Shown here: positions 1 to 49,190 of the stretch, in pieces
How positions within the stretch are numbered: the first letter of the stretch is position 1
Layout: each line of letters opens with the position of its first letter
DNA from: a virus
Length of the DNA: 49,190 bases
Virus genome (UHGV): UHGV-0382366
Direction: 5' to 3' (one strand)
Notes under the pieces: model-generated
Told to the model about the DNA's origin: nothing
Seen by the model: the letters and a program-made list of their open reading frames with translations, nothing else
Databases searched by the model: none
Program-made: the position numbers and the translations under genes

Positions 1-4
1 TTAT

Positions 5-33
5 TGATTTTATTACATTTTTGTGTTATCATT
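5..33 (+). promoter_or_regulatory. Candidate sigma-A promoter for the repressor gene: -35 TTGATT (5-10), 17-nt spacer, -10 TATCAT (28-33). A TTAAGTTAC operator-like motif lies at 32-40.
   Basis: Hexamers and spacing read directly from the sequence, upstream of the GTG start at 64. Confidence 0.3.
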
Positions 34-63
34 AAGTTACTTCATAAGAAAGGAGCAATTGAT

Positions 64-540
64 GTGACGGTTGGAGAAAGAATTAAAGAGATTAGAATGA
101 AACTCGGAATGAGTCAAGTTGATTTTGCTGACAAAATAAATGTATCAAAGCAAACATTGTATAAATATGAAAACAATATTATAACCAATATACCATCAGA
201 CAAGATAGAAGCTGCTGCTGATTTGGGAAATGTTTCTCCATCTTATATAATGGGATGGGATAAAAACAAAGCTACAGTAAATTTATTTACGGGAAATGGA
301 ACAATCGAATATATTTCAAAATCAGAAAAGGCTTTATTGGAGTTATATAACTTGTTAAATGATTTCGGGAAAAAAGAAGCTTACAAACGTTTAGAGGAAT
401 TAACTCTGATTGATCGTTACTCTATGTCAAGTAACCATCTAGAAGTATTAGCAGCTCATGAGCGCACCGATATTAAAGTAACAGATGAAATGAGAAAACA
501 CGATAAAGACATCATGATGGATGACTCTGAATGGGAGTGA
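64..540 (+). CDS. XRE-family HTH transcriptional repressor (phage cI-like). GTG start at 64 is preferred over the upstream TTG at 4.
   Basis: HTH signature GERIKEIRMKLGMSQVDFADKINVSKQTLYKYE. RBS AGGAG at 51-55, 8 nt before the in-frame GTG. Followed 4 nt later by an ImmA-like gene, the classic repressor/ImmA pair. Confidence 0.8.
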   Translation: MTVGERIKEIRMKLGMSQVDFADKINVSKQTLYKYENNIITNIPSDKIEAAADLGNVSPSYIMGWDKNKATVNLFTGNGTIEYISKSEKALLELYNLLNDFGKKEAYKRLEELTLIDRYSMSSNHLEVLAAHERTDIKVTDEMRKHDKDIMMDDSEWE

Positions 541-544
541 TACA

Positions 545-1006
545 ATGACGATTTATGAAGAACTTTTGGAAGAGGCGAATAATAGCGGACTGATTGTCCG
601 CGAAAAGACTCTTTCCGGTAGTGACGGATTGATCTATAAAAATAGAATTGCAATATCAAACAGGTTGAAAACGTCCGCAGAAAAGGCTTGTGTTTTAGCT
701 GAAGAAATCGGACATCATCATACTGCTGTTGGCGATATATTTGATCTGCAAGATATTGAAAATATGAAGCAAGAACAAAAAGGAAGATTGCACGGGTATA
801 ACCGGATGATCGGATTGCGAGGCATCATATCAGCTTTTAATGCTGGATGCCAGAATAGATATGAAGTTGCAGAACATCTGCATGTCACAGAAGAATATCT
901 GCAAGAAGCTATTGACTGCTACAAAGGAAAATATGGCGAGTATATCACTGTAGATAACTATGTTATTTATTTTATTCCAAATTTAGCAGTTATGGAAATG
1001 GTATAA
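545..1006 (+). CDS. ImmA/IrrE-family metallopeptidase-like protein (anti-repressor protease partner of the XRE repressor). Alternative start at 521.
   Basis: EEIGHHHTAVGD histidine-rich metal-binding segment. Position directly downstream of the XRE repressor. RBS GGGAG at 533-537. Confidence 0.65.
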   Translation: MTIYEELLEEANNSGLIVREKTLSGSDGLIYKNRIAISNRLKTSAEKACVLAEEIGHHHTAVGDIFDLQDIENMKQEQKGRLHGYNRMIGLRGIISAFNAGCQNRYEVAEHLHVTEEYLQEAIDCYKGKYGEYITVDNYVIYFIPNLAVMEMV

Positions 1007-1065
1007 CCGCTTCGGCGTTTATATATAAATTGTGGGAAAAAGTACAGGGGAAAAGAGGGAAACTA

Positions 1066-2031
1066 ATGCAATTTATAGGTTTTATTATTGTGCTGATAAT
1101 TATTGGAGTCGCAATTAAAATATGGCCCGTTTTTGTAGTATTGGCGCTTATTTTTATTGCGTGGAAGATGTATGAACTATTTTATTATAAAAGCGGGAAG
1201 TTTTTACAAATAAAAGATAGAATAGAGTCATACATAAATGATTGCAACGATTTGAACGGTCATATCGAACGTCTGAAACATACACAACTTGTTTCGACCC
1301 AAACAGACTATGGCGACGCGCTTTATAGAGATAGGAGTAAATGGAATTACAAGCGGAAACACTTAAATAATCAGGAGTATTTGCCGAACATCCACGACTG
1401 CTCTCGTACTGTGTGCAATAATGCAAAGAAAAAGCCGTTTGAGTATATATGCAAATATTTCGGAATAAAGGCGACTGAAGAAAATTTGTCTGCTTTCGAA
1501 AATATTCTGAATAATTTTGAAGCCGCTGAAGAGGGAAAAACTAAACTAAAAACGGAAAAAAACGGAATAATTGAAAGTATTCAGAGTGAAGTTCCCTTAC
1601 TTATAAGGAAAATAGGTAAAGCAAAGCTTGAAAGAGAACTCGGGTTTGATGAAATTGATATGGGGACTGCGTATTTTCCGAAGTATATTTTTAAATATGT
1701 AAGCCCTGGTGGAAATGCTTCTACTCAGTGCGATGTTGTGATGAATATTGATAATCTGAATCGTTTTGTGATATTTCTTTCGGAAAAAATAAAATTCAAT
1801 AAAAGCGCAGCCGGCCAACGAGCACTCATGACAAGTAAGCTGAGACAGAAAATTAAAGAACGTGATGAATTTACATGCAAAAACTGCGGTGCATCCGTAG
1901 AGAAAGAACCAAATTTACTGCTTGAGATAGACCATATAGTTCCAATTTCTAAAGGTGGGCTGACAACAGAAGATAATCTTCAGACTCTTTGTTGGCGTTG
2001 CAACCGTAAAAAAGGAGCTAAAATAATATAA
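1066..2031 (+). CDS. Membrane-anchored HNH endonuclease-domain protein: N-terminal TM helices, ~230-aa domain of unknown function, C-terminal HNH.
   Basis: N-terminus MQFIGFIIVLIIIGVAIKIWPVFVVLALIFIAW is hydrophobic. C-terminus CKNCG...EIDHIVPISKGG...NLQTLCWRCNRKKG is an HNH motif. RBS AGAGGG 6 nt before ATG 1066. Visibly AT-rich compared with neighbours. Confidence 0.7.
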   Translation: MQFIGFIIVLIIIGVAIKIWPVFVVLALIFIAWKMYELFYYKSGKFLQIKDRIESYINDCNDLNGHIERLKHTQLVSTQTDYGDALYRDRSKWNYKRKHLNNQEYLPNIHDCSRTVCNNAKKKPFEYICKYFGIKATEENLSAFENILNNFEAAEEGKTKLKTEKNGIIESIQSEVPLLIRKIGKAKLERELGFDEIDMGTAYFPKYIFKYVSPGGNASTQCDVVMNIDNLNRFVIFLSEKIKFNKSAAGQRALMTSKLRQKIKERDEFTCKNCGASVEKEPNLLLEIDHIVPISKGGLTTEDNLQTLCWRCNRKKGAKII

Positions 2032-2283
2032 CCGCGTCAAAAAGTACACTGACTCTGCTGCTGGAATAAGCACAGAAGATCTGATGAATTAATTAAATTC
2101 TTTAGGGCAATAAAATAAAAACCGCCCCTGCGCCAACAGAGACGGTATACATATCCGAAGATATGCGATTGAAATCCACGAATATTGTATCATCTTCGGG
2201 GCAGTCACGCAAGCGGAACATCAGTTCGTACGCTGGCTGTTATTTTTGTACAAATTTTAAATATATTTTACAAAAGGAGAGTG

Positions 2284-3684
2284 ATGCAAATGCCAGAAAA
2301 AATACTGCGGTGTGCCATATATATCCGCGTCTCCACATTTGAGCAGAGCGTGCATGGCAAGTCTCTGCAAGCACAGAAAGAATGCCTGAAGCAATACGCA
2401 ACAGACAACAATATGTCTATAGTAGGCGTCTATGCGGACGAGGGAAAGACTGCTAGAAAAGAATTGAAGAAAAGAAAAGCCATACACGCTCTTGTAGAGG
2501 ACGTAAAAAGGGATAAAATTGATGTGATAATTTTCTGGAGACTCGACAGATGGTTTCGAAATCTTTCTGATTTTTATAAGGTGCAAGATGTGCTTGATGA
2601 TCATGGTGTTCGCTGGATTTCCGTATCAGAACCCGGTATAAACATGGAGACAAGAGATGGACGATTGCAGTTAAATGTAGTGCTGTCGATCGGTCAAAAC
2701 GAAGTAGACACCACATCCGAGCGAATTAAATTTGTGAATGAAGCATCTATAAGACAGAAAAAGCTAATATTTGGAGATGCAAATATGCCTTTTGGTTATA
2801 AAACAGGTGTTGTAGATGGAAAGAAATGCATGGTTAAAGATTCGGAAACAGAACACATGGTGGAAGATTTTTTTGAATATTTTAGAAATCATAACTCCAA
2901 GAAGGGCGCTATCCGGTACATGCAGGAAACCTATGGAATTGATTTTAGCTATGGCATGTTACGGACGATGTTATCCAGCGAATTTTATAAAGGGACGTAC
3001 AGAGGATACCCTTATTGTCCAGCATACCTGTCAGAAAAAGAATGGGATGAGATGCAAACTATATCGAAAAGAAATATTAAAAACACGCCGTCTGGTAGAA
3101 TATACCTATTTACGGGTTTGATGCGCTGTCCTGTGTGCGGACAGAAATTAGTTGGCACCGGATGCTCATCAATTATCAACCGTAAAACCGGAGAAAAAAG
3201 AACATACTGCTACTACCGTTGCAACAGAGCGCTTATTGATCATATTTGCACGTATAGGCATAGGGTAAGCCAGAACCTTATCGAAAAATATCTGCTCGAA
3301 AATCTTGAAAGAGAGTACGAAAAGTATAAGGTCCGCACCAACCAGATCAGCGAAGAGTTAAAAAAGCAAAAGAAAGCGAAAGATCCGAAAAAGCTTAGAA
3401 AAGAAATGGAACGATTAAATATATTATTTCAAAAAGGGCGGATCTCTTACGATTACTACGATAAGGAGTACCAAAGATTGGAGAGAGAATATTCCGCTTC
3501 TGCTGCTTTTTGCGAGGAAGAAGAGACGAGAAACCTGCATTATGTAGAAGAACTATTAAAAACTGACTTTCGCCAGATGTATGATTCGCTGTCTCCGGAA
3601 AACAAGCGTTCTTTTTGGAGATCCACGATACAGGAGATTTACCTAAATGATGACAATACGATTAAAGCTGTAGATTTTATTTAG
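2284..3684 (+). CDS. Large serine recombinase (phage integrase).
   Basis: Resolvase-type N-terminus with catalytic serine context YIRVSTFEQ. Recombinase domain and Zn-ribbon CPVCGQKL...C..C. C-terminal coiled-coil region. RBS AAGGAGA at 2274-2280. Confidence 0.9.
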   Translation: MQMPEKILRCAIYIRVSTFEQSVHGKSLQAQKECLKQYATDNNMSIVGVYADEGKTARKELKKRKAIHALVEDVKRDKIDVIIFWRLDRWFRNLSDFYKVQDVLDDHGVRWISVSEPGINMETRDGRLQLNVVLSIGQNEVDTTSERIKFVNEASIRQKKLIFGDANMPFGYKTGVVDGKKCMVKDSETEHMVEDFFEYFRNHNSKKGAIRYMQETYGIDFSYGMLRTMLSSEFYKGTYRGYPYCPAYLSEKEWDEMQTISKRNIKNTPSGRIYLFTGLMRCPVCGQKLVGTGCSSIINRKTGEKRTYCYYRCNRALIDHICTYRHRVSQNLIEKYLLENLEREYEKYKVRTNQISEELKKQKKAKDPKKLRKEMERLNILFQKGRISYDYYDKEYQRLEREYSASAAFCEEEETRNLHYVEELLKTDFRQMYDSLSPENKRSFWRSTIQEIYLNDDNTIKAVDFI

Positions 3685-3690
3685 TCCGTC

Positions 3691-3736
3691 TTGTACTAAA
3701 CATCTAGCCCCATTTGGAGCAGTATAATTAGTACAA
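3691..3736. other. 46-bp attP-like site candidate: perfect 9-bp inverted repeat TTGTACTAA / TTAGTACAA flanking a 28-bp core, 7 bp after the integrase stop codon.
   Basis: Inverted repeat read directly from the sequence. The size and position next to a serine integrase fit the att sites of that family. It could alternatively be a large-loop hairpin. Confidence 0.3.
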
Positions 3737-3753
3737 AATAAATGATACAATAT

Positions 3754-3948
3754 TCAGGACGGCAGATCCATCCGTCCAACACTCATATACGCCGCCCGTA
3801 AAAAGGTGTGCATCATTTCGGTTGTCAGGATCATCCCTTCTGGCAACCGGAACTTGAATGTATTACCTGGTATCTCCAAAAACTCTTGGTAAAGCAAAAA
3901 TGTATCGTAAGATTCGTATATTTGATATTCCATATCTATCCCCTCCAT
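3754..3948 (-). CDS. Small hypothetical protein (64 aa) between the integrase and the cargo promoter.
   Basis: ORF with a strong RBS GGAGGGG 5 nt upstream of ATG. Could be a directionality factor or unrelated, no recognisable motif. Confidence 0.3.
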   Translation of the reverse strand: MEGIDMEYQIYESYDTFLLYQEFLEIPGNTFKFRLPEGMILTTEMMHTFLRAAYMSVGRMDLPS

Positions 3949-3996
3949 TTATTCCATTATATCATAAAAATATTTTAAAAACTTTTCATTTTCCTA

Positions 3997-4025
3997 TTGA
4001 CTTTACGCCTTATAAGACGTATAAT
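3997..4025 (+). promoter_or_regulatory. Near-consensus sigma-A promoter: -35 TTGACT (3997-4002), 17-nt spacer, -10 TATAAT (4020-4025).
   Basis: Read directly from the sequence. RBS AAAGGAG precedes ATG 4060. Confidence 0.6.
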
Positions 4026-4059
4026 AAGGCCATAAGATAAAGCAAAGGAGATACGAAAA

Positions 4060-4485
4060 ATGAAAAAATACAACTTATCAAAAATTATGAAAAGAGCATG
4101 GGAACTGGTAAAGAAAACATCCTTCGGAATCTCCGAAGCTTTAAAGAAAGCATGGAAAGAAGCGAAAATGGGAGGAACAAAAATGACAGGAACAGAGAAA
4201 CAGATCAGTTTTGCAAACGATCTGATCAAAAAAATGAACGAGCAGTTTGATGCTCTGATCGCAGAGTGCAAGGCAAAATATCCGGAAAGCGTGAGCATGT
4301 GGGAATCTCGCAAGGAAGAATACAACAGAATCCTTTCCGAATCTGATGCCGGACTCGTAATTGATCTGCTGAAGTGGAACAATGAAACAGCTTACATGAA
4401 ATACTACCAGAGACTTATGTTTGATCTTAAACACGAACGCAATACAATGTGCAGAAGAATTTTAAGTGAAGTTTACGGAAAATAA
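4060..4485 (+). CDS. Hypothetical protein (141 aa), first gene of a promoter-driven three-gene + strand cargo cluster.
   Basis: ORF with RBS and promoter. No recognisable domain. Confidence 0.6.
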   Translation: MKKYNLSKIMKRAWELVKKTSFGISEALKKAWKEAKMGGTKMTGTEKQISFANDLIKKMNEQFDALIAECKAKYPESVSMWESRKEEYNRILSESDAGLVIDLLKWNNETAYMKYYQRLMFDLKHERNTMCRRILSEVYGK

Positions 4486-4563
4486 TTACAAGAAAGACAT
4501 TGTAGCAAGACGCAAGTGATGTATATGCTGACCTATCGGCTACGGGGAGAAAGAGGTAGAAAA

Positions 4564-4857
4564 ATGAAAATCAATGGAATCGGAACAATTAAAAAAGAAG
4601 AAGCAATGAAGATTTTAACGAGAGAAGGAAGGGAGGCAGTTAAATCTGGGGAAATTACAACTGAAGAGCTTGGACGCATGTATAAGCTGGAAATGGTTAA
4701 GAAATTATCTAAAATCGGAAAATACGGTTGTACGTTTGCCGAAAATTATAATAGAGTGCCGCAAGAAATCGCCGATAAGTTATCACCGGAAGAGATTGCC
4801 GAATTAGTAGATAGTTTTTATGATTGCTATAGTGATGGGAGAAAGAGGGGTGAATAG
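4564..4857 (+). CDS. Hypothetical protein (97 aa).
   Basis: ATG 4564 preceded by GAGG RBS. The upstream part of the track ORF (from 4516) is probably not translated. Confidence 0.5.
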   Translation: MKINGIGTIKKEEAMKILTREGREAVKSGEITTEELGRMYKLEMVKKLSKIGKYGCTFAENYNRVPQEIADKLSPEEIAELVDSFYDCYSDGRKRGE

Positions 4858-4858
4858 A

Positions 4859-5062
4859 ATGAGGGAACATTTAAGCAGCGTGCAAAGATTAAGAAAGGCT
4901 ACAGGGCTAACGCAACAAGAACTTGCCAATAAGACTGGCATTAACATTCGGCAGATACAGAAATACGAGTACGGAGAGTACGATACCGGAAAAATGATGC
5001 TCAGGAACGCAATTGCTCTGGCAGATGCGCTGGAATGCGATGTACGGGAATTGATCAGATAA
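4859..5062 (+). CDS. Small XRE-family HTH protein (67 aa).
   Basis: LRKATGLTQQELANKTGINIRQIQKYEYGE HTH. ATG 4859 lies 1 nt after the previous stop, with a GGGAGAAAGAGGGG RBS. Confidence 0.65.
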   Translation: MREHLSSVQRLRKATGLTQQELANKTGINIRQIQKYEYGEYDTGKMMLRNAIALADALECDVRELIR

Positions 5063-5100
5063 AAAGAAAAGGATAAGCATTAAGCCTATCCCTATCTTTT
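5061..5100. terminator. Bidirectional rho-independent terminator between the convergent + cargo cluster and the - lysis genes.
   Basis: Hairpin GGATAAGC-ATTAA-GCCTATCC (one mismatch). T-run on + strand (ctatctttt), stronger U-run on - strand (TTTTCTTTTTAT). Confidence 0.45.
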
Positions 5101-5289
5101 AGCTATTTAAAGCTACTTCTAATATTTCAATCCGCGAAACTGTGATTTGCTCAGTTTCCGCAATACAGAGCATCATCTGTATTGGACGGATTTATAATAT
5201 CACATTTATCCGGATATGTAAATACATCAAAAATTTATCTAATAGTTGCAAAGACACCCCTCAGAGAGCTAATCTCCGAGGGGATTTTA

Positions 5290-6267
5290 TTAGAACAACT
5301 GGAATCTATCGATTGCCTGTCCGAACGCTCCAGCATATCCGTCCTGTCCGTTTCCGGTCTCGCTATCATACTGCCATGACCAGTAAGCTCCATTTACAGG
5401 GCTGACACGGTACTGCGCTTTCTGGTAGCCATATTTTGCCGCATAATCCGCTGGAGTATTGTAGTACACCTCGATTGCGTCAATCGGCTGTCCGGTACCT
5501 GCATAACCATTGTTATGATCATTCCAGTTGCATCCGGTCACATAAGGCAGCCACCCTCTGCCGATTACGTGAACTCTATACTTTACGGATCCTTTATCTA
5601 CCTTAATAGCTACATCCGTGATTTTCTTCCCTTGGATTCCGGCAAAATCAGTGAGATTCCGTACAAACGGCAAGATGCGTCCGTCCTCCAGCTTGACAGC
5701 GTAGGTAAATACTACTTCCGGCTGCTGTGACGCCGATACCTGTCCGGATCCCTGTTCACCAGATACGTAAGTTGGTGGCGTGACATTTCCGGCCATATAC
5801 TCCTTAATCCGCTTGATAAAGTAGGATTTCGTAGCTTCTCTGCCACCATGGATTTCTACAGATCTGTGAGGGCATGATGTGGCATACACTTCCTGATGAA
5901 GTCTGATTGTGCTTGTGCTTGGTGTGATTCCATACTGCTTACACTTCTGCGCTGCCAACTGCAATGCTTTTTCCTCGTTTGCTTTAAATACATCCAGATC
6001 ACCCATGCTCTGGCATGTTTCGATTCCAAGATAATTCAAGTTTCCGCTTGTGTCTCCACAGTGCCATGCACAATTCCAGTCGTCCTCTGCCTGTAAGATT
6101 CCGTCTTGCGCTACATAATAGTGCGCAAATCCATTTTCCAATGGATGTGTCTGTAACCAATTTCTGTAAAACGCCGCGTTCGCATTCCGACTACCAGCAT
6201 CATTATGGATAAAAATTCCTACCGGGTTTCTTCCTCTATTTCCTGCTACTCCATTACAAATACTCAT
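5290..6267 (-). CDS. Endolysin: N-acetylmuramoyl-L-alanine amidase (PGRP/amidase_2-type) with C-terminal ChW-like cell-wall-binding repeats.
   Basis: N-terminal amidase-like region (GIFIHNDAGS...). Two ~45-aa C-terminal repeats with conserved W/GYAG. Start at MSICNG with a GGAGA RBS. Last gene of the late operon next to the holin. Confidence 0.8.
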   Translation of the reverse strand: MSICNGVAGNRGRNPVGIFIHNDAGSRNANAAFYRNWLQTHPLENGFAHYYVAQDGILQAEDDWNCAWHCGDTSGNLNYLGIETCQSMGDLDVFKANEEKALQLAAQKCKQYGITPSTSTIRLHQEVYATSCPHRSVEIHGGREATKSYFIKRIKEYMAGNVTPPTYVSGEQGSGQVSASQQPEVVFTYAVKLEDGRILPFVRNLTDFAGIQGKKITDVAIKVDKGSVKYRVHVIGRGWLPYVTGCNWNDHNNGYAGTGQPIDAIEVYYNTPADYAAKYGYQKAQYRVSPVNGAYWSWQYDSETGNGQDGYAGAFGQAIDRFQLF

Positions 6268-6307
6268 ATTTTCTCCTTTCCGTGCGATGTCGCACAAAAG
6301 AGGACGA

Positions 6308-6760
6308 TCACTCGCCCTCCTGCTCCTGTGATTTATTTGTTAAAACATCCAGTGCTTTCTTTAACGCTTCCGGATATTTCACGCCCATAATTCCAATATT
6401 TTCCAAAATCGAGATACCCTCATTTGCTATAAATGCCAGTACTACGGCTGTACGGATGTAGTCTACGCCGAGAGTAACATCCAATCGGTATGCAATAAGT
6501 ACGATCAGGAGAGATACTCCTTTTCTGCACAAGCCTTTCCATGCAGAGTAGCTGCTCAGTGCCCCATTTTTTGACTTGTTGCTCTTTTTCCAAAAGGCTG
6601 CGATCAGCAATCCGAGTACGAAATCCACTCCCATAAAAATGAGTAATGTAGTCAAGTCCTCAGACCATCCTCCGATCAGGTTTACGAAACCTCCTGCGAT
6701 AGCTCCGAATACCATGCATAAAAACGCTTTTACATTTGCTAACTGTTCCATTTTCTTCAT
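6308..6760 (-). CDS. Holin (phage_holin_4_1 / LL-H-type, three hydrophobic segments).
   Basis: MKKMEQLANVKAFLCMVFGAIAGGFVNLIGGW... hydrophobic helices. Immediately upstream of the endolysin. RBS AAAGGAAAGTGAGG. Confidence 0.8.
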   Translation of the reverse strand: MKKMEQLANVKAFLCMVFGAIAGGFVNLIGGWSEDLTTLLIFMGVDFVLGLLIAAFWKKSNKSKNGALSSYSAWKGLCRKGVSLLIVLIAYRLDVTLGVDYIRTAVVLAFIANEGISILENIGIMGVKYPEALKKALDVLTNKSQEQEGE

Positions 6761-6787
6761 ATCCTCACTTTCCTTTCTGTTTTTAAA

Positions 6788-6814
6788 GTATAAAAATAAG
6801 ACCATCACGGTCTT
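6788..6814 (-). terminator. Rho-independent terminator between the Tal gene and the holin.
   Basis: Hairpin AAGACC-GTGAT-GGTCTT followed on the - strand by ATTTTTATAC. Confidence 0.4.
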
Positions 6815-6842
6815 GCTCTAATCTCCATATTCGCTCCTTTAA

Positions 6843-9800
6843 TCAATCATCTGTAATCCACGTGAATGTTGCGTGACGTTCTGTAAATGCGGCATTCTCC
6901 ACATAAATCTTGATCCCCCCATCTTTTCCTATGCCGTATCTTCCCGTTCTAAATATGTTAGGTCCTGAAACTTCAGTATAGGGAGCAAAGAAATCCACAA
7001 CCGGTCGATATCCTACTGGAATTTTCACTTCGTTGAATGGCCCGTATTCGCCACTTCCCGGAAATTGTGCAAGCATTGTGATCTTGCATGTTACCATACA
7101 TCCTCTTCTTTTTAGTTCCACACGGATGTTATTAGCGGAGTTTGTACTTGTATATGGACCTTTCACGGTACCGGAATCGTAAGAGATAGATTTTGTAAGC
7201 TGCTTAATTGTCCTAATAAGCCATATGCTATCTCCATTTATGTTTGTCACCGAAAAGTCTCGCATCTCCTCATCTCCGCGAATAGAGCATACCATAGATC
7301 CATTCGCGATATCATCTGCCATGCTACTGCCGCCGGAATAAAATTCTAATCCAGAGTAGTTTAATCGACTCCCCCAGTACCTAGACGCTGTAAACGATCT
7401 TACCATGTCAATATTCTCTTTTTTTACAAAAACGGAAATTGTACCGTCACTGCTTTTAGACACGATCTCTCCGGTGTCTACATTTATGTAAAAGTGTCCA
7501 CCCTTACTCTTAATAAGTCCGGCTGTTACAGTTCCAAGGTTGGCAACGATCGCACTGAGCGTTTGCACGTCCAGATTCTCGACTGCGATATAATGGATCA
7601 CCCACCTACTTCCATCCCACCGCTTGATCGGCTGACCGGATGCTGTCTGCCATAACTGGCCAACTTTAGGATTTGACGGAGCCGTAGAAGATACAATTAT
7701 GCCACTTGGTCCTGTTGCTCCTGTAGCACCGGTCGCTCCCTTATCACCATATGCTCCGATGATACATGGTGCTGATTGATACGTGCTACCATTTGTATAG
7801 GTAACAACTTCATAATTCCACAGATATTTTTTTGACGCCGTTATTGCTTGTACAGTTGTAGTCCATCCTGATGTGGACGCCGACACACCGCTTCCGCTTG
7901 CCGTTGCAAGATAATAATTCGTGATAGACTTTATTCCGTTTCCAGTTGCCCCTTGCGGTCCCGTTACACCAGTTGCCCCCTGCGGTCCTTTCGGGCCAGT
8001 CGCTCCTTGTGGTCCCTGGGGACCTGTTGCACCTGCATTCCCTTGAGGTCCTTGTGGACCGGTAGCTCCTGTTGCTCCTTTGTCTCCGTATATCCCGATT
8101 ATTTTTGGTGTAGTGGTCGCTGTCGTATTATCTGTAAACGTAAATTTTTCATAGTTCCACAAGTATTTATTTGTTGCTGTCATCGTCGGAACTGATGTAC
8201 TCCAACCGCTTGACGCTGTTGTAATTCCTGTTTTTGCGGAAGAAATCAAATAATATTCTGTAATAGTTTTTATCCCTCTTCCAGATGACCCCGCAGGCCC
8301 TTGTGGTCCATTATCACCTTGAGGTCCCGTTGCTCCCTGCGCGCCCTGTTTCGATTTCGAAACCGTAAACCGTCTTGTGATAGAATTTCCGTTGTATGTT
8401 ACTTTAATGTCAACCCATCCGTTATCCGTAGATAGAGCGGATACCTTGTAAGTACGTGTACTTAAATCCCATGTACCAGCAATTCCGGAAGATTTTGTTA
8501 CGGTGTAAGTAGCGACTTCTGAAACGTCCTGTGCGCCGTTGTAAACCTGCACTTTTGTAGAGCAATCTATAAAGTTTCCACCGTTTCCGTTTGTGTCTGT
8601 TGCTACTGTTTGGGAATCGTTGGACAATGTTACTACTAAAGTTTCTATGTCCTCAGGAGCGGGAGACCAGTCTGTGGCTTTATTACCCTTTTCAAGTTTG
8701 ATATTTCGAATTCTCCATTTTTTACCCACTTCATTATTTGATAACATGAAATCTATTTTTCCATTTAAAGATGTAGATGGATATTTTAATTTCAATGAAT
8801 ATTTTGCAGGCGTTTTGTTAATTGTTTGATTTTGATCTGGAGTACCAAAATCTGTTTCTAACACAGCAGTTTCAGCAACAGTGTCTACCAGATACGCTTC
8901 GTAACTCACTATGTATTCAACATTTTTTTCTGGTATAAATTCTTGAACAAATCCAGACCATGTCCCACCAATCGTAACTTCACACCATCCATTAACCATC
9001 TGGAGAGATTTTGTATTACTACCTTTAATCCAATAGTTAAAAGTATTAAACCCTGTGTTTAATAGTAAATTCCTACCGCCAATCTCCAAATTATCCACAT
9101 CCGTAAGCACAACAACACTCTGCGTATCCAAAGCATTTATAGTCCCGTCTGCGCTGTAAAGCGTGCAACGGAGTATTTTCGCAGTTGCAGTCGGTGTATA
9201 CTCCTTTGCACTTTCGTTCGCAGATGAGGTGTATTTCACGGAGTATGATGTTCCGTTGGTTGACTCTTCGATTTTAAATCTACCATTATATGGTATCCTT
9301 GTCGCACTGTCTCCATCTCGATAAAACGACCGGAATGTTATTTTAGATGGTGTTAAAGCTCCGTCTGCACCTTTTTTAATAGCGGTATCGGACGCTTCCA
9401 GGATGTAGCTTCTTGAGTTTGTTCCGTCTTTTCCATTTTCGCCTTTGATCTTTGTCCATGTATATTTCGTAGCATCTGTACTATCTGCCTGTGTATAATC
9501 TGTATACTGCCCGATATAGAGCTTATTTGTACCATCCGTGGTGGAAAATCCCGTCTTGCCATCTGCACTGTTTGCGTAGGCGATATGTAGATACGGGGTC
9601 TTTCCATCCGCTCCCGGCTTTCCGGGTGTTCCGTTTTCCCCGTTTGCGCCTTTGATCTTGCTCCATGCGTATTTTGTTGGGTCTGTGCTGTCGTTCGGAA
9701 TAAAATCGACATACATTCCGATATATTCCCGATTACTGTCGGATACAGAAAAATCTTTAGACCCATCTGCGCTGTTTGCATAAGCAATGTGGGTGTACTG

Positions 9801-11393
9801 TGTTTTTCCGTCCTTCCCATCTTTTCCCGGGATTCCCTGATCCCCTTTTGGACCCTGTATACCATCCAATCCCGGAGCGCCTTGTGGACCCGGAGGTCCC
9901 TGTTCGCCTTGCTCTCCTTTCTCACCTTGCGGACCCTGTTCTCCGTCTTTTCCATCCTCTCCATCCATTACATCTGTAATCGTAACCTCGTAATACCCAC
10001 GTTTTATCCCATTTTCCATAGCCTCAAACGAGTACACCGCCTTTGTATCCACGTCCGTAGCATTTACCGTAACGCTCTTACCAACATAAAACTCATGCCC
10101 ATCCTTGCTCCATCGGAATTGTAGCTTGTCTGCCACATCCACGCCGTTATCGTAAGCGTAAGCGGTCAGAGTAGTGCTACCGATGCCATTTTTAAAGATA
10201 ATGCCGTTGTTTGTTGAGATAGAGCAAGTATAAACCTTATTTTTATTAATAAGGTCTTGCATCCTCTGTAATAAGCTGTCCGAAATTTCCGATGTCAGCT
10301 CTTTGTAGTTTGTAAATACCGTCTTTGCAGTTTTTGGATTGGTAAGACTCCTGATCTGTTCTGATACTCTTGCCTGTAGATAAAGGACTGGTGTCCACTC
10401 CTGATCCTGCATCCTTACCGTATCCCCGATGTTGGTGTCAAAATATCCGTCCACCTCGTAAGTCACCACCGGTTCAGATGCTGTTTTAAGATCAGACAGA
10501 GCCATGCTATAGAGCTTGTCCTTGCTGTCTGTATCGTACTCTTTACGCATCAGAATATAAGCATCAGCCTTATTTACGATGTTGGATGGGAACCGGTCCC
10601 TTGCCTGCGGTGCCCGGATGATTGCGCCGTCTGTAAAGTACTCGATATTCCCGTTCTCATCGTATTCTTTTTTGTCCAGTCCGTTGATCGTCAGCCCGTC
10701 TTTCCCGGTCGGCTGGATGCAGGTGTAAAGCTTCTCGGCATCTGTGGTTTTTCGAATTCCGGTAATTCCTTTCCCGTACCGCAGTACAATGTCATTCCGG
10801 TATTCTCCGACTCCGCTGTCTGTATCGGAGTGTTTCCGATATACATTTAGGACAATCTCTTTTAAAGAGTAGTCTCTGTTCAGTACTGTCTCAAATTCGA
10901 TCTCCGCAGAAAAGACATTAGCCAGGGAGAATAATCTCTTTAATACGGACGTTGTACCCGTCCACTCGTTGGTAATTCTCTTGTCTGATACCTCGTTGAG
11001 CCCCAATTTTAGCGTTCTCTCAGCATCAAATACGGCAAGGTACTCTTCAAAGCTCATTGCTTTTCCAGCTTTGTATTCTCCAGCATCCTCGTTAATAAGC
11101 TCAAACGACAGTGACCATGCCGTAGCAGTAATCGTCTGTTCCGTTTTATCGGTATTTACAATGTTTAAGTAGTATGATTTCCCCTTGTAAGTAAATGCCA
11201 CCTTATTCCCAGCTTTGATATGCTGTGCGTCTGGATGCTTTGCATTTACCGTAAAAGTGTAAGCATTCGCCGTACCCTGTAAGTATTCGTGTAGCCCATC
11301 ATTCCAGTAGTGCATGGACTTTTTATGCCCGTTGTCCATGTACGCTACTGGCGTGTTATTTGTGCTTAGAATCGCAATTCTGATGTTATCCAT
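6843..11393 (-). CDS. Tail-associated lysin / receptor-binding tail fibre protein (Tal, 1516 aa) with collagen-like G-X-Y tracts and internally duplicated domains.
   Basis: Position after Dit. Long G-X-Y runs ([22 protein letters not shown]..., [25 protein letters not shown]...). Two pairs of duplicated ~55-65-aa modules ([13 protein letters not shown]...; IT.YYL...GW.T.V...KYLWNYE). ATGA overlap with Dit. Confidence 0.8.
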
Positions 11394-12862
11394 TACAAAT
11401 ATACCTCCCGTATTTTTGCTTTAATCTGCGGCGGTGGAGAAGAAAAGGAAGAGTAGCAGAACTGGACTTCCGTTGTTCCAGGTGGAACTTGAAAATAATC
11501 CGTCCCCGTAATCTCATCTCCTTTTGCCGGCATCCCGTTAACATAGACCTTTGTACTCTCTCCATTTATGGACACCACATCTCCAGCACGATACCGGTTC
11601 GGCACATCTCGGTATTTTTCCACGTTATCCTTACGGAACCAGATACTTTTTAAATAATTGTGCGTGACGTACTGGTTCGTGAGGTTTCTGTCTCCCCACT
11701 GCCCGATCCAGATCTGGATTTTTTCGCATTCCATATCCTTTATTTCCGGTATGTTTCTCTCCATATAGCTTCCATACCAGAAAATCCGCAGCTTTTCTCC
11801 CTCTTTTAAAAAGTCATTATGGCATCCCATTTTTAGGTTAAACGGATTGCCCTCGTAGGCTGTCGGCTGGAATTCCTCTCGTCTGATTAAGGTGTTCCCT
11901 GGGGCAAACCACTCGATACGCGCCGTATTTCCCGTGGCATCACTCTTGTTAATAGACATGGCGCAAATCACCTTGTTATCTCCAGTCAGAAATGCAATGG
12001 TCTGCGCTCCCGTCTGTCCCATCAATCCAGTCTCGAACCAGTGCTGGGTATAGCAGTAAAAGTTCTTTGCCCCACGTCTGCCCTCGCTGTCCACCGGGAT
12101 AGTAAGTGTTTTCATTCCACCGTTCCAGAATCCGGATGTTGCCTGTCCACCTTTTAATGCCATGACGTTATATCCGGCAACATTCTTGACTTCGAGCGTT
12201 CCTTGTGTTGTGTTTTCCGGATTCTGATAGGATGTACCATGATCGTCTTGAAACAGACTGTAACCGTTAAACAGTTCTTCAGATGCTTCGTAATTCTCTC
12301 CGTCCGCCTCTTCTTGCTTGCCGAGCTGGATCACTCCATACTGGCTGACCAATCCAATAAACCCGTTTTCATGCTGGTGCGTGATCTCGTAGCCCACATC
12401 CGCCCATTCGGTGCCGTTGTTTTGGATGGTAATTGTCTGGTAGCCGCTCTGCTGGACTCCATAAAAGTCGAATTCTGCGGTGGAGTATGCTACCCCGTCA
12501 GGGATTAGCCATGTGATTGTTCCCTCTCCCAGAAATTCCGTTTCTTCACTGAATTCTAAAGTACCACACGGAATTGCATAAAAGCATTTGTTCGGAACAT
12601 TACCAAACACTAACTTTTTTGGTTCATCTACTTTTAATGCTTTCTGTAAAGCATCGTACTTCTCTTCCAGATTACCCTCAATCGTAAACGGCATCACAAT
12701 TTGTTTGTTCTCGTATGACGTGTAAGCAAAATCACTTCCATTCTGTTTTTCTGCCTTCACAAACGATGGATTCCAGTCAGCACCGACAAACGGTGTAAAT
12801 CCCTGTAGTACTTTGATGTACTTTCCTAATTCGATGTCATTGAACTTCACAGAAAGTGTCAT
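11393..12862 (-). CDS. Distal tail protein (Dit)-like siphovirus tail protein, 489 aa (longer than a minimal Dit, probably with an inserted binding domain).
   Basis: Gene order TMP-Dit-Tal. Start overlaps the TMP stop. Confidence 0.65.
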
Positions 12863-15800
12863 ATACGTTCTCCTTTCAGTAATTTCTTAAAATCTGTAAT
12901 TCTTTGCTGTTCTGTCAGCATTGGAGCTGCTGTTTCTTTAATCAATTCTCTTCCATTCAGTGTTGTGCTTACTTCGATCGGACGTTTTGCCAGATCAGAA
13001 AGTCCTGCCACTGCACTCATAATCGCCTGATTCTGCTGCTGAAGCTTTCTGATTTCTGCGTTATCCATCTTGTACTGCATAACAGATGTTGCTGGACGAT
13101 TTGCCACTCTGGATGCATTAAAAGCCATGACCTCTCGCATCCGTGCTGAAACAGCGGACAGATCAATAGATTCCAGTGCTGCGTTTGAAATATTTCGGGA
13201 AGATTTTACAACTGACTTTTCTTCATCCTTAATACCCAACGCCAGACCTTTACTGAAGAATTGACCAAATTCCCTTGTTTTTTTGGATGGGGAATGCTCA
13301 TCAAGTGCTCTCTTAGCTGCCGATAATGCATTGGCCGCCAAATTCGCAGCTGCATTTATTGCGCCTCCAATCCAATCAGAAATACCAGAAACAAATCCCT
13401 CTCCAAATCCAGAACCCGCATCACGACCACTTTTTGACCGCGCTCCAGAGTCTGCCGCATTTGAGAGCTCCTTTCCGCCTGCTCTTGACTGTCCTGATTG
13501 GCTTTTCACTCCTGATGAGTACTGCTTCCCAAATTGAACTCCTGTACTTGTAGGATTTACTGAACGTGATCCGTCATTTGCTTTATTTGCTAAATCACTT
13601 CCTTGTCCAAATAAAGCTCCCATCATACTGGAAATTCCGCTTTTTAAGATACTTGCAAAACTCATTCCTGTACTGAAAGGATTTACCGATGCAGCTCCCT
13701 CATTTGCTGCATCCGCATTGGATTTTCCTTGAAGTCTGGAATTTTCTTTTTGATCTCCAACTCCAAGGCCAAAGAAATTCATAATACTTGCACCTATTCC
13801 ACGCGCTTTTTCACCGATGCTTTCTTCGCCCATTGCATTTAGAAAATCAGAAACAACACTTTTTCCTTTTTCTAGAAGACTCTCCTTTCCTTCTTCTAAT
13901 CCCTCTATAGCTCCAGGATTAACTTGAGCAAAAATTGCCTTTACCTCACGAGAAGGGGAATGTACTCCAAGTGCCTCTTTTATCTTATTTAAGAAATTAT
14001 CAGATGTATTCTGTGCCTGCGTCAGTAATTCTGGCTCGTCTTCCCTGAATCCATCAACAGCACCTTGCAACGCATTTTTGAAAATCTCTTTTTGCTTTTT
14101 GGGCAAATTATCAAAATTGTCAATCAGTGAATCGACAATAGCTTGAGAAGATGCATCCAACTCTCCACCATACAAAGATGTTTCTGCAATCATTGCAAGC
14201 CATGCGCTAGCCTGCTCTGCTTGTGCATCAGTCAAACTGTCCGCAAGACCTGAACGTATTTCAGCTAATCTCTGCTTATGTTCTTCATTTATTCTTTCTA
14301 CTTCTACAAAATATTCGTATTCCGCAGAAGCCGAGTCTTGATGTAACTCCTCCATTTTCCGCTTCTTTTCAGCTTCTGCATTTGCAAGTTCATCATTATG
14401 ACGTTTCTGTTCTTCTAGTTCTCTCTTGTTTGAAGCTTCTACATTAGCGAAATACTCATTTGCAGCATCCATTCTCTGCGCAAATCCTTGTTGAATAATA
14501 TTTAAAGTATCCGCAGATTCTCTATTCGCATCTGTCACTGCTTGTTGATATCTTTGTTGAGCTGCCTGAGCCTGTTGGTTGTACCATTCCTGCGTATATT
14601 GTTCTGACGTTCCTACCAACTGCTTATTGATAGCATTTGTCTCTATCATTTGAGAATATGCTTTTTCAACAACTGCATCTCTTGTCTGGACAGCACTGTT
14701 GATGATCTTTTGCGCCGAAGTTGCGTATTCTTCTGCCGTTCCTGAATGCGTGGATGCCAATGTCTCTGCTGAACTTTTCACTGCATCTTGGTATGCCTGT
14801 TGATATGCAAGTTCTTGTTCAGTAAGCTGCCGCATTTGCGTAAACAGATCTTGTAACCTCTGTATTTCTGTTTCTGTGAGTTGGCGCCTTTCTTCCGTTG
14901 CGGTTCTTGCAATTTCTGTAATTTCGCTCTGCACCGCATCCATTTTCCCAGAAAGTTCACCTTGTACCTCTGATGAAACGATAATAGAATCATTAAAGTC
15001 ATCAAATATACTTCCAGCTTTTGATACTTCTGATAAATATCCAGTAATACCTTCCCCTATTTTTCCATAGGAATCTCCCAGTTTATCATTTGCACTCTCT
15101 AATTCTTTACTTGCATCTACCTGAGTTGCACATGCTAATGCCAACCCTGTTGTTGCAGCCGCTATCCCAGCAATAACCAAACCTGTTGGACTGGCAGACA
15201 TTGCCACAGAAAATGCTTTTTGAGCTTTAGTTGCAAGATTCGTAGCCACTGTTGTTGCCTTTATCGTTGCGTTATAAGCTGTGTATGCGGCTGTTGCACT
15301 TCCTGCAACAACTACCAGCCTATCTAAATTCTCACCTGCAAAATCCAACGCCTTTGTCAATGGCGGAAGAGCTGTTGAAGCCAATTTGCCAACGACTTTA
15401 ATCAGAGAATCAAATGTTTTCTCTGCAGTCTTTCCAGCTTTTTTCAATCCTCCGTCACTCAATGACTCTGCCACTGCATCAATCGCATCCTCAACTGGTT
15501 CTTGCAATTTGTCCGGCAACAATTCTGCCAGACCAGATGCCATAGACTCCGCCATCTCTCCGGCCGCACCGAGAATCCTTCCTTTGTTCGAAGCAATTCC
15601 AGAAGCAAAGGATTCTATGAAATCCACTGCTGTATCCACCATTTCTGGGGCATGGGATGCTGCTTCTACTGCAAGATTGGCAAATTCATCACCGGCTGTC
15701 TGTATTGCTTCATTCAGACCACCGTTATTGAAAGAATCCGTGATATTGTTGATGCTTTCTGTTGCCGTCTTTGCTGCATTTTTCAGATTGTCCGCTACAC

Positions 15801-16833
15801 TGTTGTAAAACGCCAGGCCTAATGTTTCTGCTGATCCACCAAGCTGCTCCAATGCACCAGATAGATTGTCCTGCATTGTTTCTGCTGCCTTTTGAGCTGC
15901 ACCATCACAGTTCTTATAGGCATTCGTCAGTTCTCCGAGAGAACCTTCTCCCTCATTGATCAATGCCAGCATACCGGACAATGCTTCTTGTCCATACAGG
16001 GTGACCAGATAATTATTTTTCTGCTCATCCGTCATTCCCTCTGTTGCCTGTCTGAGCATTCCAACCTGTTCCGTCAGGGATTTCATTTTCCCGTTGGAAT
16101 CGTAGAAGGAAATTCCAAGTTCATCCATAGCCTCAGACATGTCTTTCGTTGGCTTTGAAAGCCGTGATAACGCTCCTCTTAAAGAAGTACCAGCCTGACT
16201 GCCATTCACTCCGGCATTCGCCATGATTCCGATTGCCGCTGCTGTCTCTTCCAAACTAAGTCCTGCTGCCCTTGCAAGAGGAGCTATATACTTCATTGCC
16301 TCTCCGGTATCTGCTACAGAGGAATTCGTACGGTTTGCATTCGCCGCCAGAACATCCGCAACGTGTGCTGCATCGGATGCCGCCAGTCCAAATCCTCTTA
16401 ACGTTGATGCTGCAATATCCGAACTGCTCGCCAGATCTTCACCGGATGCCGCTGCCAGATTTAAAAGTCCCGGCATTGCACTCATAATCTCGGATGTAGT
16501 AAAACCAGCTGCTGCCAGATTCTCCATTCCCTCTGCTGCCTGACTGGCAGAAAACGAGGTATCAGCACCTAACTGCATTGCCTGTTCCTTTAATTGCTCA
16601 AACTCTTCTCCTGTTGCTCCGGAGATAGCCTTAACTCTAGACATCTGAGATTCAAAATCAGAACCCACCTTGATTGCCGCTGCTGCAACTCCACCAAGTG
16701 CTGCTGCAGTTCCCGTGATCGCTACCGTTGCCGCTTTCATCCCTTTTGCTGTTATACTCCCAAGCTTTGAAAGTCCTTTTTCTATCCCGGAAGAATCCAG
16801 ATCTGTTTCAATTACAACTTTTCCATCTGCCAT
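12859..16833 (-). CDS. Tail tape-measure protein (1324 aa).
   Basis: Very long Ala/Gly/Ser-rich alpha-helical protein with hydrophobic segments and coiled-coil central region. Position before Dit/Tal. Confidence 0.9.
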   Translation of the reverse strand: MADGKVVIETDLDSSGIEKGLSKLGSITAKGMKAATVAITGTAAALGGVAAAAIKVGSDFESQMSRVKAISGATGEEFEQLKEQAMQLGADTSFSASQAAEGMENLAAAGFTTSEIMSAMPGLLNLAAASGEDLASSSDIAASTLRGFGLAASDAAHVADVLAANANRTNSSVADTGEAMKYIAPLARAAGLSLEETAAAIGIMANAGVNGSQAGTSLRGALSRLSKPTKDMSEAMDELGISFYDSNGKMKSLTEQVGMLRQATEGMTDEQKNNYLVTLYGQEALSGMLALINEGEGSLGELTNAYKNCDGAAQKAAETMQDNLSGALEQLGGSAETLGLAFYNSVADNLKNAAKTATESINNITDSFNNGGLNEAIQTAGDEFANLAVEAASHAPEMVDTAVDFIESFASGIASNKGRILGAAGEMAESMASGLAELLPDKLQEPVEDAIDAVAESLSDGGLKKAGKTAEKTFDSLIKVVGKLASTALPPLTKALDFAGENLDRLVVVAGSATAAYTAYNATIKATTVATNLATKAQKAFSVAMSASPTGLVIAGIAAATTGLALACATQVDASKELESANDKLGDSYGKIGEGITGYLSEVSKAGSIFDDFNDSIIVSSEVQGELSGKMDAVQSEITEIARTATEERRQLTETEIQRLQDLFTQMRQLTEQELAYQQAYQDAVKSSAETLASTHSGTAEEYATSAQKIINSAVQTRDAVVEKAYSQMIETNAINKQLVGTSEQYTQEWYNQQAQAAQQRYQQAVTDANRESADTLNIIQQGFAQRMDAANEYFANVEASNKRELEEQKRHNDELANAEAEKKRKMEELHQDSASAEYEYFVEVERINEEHKQRLAEIRSGLADSLTDAQAEQASAWLAMIAETSLYGGELDASSQAIVDSLIDNFDNLPKKQKEIFKNALQGAVDGFREDEPELLTQAQNTSDNFLNKIKEALGVHSPSREVKAIFAQVNPGAIEGLEEGKESLLEKGKSVVSDFLNAMGEESIGEKARGIGASIMNFFGLGVGDQKENSRLQGKSNADAANEGAASVNPFSTGMSFASILKSGISSMMGALFGQGSDLANKANDGSRSVNPTSTGVQFGKQYSSGVKSQSGQSRAGGKELSNAADSGARSKSGRDAGSGFGEGFVSGISDWIGGAINAAANLAANALSAAKRALDEHSPSKKTREFGQFFSKGLALGIKDEEKSVVKSSRNISNAALESIDLSAVSARMREVMAFNASRVANRPATSVMQYKMDNAEIRKLQQQNQAIMSAVAGLSDLAKRPIEVSTTLNGRELIKETAAPMLTEQQRITDFKKLLKGERI

Positions 16834-16860
16834 TTACTCACCACCTCGTGTTAAAAATTT

Positions 16861-16903
16861 GTATAAAAAGAGCACCTACCATTTCTGATAGATGCCCTGA
16901 TTA
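16861..16903. repeat. Copy 1 of a ~40-bp conserved element (gtataaaaagAGCACCTACCAtttctGATAGATGCcctgatt), 28 nt upstream of the TMP start. Copy 2 is at 28476..28517.
   Basis: About 34 of 40 positions identical between the two copies, same orientation, both just upstream of large structural genes. Confidence 0.5.
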
Positions 16904-16913
16904 CTGTATTTAG

Positions 16914-17057
16914 TTATTTGACCGGATTTCCAGTACAGCCTTGCATAAAGGCATATACGCGATTTATATGACATTCGTCCATTTCTTTCAGCTTGCTGAT
17001 AATGAAGTTCTTCTTATATTTAGCCGCTGTGCTTAATTTCTCTCTATTCTCTTTCAT
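16914..17057 (-). CDS. Small hypothetical protein (47 aa) translationally coupled (TAATG) to the upstream gene.
   Basis: RBS GAGGTGG. Below the 60-aa cutoff of the ORF track, found by reading the - strand. Confidence 0.35.
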   Translation of the reverse strand: MKENREKLSTAAKYKKNFIISKLKEMDECHINRVYAFMQGCTGNPVK

Positions 17058-17476
17058 TACGCCACCTCACTACTTGCCAGATTTTTAGCGAACCGTTCTA
17101 CAAGTTCCAAACACTCTTCATTTTCCATATTCTCCACAATCTTCACAATGGATTTCTTACGATCACACTGCTCTGTATCTGGAAGTCTGTCACGTTTATC
17201 CAAATACCTGTATAAGATTGCTTCTATCTGGCGTTTAATTCTATAATCTTCCGGTCTTAACTGCGACAAGAGGCTCTGAAACTGATTATTTTCCGCTTTA
17301 GTATTGTTCGCTTTTTCTGCTCTCTGCCCTTGCATATAGCCAAATCTAAATGATGATAACGCAAGCTCAAAGTCGCCGGGAGCATGGTTCAACAAATCTT
17401 CTGCCTGTTCAAATTTCATTCTAAATGCAACAGGGATCATCAAGTTTTCTCTCTTAATTTTTTCATATAAATTCAT
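17057..17476 (-). CDS. Hypothetical protein (139 aa from MNLYEK).
   Basis: RBS GGAGGTG before ATG 17476. No recognisable domain. Confidence 0.5.
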   Translation of the reverse strand: MNLYEKIKRENLMIPVAFRMKFEQAEDLLNHAPGDFELALSSFRFGYMQGQRAEKANNTKAENNQFQSLLSQLRPEDYRIKRQIEAILYRYLDKRDRLPDTEQCDRKKSIVKIVENMENEECLELVERFAKNLASSEVA

Positions 17477-17578
17477 CTTACGCCACCTCCTGATATACAA
17501 CTTTACATTTATTCGTATTACCATTTGATAACCGATGCTCAATGAGTGTGGGATACCCATTTTCCTCCAGCCATTCTT

Positions 17579-18262
17579 TTACCTTCTGGAAAACAGAATC
17601 TTTATATTGATAACGCCGTCATGTCCATTCCTGCTATAAGCTGTCTTTACAATTTCGTCCTCTGAAACATCCAACTTCTGAATGATAGCACTTACTGCCT
17701 TATCGTGTGGTCTGCCACTTTCCGATAAAATACCAAACTCTTTCGCCATCGTAGTACAATCCCACAAGACCGGAACTTCTGAAATCAGCGGCACTTTCAC
17801 TGGATACCCGTTGTCTGAATAAATGCGGATAATTTCAGCAGCTATGTACTTAGAGTCTACTCCTGCATCATTGAGAGCACCTTTGATGTTCTTTACCATC
17901 TGATTGACGGATGGGAGTTTTTCTTTGTGGGTAGGTTTCTTCTTTAACGGAATACCTTCTCGAATCGTATCTTCCATATCGTGAAAACGGTTGATGTACT
18001 TCGCTGTGAACTCTGTACCTTTTAATCCGGTCAACTTGTGAGCGATAAATTCACAACCTTTCTTAGTGACATTGTAGCAAGGATACTCTTTTCCTCTACC
18101 ATTTACATAAGTTGATTCTGTGAAAAAATCTGACTGAGGAATTTTCCCCAGTGAAAGTTGTTCGCAATATCTACGAATATCTTTCATCAAGTCATTGTGT
18201 GCTTTTCCTACCATTTCTGCTACTTCCATACTGCTGATTGTCTGTTCAATTCTTTTTTCCAT
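17579..18262 (-). CDS. Phage regulatory protein Rha-family (ORF6N-type) antirepressor-like protein.
   Basis: N-terminal ...VAEMVGKAHNDLMKDIRRY...CYNVTKKGCEFIAHKLTG matches the Rha/ORF6N pattern also seen at 46558 and 48236. Confidence 0.65.
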   Translation of the reverse strand: MEKRIEQTISSMEVAEMVGKAHNDLMKDIRRYCEQLSLGKIPQSDFFTESTYVNGRGKEYPCYNVTKKGCEFIAHKLTGLKGTEFTAKYINRFHDMEDTIREGIPLKKKPTHKEKLPSVNQMVKNIKGALNDAGVDSKYIAAEIIRIYSDNGYPVKVPLISEVPVLWDCTTMAKEFGILSESGRPHDKAVSAIIQKLDVSEDEIVKTAYSRNGHDGVINIKILFSRR

Positions 18263-18274
18263 GATCGATTCCTC

Positions 18275-18945
18275 CTACTTATTTGAAACTACACTAAACA
18301 ATTTTCTCAATCTTCTTTTCGGCTTCTGAGCTTTATATCTCTCACCTGTTTCGTTATTCACCAAATAATTTCCTTCCTTATGATAGGTGGGAATAGAAAT
18401 ACCTTGTTCTTCCATAAATTCTACGAAAATATCACGTCCACCATTTAGACGGTGCATCTGATTGATGATTCCCATCCAATGAATTGCGTATTCCATAATG
18501 TGAGGATTCCAGTACTCCAGTAAAAACTCGCTGGCTTTTTCCTCTCCGATAGGTGCATCATATCCCAAACGTGCCATATAATCTTTGGTGTAGAAATAAT
18601 CTTTACACCCATATTTTTCACATCATAGTCCTTGGCAATAGGAAATATCTCCATGAACTGTCTCGGTGTGATTTTTGCAACCATCTGATTGATAAATTCT
18701 ACAATGAAGAACCACGATTGTGTTTCCTCTTGAGAGCAGTCAGAATTATTGTCAAAAACATGTTCAATAAATTTAATGGACAGATATAATATTTGTTTGA
18801 ATTGATCCGGTCTTTCCTGCCAGAGTCTTTCTAAATCGTAACTGCCATTTGCATCTGTAATTCGCTCCAACGCTCTTGCATAGTGTTCTCTTTTCGGCTT
18901 GTAATCGATCAGTTTCTTTCCATCTAATACATAGAAATTGTACAT
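18275..18945 (-). pseudogene. Hypothetical ~225-aa gene split into two overlapping frames (18445..18945 and 18275..18577). Apparent frameshift in a T5/A5 run at about 18614-18618.
   Basis: Adding one A in GTGAAAAATATGGG restores a continuous, protein-like reading frame (…DYDVKKYGCKDYFYTKDYMARLGYDAPIGEE…). The downstream part of the first frame is W-rich and non-protein-like. Confidence 0.4.
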
Positions 18946-19063
18946 AAAAGTCTCCTTTCAATATTTAATTCTTGAAAGAAGCTTCATTCTGCATTATAAT
19001 ATTTACAGAAGGAAACTTCTTGGTTGAAGTACTCGGTTGTCTTGGTAGGATTACGGGTACTTC

Positions 19064-19246
19064 TTATTTTTTTAGTTCTTCGTCGATTTTTTCATTAAGC
19101 CATTCTGATTTTGTCTTTTGCTGCTCAGATAATTTTTGTTCAAATTTCAACATTTTTTTCTTATCTACAGCTACACTAAATGTTTTCTGTGTTTCCCTTC
19201 TGGCTTTCATGTAATCGGCTCTGCTTTTCTCCGCGATTGTTCTCAC
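19064..19246 (-). CDS. Small ribbon-helix-helix (CopG/Arc-like) DNA-binding protein (48-60 aa depending on start).
   Basis: Beta-strand KTFSVAVDKK followed by helix MLKFEQKLSEQQKTKSEWLNEKI. Preceded by a promoter with palindromic operators. Confidence 0.5.
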   Translation of the reverse strand: MRTIAEKSRADYMKARRETQKTFSVAVDKKKMLKFEQKLSEQQKTKSEWLNEKIDEELKK

Positions 19247-19252
19247 CTCTTT

Positions 19253-19299
19253 TCGTTACGCGTTACATACAATATATTACTGTTACGCGTAATTGTCAA
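19253..19299 (-). promoter_or_regulatory. Sigma-A promoter (-35 TTGACA, 17-nt spacer, -10 TATATT) with two copies of the palindrome TTACGCGTAA (one inside the spacer, one over the +1 region).
   Basis: Read from the - strand. A palindromic operator arrangement typical of an autoregulated RHH or HTH gene. Confidence 0.5.
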
Positions 19300-19323
19300 G
19301 AGGTTTTTCAAAATTTTTCCATC

Positions 19324-19437
19324 CTACCTTATGGAATTAAAATAAGACACAGCATTTCGCCATGTCTTTCTGTTCTTTCCAGGGAGATCAGGAACATACC
19401 CTGAAAGGGCTCCTCCCCGATATTCAATTAACTTCAT
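19324..19437 (-). CDS. HicB-like antitoxin N-terminal fragment (37 aa, MKLIEYRGGALSGYVPDLPG...), truncated.
   Basis: GGxxxGYVPDLPG is the hallmark HicB N-domain motif. Strong RBS AAGGAG. The ORF stops before the usual HicB continuation. No HicA partner found. Confidence 0.3.
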   Translation of the reverse strand: MKLIEYRGGALSGYVPDLPGKNRKTWRNAVSYFNSIR

Positions 19438-19495
19438 TTATATTCTCCTTAAAATTGGGTATAAGAAAACCACCTATCGAAGTAAATGGATTTCA

Positions 19496-20260
19496 TTACC
19501 TTTTATAAATAATTTCTTTTTCTCCTTTTTTTGACGCATTTGTCTCTATCTTTTTAATAACAAGAGATGTTCCAACCAACCCTATATAAATACAATACAT
19601 TTTTTTCTTTATCCGGCACACAAGCCAAGCTTTTCCAATTGTGCCATCTTGCATGTAATATATATCTCCATAATAATGATCTGGTGGTTCAAATTCCATC
19701 CCATCTCTCGTAGAAAACCACAGTTTTACAATGTATTTTGGTACTTTACCTGTTTTTGTACGTGGCAACTTTTCCAGCGTGCTCACACACACTCCATCCC
19801 ACAAAACTTCTTCTGTACAAATTTCCAACTTTTGCTTTATATTCCCCAATTTACGCGCTTCTTTTAAAAATTCATTCATATAAGAGATATCTGTCAAAGC
19901 TTGATATCTATTATCAGATGATTCCCATCCAGCACTTAAGGCGTACGGTATGCCAGAATAATCAATCGGTTTGTTAATTATTCTTTGCGTACCTTTTTCA
20001 GCTTCAATGCCGCCTTCTGTCCATTGATTGCATTGGTTTCGGTCTGTAAATTGATTATTTTTTTCTCCAATTTCCAATAATTTCGCTCCAACATTCCAGA
20101 ATACGATTCCTGATAACACCATAATAAGCCCCGTTTTTATAGAAAACAAACACGTTATTATTCCTAGACAGAAACTAGCTGCTGATATCACTCTAATAAT
20201 TAAGCCTACCCAAAACACTTCTACTTCCCCTTTCTTTACACGGTTTTCGTATTTAATCAT
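19496..20260 (-). CDS. Membrane protein (two N-terminal TM helices, ~170-aa soluble C-terminal domain), second gene of the lipoprotein operon.
   Basis: Hydrophobic segments VFWVGLIIRVISAASFCLGIITCLF and LIMVLSGIVFWNV. Start 2 nt after the lipoprotein stop. Confidence 0.6.
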   Translation of the reverse strand: MIKYENRVKKGEVEVFWVGLIIRVISAASFCLGIITCLFSIKTGLIMVLSGIVFWNVGAKLLEIGEKNNQFTDRNQCNQWTEGGIEAEKGTQRIINKPIDYSGIPYALSAGWESSDNRYQALTDISYMNEFLKEARKLGNIKQKLEICTEEVLWDGVCVSTLEKLPRTKTGKVPKYIVKLWFSTRDGMEFEPPDHYYGDIYYMQDGTIGKAWLVCRIKKKMYCIYIGLVGTSLVIKKIETNASKKGEKEIIYKR

Positions 20261-20262
20261 AT

Positions 20263-20823
20263 CTATTTTAGAGTGATACTAAATGTAGCTATCGGAAAAG
20301 ATACTTGCTTAATTTTGTAATCACCTACATCCAACTCCGTAATTTCATTTGACACCATACTGGCTATCTGCTCTATTTCATCATCAGAAAACTTAAATTC
20401 TGATAGATATACAATCCCTGTAAGCAATTCCGCATATTCATCAAGTTCCCCTTCTCCTACCGACAAGGATAACCTCTTCAATTTTTCTTTATCCAGATCA
20501 TATGTAAAGGCTAATTCCACTCCAGTAGTACTATTGTACGATACAGTGAAAATATTTTCATCTGCTTTTGCATCCTTGAGTTGAAGTTCCGGGGTCTCGG
20601 AAACACCTGCCCTCACCATATTTTCTGGCAGCTGCGTAGTTACAACCTTTGCAATATTGCTTGTAATATCTGCTTGATTATCAAGTCTTTTCTGATCTGA
20701 TTCTTCTTTCTCCGCACTTTCAGCTTTCTTGGACTCTTCTTTTTCCTCTTTCTTCTCCCCGCATCCTGTCAGCATCCCCACACAAAGAACTACTGCCAGC
20801 AAGACGCTTAGTACTCTCTTCAT
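20263..20823 (-). CDS. Lipoprotein (signal peptide + lipobox LTGC, Glu/Lys-rich linker, ~130-aa domain). Candidate superinfection-exclusion lipoprotein.
   Basis: MKRVLSVLLAVVLCVGMLTGCGEKKEEKEESKK... RBS GGTAGGAGGAAGG. Own promoter. Confidence 0.75.
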   Translation of the reverse strand: MKRVLSVLLAVVLCVGMLTGCGEKKEEKEESKKAESAEKEESDQKRLDNQADITSNIAKVVTTQLPENMVRAGVSETPELQLKDAKADENIFTVSYNSTTGVELAFTYDLDKEKLKRLSLSVGEGELDEYAELLTGIVYLSEFKFSDDEIEQIASMVSNEITELDVGDYKIKQVSFPIATFSITLK

Positions 20824-20860
20824 AACCTTCCTCCTACCCTATACGCTTTACCACATACAC

Positions 20861-20889
20861 ATTATACAGTGAGGACTGTATAATCGCAA
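20861..20889 (-). promoter_or_regulatory. Sigma-A promoter for the lipoprotein operon: -35 TTGCGA, 17-nt spacer, -10 TATAAT. The -10 sits inside a perfect 9-bp inverted repeat ATTATACAG-N6-CTGTATAAT.
   Basis: Hexamers and inverted repeat read directly (+ strand 20861-20884). Confidence 0.55.
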
Positions 20890-21551
20890 GGATGGAATGG
20901 GGTAAGAAATCAACCAAAGCAATTTTGCTTTCGTCATTCTTTCCCAACTTGTTGGGAAAGTGCAATCTTTGCTCCACCACCTTCCCCCACTTGTGGAGGA
21001 AATATCTCAGATGTCCATTTTCCGGACTTCTAAAGCAACCACTATATACTGTTGCGACGAATTTCGTCGGTACAAATATGCGGTTCGTCATAAAAGACGA
21101 TTCGAATCCACAATAGACAAATTCTATTTTCTTCGCCCACTTGTGGAGAAAAGCATTTTTGCAGAAGAGAATGTTGATTACTTGGTTTTCGTCATACGGG
21201 AAGAAAACCCATTTATAGGATGTCCAACACGAAGCTCTTTTCTTTCTCGAAAATAGGCATAAAAATACCACTGACCAAAATGACCAGTGGCTATAAAACT
21301 CTGCATAAGAAAAAGAACTAGAGCCATCCGGCAGGCGTACGCTTCTCCTGCATCTCTCGGGTTTCCCCTGTCTGTACCATCGGCGCGTGGATCGTACGAA
21401 ATCTTCCACCTCGAAGAACTCTGTTCTTATCTATAATATAGACCAATTATTCCTTTTTGTAAACTGACTCGCCAATTTTGGAGAGTCAGAATTATTTGAA
21501 ACTGATGCTTCATGCCTTATTCATGATAACGTGGTAATCTCATCACTACGT

Positions 21552-21584
21552 TTAAAATAAAATACCGCCGGATATCCAGCGGTT
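21552..21584 (-). terminator. Rho-independent terminator ending the Bro/hyp136 transcript.
   Basis: Hairpin ACCGC-TGGATATCCGG-CGGT followed on the - strand by TATTTTATTTT. Confidence 0.5.
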
Positions 21585-21833
21585 AAATCATTCATATTCA
21601 AGGATAAGAAGATATTCGGTGGGTGTGCCCCTCCCCACATTTCTTTTGACCACTTGGGTGCGTAGCAGCACAATCTCTACTTCAAATATCTTGTCATATT
21701 TCTTTACAAAGCAAGAAGTTATCCGGCAGGCGTCGCCTCTCCTGCATCTCTTTTGACCACTTGGGTGCGTGGTTGCAACGAATTTTACCACCTCGAATAA
21801 CTTCCTACTTATTGTATTCAAATTATATAACAT

Positions 21834-22244
21834 CTATTCCTTTTTGTAAAGAATTGTTTTGTTCCTCAAATAGTTTTGCAGTCTTTTTTCACTAATCTCC
21901 CAACATGAAATTACTGAATTTTTATAATTCGGATCATCATTTGAAGTACATATTCTCAATACCATTTGAGCATATTCATTTCCTGTTTTGATCTTCTTTA
22001 CAACTAACCCCGTATTTTTATGCTTATCCTTTATAATAAGATCCGGTTCCTGTATAATATCTGACAAATAATCAATCACTTCTTTATAGGCCTCAGGGTG
22101 CCTATCCAATATATGTTGCATTTGATTCTCTGTAATAATGACATCATCTGTAACAATATCTTCTGTGATACACCTATAAATATTACGATTTATTTTTCCT
22201 ACTAAATGCACTTCAACAGCCTCTTTCGTCTTGAATACATTCAT
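21834..22244 (-). CDS. Hypothetical protein (136 aa) with an HILDRH motif. Possible small nuclease/toxin-like domain.
   Basis: ORF. Its 3' end and 3' UTR are partially duplicated about 400 bp downstream. Confidence 0.5.
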   Translation of the reverse strand: MNVFKTKEAVEVHLVGKINRNIYRCITEDIVTDDVIITENQMQHILDRHPEAYKEVIDYLSDIIQEPDLIIKDKHKNTGLVVKKIKTGNEYAQMVLRICTSNDDPNYKNSVISCWEISEKRLQNYLRNKTILYKKE

Positions 22245-22324
22245 TATATCAGAATTTAGGGTTTACGCAATATTCTTTTCTACGGCAGGTAATAATCTGA
22301 GTAGCGCCGAATTTTCGGCTCTAT

Positions 22325-23023
22325 TCAAAACTCTTCCGCCATCTTCCTTACTTCCCGATAAATCTCTTTATACGGAATTTTCTTATCCATCAGTTTCCGA
22401 ATTTTCATCTTAACCAATGTTTCTAGCGATTTTAACTCTAAAAGTGTTTCTTGTGAGATATCATCACGTTGACCGCCATGCAATCCAACTTTGCTATTTA
22501 TCAATTTTGTAAAGATCATGTAGTATAGATCTGCATTCTTACTTCCCTGCTCTTTTGCATACTCCACAAAGAGTTTAATCTGGTCTGTTTCATATCGTCT
22601 TGCTTGCTTAGATTCATTGCGAACTCCAAGCCACTTGTTATCTTTTTCAGAAGCTATGTAATAGCCATTCTTTTTAATTGATTGAATAATGTCGTACACC
22701 CAATCAAAGTATTGGTCAGCTACCTCTGTTGTTGACCACCTTATTACATCTAAAATGCCTCTTTCGTCATACATAAAAATACTTGTCTTCTTTCCTAAAT
22801 CTCTTGGCCTCGGGGACAAATTGTCACCCACCACTTCTACATAGCGTTGCTGTAATTTTTCGTAATGTCTTAAATGAATTTTCTTTATCGCATCTTGTGG
22901 ATTTTTATACTGTAGCGCATATCCAATCTGTGTCCTGCTCATATAGATGTTGTTTTCCTCATCCACATAAAAATCACATCTAGTCCCTAAAAATTCTCCA
23001 TGTTTCACAAGTTTTAGTTTCAT
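22325..23023 (-). CDS. Bro-N / ORF6C-type phage antirepressor.
   Basis: N-terminal KLKLVKHGEFLGTRCDFYVDEENNIYMSRTQIGYAL resembles Bro-N. The C-terminal segment KQARRYETDQIKLFVEYAKEQGSKNADLYYMIFTKL is paralogous to the C-terminus of the protein at 48236..48892. Confidence 0.6.
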   Translation of the reverse strand: MKLKLVKHGEFLGTRCDFYVDEENNIYMSRTQIGYALQYKNPQDAIKKIHLRHYEKLQQRYVEVVGDNLSPRPRDLGKKTSIFMYDERGILDVIRWSTTEVADQYFDWVYDIIQSIKKNGYYIASEKDNKWLGVRNESKQARRYETDQIKLFVEYAKEQGSKNADLYYMIFTKLINSKVGLHGGQRDDISQETLLELKSLETLVKMKIRKLMDKKIPYKEIYREVRKMAEEF

Positions 23024-23073
23024 ACTATTTCGTATCCTTTCCACTTAAATTTTTACATTGATGATGAATCCAA

Positions 23074-23098
23074 GCAAAAATAGAGCGGAATTTTCCGC
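23074..23098 (-). terminator. Rho-independent terminator between the tail chaperones and the accessory block.
   Basis: Hairpin AGCGGA-AATT-TCCGCT then CTATTTTTG on the - strand. Confidence 0.5.
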
Positions 23099-23185
23099 TG
23101 CACTTATTATGGACTCTATATATGTGGACTCCTCAAAATTTAGGAGTTGAAATTCAATACTCTCTGCCGACTAGCAATTTCAAGT

Positions 23186-23218
23186 ATCAAAATAAGGTGC
23201 GGCACTTCGCCACACCTT
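23186..23218 (-). terminator. Second hairpin terminator directly after the chaperone gene stop.
   Basis: AAGGTGTGGC-GAAGT-GCCGCACCTT followed by ATTTTGA on the - strand. Confidence 0.35.
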
Positions 23219-23230
23219 TACACACACTCT

Positions 23231-23857
23231 CTACGTTCGTACGTTTTTCGGACGAAGCAATTCACTCACATCACCGCCGTTGAGAAGCGCATCTTCAATC
23301 TGCCTTGTCTGATCATCTATAACCGGCGCCTGTTCCAGACCGTAATACTTCTGCATTGCCCTGTAGAACTCTCTTTCCTCTTTTGAGAGATTCTTATTCG
23401 ACACATCCATTGTCCGGTACTCAATGACCTTTGACAGCCTTGTATCTTCTCCCAGATTCTCTAGAAGCAGCATAAACTTCCACCAGTGCATCTCTTCTGC
23501 CTGCAAGTCAATTCCGTACTGCTGGATGAAACCGGCATAGATCAGTCCCGCATCCTCTTGAAAGTCAAACGGTTGCTTATCATTGACCCCTGCGATCTTC
23601 CGCGGGAATTTCTTCTTTGACTGCTCCTTGCCACAGGAAAAGAACCAAAACATCTGATCCACATGTTCTTCCGTGAAATAATCACAATCTCTGTAAAACA
23701 ACAGCAGCACTTTCAGTAAAGAATCTCCCGTCAATTCTTCTACGCTTTCTATGATTTCATTGCATTTTAAAACGGTGCGGAAGTCCCAATTTACAGACCA
23801 CTCCGCACCATTCACGATCAAAAACTCTGGAAATTTTTCTATTAAGAGATTCATCAT
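23231..23857 (-). CDS. Tail assembly chaperone (Gp15-like, downstream partner, T-like).
   Basis: MMNLLIEKFPEFLIVNGAEWSVNWDFRTVL... Position between major tail and (expected) TMP. ATG overlaps the upstream stop in the -1 frame (AAAAATGATGA). Confidence 0.55.
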   Translation of the reverse strand: MMNLLIEKFPEFLIVNGAEWSVNWDFRTVLKCNEIIESVEELTGDSLLKVLLLFYRDCDYFTEEHVDQMFWFFSCGKEQSKKKFPRKIAGVNDKQPFDFQEDAGLIYAGFIQQYGIDLQAEEMHWWKFMLLLENLGEDTRLSKVIEYRTMDVSNKNLSKEEREFYRAMQKYYGLEQAPVIDDQTRQIEDALLNGGDVSELLRPKNVRT

Positions 23858-24207
23858 TTTTCTACAGGAGCATTTTCCATTGATAACATTTTCAATCTTC
23901 CCATGATCTCGTTGTACTGATTATCCTGTCTGATCTGCTCTGTGACCAACTGCTCATAAACTGCCATGCAAGTAAGCAGGTCATTTCCTTTTCCGCATAC
24001 ACAATCACCCGTACCCTCTCCAAATACAACATCAAACATCTGCTTCACTCTGCCACACAGAAATCTATTCTGCTCCAGTTCTGTTCCTTCTGGCAGCTCT
24101 TCTGCAACATGCTTCATCTTCTCTAACTCAGCTCTATATCGTTCTTTCAACTCTGGATTCTCCAGATCATACAGGTTGAATTCCAATTCTACTCCATTGA
24201 TAATCAT
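23854..24207 (-). CDS. Tail assembly chaperone (G-like), 117 aa, acidic.
   Basis: Position directly after the major tail protein gene. Overlap with the following gene. Confidence 0.55.
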   Translation of the reverse strand: MIINGVELEFNLYDLENPELKERYRAELEKMKHVAEELPEGTELEQNRFLCGRVKQMFDVVFGEGTGDCVCGKGNDLLTCMAVYEQLVTEQIRQDNQYNEIMGRLKMLSMENAPVEK

Positions 24208-24283
24208 TGCTTTGCACTCCTTCCTTTTCCAATTCTTGCCTTACCTACTACTCCCACGCCAACCAAGGCATTATCGGCGGGGA

Positions 24284-24811
24284 TTATACTTCCCCCACCG
24301 TAAATTTCTTTGTAGATGTATCAAACTGTCCATCTTCCCAGTCAGATACACCAAGTAAATTTCCAGAGCCCTGAATCTCACCATCGTTGTCCGAGAAATC
24401 TGACACCTCGATGGCTACTTTTCTTCTCTTTGCATAAAACTTATTCTGCTGTTCTGCCACGGGCTTTTCCATGAACACCTTCACATAATAAGTTTCTGCA
24501 TCTGACCCGGTCTTTTCATTTTCTCCGATATCTGCAATAAATTCGATCGCTTTTTCAGAACGGATCAAGTCGAACTCCAATGGTGCCGTCCATTCATAAG
24601 AACCGATTCTCTGTGTTGCTGACTTCTGATTGACATATCTTTTGGAAGTTGGCTGCGCAGATGGAGAATCATCCAACTGAGTCACTCCAAATCCCAGAAG
24701 CTCATAAGTCCCGCTCAGATCTTTAGAAACATCCAGATATCCCGGATGCTGCCACCTTCCTACGACACCAGTCTCGCCTGATTCCGCAAAAAACTGAATA
24801 TTCATTTTCAT
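24284..24811 (-). CDS. Major tail protein (175 aa from MKMNIQFFAESG).
   Basis: RBS GGAGGTAG. Size and position typical of siphovirus major tail proteins. Confidence 0.7.
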   Translation of the reverse strand: MKMNIQFFAESGETGVVGRWQHPGYLDVSKDLSGTYELLGFGVTQLDDSPSAQPTSKRYVNQKSATQRIGSYEWTAPLEFDLIRSEKAIEFIADIGENEKTGSDAETYYVKVFMEKPVAEQQNKFYAKRRKVAIEVSDFSDNDGEIQGSGNLLGVSDWEDGQFDTSTKKFTVGEV

Positions 24812-24818
24812 ACTTTTA

Positions 24819-25247
24819 CTACCTCCGTTTATAATAAATAAATTGACATTGTATCCTATATTGGCACTTCGTCTCCTGTGCGTCATACAGATATCCGTCT
24901 GTTGTTGCCAGAATAGATTTGCTTTGCAGTTTCCCCGTCAGATTCGGAAGAGCACCTGCTTTTGTACACTCATCCAGCCAGTCTGCAAATTTCTCATAGA
25001 ATTCCGATGTGTCCCTGTTTTCTTCGTCTCCGTAAAGCACTCTGGAACATAACGAAAATACATACTGTCTGACAGTATCACCGTTTGCGTACCGCTTTAA
25101 GATTGGTTCTGCTGGCGTACTTTCGATACTGTATGCGGTCACATCTTCATTCAACATATCCACATTCACAACCGGAAACATTTCCTGAAACTCCTGCAGA
25201 AATGGACATCCGGCAATAAACTCCGCCACTTGGTTTGTTATGCTCAT
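24819..25247 (-). CDS. Tail-completion / neck protein (hypothetical, 142 aa).
   Basis: Gene order in the head-tail joining module. Confidence 0.45.
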   Translation of the reverse strand: MSITNQVAEFIAGCPFLQEFQEMFPVVNVDMLNEDVTAYSIESTPAEPILKRYANGDTVRQYVFSLCSRVLYGDEENRDTSEFYEKFADWLDECTKAGALPNLTGKLQSKSILATTDGYLYDAQETKCQYRIQCQFIYYKRR

Positions 25248-25591
25248 TTCGCCTTACCTCCACAATATTTCGCAACAGACTGTACAATTTCTTTCCCGCG
25301 ATCCGCCCACATACGCTCTGTCCAGTGGCTACCGGCGCGAGCGTGCTTTGTTCTGTTCTTTCCTTTATTCTCGTAGTACTGCCGCCTTGCGTAAGGGGTG
25401 TCATAGATAATAGAGGATGCTGTTTCCGTCACACTTTTCATTGACAGGTTGCCACTTAATCTCGGCACATACGGTGTGGACAGACGTCTTACCTCATGGG
25501 TAAAGAACTTCTGCCCTGCTCCATTCTTATTTAGATTTCTCTTCAGTAGAATTTTATCTACCGGAGCTATATCCAGCCTGATCTTCGCCAT
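25244..25591 (-). CDS. HK97 gp10-like tail-component protein.
   Basis: Size (~115 aa), basic C-terminus, position. Confidence 0.5.
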   Translation of the reverse strand: MAKIRLDIAPVDKILLKRNLNKNGAGQKFFTHEVRRLSTPYVPRLSGNLSMKSVTETASSIIYDTPYARRQYYENKGKNRTKHARAGSHWTERMWADRGKEIVQSVAKYCGGKAK

Positions 25592-26004
25592 TAAGAACCA
25601 CCACCTATCCTGATATGCTTAGAAGAACCAAAAAAGTTCTCGGAATGACTGAGCACTTTCCCAATCGTTCCAGAGAACCTTTTCCTGATATCTTCTATTC
25701 CGGTGACATTTCCTCCATCCCATTCTCCCAGGATAAAGAAATCACCATTCCGCACAGTCCATTTCCCATACACTGCTGTTAATCGGTTGAACGCATCCGG
25801 CGTGATCCAGTCAGCACATTCTGAATATGGAATCCGGATCTGGTATTCATCTGCGCTTCTTAATCCATTTTCTCCTACGGTGCTTTTCTGGTTCGTGTGA
25901 AACCAGACCTTATGGATGACATGAGGAATAAACACCATCTTCCTGTTCTCCCGATCTGGCCACTGATTAAAAATCGTAATCTTAGCATTCGTAAGCATTG
26001 ACAT
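25591..26004 (-). CDS. Head-tail adaptor / head closure protein.
   Basis: Position and size. Overlapping stop/start with neighbours. Confidence 0.45.
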   Translation of the reverse strand: MSMLTNAKITIFNQWPDRENRKMVFIPHVIHKVWFHTNQKSTVGENGLRSADEYQIRIPYSECADWITPDAFNRLTAVYGKWTVRNGDFFILGEWDGGNVTGIEDIRKRFSGTIGKVLSHSENFFGSSKHIRIGGGS

Positions 26005-26380
26005 TCACCCCCAGATAAAGCAGTCCTGTATGAGCCAGATATCGGCGGATGACCGCATAGATCTTTGTTTGCAGAGCGTCTACTGCAATCTTTCCCGCTT
26101 CTGCTTCTGTCGCGTAATTCACAGAATATCCGTCTGTATTCTCCGACTGCACCTCTCTTCCTCCATGTTCCATTCGGTTCATATCATCCTGATAGATCAT
26201 GTCAGAAAGTTCACACAGGCAAAGCTTCATCAACTCCATCTCATCCTCAGTCGGCTGCAAATGCATAATCTGATTCAGATAAGTATTGGCTTTCAAGATC
26301 GGCTGTTTCAATGACCGTTCGTCCTCGATTATAATTCCATTGTATTCTTCTACATAAAACTGAAAATCTACACGTATCAA
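25982..26380 (-). CDS. Head-tail connector protein (gp6-like).
   Basis: Position between the capsid genes and adaptor. Acidic ~130 aa. Confidence 0.5.
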   Translation of the reverse strand: MIRVDFQFYVEEYNGIIIEDERSLKQPILKANTYLNQIMHLQPTEDEMELMKLCLCELSDMIYQDDMNRMEHGGREVQSENTDGYSVNYATEAEAGKIAVDALQTKIYAVIRRYLAHTGLLYLGVNVNAYEC

Positions 26381-26393
26381 CGCCTATTCCTCC

Positions 26394-26732
26394 TTACGAA
26401 TTCGCCATGATACCCTGTTTTTTCATTTCAGCAAGAATTGCATTGATTTTATTTTTTAAATCAGCCCCTGTTTCTGTGGACAAATCTGCAATCAAAGCCA
26501 TCTGTTTTACGCCACCAAGCGTTGTCTTGTTTGCTGCTGGAAGAGTGTAACTTGTTCCAGCAGGTCCCTGCGCACCCGGATCGCCTTTTGCCCCTGCTGG
26601 TCCTGCTGGTCCTGCTGGTCCTGCTGGTCCTGCTGGTCCAACCTGCTCGTTCTTCACGCCCTGCTCTAACTTATTCAGTTTATCCGCTGTAATAACGTCT
26701 CCATCACTCCATGTTGTTGGTGTATATGCCAT
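26394..26732 (-). CDS. Small collagen-like repeat protein (GPAGPAGPAGPAGPAG...). Possible head decoration/fibre.
   Basis: Five tandem GPA repeats, encoded by 9-bp repeats cctgctggt x5 at about 26597-26640. Confidence 0.6.
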   Translation of the reverse strand: MAYTPTTWSDGDVITADKLNKLEQGVKNEQVGPAGPAGPAGPAGPAGAKGDPGAQGPAGTSYTLPAANKTTLGGVKQMALIADLSTETGADLKNKINAILAEMKKQGIMANS

Positions 26733-26816
26733 ATCTACTACCTCCGTTATATTATTTCGCTTTTCCTACTTTTGCCTTGCCAACTTTCGCAGTTCCTACT
26801 TGTGCCAAATCGTCAT

Positions 26817-27683
26817 CTAGGCCTTTTTTTTTACAACTGCGTAGTTCTTATCTCCAAGACGGTATCCGGTACAGATTTCCACCTGTGCAAGAGTTCCGTT
26901 GAAGTTCTCAGAGTCTTTCAGTCTTGCCATAGACAGCAAATCAATGATATGCAATCCTCTCCAGTCATACATGATATACTCTACCTTTGACAGATCTTCT
27001 GTCTGAAGCGTTTCTGTATAATCGTAGTATTTTGCTGCCGATGTCAGATCAAGCATATTACATTCTACCCACAGCATTCCGAGGTAATATCCCATCTGTC
27101 CGGTACGGATGATCTCGTCATTCTTTACCGGAGTAAATTTGTCCCCTGCAACTTCCAGCATCGTACTGTATGTCTCTACAGATGCCATGACCACATTCGC
27201 GGACGCTTTCTGTTTACGGATTGTTTTTCTTCCTGCGATTATCTTACTGATAATGTTGGACGTTGTAATTGCTTCTGTGTCTTCCATTGCAGTTCCTTCG
27301 TGCACCAGACATGCAAGACCAGACTGCTGCCACCCTTCTTTGCAAACCTGTGTAGACTGTGCGAGATGAGCATCCGCTGTATCGAATGGTACGGCACTCG
27401 CCTGTACATTGTAGATTTTTGTTGATTCCTGCTGTGAATTGTTCATCAATACTGAAATCAGTTCATTTCCTGCAGTTCCATGCTCAAAGTCAGATGCTGG
27501 CTTTTTCGGATCTTTTGCAGCCTTAGCAGCCAGACGGAATACTTTTACTGCTCCCGCTCCTTCCGCATCTCCCTGATACTGATCGTTAAATGTCATTCCC
27601 GGCTGAAAAATTGCATCAAAATAAAAATTTGGTGCAACGATTGAACTGTATTTTTCACTTACATTATATCCGCCATATTTCAT
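26817..27683 (-). CDS. Major capsid protein.
   Basis: 288 aa. Position after the scaffold gene and before the connectors. Confidence 0.7.
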   Translation of the reverse strand: MKYGGYNVSEKYSSIVAPNFYFDAIFQPGMTFNDQYQGDAEGAGAVKVFRLAAKAAKDPKKPASDFEHGTAGNELISVLMNNSQQESTKIYNVQASAVPFDTADAHLAQSTQVCKEGWQQSGLACLVHEGTAMEDTEAITTSNIISKIIAGRKTIRKQKASANVVMASVETYSTMLEVAGDKFTPVKNDEIIRTGQMGYYLGMLWVECNMLDLTSAAKYYDYTETLQTEDLSKVEYIMYDWRGLHIIDLLSMARLKDSENFNGTLAQVEICTGYRLGDKNYAVVKKKA

Positions 27684-27702
27684 ACTCTGTCATTCTCCTT
27701 TT

Positions 27703-28326
27703 CTATTTCGCATATTTGTTGTTTCCATATTTTCTTGAGAGGTAAGCTTCTTCTTCGGATTTTGTTTCCGGTCTATAAGTACCATGAGTTCCTCTTACCC
27801 ACGTCTTTTTTCCTTCATCCGGTTCTTCCTGTTCGAACTCATCTGGGTATTTCTCTTTGACGCCTTTCATGTACTCATCTGCTCCAACAAAAGCCCCGTC
27901 TTTGAACTCCATCTTTTGTTCCAGAAACTCGTGTAAGATTGTCTTTCTGGATAAAGGAGATTTAATCTTCTGTGTATCCAGAAATCTCTCCGCTGCAAAC
28001 ATCTTGCGGTCTGATTCAATCTGGTCATTCAGTGCTTTTGTGTCTTCGTTGTACTTTTTCTCCCAGTCAGCGGCAGACTGCTTGATTCCGTCAATATCCA
28101 TGTCCTTGTAAGACTTAATCGTAGTGTTTGCTTCGCCGAGCTGCGTCTCCAGTCCATTGGCTCTCGTCTCAAGACTCTGGTACTTTTCCCTGCTGATATA
28201 GCCTCCCTCTGATAAATCCACAAATCTGACGTGCTTCAGCTTATCCTCGATTCCGTTGTTATGCTCCTGAATCTTTGCGTCTACCTGTCCGAAAAGTTCT
28301 TCTCCTAATACGTCTCTTAACTGCAT
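27703..28326 (-). CDS. Scaffolding protein (start at MQLRDVLGEE).
   Basis: Coiled-coil, acidic. Position before the MCP. The N-terminal 74 aa of the track ORF look non-coding. Confidence 0.65.
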   Translation of the reverse strand: MQLRDVLGEELFGQVDAKIQEHNNGIEDKLKHVRFVDLSEGGYISREKYQSLETRANGLETQLGEANTTIKSYKDMDIDGIKQSAADWEKKYNEDTKALNDQIESDRKMFAAERFLDTQKIKSPLSRKTILHEFLEQKMEFKDGAFVGADEYMKGVKEKYPDEFEQEEPDEGKKTWVRGTHGTYRPETKSEEEAYLSRKYGNNKYAK

Positions 28327-28475
28327 CTTTATTCCTTTCCTTGACCACTGTTTATTATCGCGGTGTCTCCGCTGGCCGTGGCAGTTATTCTCCCATGCCA
28401 CAGGGGATATTTCCCGCAGTTTAAATGTCTTGAGGGTTGATCGGACAAATACTATCCCCAAAATTGAGGAAAGCG

Positions 28476-28517
28476 TATAAAAATAGCACCTACCACTCTG
28501 GATAGATGCTGATTTAT
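28476..28517. repeat. Copy 2 of the ~40-bp conserved element (gtataaaaatAGCACCTACCActctgGATAGATGCtgattt), upstream of the scaffold gene.
   Basis: Aligns with 16861..16903. Confidence 0.5.
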
Positions 28518-28564
28518 TATTTTGATATAAAAAATACCACTCACTCAATTAAGAATAAATGGTA

Positions 28565-28759
28565 TTACTCTTTTACAATTTCCCAACGTCCACCTGGACT
28601 GCTACCATCAAGTGGTGCCGGATTCTCTTTTGAATACAAATAATCTTCTCCGCTGTCATCAATGACACGATACATTCCAGACTCTTCACTTGCTTCATAT
28701 ATTTTTCCATTCGTTAAAGAATCTACTCCAAATGATTCCCCTATATATCTCAGCTTCAT
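28565..28759 (-). CDS. Small hypothetical protein (64 aa).
   Basis: ORF whose start overlaps the MuF gene stop. Confidence 0.45.
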   Translation of the reverse strand: MKLRYIGESFGVDSLTNGKIYEASEESGMYRVIDDSGEDYLYSKENPAPLDGSSPGGRWEIVKE

Positions 28760-30225
28760 AATTTTTCCTTTCTTACCTTTAACTTCGCCTCGTACTGTTT
28801 GCCGCCCTTTTCATACCAGTGAATATCGAATATATACTTTCCGCTTTCTATTTTTCCTGCACATTTGCTCCAATCGCTTGCAACTCCACCATATCTCTCT
28901 GCCAGCCGCCCCGCAACTCTTAATTCCGTTTTGCTTCCTGTTCCAGCTATAATTTTCACGTTTTGAAACACTGTATTTGCCGGTATGAACTGTTTTTCTC
29001 CATTATACATATACGACAACTGTTCGTGCAAGAACTTTTTATCGGATGCCCTAGATCCAAACCATCTTCCCGGCAACACTCTTCCGAGCCCATCCATATA
29101 CACTCTCTGCATCTGTTCTGGAAGCTCCATCTTTTTAGAAAACCCCTGATATTCCCGGAGTGTGTTCAGATACTTTGCTTGGGCTGCCTGTATGTCCAAT
29201 TGACTGGCTTTTCCCTTTTTTAGAAGATCAATGTCACTTCTCTGCTTTCTCATTCTGGTTTCAAGTGTTCTCTGCCGCTGCTGTGCTTCATAGGCGTTGT
29301 ATATTTTTCCCTGATAAGACCTTGCGACCTGTTCATTTGCTTCCATTTCCCGCAATTGTTCCGGTGTGTACGTTCTGACAGACACACCGTCTACGAACGC
29401 GAAGTAACTATGCTTACAGTTAGCTCCGCACAGACCATCTACCTCTCCCAAACGACAGATCGAGATCAGTTCCTGCTTTGTATACACATTCCCTCCCCAC
29501 CAGTGAGAAGGTCTATGTCCGGCATGCCACGTTACTTCATAGGTGTCTGTCCCCAAATCCTTTGCCACCTGCTCATTAATCTGTGCAGCAAGTTGATGTA
29601 CACCAGTCATGACAGCTCGTCTGACCGCCACAGGGGCCCGATTTCCATATCCTGACGCATAATTTACTGTCCGTATCCCACTGGCTGTCATTTCCTTTAC
29701 TACACGCCTGAGAACGGTATTGTAATCGAACGCTCCGGTTACAATGTCCATACATGCACGATCAAGATACTTCTGATAGTACTCCGAAAATGGAGTGAAT
29801 ACTTTCTTTCCTCCGTAATCCAAAGCAAATCCCATTGATCGTGTGATATTCTGGATTTCATGTTTTGTCTGGCTTAGAATCGCTTTCGCCCATGTCTGCA
29901 TCTGCTCATTATCTTCATAAGGTGTAAAATGGGCATTTACCTGTTCGTAGATTTCTTTTGTTCTGGTGTAATCCTTTTCGATTACAGTATCATAAATCTC
30001 CCACAGCTCCGGATCAGTAAGCCCTGAAAGACGTTTGATTTCCGATTCAATGAACTCCGTGGAATTTCCAATGATCTGTATTCGGTTCAGCTGATAATCT
30101 GCTGTAGATGTAATTCCGCCTGTCTTTTTAATCCTCCTGACTACAGCTCTCATAATGCGGTTCTGTAATTCAAGAAACATCTTTTCAAGCTGCAGTGGCA
30201 GGTGTTCCATTTCCTTTGGCTGCAT
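28756..30225 (-). CDS. Phage head morphogenesis / minor head protein (SPP1 gp7 / Mu F-like) with a ~150-aa C-terminal extension.
   Basis: Position after the portal. Typical MuF-like N-terminal ~330 aa. Extra C-terminal domain (…KIESGKYIFDIHWYEKGGKQYEAKLK). Confidence 0.75.
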   Translation of the reverse strand: MQPKEMEHLPLQLEKMFLELQNRIMRAVVRRIKKTGGITSTADYQLNRIQIIGNSTEFIESEIKRLSGLTDPELWEIYDTVIEKDYTRTKEIYEQVNAHFTPYEDNEQMQTWAKAILSQTKHEIQNITRSMGFALDYGGKKVFTPFSEYYQKYLDRACMDIVTGAFDYNTVLRRVVKEMTASGIRTVNYASGYGNRAPVAVRRAVMTGVHQLAAQINEQVAKDLGTDTYEVTWHAGHRPSHWWGGNVYTKQELISICRLGEVDGLCGANCKHSYFAFVDGVSVRTYTPEQLREMEANEQVARSYQGKIYNAYEAQQRQRTLETRMRKQRSDIDLLKKGKASQLDIQAAQAKYLNTLREYQGFSKKMELPEQMQRVYMDGLGRVLPGRWFGSRASDKKFLHEQLSYMYNGEKQFIPANTVFQNVKIIAGTGSKTELRVAGRLAERYGGVASDWSKCAGKIESGKYIFDIHWYEKGGKQYEAKLKVRKEKL

Positions 30226-30236
30226 ATCTTCACGCC

Positions 30237-31616
30237 CTATTCCATTATATCTTCCAGGTTAAATTGTGACGCCTTCTGCAACATAATAATTGCCTGTTCC
30301 TCTGTTTCTCCAAAACGCTTCATTCGATATTCCACGGGACCAACAACCCCAAGACTATAATCTGCCCGAAGCTGTTCCGTCTCATATTTCTTGTCTGTTA
30401 CAAGGGAATCATCCCAACTGCAGGATACTTCTACCTTTCCGTCTGCAGAAATGCTACCAAGCGACATCCATACTTCCACTGCTGCCACAAGATTCTCAAG
30501 TGCGTTCCCAAGGCTATTCTGAATAGATTTTACCGTTGCGTAAGAGCGTTGCTTACTGGCCTTAATTTCTTCTGCTGTCTTATCCACTACCTGTGGATCT
30601 GAAAGAGTTCCATAAGCCAGACCACAGTTAAACTCTACTTTCTGTATGATCCTGTTGTACCCGTTGAAGAAGCTCTCATCCCGGATTTCCGGTGAATACG
30701 CATTAAAAAAGGGATTTCCATCCCTACTCATCACATTCGGCCCCATTGCCCGGTAAAGCCGTTCTTTCCCTTTTGGCAGGATAACTTCTCCCTGCCGGTT
30801 CTTCCGGAAAAATTCATCCGCTGCCTGAATTGCCGTTTCCTTTGATTTGTATTCCCACAGCACTGCTCCATACTGCTCATCAGCATCCCGAATCTGATTC
30901 ACGGCTCTTGCATAGATCGATACACCAAGAGGAGAATGGATGTCTGTATTGTTTGCCAATGGAATTTTGAAGTAAGAAAACAGCATCCTGTCCGCATTCT
31001 GAAACTCGACATAAGGGGCAATATCTGACCATTCCGGTACTTCTTCCAGATTGATCTCCTGTCCGAGATTTACGATATCATCCGTTTTTACCATTGCTTT
31101 CTTACTGATAAAAGCTTTGTTCACAATGCTGTATCTATCGCCCTGTAATGCGTGATATTCAAGTCTTGTATAAAGATTCTTTCCAGCGCGCTTAAATTCT
31201 GGGAAGATAGCCGCTGTAATCTCTCCTGCGCTGTTAAACTCTACCGGATAAAAGTCACCGGCTCTCACTACATCTATCTCAATCCCTTTCTGGGATAAAT
31301 ACGGTTTAAAGACCACACCGCCTGTACTGCAGGCAAATTCTGTGTAGTTTGAAATCTCATTTAGAAACGGCTGTATCCCCTCTTTAATCATTTCAGCTTT
31401 GCTTCCGCCCGTAATATTGATACTGGATTCCATTGTCACCAGTCTTGCCATTTCGGAGCAGATTGCTGCCGGGAGGTTCAATCCCTTTACATCATCATTC
31501 AGCCAGGGGGATTCGTTGATATACATCTTCGACCAACGATAGATTGCCTGTGCCATTCTCTGGGATACCGCAACATCCACTCCCATTGCCTGTTTTATAG
31601 TTTCATACTGTATCAA
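30237..31616 (-). CDS. Portal protein.
   Basis: 459 aa. Directly after the large terminase. Confidence 0.85.
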   Translation of the reverse strand: MIQYETIKQAMGVDVAVSQRMAQAIYRWSKMYINESPWLNDDVKGLNLPAAICSEMARLVTMESSINITGGSKAEMIKEGIQPFLNEISNYTEFACSTGGVVFKPYLSQKGIEIDVVRAGDFYPVEFNSAGEITAAIFPEFKRAGKNLYTRLEYHALQGDRYSIVNKAFISKKAMVKTDDIVNLGQEINLEEVPEWSDIAPYVEFQNADRMLFSYFKIPLANNTDIHSPLGVSIYARAVNQIRDADEQYGAVLWEYKSKETAIQAADEFFRKNRQGEVILPKGKERLYRAMGPNVMSRDGNPFFNAYSPEIRDESFFNGYNRIIQKVEFNCGLAYGTLSDPQVVDKTAEEIKASKQRSYATVKSIQNSLGNALENLVAAVEVWMSLGSISADGKVEVSCSWDDSLVTDKKYETEQLRADYSLGVVGPVEYRMKRFGETEEQAIIMLQKASQFNLEDIME

Positions 31617-32971
31617 CGTTCCTCACCTCTTTCTGATATTGGCAACATAAATTTAATCTGGTTCCACATTCCGACGCATAAATAGCGTGTTCCATCAAGC
31701 GCATGATCGTTCTCTTTTACTGGAATCTCAACACCTTTTTTAATTCCATCTGTATTATACTGATAAAGCCCAAACTCCTTAATCAGCATCTTTTGTTTCT
31801 CGCTGACGATCATCCTTCCGAAAGACAATAGTTTCTGCACACGGCTGATCCCCAACTTGACATCATTCTGCGCCGGTATAACCGGTATATGGGGGATGAC
31901 TCTCCGTATTTCCTCAATCAGACCTGCTGCCGATGGATCCACGAATATGTAGCTGACTACACGGTCATACTCCTGTTCTATCTTGTCGCAGAATGTTTTC
32001 ATATTCTGTGCATACTCCGAAGGAGATTTCTGTGTTCCACTTTCTCGCCCAGAATAGTAATACTCATCGATTCCACGCAGGACCTGATTTTGATAGTCAA
32101 TGCCGAACGCTTCATAGACTGTTGCATTCTGCTGACCGTAATCCACTCCAATTCCAATCTCCCCAATGCTTCGTTTCTCTTCCTCAATGTAATCTTCTGG
32201 CTGATAAATATGCTTCTCTGCTGAAAACATATAGTAGATCAAGTCATCCACTCCAGTAGGCTCGCCCAACCATGTCCATCGGTACATCTTGATATCCGCT
32301 CGCATCATAGCTTCTGCAGAATCAATCAGATCCTGTCCCAACCAATCAACCGGAACATCCTTATAGCTTGTGTGAATATGGATGCAGTCTTCCCGTTCTT
32401 CCATCTTCTTGCACCAGAGGTTGATCGGAGCATTCGGATTCTTCGGCGGATTGTAAAGATAGATCATCTGGAAACCAGCTTTGTTTCCACGGACGAACGT
32501 TGCTTCTATATTCGCCAGTTCATCTTCCCCTTCCCCGTCATCAAAGAACTCTGTCAGCTCATCCAATACTACAAGCTTTATCGGCTTGTCCTCATCGATG
32601 ATACCTTTTGTATCGTCAATTCCATCAGAACCGGAGAAATACATCGTTGTATTGTGTTTTTTATACGTGATCTCCATCGGTGATTTTCCGATCTTGAAAT
32701 ATGACTTGGGGATTTCTAGCCGGTTAATGCCCCGAAGCATTTCTTTGTACACTGTTTTCCGTAGCTTATTGTGATGCTTGCGAAGAACTACTGCTGAACC
32801 ATTCGCATCATCCACCAACTGGAAGATTCCTCTGACTCCTGCATAACTGGATTTTGTACCGGCACGGCCAGATGTCAGGATAATATGTTTATGCTGCTTA
32901 TCGTTAAATAAAGACAGATATTTCGGAATGATCAGATCTGATATTCTAACCTGTTTCTTTGTCTGCATCAT
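31613..32971 (-). CDS. Terminase large subunit.
   Basis: N-terminal ATPase Walker A-like GRAGTKS. C-terminal nuclease region. Position. Confidence 0.9.
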   Translation of the reverse strand: MMQTKKQVRISDLIIPKYLSLFNDKQHKHIILTSGRAGTKSSYAGVRGIFQLVDDANGSAVVLRKHHNKLRKTVYKEMLRGINRLEIPKSYFKIGKSPMEITYKKHNTTMYFSGSDGIDDTKGIIDEDKPIKLVVLDELTEFFDDGEGEDELANIEATFVRGNKAGFQMIYLYNPPKNPNAPINLWCKKMEEREDCIHIHTSYKDVPVDWLGQDLIDSAEAMMRADIKMYRWTWLGEPTGVDDLIYYMFSAEKHIYQPEDYIEEEKRSIGEIGIGVDYGQQNATVYEAFGIDYQNQVLRGIDEYYYSGRESGTQKSPSEYAQNMKTFCDKIEQEYDRVVSYIFVDPSAAGLIEEIRRVIPHIPVIPAQNDVKLGISRVQKLLSFGRMIVSEKQKMLIKEFGLYQYNTDGIKKGVEIPVKENDHALDGTRYLCVGMWNQIKFMLPISERGEER

Positions 32972-33410
32972 TGATAATCTCTACTCCTTCCGTTTCATCC
33001 TCATTACTGCAATCTCTGTTCAGCTTATCTGCGTTTGCCCGTTTCAATTCTGTATCTGCTTCTCGGTTGCGTCTGTTCTCATCCGGTTCCGGCGATTGCC
33101 CTGCATACTTCGCTACGAATGTGGCTGCCTGTGTATTTCCGCCCAACGCTTCTTTGATCTGCGCCATCAAAAGAGCCGATTCCAGAGTGCACTCAACTCC
33201 AAGTGACTCCAGAACCGGCTTCCATTCAGGACTATCTATTTCAGCAGTAAGCAGCATGTTCAATGTCTTTCGGAAATCCGCTTTTCTTCTCCTTGCTTCT
33301 CCGCTTGCTTTACCACCTTTAGAAGTAATTATTCGTAGTTCCTCCGTTGTTCGTTTATCAAATCCACGATCTTTTATGTTATCATAACCTGCCACTTCAC
33401 CACCTTCCAA
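32946..33410 (-). CDS. Terminase small subunit (TTG or GTG start).
   Basis: Small gene overlapping the terL start. HTH-like N-terminus. Confidence 0.55.
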   Translation of the reverse strand: MEGGEVAGYDNIKDRGFDKRTTEELRIITSKGGKASGEARRRKADFRKTLNMLLTAEIDSPEWKPVLESLGVECTLESALLMAQIKEALGGNTQAATFVAKYAGQSPEPDENRRNREADTELKRANADKLNRDCSNEDETEGVEIINDADKETG

Positions 33411-33464
33411 TCTGTTAATTTAATGCATAGAAAAAGAGACACCGAAGTGCCCCCTTAATAATTA

Positions 33465-33932
33465 TTATCGTTTATACCGTTTACATAAATCATGTAAAAT
33501 CTCCATTAGACAAATAATTGAATCTGGTCTTATTGGCTCCTTGTCTTTTTCAGAATTTCCTCTTTCGTACAAATATCTCCACTTGGTATATACCATTTTT
33601 ATATTTTCAAGTTCAACATCAAAATTCGTGTTTCCACTTATCTTTTCATCAAACTTTTCTTTGCACCATCTCTTATCGTCATCACTTATTAATTTAAATA
33701 ATTCATCTAAATCATGCTCTATTTTCAAGAAATTCTTGTTTTTATATACCAGTGCTTTCAAATATAGCTCACATGTTAAAGCCCCTATGTTTATTATCGG
33801 AATTATTAACTGCATATAATCACTTAGTGAATCAGTCGTTTCATTTCCTTCAATTTTTTCAAATAATACCCTCACTGCATAATAATAGTTATTAGCAGTA
33901 TCTACAATGTTAATATATTTTTCTTTATCCAT
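33465..33932 (-). CDS. Hypothetical alpha-helical protein (155 aa) in an AT-rich moron. HEPN-like appearance is uncertain.
   Basis: ORF with visibly lower GC than the flanking structural genes. No canonical Rx4-6H motif was found. Confidence 0.5.
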   Translation of the reverse strand: MDKEKYINIVDTANNYYYAVRVLFEKIEGNETTDSLSDYMQLIIPIINIGALTCELYLKALVYKNKNFLKIEHDLDELFKLISDDDKRWCKEKFDEKISGNTNFDVELENIKMVYTKWRYLYERGNSEKDKEPIRPDSIICLMEILHDLCKRYKR

Positions 33933-34284
33933 TCGCTCCTCCTTTTAATACAATCCTATTTTGCCAAACTTCTTTGCACCTTAATATAATAATCCAAATT
34001 CCAAGATATCGCTCAATAAGTCTGACTATATTTTTCAGAACCGTATTAAATTTTAAAGGTGCTTATACATCTGGCTGTTACATCTATTTCAACAACAGCG
34101 CTATCGATGTATTTAGTGTATCATATCATTTTAGCACTCGCAAGTGTAGAGTGCTAATTTATACTTTTTTAATATTTAGGACTACTGCAAAATGAAAGAA
34201 TTATAACAGCAACAAAAACCAAAATAACCAAGTACACAATCGAAAATTATATAAACAAAAGAGGAACCTTGCAGTACTCCACAA

Positions 34285-34357
34285 CGGGTATAGCAGGATT
34301 CGAACCTGCGACACATCGGTTAACAGCCGATCGCTCTCCCAACTGAGCTATACACCC
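34285..34357 (-). tRNA. tRNA-Asn (anticodon GUU).
   Basis: Cloverleaf read on the - strand: acceptor GGGTGTA/TATACCC, D-arm GCTCAGTTGGGAGAGC, anticodon loop CTGTTAA, T-arm GCAGGTTCGAATCCTGC. No encoded CCA. Confidence 0.85.
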
Positions 34358-34547
34358 GTAGGATGCCTTTTATTGACATCCTTTACCCTATCCGCACTCG
34401 GGCACTGACACAAAATATAGATTGCTGAATCTATTTGTTTGTTTTGCAGATCTGCGGATATCTGCGTTTTGGTACCATTGCAATGTAAGTCCGGTGTGCA
34501 CTCCCAGAACAGACCTCAGCTGTGCAGCCTGCATCTTACATCACAAA

Positions 34548-34591
34548 GCCGTGTGCAGGGGTCGAACCTGCTTGTCCCAACTGACCACGGC
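34548..34591 (-). ncRNA. tRNA-like remnant (acceptor stem + D-loop + T-arm, anticodon arm missing).
   Basis: GCCGTGG-TCAGTTGGGAC-AAGCAGGTTCGACCCCTGC-ACACGGC on the - strand, about 190 nt from tRNA-Asn. Confidence 0.35.
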
Positions 34592-34713
34592 ATAGAAACA
34601 CCGCCAGACAAGAAAGGGGAGAAGTCCGGCGGTGTTCCGAATGTTTGGAAAGATTGTTTTAGAACAATATACAATCGTTCTAGGATAATTATAGCATAAG
34701 TAAAATATAAATG

Positions 34714-35136
34714 CTATAAATCTTTAAGCTGTGCGCTTATAATCTGCGATACTCGCGCCTGGGTATATCCAATTTCATCTGCGACTTTTTGCTGGGTTTT
34801 CCCCTCAAGATAGTGCAACTCAAATATCTCTTTAATCTCCGGATCATCAATCCCATTTATGTAGTCTTCGACTTCTTCTTGCTCTTTCAGGATCCGCAGC
34901 CTGTCCGCTTCTTTTCGCCTAATCTGCTGTCTTACATTCTCGTCTTCGTAAGGATCATACATCTGGACTGATGTTCGCACTTCCGTGTATGGGAAATCTG
35001 CACTGGATCCTGTTACTTTCCCCATAACAACAGTTGGTTCCCGTTCGCAGAGTTCTTGTATCTGGTTCTCAATCCGGATAAGTCTATCTTTGTTTGGCTT
35101 ATACTTTTTCAGTGTTTTCTTGTCCAACTCAATCAC
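34714..35136 (-). CDS. ArpU-family / sigma-70 region-4-like late transcription regulator.
   Basis: C-terminal HTH FELHYLEGKTQQKVADEIGYTQARVSQI. Position immediately upstream of the packaging genes. Confidence 0.65.
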   Translation of the reverse strand: MIELDKKTLKKYKPNKDRLIRIENQIQELCEREPTVVMGKVTGSSADFPYTEVRTSVQMYDPYEDENVRQQIRRKEADRLRILKEQEEVEDYINGIDDPEIKEIFELHYLEGKTQQKVADEIGYTQARVSQIISAQLKDL

Positions 35137-35353
35137 CTCCCGGAATCCGCTCTTTTATGTTGTTTTTCTCTGCTATGTAGTCCACAGTATCCTTATTCGC
35201 CCTCTCGCCGCCTTTAAAGTCACAGGCAAAGGCTTTATGCCCCTTTTGCTTTAAAGCTGTCTCACAGGGCTTTCTCGTTGCCATAGTGTACGCTTCAATC
35301 TTTCGGATAACTCCTGCTGTCTCCTTTCTACGTTTCATGCTCTCTCTTGTCAT
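35129..35353 (-). CDS. Hypothetical basic protein (74 aa).
   Basis: ORF with coupled start/stop. Confidence 0.4.
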   Translation of the reverse strand: MTRESMKRRKETAGVIRKIEAYTMATRKPCETALKQKGHKAFACDFKGGERANKDTVDYIAEKNNIKERIPGGD

Positions 35354-35631
35354 TCCTGTACCACCTCAATTTCCTCTCCGGTCAACTCTTCCAGCTTCAT
35401 CCGCATTTCTTCCACGGTCAACTCTTCCAGCTTCATCCGCATTTCTTCCACGGTCATTTTCTTTAGTTTTTTTCGCTCCCAGATGAGTTCGAGGTTGTCA
35501 TCATGCATGATACTGCTAATTTTTTCCATGCATTTAATCTTATATACCCTAACTATTTCCAAACCGCTTGCCACATTTTTTAAGTTTTCGTTATAGTCTC
35601 CCAAATCCGAATATCCATCTTCGCCAATCAA
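35350..35631 (-). CDS. Hypothetical protein (93 aa) containing a perfect 12-aa tandem duplication.
   Basis: VEEMRMKLEELT x2 encoded by a 36-bp perfect tandem repeat. Confidence 0.5.
   Translation of the reverse strand: MIGEDGYSDLGDYNENLKNVASGLEIVRVYKIKCMEKISSIMHDDNLELIWERKKLKKMTVEEMRMKLEELTVEEMRMKLEELTGEEIEVVQE
35380..35451. repeat. Perfect 36-bp x2 tandem duplication (ggtcaactcttccagcttcatccgcatttcttccac).
   Basis: Read directly from the sequence. Confidence 0.85.
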
Positions 35632-35639
35632 AAAGCCGC

Positions 35640-35981
35640 CTAAAGTCTTTTCCCGAAATAGTTATCATTATATTCGACCACCATTCCGCTTTTTAAATCT
35701 ACCTTGGTAAATTCTTTGTTCATGTAATCGCTCCATTCTAAAATTTTGCATTTATACTTCTCGAAGTAATCATAACTTTGATACCCACCATCTCCACCGT
35801 AACACGTTTTATCCCTGTATACCTCATAGTATGTGTAACTCAAATAACTGCCCCCAGATGCCCATTCCATGCCATGCTTATACATCTGTTTACAAAAGTC
35901 TATTGCTTCTTCCTCGGTCTTACAATGCACCACAATCTTATTGTCTTTATTTTTAAATTCATCCCAGTTAAATTTTTTCAT
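35640..35981 (-). CDS. Hypothetical protein (113 aa).
   Basis: ORF with RBS. Confidence 0.5.
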   Translation of the reverse strand: MKKFNWDEFKNKDNKIVVHCKTEEEAIDFCKQMYKHGMEWASGGSYLSYTYYEVYRDKTCYGGDGGYQSYDYFEKYKCKILEWSDYMNKEFTKVDLKSGMVVEYNDNYFGKRL

Positions 35982-35985
35982 CTTC

Positions 35986-36177
35986 CTACCTCACTATCTT
36001 TCGCACAATCCAATCCAAAAACACCACAAATAACAGTATCGGGAATCCCGCAGCCATCAGGTAATCCGCACCTTCTAGTTTTACATCCTCTTCCAATCCT
36101 GTCTTTAAAGTAATCACGGTTCCCAGCACCAATATGTAGTAAATGGCCAGGAATGCGATTGTGATTAAAATGTCCAT
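35986..36177 (-). CDS. Small membrane protein (63 aa).
   Basis: Two hydrophobic helices. Confidence 0.4.
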   Translation of the reverse strand: MDILITIAFLAIYYILVLGTVITLKTGLEEDVKLEGADYLMAAGFPILLFVVFLDWIVRKIVR

Positions 36178-36178
36178 G

Positions 36179-36550
36179 TTATTCCTCCTTGTATGGTTCT
36201 GGAAGTGGCTGCCATGCTATAATTCCATCCACTTCTCCGAACGCTGCGTCTAAGTCCGCATCATACTCTACTAAATAGATGTATTTCCCATCTGTGCATA
36301 AAACTTCTTTTCCATCCTCCGGCAGCCTCTCTCCCACCGGGATCCAACCGTCATTATTATCCAGAACTTCGTCCATGTGGGAACGAATTATATTTCTGCA
36401 CCATACTAGCTCTTCATATCGACCTTGTATTCTTCCGGCTTCATAACATTCCTCACCATCCAGAAAATCATCATCTTCATTGACTGGAATGTTTTTAACC
36501 ATGTTCACACGTTCTTCAATCTCTTCTAAAATCTTCTCTAGTACGTTCAT
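36179..36550 (-). CDS. DUF551-like phage protein.
   Basis: C-terminal WIPVGERLPEDG...AWQPLPEPY pattern. Confidence 0.55.
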   Translation of the reverse strand: MNVLEKILEEIEERVNMVKNIPVNEDDDFLDGEECYEAGRIQGRYEELVWCRNIIRSHMDEVLDNNDGWIPVGERLPEDGKEVLCTDGKYIYLVEYDADLDAAFGEVDGIIAWQPLPEPYKEE

Positions 36551-36662
36551 TTACTCCGTCTCCTATATTTCTTATCCATAACGCAATAACCTTTTTCACA
36601 ATAACATTCTGTTGATTTATAGTAGTTTTTATAATATTTGCATTTTATGCACTCTTTTTTCA

Positions 36663-37181
36663 TTATTCCACCTCCAACAACTCTGGATTATCAAAAATGT
36701 TTCCGACCGATTTATAATCTCTCCCATGTAATGTCTTTCCGTAGCTAAACCCTATTGGATATTGTCCTATGCATGTATTGCTTATAGGCACAACCCCAAA
36801 ATCAGCATACTCTTTTCTCCAAATGACTTTATATAATCCACATTCTTCTTTTCTTTTATTACATTCAACAATATCATTCTCCCAAATCTTCCGACCACTC
36901 CAATCTTCAATCTTATTTTTTCTGTCTTTTCTATAATTCCAATCGGAAAGAAATGATTCTTTTTCTGCTTCGGTAAGATCTCTCCATTTTGTATTGTCAT
37001 GTAATCCTGTGAACTGGCAGACCATATTACCGTCACATCTAAATAATTGGTCTTCGAAATTGTTTATCAGAACTATATCACCATACCTCATGTGCAACAA
37101 ATCACCTTCCACCCACCACTGATCTTTTGGAAGCTCTTCCCAATCTTTTCTCTTTGCTTTAAAAAGGATTTCTCTATTCAT
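36663..37181 (-). CDS. YopX-family phage protein.
   Basis: ILFKAKRKDW...WVEGDL...QFTGLHD...IWENDIV pattern. Confidence 0.6.
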   Translation of the reverse strand: MNREILFKAKRKDWEELPKDQWWVEGDLLHMRYGDIVLINNFEDQLFRCDGNMVCQFTGLHDNTKWRDLTEAEKESFLSDWNYRKDRKNKIEDWSGRKIWENDIVECNKRKEECGLYKVIWRKEYADFGVVPISNTCIGQYPIGFSYGKTLHGRDYKSVGNIFDNPELLEVE

Positions 37182-37346
37182 CTTTTACCTCCACTTCATT
37201 GTCGTATTTCAGGCACTTTCCATCCTTGTACGCTATGCATTTCTCTTTAATGCACGGATGCAACACTGGTCTGATAAAATCTCCATTCCCAATAAGCATT
37301 GCTTTTACCTCTTCTTTTCCGACTAAATCAGGGCAAAATAAAATCA

Positions 37347-37673
37347 TCACTCCACCTCCTCATATTCCGGACACTCCGCACAATACTCATACATGTCCTT
37401 ATCTGCACACTGTATATTACAAATATCGTTGTCCGGACATTCTATGCAGCAATAATCGTGTCCGCATATACTTGTTAATTTACATTTTCCCATCATAGCT
37501 ATTTCACCCTCCTGTTCCATTTCCCTATCAGTTGTTTCTAAAGTACATCTTCGCGTTGCGACTCCGCATTCTTCGCAGTACACAAAAGACGAAATAACCT
37601 TTTCATCAAATCCGTAATTGATTTTCAGCATTGCTTCTCCGCCACAAAACGGGCATTTCTTTAATTCTTCCAT
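37347..37673 (-). CDS. Lar-family restriction-alleviation-like Cys-rich protein (108 aa from MEELKKCPFCGG).
   Basis: CPFCGG...CEECG zinc-ribbon typical of Lar. Start 1 nt after the upstream stop. Confidence 0.5.
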   Translation of the reverse strand: MEELKKCPFCGGEAMLKINYGFDEKVISSFVYCEECGVATRRCTLETTDREMEQEGEIAMMGKCKLTSICGHDYCCIECPDNDICNIQCADKDMYEYCAECPEYEEVE

Positions 37674-37674
37674 G

Positions 37675-38055
37675 CTATTCACCCCAGTCCAATCTCTGGC
37701 CACATTTTCCACAAAACTCTCCAAATGGTTTACCAATTCCCCTTACTGTTGCCCCGCATATTGGACAATCTGCTCTATTAGTTCCACTGTATGCGATAGG
37801 CCTCTTCGCCGTATCACGCTCTTTCAGATAACGTATCTCGCACATCAGTTTCGCGCACTGTGCATTTCCAGCATCAACCACCTTGTTATGGTGATTCAAG
37901 ATATCGCACACAAACCGCCCCATCTTGCACTCTGCGCATTTATCTTCCAGTTGCTCTCCGCTTAGCTGGTTCGGATACTTACACAGGTTGTCGCAGATAT
38001 GCTCCATCATTTCCGTTGTGATCCCGTCCATCCATGTTTCTTCTGTTTTCGTCAT
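37675..38055 (-). CDS. Cys-rich zinc-ribbon protein (126 aa), hypothetical.
   Basis: Multiple CxxC pairs (CAECKMG..., CPICG...CGKCG). Confidence 0.5.
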   Translation of the reverse strand: MTKTEETWMDGITTEMMEHICDNLCKYPNQLSGEQLEDKCAECKMGRFVCDILNHHNKVVDAGNAQCAKLMCEIRYLKERDTAKRPIAYSGTNRADCPICGATVRGIGKPFGEFCGKCGQRLDWGE

Positions 38056-38058
38056 TAG

Positions 38059-38907
38059 TCATTCCTCCGTAATAAAGTCTTCTATGCTCATTTGTTCGTC
38101 TCTTTCATAAGCCAGCATTTCTTCTGTCGCTCTCTTGTAAAAGTTTCTGTCAATTTCAAATCCATAAGCGCTTCTCCCAAGTTCCGCGGCTGCTCTAAGC
38201 GTGGAACCGCTACCGGCACACGGGTCAATCACCACATCACCTGGATCTGTAAAGATCTCGATCAGTTGTTTTAATACTTTCACTGGTTTTTGTGCTGGAT
38301 GGATTTTAGGAATCTCTTTTCCATCTTTCTCCCACGCAAACCAATTAAATATCATTTTCCCTGTGCCCGGTATGTTCTTCCCGTTTTCATCTGTCTTAAC
38401 TCCGTTTCTGAATTTCGGAAGTCTGTCACGATATAACACCAGCGCATATTCAGTTGCTCCTACAATTCGCATATTTGCTTTTAAAACCTGCGGACTATAG
38501 TTTTTGCAAAATACAAGTGGTATGTAATGTACAAATCCATGCTTTTCCGCAGCTTTGATCAGCGTCTGAATCTGCTCGAATGCACAAAATACAATCATAC
38601 ATGGGGAATTACTGCTTCTCCCTCTGCTGCACGGCTTTTTATCTTCTTTTTTCAGCATCTTGGAACAGAAGTGAAAGTATTCGTAAAGATTGAAATTAAA
38701 ATCAGAGTTAAAGGCTGCTTTTCCAGCAAGTTTGCTTTCTCCATTTTTATTATTTCCACCCTTGTACCACATTGGATTGCTGCCATAGAAGTTATTGCCT
38801 ACATTGTACGGTACATCTGCAATAATCAGCTGTGCTGGCTGAATTCCATATTTTTTATAATTCTGCATCGAATCTCTGTATAATTCACACTTTAGTTTTT
38901 TTCTCAT
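38059..38907 (-). CDS. DNA methyltransferase (N6-adenine/N4-cytosine, beta-class), orphan.
   Basis: Motif IV-like DVPY near the N-terminus. HPAQKP. C-terminal motif I VIDPCAGSGST. Confidence 0.85.
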   Translation of the reverse strand: MRKKLKCELYRDSMQNYKKYGIQPAQLIIADVPYNVGNNFYGSNPMWYKGGNNKNGESKLAGKAAFNSDFNFNLYEYFHFCSKMLKKEDKKPCSRGRSSNSPCMIVFCAFEQIQTLIKAAEKHGFVHYIPLVFCKNYSPQVLKANMRIVGATEYALVLYRDRLPKFRNGVKTDENGKNIPGTGKMIFNWFAWEKDGKEIPKIHPAQKPVKVLKQLIEIFTDPGDVVIDPCAGSGSTLRAAAELGRSAYGFEIDRNFYKRATEEMLAYERDEQMSIEDFITEE

Positions 38908-38959
38908 TTTTTTTCAGAAGCCCGGTATACCCTTGCCCCGGCCGGAGGCTGGCTCCTTT

Positions 38960-39226
38960 CTATTTTTCGCTTATTTTCTTCTTATTTCCTCGCAACTGCT
39001 TGCAAAGTCCTTCCCACTCAACCTCTTTGCTCCGCGTCCATCTTTTCGCTACTCTTCTCTTTCGAATCCCAGTCTTATCCATGTACCGGATAAGATCATC
39101 TCTGGTAAATTCCGCTTTCTGGATGTCATGCAAGACTTTATGGATATGCTCATCCGTGCATCCGAGCTTTACCATCTCTTCGATCTGGAACTTGTAGGGA
39201 TCCAGAAAGTGTGCTGGTATACTCAT
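38960..39226 (-). CDS. Hypothetical protein (88 aa).
   Basis: ORF with an ATGA overlap to the upstream small gene. Confidence 0.45.
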   Translation of the reverse strand: MSIPAHFLDPYKFQIEEMVKLGCTDEHIHKVLHDIQKAEFTRDDLIRYMDKTGIRKRRVAKRWTRSKEVEWEGLCKQLRGNKKKISEK

Positions 39227-39351
39227 TTCCCTCTCACCCTGTTCTTTCTCTTCCGCTTTGTGCTGCCGCGCGTAAACGCATCCATATTTCCGTGTCTCAA
39301 TCCGGTAGACTGTTTCCTATAGACTCTAAAACCGTATCTTTTTCTGTTCAT
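39223..39351 (-). CDS. Small highly basic protein (42 aa, MNRKRYGFRVYRKQSTGLRHG...).
   Basis: RBS GGAGGC. Stop overlaps the next start (ATGA). Below the ORF-track cutoff. Confidence 0.3.
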   Translation of the reverse strand: MNRKRYGFRVYRKQSTGLRHGNMDAFTRGSTKRKRKNRVRGK

Positions 39352-39360
39352 GTTTGCCTC

Positions 39361-40092
39361 CTAACTGAAACTTACTTCCGGCTCTTCCTCTGGACATATT
39401 TCTCCACCTGCTTCCATTTCGTTTATGATGATTTTCGTTCCCGCTCTTTGCAATCTCATTAACAACATGTCAAATTCCCCGAGATATCGAAGAGACTGGA
39501 TATTCACACATCCTAAATTATCAAGTGTATGCTCTTTTTCAAAATCCCATTTTGATATCGGAATCTCGATGTTTAATTCTTCATCATGATCGTTTTCGAA
39601 AACAATCACCGCCCTATGCACAGAACTCCAAACAGGTCTTTCACTCTCTTCTATTCGCATCTCGCATCCGACCGATTCGTAGTATGGTCCATCGTCAAAC
39701 TCCACTTCCAGGCCAGTTGTACTGATCTTCTTCTCGCACATTTTAATCCATGCTTCAAACAGATCCGTGACTTTAATCTCTTTTTCTTCCTGCTTGATTG
39801 ATAAATCCTTAAAATTCTCCAGAATCTTTTTATTCTCAATGCAAGCATCAGAATTTACAATTTCAGTAAGCACCGTATCCAACTTTGGAAGGTATTCCGA
39901 AAAATCATACTTCTCTATGTACGGCACCATGACATCGTTTATCTTTTTCTTCAGTGCCTTTTCCGCATCTCCCCATCTAAACGCTGATTCTATTGCCGAT
40001 TCTATCGATTCCTTAAATTTCTTTTTGAGTATTTCCTTTACTTCTTCCTCGGAGAGACACTCCTGTGCCATTTTTAATAATTCTTCTTTCAT
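39361..40092 (-). CDS. Hypothetical acidic protein (243 aa).
   Basis: ORF. No recognisable domain. Confidence 0.5.
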   Translation of the reverse strand: MKEELLKMAQECLSEEEVKEILKKKFKESIESAIESAFRWGDAEKALKKKINDVMVPYIEKYDFSEYLPKLDTVLTEIVNSDACIENKKILENFKDLSIKQEEKEIKVTDLFEAWIKMCEKKISTTGLEVEFDDGPYYESVGCEMRIEESERPVWSSVHRAVIVFENDHDEELNIEIPISKWDFEKEHTLDNLGCVNIQSLRYLGEFDMLLMRLQRAGTKIIINEMEAGGEICPEEEPEVSFS

Positions 40093-40103
40093 TTTGCTCC
40101 TCC

Positions 40104-40976
40104 TTAATTCGAATTCAACAGCTGCTCTTCCAGAGAGTCCATGTCGTATCCTCTGCGTTCAAAGTTGTTTAAGTTTCTGCTTACTGGCGGTTTTGTTGGC
40201 TTTATATTTTTATTCTTGTAATTTCCATCCAGAATCTTTGCCATATTCGTGTCATTCATCATCCAGTCAAAGGTTGCTGACCAATTCCGGTTATTTTCGC
40301 CTTTTAGAAAGTCGCTTTCTTCTGCAATCTCAAATACTCTTTGAATGTCATCAATGGAATATTTTCTTAATCTTGCTTTAATTGCCCGTTTTCTTTTTTC
40401 AGACAATCGTGTTAAGCGAGGGAATGACACGCAAGTGGCATTATACATATCAGCTATTTGCTGATAATCTACTCTATTACCTCTTATATCTCTTTCTTTA
40501 TCTTTATCTTCTTCTTTATCTATATCTGTAGCGTGACTTCCCAAATTTGTCACACTTACGTCACGTGACATTTCCGTGACACACTCAATTTTCTGTTTTT
40601 CCCTCTGTTTTTGCTTCCTAATCCGGTTCTGTTCCCTGATTTTCTCGAGGGCTTCCGCGTTCTGGTGCTCTTCCCAACCCGGAATAGTAAAAAATCCATT
40701 GTCCATCACGATCATTTCCAACTGCTCCAGCGATTGCAAAGCTAATTTCACGGTATTCTCTTCAAAGTCCAGCTCATCTGCCAGCATTTTAGGCGTGTAC
40801 GGGATGTTTTGCGTTAAAAATACCATTCCATTACTATTACACCGACCAGCCATCGTGAGTAGCATTACCCAGATCAGGACGATATTGTTCCCGTCCGGTA
40901 ATTTCCGCAGATGCTTGATTTTGCGATTATCAAACATATCTGTTGTGATCTTGATCCACTTTACTTCTGCCATCAC
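40104..40976 (-). CDS. Phage replisome organizer / replication initiation protein (N-terminal phage_rep_org_N-like).
   Basis: MAEVKWIKITTDMFDNRKIKHLRKLPDGNNIVLIWVMLLTMAGRCN pattern. Position in the replication module. Confidence 0.65.
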   Translation of the reverse strand: MMAEVKWIKITTDMFDNRKIKHLRKLPDGNNIVLIWVMLLTMAGRCNSNGMVFLTQNIPYTPKMLADELDFEENTVKLALQSLEQLEMIVMDNGFFTIPGWEEHQNAEALEKIREQNRIRKQKQREKQKIECVTEMSRDVSVTNLGSHATDIDKEEDKDKERDIRGNRVDYQQIADMYNATCVSFPRLTRLSEKRKRAIKARLRKYSIDDIQRVFEIAEESDFLKGENNRNWSATFDWMMNDTNMAKILDGNYKNKNIKPTKPPVSRNLNNFERRGYDMDSLEEQLLNSN

Positions 40977-41383
40977 TCATCCTCCGCAATATAGACCACC
41001 ACGCAAGGCTCATCAGAATACACTTTTTCGATTTCCATACTGGTCACCTGCTTATCATCCGTATATGCAACTCCATTCAGTCCATCCAAAATGATTTTTG
41101 CGATATTATCTAAGTCTGGCTTTTTATTTGGCTTTATTTCGCCTTTTAAAGCTTTCTCCTTATTCTTCTTAGACCAGCTCTCTGGAATCGGAAATTTCGC
41201 TAAAATTCGAACCCTCAGAGGGATATCTGTGTAAAGCACGCCTATGCTCTGCTTGTAAATCCTTGCAACTTCCTTTTCGTATTTTTTGCTTTCGTCTGGC
41301 GTATATGTAATGACTTTAAATCCGGCTCTGCGGAATCTCGGTCTTGCTTTTCCAACCGGTTTGCCCGGAATTGTAATTACCAT
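40973..41383 (-). CDS. rusA: RusA-family Holliday junction resolvase.
   Basis: ITIPGKPVGKARPRF...AYTDDKQV pattern. Size ~135 aa. Confidence 0.75.
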   Translation of the reverse strand: MVITIPGKPVGKARPRFRRAGFKVITYTPDESKKYEKEVARIYKQSIGVLYTDIPLRVRILAKFPIPESWSKKNKEKALKGEIKPNKKPDLDNIAKIILDGLNGVAYTDDKQVTSMEIEKVYSDEPCVVVYIAEDE

Positions 41384-41496
41384 TTATTCTCCTTTCTGCT
41401 CCCGGAATTACCGGGAGACAATGAATCTGGCTTACTTAAGGTATTTGTGACGTACTGTGCAGCAGCCATGAACGGGTTACAATTTATAGCAAAGGT

Positions 41497-41760
41497 TTAA
41501 CCCTTACTAACATAGTGAAATTCTTGACGGAACTGCTCTTCTGTTCCGTAGTGCTGCAAATAATACTCTTTGCAGCGTTTTCTTAAGTATCGGTCAACTT
41601 TTGATGCATTCTCCCCTGCCCTTGTTCCGTTTGGATGCAGGTCTGGTCTCAATGGAGCGATAAAACCATAATCCTCCGAAAGCTCAATTTCTTTCGATGT
41701 GTGGCTGAAAATGTGATGCCTCTCCACTCCGTAAGCTCCAGTGTACATGCAGTGATCCAT
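41497..41760 (-). CDS. Hypothetical protein (87 aa) overlapping the NinB-like gene by ~110 nt in another frame.
   Basis: ORF only. Could be a frameshifted C-terminal extension. Confidence 0.3.
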   Translation of the reverse strand: MDHCMYTGAYGVERHHIFSHTSKEIELSEDYGFIAPLRPDLHPNGTRAGENASKVDRYLRKRCKEYYLQHYGTEEQFRQEFHYVSKG

Positions 41761-42308
41761 GTCCTCCGTGAATACGCTCCATAGCTCCTTTGGTTTTCCA
41801 ATCGTCCTCTGATGACTTTCATTTTGCGAATTTCATCCGGCGTATCTGTCGGAATACCAAGACTTTTGCACTCTTCCACCGCTCCATCTATCAACATGCA
41901 AGCTTCGTTGGTATCGTATTCGCTCAATCCTTTCCAACAGCGCAAAGTACAAACAGTAATGCGCTTATTTTCCTTGTTCACGAACTCTTTCTTGTTCTGT
42001 ACTTCTACAATCCGGTAACAAGCTCTTGCAAGATGCACCTGATCGGACGGAAGGCTTATAAAATCTGACGTCCCGTATATCCTTAAAAGATGCAAATACA
42101 CATCGTTTTCAGTCTGTCCGTTTTTCATAACGCTGCGGAGTTCTTTTACCAGCGTCCAAAAGTATTTTCTTTGTTGATCTGTTTTTGATTCTTTGTGCAG
42201 AGCAATACTCACATCGACATCTTTATCGCAAATCGACTTTACCAATGATCTAATACTTTCTTTCACGTAGTTCGGCATCTGCACTCTACTTCTGATCCAC
42301 ACTGTCAT
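41649..42308 (-). CDS. NinB/Orf-like recombination mediator (alternative start 42278).
   Basis: Segment KTDQQRKYFWTLVKEL resembles the lambda NinB LDQNRKLWACLGDVS region. Adjacent to an SSAP. Confidence 0.45.
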   Translation of the reverse strand: MTVWIRSRVQMPNYVKESIRSLVKSICDKDVDVSIALHKESKTDQQRKYFWTLVKELRSVMKNGQTENDVYLHLLRIYGTSDFISLPSDQVHLARACYRIVEVQNKKEFVNKENKRITVCTLRCWKGLSEYDTNEACMLIDGAVEECKSLGIPTDTPDEIRKMKVIRGRLENQRSYGAYSRRTWITACTLELTEWRGITFSATHRKKLSFRRIMVLSLH

Positions 42309-42888
42309 GCTTTGCCGCCTCCATTCTCGCTATAAAATCTTTGATTTGGCTATCTGTCACCTGTTCAATATTATCCAACCTATATACCTGCATAAAATTT
42401 GATTCTGAACATCTGCGCTTTTTCAGTTCGTTTCGCACTCGCTCCACTCTTTCAAATGGAGAATCGTACTTAGTTCTATCTGCCTCAAAGTACACGTCTG
42501 CTCCAATTCCAAGTTGCTTGCAAGCTACAGAAATAGCGTCTGTTGTTGCCATTTTGTAACATTCATCGGAAACAAAAAGACCATTTCTTTCGTTTTGCGA
42601 TAGCTTACTCCCCCCGGTTCCGCAGATTGGTTGCGACCACTCACCATCTACCTTTACAAACAGTTCGATATCTACAAATGCAACTGTTTCTCCTCCTGCC
42701 TGTTCCGTCCATTTCTTAACAGGCTTGTAAAACCAGCCAATACCACACGGACCATATTCGCTTGTAAGCACTTTGATCCTCCACATAGGGTTAATATCCG
42801 TCATTCCATTCAAGCGACCGCCTTTGATTGTCTTCTTCGCTTCTTCCGGAACAACTCTTACCCTGTTATACAAATCCAAATTTCCCAT
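42286..42888 (-). CDS. Single-strand annealing protein, Rad52/Sak-like (tentative).
   Basis: Position in the recombination module next to NinB-like and Gp157-like genes. N-terminal conserved block. Confidence 0.45.
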   Translation of the reverse strand: MGNLDLYNRVRVVPEEAKKTIKGGRLNGMTDINPMWRIKVLTSEYGPCGIGWFYKPVKKWTEQAGGETVAFVDIELFVKVDGEWSQPICGTGGSKLSQNERNGLFVSDECYKMATTDAISVACKQLGIGADVYFEADRTKYDSPFERVERVRNELKKRRCSESNFMQVYRLDNIEQVTDSQIKDFIARMEAAKHDSVDQK

Positions 42889-42896
42889 GCTTGCAC

Positions 42897-43361
42897 CTAC
42901 CGAATCTGAATATTATTATTCTGTATCAATACAACTCCGGATAACTCAACACCGTCTTTCAGTGTTTTTTTCACCTTTGTTTTATCAACCTCAGGATCAG
43001 CAAATTTTAAGTATTCCTTGTCCAGTTTTGAAATGTCTTGCACCTCTACACTCTCTGATTTTCGATAAGAGATACTAACTCTTGCTGTTTTAAATTTCTC
43101 TCCACACAGGTAACCAGACAGGTATTCTTTTAGATTTCTCGCCTTGTTTTCACATGTTTTCTGGCGGTCAGCCAGTTTGTTTTTCTCTGCTTTGATTGCT
43201 TCTGCATCAGATAAGAGGTTTTTGATCCAGAGAGCAATTCCCTCTACCTTTTTATCAAAATCCATCTGCAACTGTGCCAGTTTTTCCGGATCAATAATCT
43301 CTCCAGTCTCCTGATCTACGCAATTTAAAATCTCTTCATCAATCTCGTATAATGTTGCCAT
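42897..43361 (-). CDS. Siphovirus Gp157-like protein.
   Basis: Coiled-coil ~150 aa. Position upstream of the SSAP, as in the dairy phages where this family was first described. Confidence 0.5.
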   Translation of the reverse strand: MATLYEIDEEILNCVDQETGEIIDPEKLAQLQMDFDKKVEGIALWIKNLLSDAEAIKAEKNKLADRQKTCENKARNLKEYLSGYLCGEKFKTARVSISYRKSESVEVQDISKLDKEYLKFADPEVDKTKVKKTLKDGVELSGVVLIQNNNIQIR

Positions 43362-43548
43362 TTGTTATCTCCTCCATAAAATCACAATAATTCTGATAGT
43401 ACCTTTTGCGTACCCTAAAATATCTGTCTTTTTCAGCCGCTTCTTGATCTGTTATTTCTTCCAGTTCTTCTGTATATTTGTACATATTATTTGCCCGCCA
43501 TATCTGCTGCTTTTTCCAGTAATACTTTTGCCAAAACGATTGCATCAT
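43339..43548 (-). CDS. Hypothetical protein (69 aa).
   Basis: ORF. Confidence 0.35.
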   Translation of the reverse strand: MMQSFWQKYYWKKQQIWRANNMYKYTEELEEITDQEAAEKDRYFRVRKRYYQNYCDFMEEITNGNIIRD

Positions 43549-43750
43549 CTAGTTGCTTATCTGTTGTAATCCCGTCAAACAAATCGTAATCTCTATTCGC
43601 GACAAATCCGTTTTCTTGTGCGCACAAAAGTATTCTGCTCCCGTAGTTTGAAAATTCAATGTTTACGTACGGATACCCATTCCTACCTTCTCCACGTTCT
43701 TGAATTTCAAGGACTACGTCTAAAAGTTCATGTATTTTCTTTCTATCCAT
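43487..43750 (-). CDS. Hypothetical protein (87 aa).
   Basis: ORF. Confidence 0.4.
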   Translation of the reverse strand: MDRKKIHELLDVVLEIQERGEGRNGYPYVNIEFSNYGSRILLCAQENGFVANRDYDLFDGITTDKQLDDAIVLAKVLLEKAADMAGK

Positions 43751-43761
43751 TGCTTATCCTC

Positions 43762-44310
43762 CTACTCATCCTTGGACAATCTAAACTCCATCAAATCTGC
43801 CAGCATCAAATATTCCTTTGCCAGTCGTCTGCCTCCGTGCCGTTCTTTTACCTTTTCTCTGAATTCCGCCAGTGTTCCGTAAAAACATCCACATCTCACG
43901 CTGATTCCGCCGTCTTTCGTGCGGAAAAATGTTGTCGTCCTATTTCCCGATCCGAAGCAGCTTGTAGCAGAATAATCACGGCAGTTTTGAACCCGAGCGT
44001 CACCGGATACCCAAGCCTCACCGTATACCCGAGCGTCACCGGATACCCAAGCGTTACCGGATACCCAAGCGTCACCGTATACCCGAGCGTCACCGGATAC
44101 CCAAGCGTTACCGTATACCCGAGCGTCACCGTATACCCGAGCGTCACCGGATACCCAAGCGTTACCGGACTGATCAAGGTTCTCTTCTTTCTCTACAAGG
44201 CCACCCAATTCTCCTTCTTTTACGTCACCAAACGACACAAGAGCCTTGATTCTAAAGAGCTTCTTTCCTAAAAAAGTTACAAATTCGCTGGTTAATTCAA
44301 ATTTTTTCAT
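43762..44310 (-). CDS. Heptapeptide-repeat protein (GNAWVSGDARVYG...).
   Basis: About nine 7-aa repeats encoded by 21-bp tandem DNA repeats. C-terminal Cys-containing domain. Confidence 0.6.
   Translation of the reverse strand: MKKFELTSEFVTFLGKKLFRIKALVSFGDVKEGELGGLVEKEENLDQSGNAWVSGDARVYGDARVYGNAWVSGDARVYGDAWVSGNAWVSGDARVYGEAWVSGDARVQNCRDYSATSCFGSGNRTTTFFRTKDGGISVRCGCFYGTLAEFREKVKERHGGRRLAKEYLMLADLMEFRLSKDE
43993..44170. repeat. 21-bp tandem repeat array (two alternating unit variants, cgtcaccggatacccaagc / gtcaccgtatacccgag).
   Basis: Read directly from the sequence. Confidence 0.8.
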
Positions 44311-44395
44311 TTACATTTCTCTCCTTTTCGTCTACAATTTAACTGATTTAATTTCTTGAGTGCTCGAGGGTTGCCGCCCTGTGACAGCACTCTTT

Positions 44396-44584
44396 TTAAT
44401 ACCCAAACACCAGATACCACCCAAGCATTGTCAGTCCGAACCCGACCACCGCCACACCGACTCTGATCCAGTAAGGCTTGTCCTCTTCTTCCGGCAGATC
44501 TACCGATACGGAGCGGATGTCCCAGCTGTTTAAAGTGTTTGGTTGCTGAGTGGTCTGGCAGTGGTAGGTTCCTTTAATTTCCAT
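44396..44584 (-). CDS. Small membrane protein (62 aa).
   Basis: C-terminal hydrophobic helix. Confidence 0.4.
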   Translation of the reverse strand: MEIKGTYHCQTTQQPNTLNSWDIRSVSVDLPEEEDKPYWIRVGVAVVGFGLTMLGWYLVFGY

Positions 44585-44759
44585 GTTCTTCCTCCTTTAA
44601 TTTCACGGATTTCATGCCTTTCATTTCCAAAGCCATCCTGTAATTTTCCAGACAGGCGATTGCGTGCAACTTTTGCTCTTCGGAATAACCATCCACTCTT
44701 TCCGTAGATTCCAGCGTCTGGATGAATTTCTCAATATGATTGATTGTCAGCCTTTTCAC
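44574..44759 (-). CDS. Hypothetical protein (61 aa).
   Basis: ORF. Confidence 0.4.
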   Translation of the reverse strand: MKRLTINHIEKFIQTLESTERVDGYSEEQKLHAIACLENYRMALEMKGMKSVKLKEEEHGN

Positions 44760-44948
44760 AGCTTGTCCTCCCTTTCTACCGCCTAAGCGGTTTTCTCTTC
44801 TGTCCTCTTTTCGAGTGTGTAATCAATTTTTACGTGTTCCTGTTCTTCGATCAGAGATATCAACACTTGTATGATTTTTTCCATATCTGGCTTCATAAAA
44901 TCACCTCTCTAATATGTATGACGGATGGATTGTCCGAGATATGTTGTC

Positions 44949-45107
44949 CTAGTTATTCTCTTTTTCATCTACTGCATCCATGTCAGATCTCGCCTTTAAA
45001 ATATCTATACTATTCTTGGCGAGCATGAATCCTTGCGGATCGTTTTCTGCCAGATGCTTTGCCTTTCTTACCATTTCTGCAATTTCTTTTTTATCTTTAT
45101 CGCTCAT
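44949..45107 (-). CDS. Small hypothetical protein (52 aa, MSDKDKKEIAEMVRKAKHLAENDPQG...).
   Basis: Strong RBS AGGAGG 5 nt before ATG. Below the ORF-track cutoff. Confidence 0.35.
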   Translation of the reverse strand: MSDKDKKEIAEMVRKAKHLAENDPQGFMLAKNSIDILKARSDMDAVDEKENN

Positions 45108-45117
45108 GTGTACCTCC

Positions 45118-45870
45118 TTATGCTGCGTTCAGCTCAATTACTGGATAGATGCCGTTTTTCTTAAGCTCCTCGTATAAAAACAAGCTCCCTTTCTGTGTCC
45201 ACTGCGTCTGCATTGTTACATCCGGATCTCCGTTGCTCCTTGTAATATCAATTGTTTTACTATGCACATAGCCGCAATTCTGATATTTTGAGTAGAGCAC
45301 CCACTGTTTATTGACTTTGTATTGAATTTTCATGTCATTCAGAATCCGGTTAAATCGCACCGCTGACATTCCGTAGTCCTTTGCGATCTGCGTAGTCGCT
45401 ACCAACGATTTTGATTCGAGAATATGATCAACATAGTTCGCTTTCGGTGCCATTTCCTCGATCAACTTTTGTTGCTCTACCACCTGTCCACCGAGGAATT
45501 TGCACCTGTCTTTTAAGCTGTCAATGGTCTCGCCTGCCATCTTTAAGGCTCTTGCCATTACCTGTTCCGGTGTGTTCCAGGCTTTTTCGAGATCGAGAAA
45601 ATACTGGCGAATCTGTTTTCCTTCCGGCGTTCTTTGAATCATGCAAATCTGTTTTGCCATATCAACGGAAAGGTTGTATTCAGTTGATGGACGTCCCCCA
45701 GTGCTTTTAGACATTTTTGTCCAAAAGTCTTTTGACTCTTCAAAGCCGTAATCACACATACGGTCAATCCATTTCTTAAATGGTGTTTCAATGTTTAATT
45801 GTTCGTGTAAATCTTTTGCCGATACTGTCGGCTGTTCTGTTTCATAATTGATTTTGATTAACTCGTTCAA
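45118..45870 (-). CDS. AntA/AntB N-terminal + KilA-C domain antirepressor.
   Basis: SAKDLHEQLNIETPFKKWIDRM...YGFEESKDF (AntA) and C-terminal ATTQIAKDYGMSAVRFNRILNDMKIQYK (KilA-C). Confidence 0.7.
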   Translation of the reverse strand: MNELIKINYETEQPTVSAKDLHEQLNIETPFKKWIDRMCDYGFEESKDFWTKMSKSTGGRPSTEYNLSVDMAKQICMIQRTPEGKQIRQYFLDLEKAWNTPEQVMARALKMAGETIDSLKDRCKFLGGQVVEQQKLIEEMAPKANYVDHILESKSLVATTQIAKDYGMSAVRFNRILNDMKIQYKVNKQWVLYSKYQNCGYVHSKTIDITRSNGDPDVTMQTQWTQKGSLFLYEELKKNGIYPVIELNAA

Positions 45871-46111
45871 TACTTTTTACCTCCTGTTTTCGAATCTTTA
45901 TTGTCATTTGTTTCCAACTCTCCTATAATTTACTTACAGGCATCTGCCAATGCCGAGTATTTAGGAAAGGAGATGTAGTTATGGATAAATCAAACAAGGA
46001 ACTCGCTGTAGATTTGGCGAAATCCGCATTGATGGCCATGGCTCAAATGAGCCAAAATAATATGCACAAACCATTGTCTGGTGATGATGTAGAGAACATA
46101 CTCAAATCATG

Positions 46112-46273
46112 TTATTCAGCAGTATGTTCTTTGGACGAACGTGAGTAGCTCGGTATAAACATTGGCTCATCACGCATTTTATTTTGCAGTTCAACATTTC
46201 TTTCCAAAGTCTTGTTGAGCTGCTTTATTTCTCTCCTTATAAGGAGCAGTTCACTGTAAATCTTTTTTAACAT
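46112..46273 (-). CDS. Small hypothetical protein (53 aa). The RBS context is duplicated at the next gene.
   Basis: AAAGAAAGTGAGGTGAGAAAG-ATG. The ORF-track N-terminal extension ESEVRK is the translated RBS. Confidence 0.4.
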   Translation of the reverse strand: MLKKIYSELLLIRREIKQLNKTLERNVELQNKMRDEPMFIPSYSRSSKEHTAE

Positions 46274-46295
46274 CTTTCTCACCTCACTTTCTTTA

Positions 46296-46499
46296 TCAAG
46301 ACTGGATAAACTCATCAATATACTTTTCAATACATTCAACACTCTGAATTTCTTCGCGCAACTCTTCTGGTTGTTCAAGAATTTTTTTCACAGCATTCCT
46401 GATTAAATTCTCCGTATTTTCCTTCTGAATTTTGATGTCATCTTCACACTTTTTGATGCGATACAACAAGCAATCCCATTTTCGTCTTGAAACCCACAT
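46296..46499 (-). CDS. Small hypothetical protein (67 aa) with the same RBS context.
   Basis: AAGGAAAGCGAGGTGAGGAAG-ATG. Confidence 0.4.
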   Translation of the reverse strand: MWVSRRKWDCLLYRIKKCEDDIKIQKENTENLIRNAVKKILEQPEELREEIQSVECIEKYIDEFIQS

Positions 46500-46557
46500 C
46501 TTCCTCACCTCGCTTTCCTTATATTCTGTCCTCTGCATCTTCCGGGCTTTGGGCGGG

Positions 46558-47319
46558 CTAGTCATTCATCACCATCTCAAACAGTTCATTAAATGTATCA
46601 CTGTAATACAACGGCTGCACTTCTTTCTGATTATGAGGACTGACTGCATTTTCACCGTATTTCAAACCTTTCTCTGTCAGTGATTTGAACTTCTTCACTC
46701 TTCCCTTACTTGACTGGTGTTCCTTTTCTTCCAAGATTCCGGCAGATAAAAGTTTCTTATTGAACTGCACCGCACTGATTCCGAGATTATTTTCTTTCAG
46801 CAGTGCTGTGAGTGACTTCATTGCCCTATTGCCGTTAAACTCATAATTCGGCAAGAACTCTGTCGGAATATGGTAAGAATCGTAGAAGCCTTTCAGCATC
46901 AGCAACTTGCTTGCATCGTTCATTCTTAACATGCTTGCTACTACTTCCAGTGATTCCACCTGTTCTTTTAACGGAATGCCTACGTACTGCGTCCCTTTTT
47001 CGATGAAGTCTTTCATCTTCTCGAATGCTTCAATATATGTAGCTGTGAAAATGACACCTTTCTTTCCGGTCATTTTGTTGGCGATCATGTCGCATCCTTT
47101 CTTTGTGCAGAGGTAACATGGAAGTGTTCTTCCGGTACTGTCTTTGTACTCTGATTCAATGAAATATTCACTCAATCCAAAATTGGCTTCAGTAAGATGT
47201 TTGACATATCCTTTGATATCTCTTAAGAGTTTTGCATGGTCTTTTCCTACCATCATTGCTACCTCTCTACTGTCGGTGAGTAGCTGACCGTTTTGTTCAA
47301 ATACTGTTAAATTGTTCAT
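46558..47319 (-). CDS. Rha-family (ORF6N) antirepressor-like protein.
   Basis: MNNLTVFEQNGQLLTDSREVAMMVGKDHAKLLRDI...CYLCTKKGCDMIANKMTG. RBS GGAGG. Confidence 0.65.
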   Translation of the reverse strand: MNNLTVFEQNGQLLTDSREVAMMVGKDHAKLLRDIKGYVKHLTEANFGLSEYFIESEYKDSTGRTLPCYLCTKKGCDMIANKMTGKKGVIFTATYIEAFEKMKDFIEKGTQYVGIPLKEQVESLEVVASMLRMNDASKLLMLKGFYDSYHIPTEFLPNYEFNGNRAMKSLTALLKENNLGISAVQFNKKLLSAGILEEKEHQSSKGRVKKFKSLTEKGLKYGENAVSPHNQKEVQPLYYSDTFNELFEMVMND

Positions 47320-47343
47320 TATTCCTCCTGTCTGTGCTATAAT
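47314..47343 (+). promoter_or_regulatory. Extended -10 promoter (TGcTATAAT at 47335-47343) for the + strand gene, overlapping the Rha start region.
   Basis: Read directly from the sequence. Weak -35. Confidence 0.4.
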
Positions 47344-47374
47344 CTCCCTATCAAATACGAAAGGATATGACACT

Positions 47375-47929
47375 ATGATCACTAATGATTCTAAAGTTAT
47401 TCTTGATTATCTTGCTTCTGTTTTTCAAAATCAAAATTCAGAAATGATAAATTTTGCCACCATAGCAGATGCCACTCAACTACCTATCTTCAAAGTAGAT
47501 GCTGCATTGAGATACCTGGAAGATGAAGGATATGTCAAAATCAAATTTTATAAGAGTGGTAGCTTTGTTCACCAAATTACTCATAAAGGTATAAATTATA
47601 AAGAATTTGAATCTGCTCTGAATCCAACTGCGCAAACTAATATTTTTAATGCACCTGTTACAGGTTCAGCTATTAGCAATACCGGATGTATCACCGTAAA
47701 CAATGGCATCTCTTTTGAAGAAGCCCTTTCTTTTATCCATTCACAAAACATTTCTTCAAAAGATACTGTTGAAGCCGAAAAATTGATTTCATATATAGAG
47801 GCTTTAACAGAAAATGACACGCCATTAAAAAAGGGATTTTTATCAAAATTTAGTGACATTTTATCTAAACATCATTGGCTCCCAGAGCTAGTTATGAAAC
47901 TTTTGTTCCAGTATTTAACGATGCAATAG
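47375..47929 (+). CDS. Hypothetical protein with an N-terminal winged-helix-like domain (184 aa). The only + strand gene in the early region.
   Basis: RBS AAGGA. N-terminal ...INFATIADATQLPIFKVDAALRYLEDEGYVKI wHTH-like segment. Convergent with and overlapping the next gene. Confidence 0.55.
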   Translation: MITNDSKVILDYLASVFQNQNSEMINFATIADATQLPIFKVDAALRYLEDEGYVKIKFYKSGSFVHQITHKGINYKEFESALNPTAQTNIFNAPVTGSAISNTGCITVNNGISFEEALSFIHSQNISSKDTVEAEKLISYIEALTENDTPLKKGFLSKFSDILSKHHWLPELVMKLLFQYLTMQ

Positions 47930-48179
47930 CTTGAAAATGGTTATCTAGTGTTATCGACAGACCGTATTTTCCCTTATCTAATGCAAAGGAAAATGCGGTC
48001 ACATTATTTACTTCTTTCCCATTCACAAGCATCACGCCTGAATCAACATCCAGAAAAAAGGATCTTAGCTCCAGCACATTTCCATCGCGTGCTGCTGCAT
48101 TTAACGGAAAACCGCATTTCCAACAAAATGAATCATTACCTCTGACTCTCTTTTCTTCTCCACATTTAGGACATTTCAT
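47892..48179 (-). CDS. Zinc-ribbon protein (95 aa), hypothetical.
   Basis: N-terminal CPKCG...CWKCG. Confidence 0.5.
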   Translation of the reverse strand: MKCPKCGEEKRVRGNDSFCWKCGFPLNAAARDGNVLELRSFFLDVDSGVMLVNGKEVNNVTAFSFALDKGKYGLSITLDNHFQAIASLNTGTKVS

Positions 48180-48235
48180 TTTTCTTTTTTCCTCCTACTC
48201 CCAAAAATACTCAACACTTACACCGAAGTAATCGG

Positions 48236-48892
48236 CTATGCCACTGATTCCAGGTAAGCCAGATCCTTCACGGTTTCCAGTCTCTTCTTACAATCCTGAT
48301 AAATCTCCTTGTAATGCTTTCCCGTCAGTATTCCAGTGTCGATCACATGGAGAATGATGTTTTCCATCAACGAAAGATTGTTCAGCTGCATAACTGTTGC
48401 TTCATCACGTTTTCCAATTCCAGCCATCTTATTTGCCAGTTTTGAATAGGTCATGTAAAGCATCTCTGCGTGTGTACTCCCCTGTTCTTTTGCGTATTCC
48501 ACTAACTTCTGAATGGTGTCTGTCTCTGCTCTTCTGGTCAGTTTTCCGGCTTTTCTTGTTTCTACCCATGTCTGAGTTGTCTTTTCTTTGATGAACGCTT
48601 CCATCTGATTAAATGCTTTGATGTACTGCAATTTCCATCCAAGAGCTTTCTTACCAGTGAACCCCATTGCCAGAAGGGAAAAGCCATCGCGGTTCATATA
48701 AAACTTCCTGTATGACTGACCATTGTCTGCTTTGTAATGTGATTGCCTGAACATATTTTGCACTGCTGAATTTTCAGCAATGAGATTATCTATATTTTGC
48801 AACACGTTTCTGTGTTCTTTATGAAACTTCTCAGCCACCTGTAAGCTGTCACACACTGCTTCATCATTTTTTAAATATACGAGTTCTGTCAT
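48236..48892 (-). CDS. Rha (ORF6N) + ORF6C-type antirepressor.
   Basis: N-terminal LVYLKNDEAVCDSLQVAEKFHKEHRNVLQNI. The C-terminal segment KLTRRAETDTIQKLVEYAKEQGSTHAEMLYMTYSKL is paralogous to the Bro protein at 22325. Confidence 0.65.
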   Translation of the reverse strand: MTELVYLKNDEAVCDSLQVAEKFHKEHRNVLQNIDNLIAENSAVQNMFRQSHYKADNGQSYRKFYMNRDGFSLLAMGFTGKKALGWKLQYIKAFNQMEAFIKEKTTQTWVETRKAGKLTRRAETDTIQKLVEYAKEQGSTHAEMLYMTYSKLANKMAGIGKRDEATVMQLNNLSLMENIILHVIDTGILTGKHYKEIYQDCKKRLETVKDLAYLESVA

Positions 48893-48920
48893 TATTCCTC
48901 CTCCAAAGTATCTTTAAAAG

Positions 48921-49121
48921 TTACTCTTTGGCAAAAAAAATTGAAACCGGGTCTTCGATATGAAGTCTGTCTATCATAATTTGTATTTCATTACTTCCAA
49001 AAACTCCGTTTTTCATTTTTTCATAAAACGTTTTTGGCGTAATTCCAATCATTCCAGCCACATCCGACTGAGAATATCCATTCTTAGCAATTACGCCTCT
49101 TAACTCATTTGTTTTTATCAC
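48921..49121 (-). CDS. Cro-like XRE-family HTH protein (66 aa).
   Basis: HTH ...YSQSDVAGMIGITPKTFYEKMKNG. Divergent from the cI-like repressor across the window junction. Confidence 0.7.
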   Translation of the reverse strand: MIKTNELRGVIAKNGYSQSDVAGMIGITPKTFYEKMKNGVFGSNEIQIMIDRLHIEDPVSIFFAKE

Positions 49122-49154
49122 CGTATCACCTCCGTATCTTTTTAAGTTACCCTT

Positions 49155-49182
49155 AGTATATCACATATTTGTAACTTGTCAA
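49155..49182 (-). promoter_or_regulatory. Early (Cro-side) promoter: -35 TTGACA, 16-nt spacer, extended -10 TGaTATACT. Flanked by AAGTTAC operator-like repeats.
   Basis: Read on the - strand. Repeats TTAAGTTAC at 49142-49150, GTAACTT at 49171-49177, and again at 32-40. Confidence 0.55.
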
Positions 49183-49190
49183 GATATTTT

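What the first reader, a model, noticed from the sequence alone, without database searches (positions are those of the whole stretch)
16834..23230. ~6.4-kb accessory block inserted inside the tail module between the chaperones and the tape-measure gene
In siphoviruses the G/GT tail chaperones are normally followed directly by the TMP gene, within one late transcript. Here the chaperone genes (ending at 23231) are followed by two hairpin terminators. Then comes a visibly AT-richer block: Bro antirepressor, a 136-aa HILDRH protein, ~1 kb of repeat-rich non-coding DNA, a lipoprotein + membrane-protein operon with its own consensus promoter, a HicB-like fragment, a promoter-driven RHH gene, a frameshifted gene, a Rha protein and two small genes. 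The TMP gene resumes only at 16833, preceded by a conserved 40-bp element. This looks like a mobile or moron island carrying lysogen-expressed cargo, placed at an unusual position. It could also be a recombination junction between two phage lineages.
Basis: partly seen in the sequence, partly recalled or inferred. Interest (0 to 1): 0.75.

Follow-up and report, generated by a model that had tools for sequence, protein, structure and literature searches.

The report
Variable accessory island inside phage tail operon
A gut-bacterium prophage carries a 6.3-kb, freely reshuffled island of accessory genes between its tail-chaperone-position genes and its tape-measure gene, the same place as the first 'moron' ever described; its supposedly non-coding part encodes three copies of an orphan structured RNA that always follows a toxin-like RNase gene.

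Summary
The block is real. It has the lowest GC of any 6.4-kb stretch in the window (0.371 against about 0.44 in the flanks).

**Relatives.**
- All 24 relatives with a Gp15 protein at least 92% identical carry a block here, 2.1-6.5 kb long with reshuffled content.
- Relatives at 58-67% identity mostly have Gp15 and the tape-measure gene 12-15 nt apart (21 of 27).
- Nine of 10 distant relatives also have them adjacent.

So the genes were adjacent ancestrally, and the junction is a recurrent insertion hotspot. The variable part is 16918-23177. It is bounded by two linkers conserved in 19 of 19 clade members, and each linker holds a strong hairpin.

**Not a self-mobile element.** There is no recombinase and there are no flanking repeats. 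The block is a multi-cassette moron array. The position is not unusual: HK97 gp15, the first moron, sits between the tail chaperone and tape-measure genes.

**The "repeat-rich non-coding DNA".** It holds three skipping-rope RNAs (Rfam RF02924). The "HILDRH protein" is a PBECR2 RNase with a RelE/colicin-D-like fold. All 31 full-length homologues with downstream DNA are followed within about 35-55 nt by this RNA. Five of them are fused to MuF head proteins, so the RNA sits where immunity genes lie.

**Unverified.** The HicB and RHH labels, and all cargo functions.

The parts
23854..24207 (-). DUF6673 gene, first of the two chaperone-position genes (left flank, not part of the island)
   Evidence: PF20378, E 1.1e-25. 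Always between the tube-like gene and Gp15 in relatives. The chaperone role is inferred from position only.
23231..23857 (-). Phage_Gp15 gene, second chaperone-position gene; lies in the -1 frame relative to DUF6673 with an ATGA overlap
   Evidence: PF06854, E 9.5e-42. The exact protein is listed in 741 collection blocks. The TMP gene follows within 12-82 nt in 30 more distant relatives.
23178..23230 (-). Conserved left linker with terminator-like hairpin 23218..23194
   Evidence: dG -17.5 kcal/mol, z -5.8, followed by AUUUUGAUA. Sequence from 23178 upward is present in 19 of 19 clade loci.
23084..23099 (-). Second, weaker terminator-like hairpin
   Evidence: dG -10.1, z -2.5.
22325..23044 (-). 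Bro-N domain protein (annotated 'anti-repressor'); probable start is ATG 23023 (232 aa)
   Evidence: PF02498, 29.4 bits against a cut-off of 25.6; phrog_463 and others. In other clade members this slot holds a Rha-family gene instead. Relatives at 59-95% identity lie at other sites in other phages.
21834..22211 (-). PBECR2 RNase-like gene (the 'HILDRH' protein); the ORF extends to 22244 but the likely start is GTG 22211, after AAAGAGG and an extended -10 (TGATATAAT, 22253..22245)
21822..21850 (-). Promoter-like site of the tandem skipping-rope RNAs; the -35 TTTACA lies inside the last codons (LYK) of PBECR2
   Evidence: 11 of 12 matches. A TTTACA -35 and a TATAAT-like -10 recur in the 32 loci examined.
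21718..21801 (-). skipping-rope RNA copy 1
   Evidence: Rfam RF02924, 59.4 bits against a gathering score of 36.7.
21611..21690 (-). skipping-rope RNA copy 2 (tandem), followed by terminator 21583..21564
   Evidence: RF02924, 55.4 bits. Hairpin dG -14.5. The 81-aa ORF 21588..21833 called over copies 1 and 2 is probably spurious.
21323..21463 (-). Orphan skipping-rope cassette: promoter 21463..21435 (keeps TTTACAAAAAGGAATAA, the 3' end of a lost PBECR2 gene), RNA copy 3 at 21419..21323, then terminator 21291..21267
   Evidence: RF02924, 38.1 bits against 36.7. The session's own model R1 scores it 77 bits, but copy 3 is one of the three sequences that model was built from. Hairpin dG -12.7. It lies in a 611-bp segment absent from L001/3/4/7.
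20939..21152 (.). Three near-palindromic 22-nt repeats (CTTCCCCCACTTGTGGAGGAAA-like) upstream of the lipoprotein promoter; function unknown
   Evidence: Repeat family D3. The 191-aa ORF 20834..21409 over this DNA overlaps RNA copy 3 and a promoter, so it is unlikely to be a gene.
20263..20889 (-). Promoter-like site 20889..20861 plus the lipoprotein gene 20263..20823 (signal peptide and lipobox LTGC)
   Evidence: TTGCGA-17-TATAAT, 10 of 12. Only signal-peptide-level matches to lipoprotein families. The promoter and leader (20759-20898) are present in 14 of 19 clade loci while the mature domains differ, 183-472 aa.
19496..20260 (-). 254-aa membrane protein with two predicted transmembrane helices, in an operon with the lipoprotein; unique to this genome among the clade
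   Evidence: Present in 0 of 19 clade loci. Homologues at 55-67% identity sit at the same Gp15|TMP site in two other phage lineages, L259 and L261.
19295..19476 (-).
   Evidence: Present in 14 of 19 clade loci. dG -12.6. No HicB match.
19064..19299 (-). Promoter-like site 19299..19271 with two ACGCGTAAC operator-like repeats, and a 60-aa basic protein (allelic with a 61-63-aa gene in relatives)
   Evidence: TTGACA-17-TATATT, 11 of 12. phrog_3896, E 1.4e-25. The RHH fold is not supported for this allele; the alternative allele gets only sub-threshold RHH-type hints.
18275..18945 (-). phrog_6329 gene inactivated by a 1-nt deletion (pseudogene)
   Evidence: The two ORFs match profile positions 13-102 and 113-202. 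Single-G deletion near 18622 relative to L001 and L002.
17579..18262 (-). Rha-family regulatory protein
   Evidence: PF09669, E 4.1e-25; TIGR02681, 55 bits against 45.95. Its C-terminal half (17473-17945) is present in 17 of 19 clade loci.
16914..17560 (-). Two small genes of unknown function (167-aa ORF, probably 139 aa; and a 47-aa ORF)
   Evidence: No family match. Alternative alleles in relatives.
16772..16917 (-). Conserved right linker: strong hairpin 16898..16869, then the RBS and first codons of TMP
   Evidence: Present in 19 of 19 clade loci whatever the flanking alleles. dG -20.5, z -8.0, followed by UUUUUAUAC; it ends 35 nt before the TMP ATG.
12859..16833 (-). Tape-measure protein gene (right flank)
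   Evidence: PF10145, E 1.1e-61; phrog_1533, E 1e-150.

Best explanation
Window 16918-23177 is a multi-cassette moron array: a hypervariable accessory island occupying the Gp15|TMP junction of a family of temperate siphoviruses of Lachnospiraceae. The host is probably Mediterraneibacter gnavus.

**Shown.**
- The two flanking genes are adjacent in most more distant relatives.
- Every close relative has an island at this site, but with different cassette combinations.
- The island is AT-rich.
- It is bounded by two invariant hairpin-bearing linkers and contains further conserved linkers.
- It has no recombinase and no terminal repeats.

**Inferred.**
- Cassettes are swapped by homologous recombination at the conserved linkers between co-infecting or co-resident relatives.
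- Each cassette is an autonomous sigma-A-type transcription unit, co-oriented with the late operon and expressed from the prophage.

**Cargo, with decreasing support.**
1. A PBECR2 (BECR-fold) RNase gene plus its obligate downstream skipping-rope sRNA(s), and one orphan RNA copy. This is most likely a toxin plus RNA antidote or cofactor pair used in phage-phage or phage-host conflict.
2. A lipoprotein and membrane-protein operon, most likely acting at the envelope as superinfection exclusion. HK97 gp15 at the same genomic site and Ltp, which targets the TMP, are the precedents.
3. Bro-N and Rha DNA-binding proteins, annotated as anti-repressors.
4. A small auto-regulated DNA-binding protein.
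5. A decayed gene.

Late transcription must cross at least five intrinsic terminators to reach TMP, the tail-tip genes and the lysis genes. It therefore has to be terminator-resistant or re-initiated. This step is not explained.
For: **Adjacency in relatives.**
- The Gp15-to-TMP gap is 12-15 nt in 21 of 27 loci with Gp15 58-67% identical.
- It is 16-82 nt in 9 of 10 loci at 26-37% identity.
- It is 2109-6504 nt in all 24 loci at 92% identity or more.

**Mosaic structure.** Nothing between 16918 and 23177 is present in more than 17 of 19 clade loci. The stretch from 23178 upward and the stretch 16772-16917 are present in 19 of 19. An independent metagenome contig (L006) is 100% identical to the window over 14.8 kb, which argues against misassembly.

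**Composition.** GC is 0.371 against 0.44; only one of 428 windows is as low.

**Transcription signals.** There are 15 terminator-like sites against 4.6 +/- 2.6 expected, and promoter-like sites precede the RNA, lipoprotein and 60-aa units.

**Cassettes occur elsewhere.**
- Bro relatives lie at other sites in other phages.
- PBECR2 plus RNA occurs in dozens of unrelated contexts.
- Homologues of the membrane protein sit at the same junction in two other lineages.
- phiCD38-2 has one extra gene at this site.

**No mobility genes or terminal repeats.**

**Precedent.** HK97 gene 15, the first moron, lies between the chaperone and TMP genes and encodes a membrane superinfection-exclusion protein (PMC3594210).

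**PBECR2 and the RNA.**
- The RNA follows all 31 full-length homologues that have downstream DNA.
- In the Gp15 set it is present in the 6 loci with PBECR2 and in none of the 56 without.
- 18 of 23 base pairs show compensatory changes.
- No other protein family is shared within 3 kb.
Against: - There are no expression data, so 'lysogen-expressed' and 'autonomous units' rest on consensus matches only.
- No cargo function is demonstrated. There were no PADLOC matches. The lipoprotein has no homology to Ltp or any solved structure, and its model is unreliable at pLDDT 57.6. The anti-repressor label is annotation only, and the phage has three more Rha/Ant genes in its early region.
- The chaperone identity of DUF6673 and Gp15 is positional only.
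- The strong hairpin 35 nt before the TMP start would block tail-gene expression if it terminates efficiently.
- Linker-mediated recombination is inferred from the pattern, not observed.
Confidence: 0.85

Rival explanations
1. The block is a single self-mobile element (transposon, integrative islet or satellite-like insert) that entered the tail operon as one unit.
For: It has sharp, conserved boundaries with hairpins at both ends and a deviating composition.
Against: It has no recombinase, transposase or integrase. The two ends share no direct or inverted repeat of 8 nt or more. Relatives differ cassette by cassette and never show all-or-none presence within the clade. Individual cassettes occur alone elsewhere.
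Confidence: 0.03
2. The block is merely the scar of a recombination junction between two phage lineages (head and tube module against the TMP and tail-tip module), with no selected function of its own.
For: Gp15 at 95% identity or more is combined with TMP alleles of 1324-1578 aa that are 48-99% identical. So the site is a module boundary, and the conserved 146-bp linker could serve as a crossover point.
Against: A junction does not need 2-6.5 kb of intact genes. Lipoprotein-family and Bro/Rha-type genes are kept in almost every clade member. PBECR2 is under strong purifying selection, with 40 invariant columns across 58-85% identical homologues. The RNAs show compensatory changes. Relatives recombine without any insert.
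Confidence: 0.07
3. The block genes are integral tail-assembly or late regulatory functions of this phage lineage, not accessory cargo.
For: All 24 close relatives have some block here, always beginning with a Bro- or Rha-type gene and nearly always including a lipoprotein. The genes are co-oriented with the late operon.
Against: No single block gene is universal: segments are present in 0-17 of 19 loci. Syntenic relatives with 58-67% identical Gp15 lack the block entirely. None of the proteins matches a structural family. The composition differs from the structural genes.
Confidence: 0.05

Closest known systems
HK97 gene 15 moron (Juhala et al. 2000; Cumby et al. 2012; reviewed in PMC3594210)
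   Same: [quoted passage not shown] It is extra DNA relative to relatives, with deviating GC and its own promoter and terminator. It encodes an envelope protein, and HK97 gp15 is an inner-membrane superinfection-exclusion protein.
   Different: HK97 has one small gene. Here there are about 10 genes and 3 sRNA genes in at least six units, and relatives carry many alternative combinations. No sequence similarity to gp15 was found, and the exclusion function is untested here.
P22 immI/sieA region (ant, arc, mnt, sieA inside the late region); from my own knowledge of P22, not tested here
   Same: Anti-repressor-type genes, small DNA-binding regulators and an envelope exclusion gene are embedded in the late or structural part of a temperate phage genome.
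   Different: The genes are unrelated. No Arc/Mnt-type RHH could be confirmed. The position in the operon and the host phylum both differ.
MuF polymorphic toxins of temperate phages (Jamet et al. 2017, PMC5576092) and PBECR domains (Iyer et al. 2017, PMC5512222)
   Same: The 125-aa protein is a PBECR2 domain. In 5 related loci the same domain is the C-terminus of a MuF or Phage_min_cap2 head protein. In such systems the element immediately downstream of the toxin is normally the immunity gene.
   Different: Here the domain is a solo gene relocated to the tail operon. What follows it is not a small ORF but a structured sRNA with its own promoter.
Type III toxin-antitoxin systems (ToxIN, CptIN, TenpIN)
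   Same: An endoribonuclease-type protein is genetically locked to a repeated, structured, non-coding RNA. The protein is never found without the RNA, whereas the RNA can occur alone.
   Different: The RNA lies downstream, not upstream, and has its own promoter. The units are 80-97-nt three-way-junction RNAs in 1-3 copies, not arrays of about 36 nt. The protein has a BECR fold, not the ToxN fold. Neutralisation is untested.
Clostridioides phage phiCD38-2 gp15 (DUF4236) insertion
   Same: A phage with a Gp15-family gene (37% identity) has one extra gene (828-nt gap) between Gp15 and TMP.
   Different: It is a single unrelated gene, and variability there is not known.

Membership tests
Moron (Hendrix/Juhala definition) | Extra DNA between two genes that are adjacent in related phages | tested here: met
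   Gp15 and TMP are 12-82 nt apart in 30 of 37 more distant relatives, against 2.1-6.5 kb in the clade.
Moron (Hendrix/Juhala definition) | Nucleotide composition different from the surrounding genes | tested here: met
   GC 0.371 against 0.442 and 0.436; only one of 428 windows is as low.
Moron (Hendrix/Juhala definition) | Own promoter and terminator | tested here: inconclusive
   Consensus promoter-like sites and stable hairpins with T-tracts flank the units, and terminator-like sites are enriched about 3-fold over shuffles. Function was not measured.
Moron (Hendrix/Juhala definition) | Expression from the repressed prophage | not testable with these tools
   Needs transcriptomics of a lysogen.
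skipping-rope RNA (Rfam RF02924) | Score at or above the curated gathering threshold | tested here: met
   59.4, 55.4 and 38.1 bits against 36.7. Relatives in other loci score 45-68 bits.
skipping-rope RNA (Rfam RF02924) | Consensus multistem structure supported by covariation | tested here: met
   93% of cells are paired and 18 of 23 pairs have compensatory changes; 0 of 500 shuffles reach this and slid controls score far lower. The alignment was fitted to the model, which favours it.
skipping-rope RNA (Rfam RF02924) | Rho-independent terminator at the 3' end (Weinberg et al. 2017) | tested here: met
   Hairpins 21583..21564 and 21291..21267 with T-tracts; see PMC5737381.
PBECR2 (Pfam PF18810; BECR-fold RNases) | Profile match above the gathering score | tested here: met
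   43 bits against 27.1.
PBECR2 (Pfam PF18810; BECR-fold RNases) | BECR fold | tested here: met
PBECR2 (Pfam PF18810; BECR-fold RNases) | [quoted passage not shown] 2017) | tested here: met
   Invariant H33 and H38 (HILDRHP), T89, S99 and S102 in 16 homologues. Which residues are catalytic is not known.
PBECR2 (Pfam PF18810; BECR-fold RNases) | RNase activity | not testable with these tools
   Needs biochemistry.
Type III toxin-antitoxin system | Array of short RNA repeats upstream of the toxin gene, separated from it by a terminator, on one transcript | tested here: not met
   The RNA is downstream with its own promoter, in 1-3 copies of 80-97 nt.
Type III toxin-antitoxin system | RNA binds and neutralises the endoribonuclease | not testable with these tools
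   Only the genetic linkage and its asymmetry are shown.
Tail assembly chaperone pair (lambda G/GT type) | Two ORFs between the tail tube and TMP genes | tested here: met
   The order tube-like gene, DUF6673, Gp15, TMP holds in relatives without the island.
Tail assembly chaperone pair (lambda G/GT type) | Programmed -1 frameshift joining the two ORFs | tested here: inconclusive
   Gp15 is in the -1 frame, but it has its own ATG overlapping the stop (ATGA), and no canonical X XXY YYZ heptamer is seen at the junction.
Tail assembly chaperone pair (lambda G/GT type) | Homology to a characterised chaperone | tested here: not met
   phrog_706 and phrog_4450 are 'unknown function'. There is no NCBIfam or PDB sequence match.
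Self-mobile element (IS, transposon or integrative element) | Recombinase or transposase gene | tested here: not met
   None among the block ORFs.
Self-mobile element (IS, transposon or integrative element) | Terminal inverted or direct repeats, or a target duplication | tested here: not met
   The two boundaries share no k-mer of 8 nt or more.
Ltp-type superinfection-exclusion lipoprotein | Lipoprotein signal peptide with a lipobox | tested here: met
   MKRVLSVLLAVVLCVGMLTGCG. There are N-terminal matches to many lipoprotein families, all below cut-off.
Ltp-type superinfection-exclusion lipoprotein | Homology of the mature domain to Ltp | tested here: not met
   No Pfam or PDB match. The model is too poor for a fold search.
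   No RHH family matches at E up to 10. Only the alternative allele in relatives has sub-threshold RHH_3, NikA and MobC hints.
   No match for the 37-aa peptide. It is too short to exclude.

The most novel reading that the evidence does not exclude
The skipping-rope RNA, an orphan structured RNA of unknown function since 2017, is the antidote or immunity factor of PBECR2 RNase toxins, or otherwise an obligate RNA partner of them. These toxins occur as solo genes and as MuF-fused virion toxins. If so, this is an RNA, not a protein, occupying the immunity position of a phage polymorphic-toxin system. Stand-alone copies, such as copy 3 here and the copies in phages without PBECR2, would act as orphan immunity against competitors' toxins.
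Probability: 0.3. Interest if true: 0.8.

Novelty: new member of a known kind. Interest (0 to 1): 0.55.

Why it matters
**The island.** It shows that the classical chaperone|TMP moron site is a recurrent, highly recombinogenic cargo slot in abundant human-gut Lachnospiraceae prophages. The exact Gp15 protein is listed in 741 collection blocks. The slot carries envelope proteins, regulators and a nuclease that probably shape phage-phage competition in M. gnavus, a species linked to inflammatory bowel disease. It also poses a concrete question about how late transcription crosses several terminators to reach the tail and lysis genes.

**The PBECR2/skipping-rope pairing.** This is the part with the most potential. 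It gives an orphan RNA class a defined protein partner, a conserved promoter, a cultivable host and a simple test: toxicity with and without the RNA. If the RNA proves to be an antidote, some small 'immunity ORFs' called downstream of MuF toxins may really be RNA genes, such as the 81-aa ORF predicted over the RNAs here.

Tried and rejected
- A megablast search of the 12.2-kb region against 50,697 phage records found nothing.
- Exact-protein look-ups for two other window proteins found no record.
- The lipoprotein has only 9 homologues, and its AlphaFold2 model is unusable at pLDDT 57.6, so no fold search was run on it.
- PDB sequence searches for the lipoprotein, the 60-aa protein, PBECR2, Gp15 and DUF6673 gave nothing meaningful.
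- PADLOC gave no match for any block protein.
- NCBIfam added only the Rha match and sub-threshold lipoprotein signal-peptide matches.
- Pfam at E up to 10 did not support RHH or HicB.
- The supplementary text of Weinberg et al. 2017, which names the protein associated with skipping-rope, is not held. I therefore cannot say whether the PBECR2 link was already noted there.
- A search for a shared late-promoter motif between the pre-TMP linker and the pre-terS region gave only one 10-mer, ACTAAATACA, which is not convincing.
- No copy of the pre-TMP element exists elsewhere in the window.
- I first expected the RNA and PBECR2 to be mutually exclusive partners. The RNA-first search rejected that: only 4 of 28 RNA-positive viral loci have this PBECR2 within 2.5 kb.
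- My notebook figure of '36/38' for one search was loose. The correct count is 34 of 38 loci with strong hits. That includes all 31 full-length genes with downstream DNA. The remaining 4 loci are one contig end, two gene fragments with weak partial hits, and one 35%-identical homologue without the RNA.

Full report
**What is there.** The window is a temperate siphovirus prophage transcribed mainly on the - strand.
- The early region has three Rha/Ant-type genes, a replisome organiser and a methylase.
- A sigma-70 region-4-like protein lies at 34714..35136, followed by tRNA-Asn.
- The structural genes then run terminase, portal, MuF-like Phage_min_cap2, scaffold, capsid, head-tail genes, a tube-like gene, DUF6673 and Phage_Gp15.
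- The block follows, then TMP, Dit, a 1516-aa tail protein, holin and amidase.
- A serine recombinase lies on the + strand at 2185..3684.
- A 100%-identical PBECR2 protein is named from Mediterraneibacter gnavus on a 4.1-Mb contig, and window GC (0.41) fits that host.
- No deposited phage genome is close at the DNA level.

**Checking the observation.** The ORFs, their order and most labels hold.
- The block is Bro-N, PBECR2 (the 'HILDRH' protein), about 1 kb without credible ORFs, a lipoprotein and 254-aa membrane-protein operon, a 60-aa gene behind a near-consensus promoter, a split phrog_6329 gene, Rha and two small ORFs.
- The split gene carries a single-G deletion near 18622 relative to intact 223-aa copies.
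- Block GC is 0.371 against 0.442 and 0.436 in the flanks; only one of 428 6.4-kb windows is as low.
- Terminator-like sites are about three times more frequent than in shuffles, 15 against 4.6 +/- 2.6.
- The boundary hairpins are strong: dG -17.5 after Gp15 and -20.5 ending 35 nt before the TMP start.
- 'RHH' and 'HicB-like' received no significant support.
- The chaperone label for DUF6673 and Gp15 is positional only. Gp15 is in the -1 frame relative to DUF6673 but has its own overlapping ATG, and there is no canonical slippery site.

**Is it an insertion?** The exact Gp15 protein is listed in 741 collection blocks. The seven places shown from the longest contigs read all have a block between Gp15 and TMP. 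One of them (L006) is 100% identical to the window over 14.8 kb, which excludes misassembly. I fetched 62 viral contigs encoding Gp15 relatives and measured the gap between the end of Gp15 and the start of TMP.

| Gp15 identity to the window | Loci | Gap between Gp15 and TMP |
|---|---|---|
| 92% or more | 24 | 2109-6504 nt in all |
| 58-67% | 27 | 12-15 nt in 21; about 200 nt in 2; about 1.2 kb in 3 (one lipoprotein-like gene); 4.5 kb in 1 (Bro, lipoprotein-like gene, HTH genes, Rha) |
| 26-37% | 10 | 16-82 nt in 9; 828 nt with one DUF4236 gene in phiCD38-2 |

- The two genes were therefore adjacent ancestrally. The island is a derived feature, fixed as a locus in one clade and gained at the same junction in several others.
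- Homologues of the 254-aa membrane protein (55-67% identity) lie between Gp15 and TMP in two further lineages, again with Rha- or ORF6N-type genes.

**Anatomy of variation.**
- Against 19 non-identical clade members, the stretch from 23178 upward and the stretch 16772-16917 are present in all 19. Every segment in between is present in only 0-17 of them.
- The 254-aa gene is in none of them.
- A cassette map gives these slots:
  - slot 1 holds Bro-N or a Rha-family gene;
  - PBECR2 plus RNA is optional;
  - one or two lipoprotein genes share a promoter and signal peptide but have different mature domains (183-472 aa);
  - an alternative cassette carries divergent HTH genes;
  - one of two small basic proteins follows;
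  - phrog_6329 is optional;
  - a Rha/Bro-type gene with a shared C-terminal half comes next;
  - alternative small genes complete the block.
- Conserved internal linkers, such as 19295-19476 in 14 of 19 loci and 20759-20898 in 14 of 19, sit between variable cassettes.
- TMP alleles (1324-1578 aa, 48-99% identity) reassort freely against a head and tube module that is 95% identical or more. The site is therefore also a module boundary.
- There is no recombinase, and the two ends share no 8-mer.
- I infer homologous exchange at the conserved linkers, not self-mobility.

**Position.** [quoted passage not shown] It encodes a membrane superinfection-exclusion protein (PMC3594210). The Ltp lipoprotein of phage TP-J34 targets the TMP (Bebeacua et al. 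2013, cited in PMC3952083). These are the best functional analogies for the lipoprotein and membrane-protein operon, but there is no homology, so this remains inference.

**The 'non-coding' kilobase.** Rfam finds three skipping-rope RNAs (RF02924) on the - strand.

| Copy | Coordinates | Bits (gathering score 36.7) |
|---|---|---|
| 1 | 21801..21718 | 59.4 |
| 2 | 21690..21611 | 55.4 |
| 3 | 21419..21323 | 38.1 |

- Copies 1 and 2 are tandem. They lie behind a TTTACA-17-TATAAT site whose -35 is inside the last codons of PBECR2, and they end at a terminator.
- Copy 3 has its own promoter, which retains the last 17 nt of a PBECR2 gene that is no longer there, and its own terminator.
- Weinberg et al. 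[quoted passage not shown] The supplement naming the protein is not held.

**PBECR2 and the RNA.**
- The PBECR2 model (pLDDT 90.5) is most similar to RelE-type, BrnT, CdiA-CT and colicin D RNase toxins.
- Thirty-eight genomic loci encoding homologues were fetched, from Lachnospiraceae, Oscillospiraceae, Phascolarctobacterium, Peptococcaceae and others.
- A covariance model built from the three window copies finds the RNA about 35-55 nt after the stop codon, on the same strand, in all 31 full-length genes with downstream DNA.
- Rfam's own model confirms a sample of these hits.
- The TTTACA -35 and a TATAAT-like -10 recur in the 32 loci examined.
- Eighteen of 23 base pairs show compensatory changes.
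- No other protein family is shared within 3 kb.
- The wider contexts differ.
- Among the 62 Gp15 loci, the RNA occurs in exactly the six that have PBECR2.
- In five loci the PBECR2 domain is the C-terminus of a MuF or Phage_min_cap2 head protein, that is, a MuF polymorphic toxin. The RNA then occupies the place where immunity genes normally lie.
- The converse does not hold. In an RNA-first search, only 4 of 28 RNA-positive viral loci have this PBECR2 within 2.5 kb, and one lineage has the RNA just upstream of a 91-aa ORF and the large terminase gene.
- The dependency therefore runs from PBECR2 to the RNA. That is expected for a toxin with an antidote or obligate cofactor, with orphan antidotes elsewhere. 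It is not expected for an RNA that needs PBECR2 for maturation.
- The pair is not a canonical type III toxin-antitoxin system: the gene order, the independent promoter, the unit size and the toxin fold all differ. I found no paper that links BECR RNases to RNA partners.

**Open problem.** In this clade, TMP, the tail-tip genes and the lysis genes lie downstream of at least five intrinsic-terminator-like hairpins, two of which are invariant. Relatives without the island have none. Late transcription must be terminator-resistant, or a promoter must lie in the 146-bp linker. I found no convincing promoter there.

**Verdict.**
- The finding is real and is correctly read as a moron-type accessory island.
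- It is a clade-wide, recombining cargo slot at the classical moron site. It is neither a single unusual insertion nor a mobile element.
- As a kind it is known.
- Its size, modular shuffling and especially the PBECR2 and skipping-rope cassette make it moderately interesting.

Noticed in passing
window 21323-21850; loci L010-L041: This PBECR2 RNase subfamily is always followed by a skipping-rope sRNA, and the RNA's -35 element lies inside the gene's last codons. The RNA also occurs without PBECR2 in other phages, so the linkage is one-directional.
   Followed up: yes
L010:4922-6145, L011:8999-10378, L016:8609-10378, L018:9482-10378, L024:8882-10381: In these loci the PBECR2 domain is fused to MuF or Phage_min_cap2 head proteins (MuF polymorphic toxins), and the skipping-rope RNA sits at the usual immunity-gene position. 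Gene callers place an 81-aa ORF over the RNAs (window 21588..21833), which could be mistaken for an immunity ORF.
   Followed up: partly
L031:9785-10706: Two skipping-rope RNAs are followed by a 164-aa ORF with no Pfam match and then a DUF3800-XI RNA (RF02975, 60.8 bits). Protein-plus-structured-sRNA modules seem to cluster, which echoes the skipping-rope/DUF3800 relationship hinted at by Weinberg et al. 2017.
   Followed up: no
window 20939-21152: Three near-palindromic 22-nt repeats (CTTCCCCCACTTGTGGAGGAAA-like) lie 50-260 nt upstream of the lipoprotein promoter. They could be operator sites or small hairpins. They lie in a segment that most relatives lack.
   Followed up: no
window 16869-16898 and 23194-23218: Strong terminator-like hairpins (dG -20.5 and -17.5) are invariant in all 19 clade relatives. 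One ends 35 nt before the TMP start, which implies antitermination or re-initiation for tail and lysis gene expression.
   Followed up: partly
window 28756-30225; L002 and L005 (587-aa alleles); L259:1-478: The MuF-like Phage_min_cap2 protein is polymorphic at its C-terminus: 489 aa against 587 aa in close relatives. A more distant relative carries an Ntox50 toxin domain there. This looks like a second conflict locus in the head module.
   Followed up: no
window 33411-34358: An AT-rich stretch (GC about 0.33) between tRNA-Asn (34284..34358) and the small-terminase region carries a 155-aa ORF (33465..33932) with no Pfam match. It looks like another moron-type insert.
   Followed up: no
window 43955-44203: Ten tandem 18-nt repeats lie inside the gene 43762..44310, which matches the YdcK beta-solenoid repeat (PF18836).
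   Followed up: no
window 45118-48892 and 17579-23044: The prophage carries five Bro/Rha/AntA-KilAC-type 'anti-repressor' genes, three in the early region and two in the island. That is unusually many for one 45-kb phage.
   Followed up: no
L129, L131, L132 (Bro at 5100-5786, 8001-8684 and 6970-7653): In relatives with adjacent Gp15 and TMP genes, a 67-68% identical Bro gene sits in the head module after the portal gene. The same cargo type therefore uses different slots of the late operon.
   Followed up: partly
L261:1448-1960: A Tad2-like (anti-Thoeris) gene lies in the head module of a related phage that also has an island at the Gp15|TMP site.
   Followed up: no
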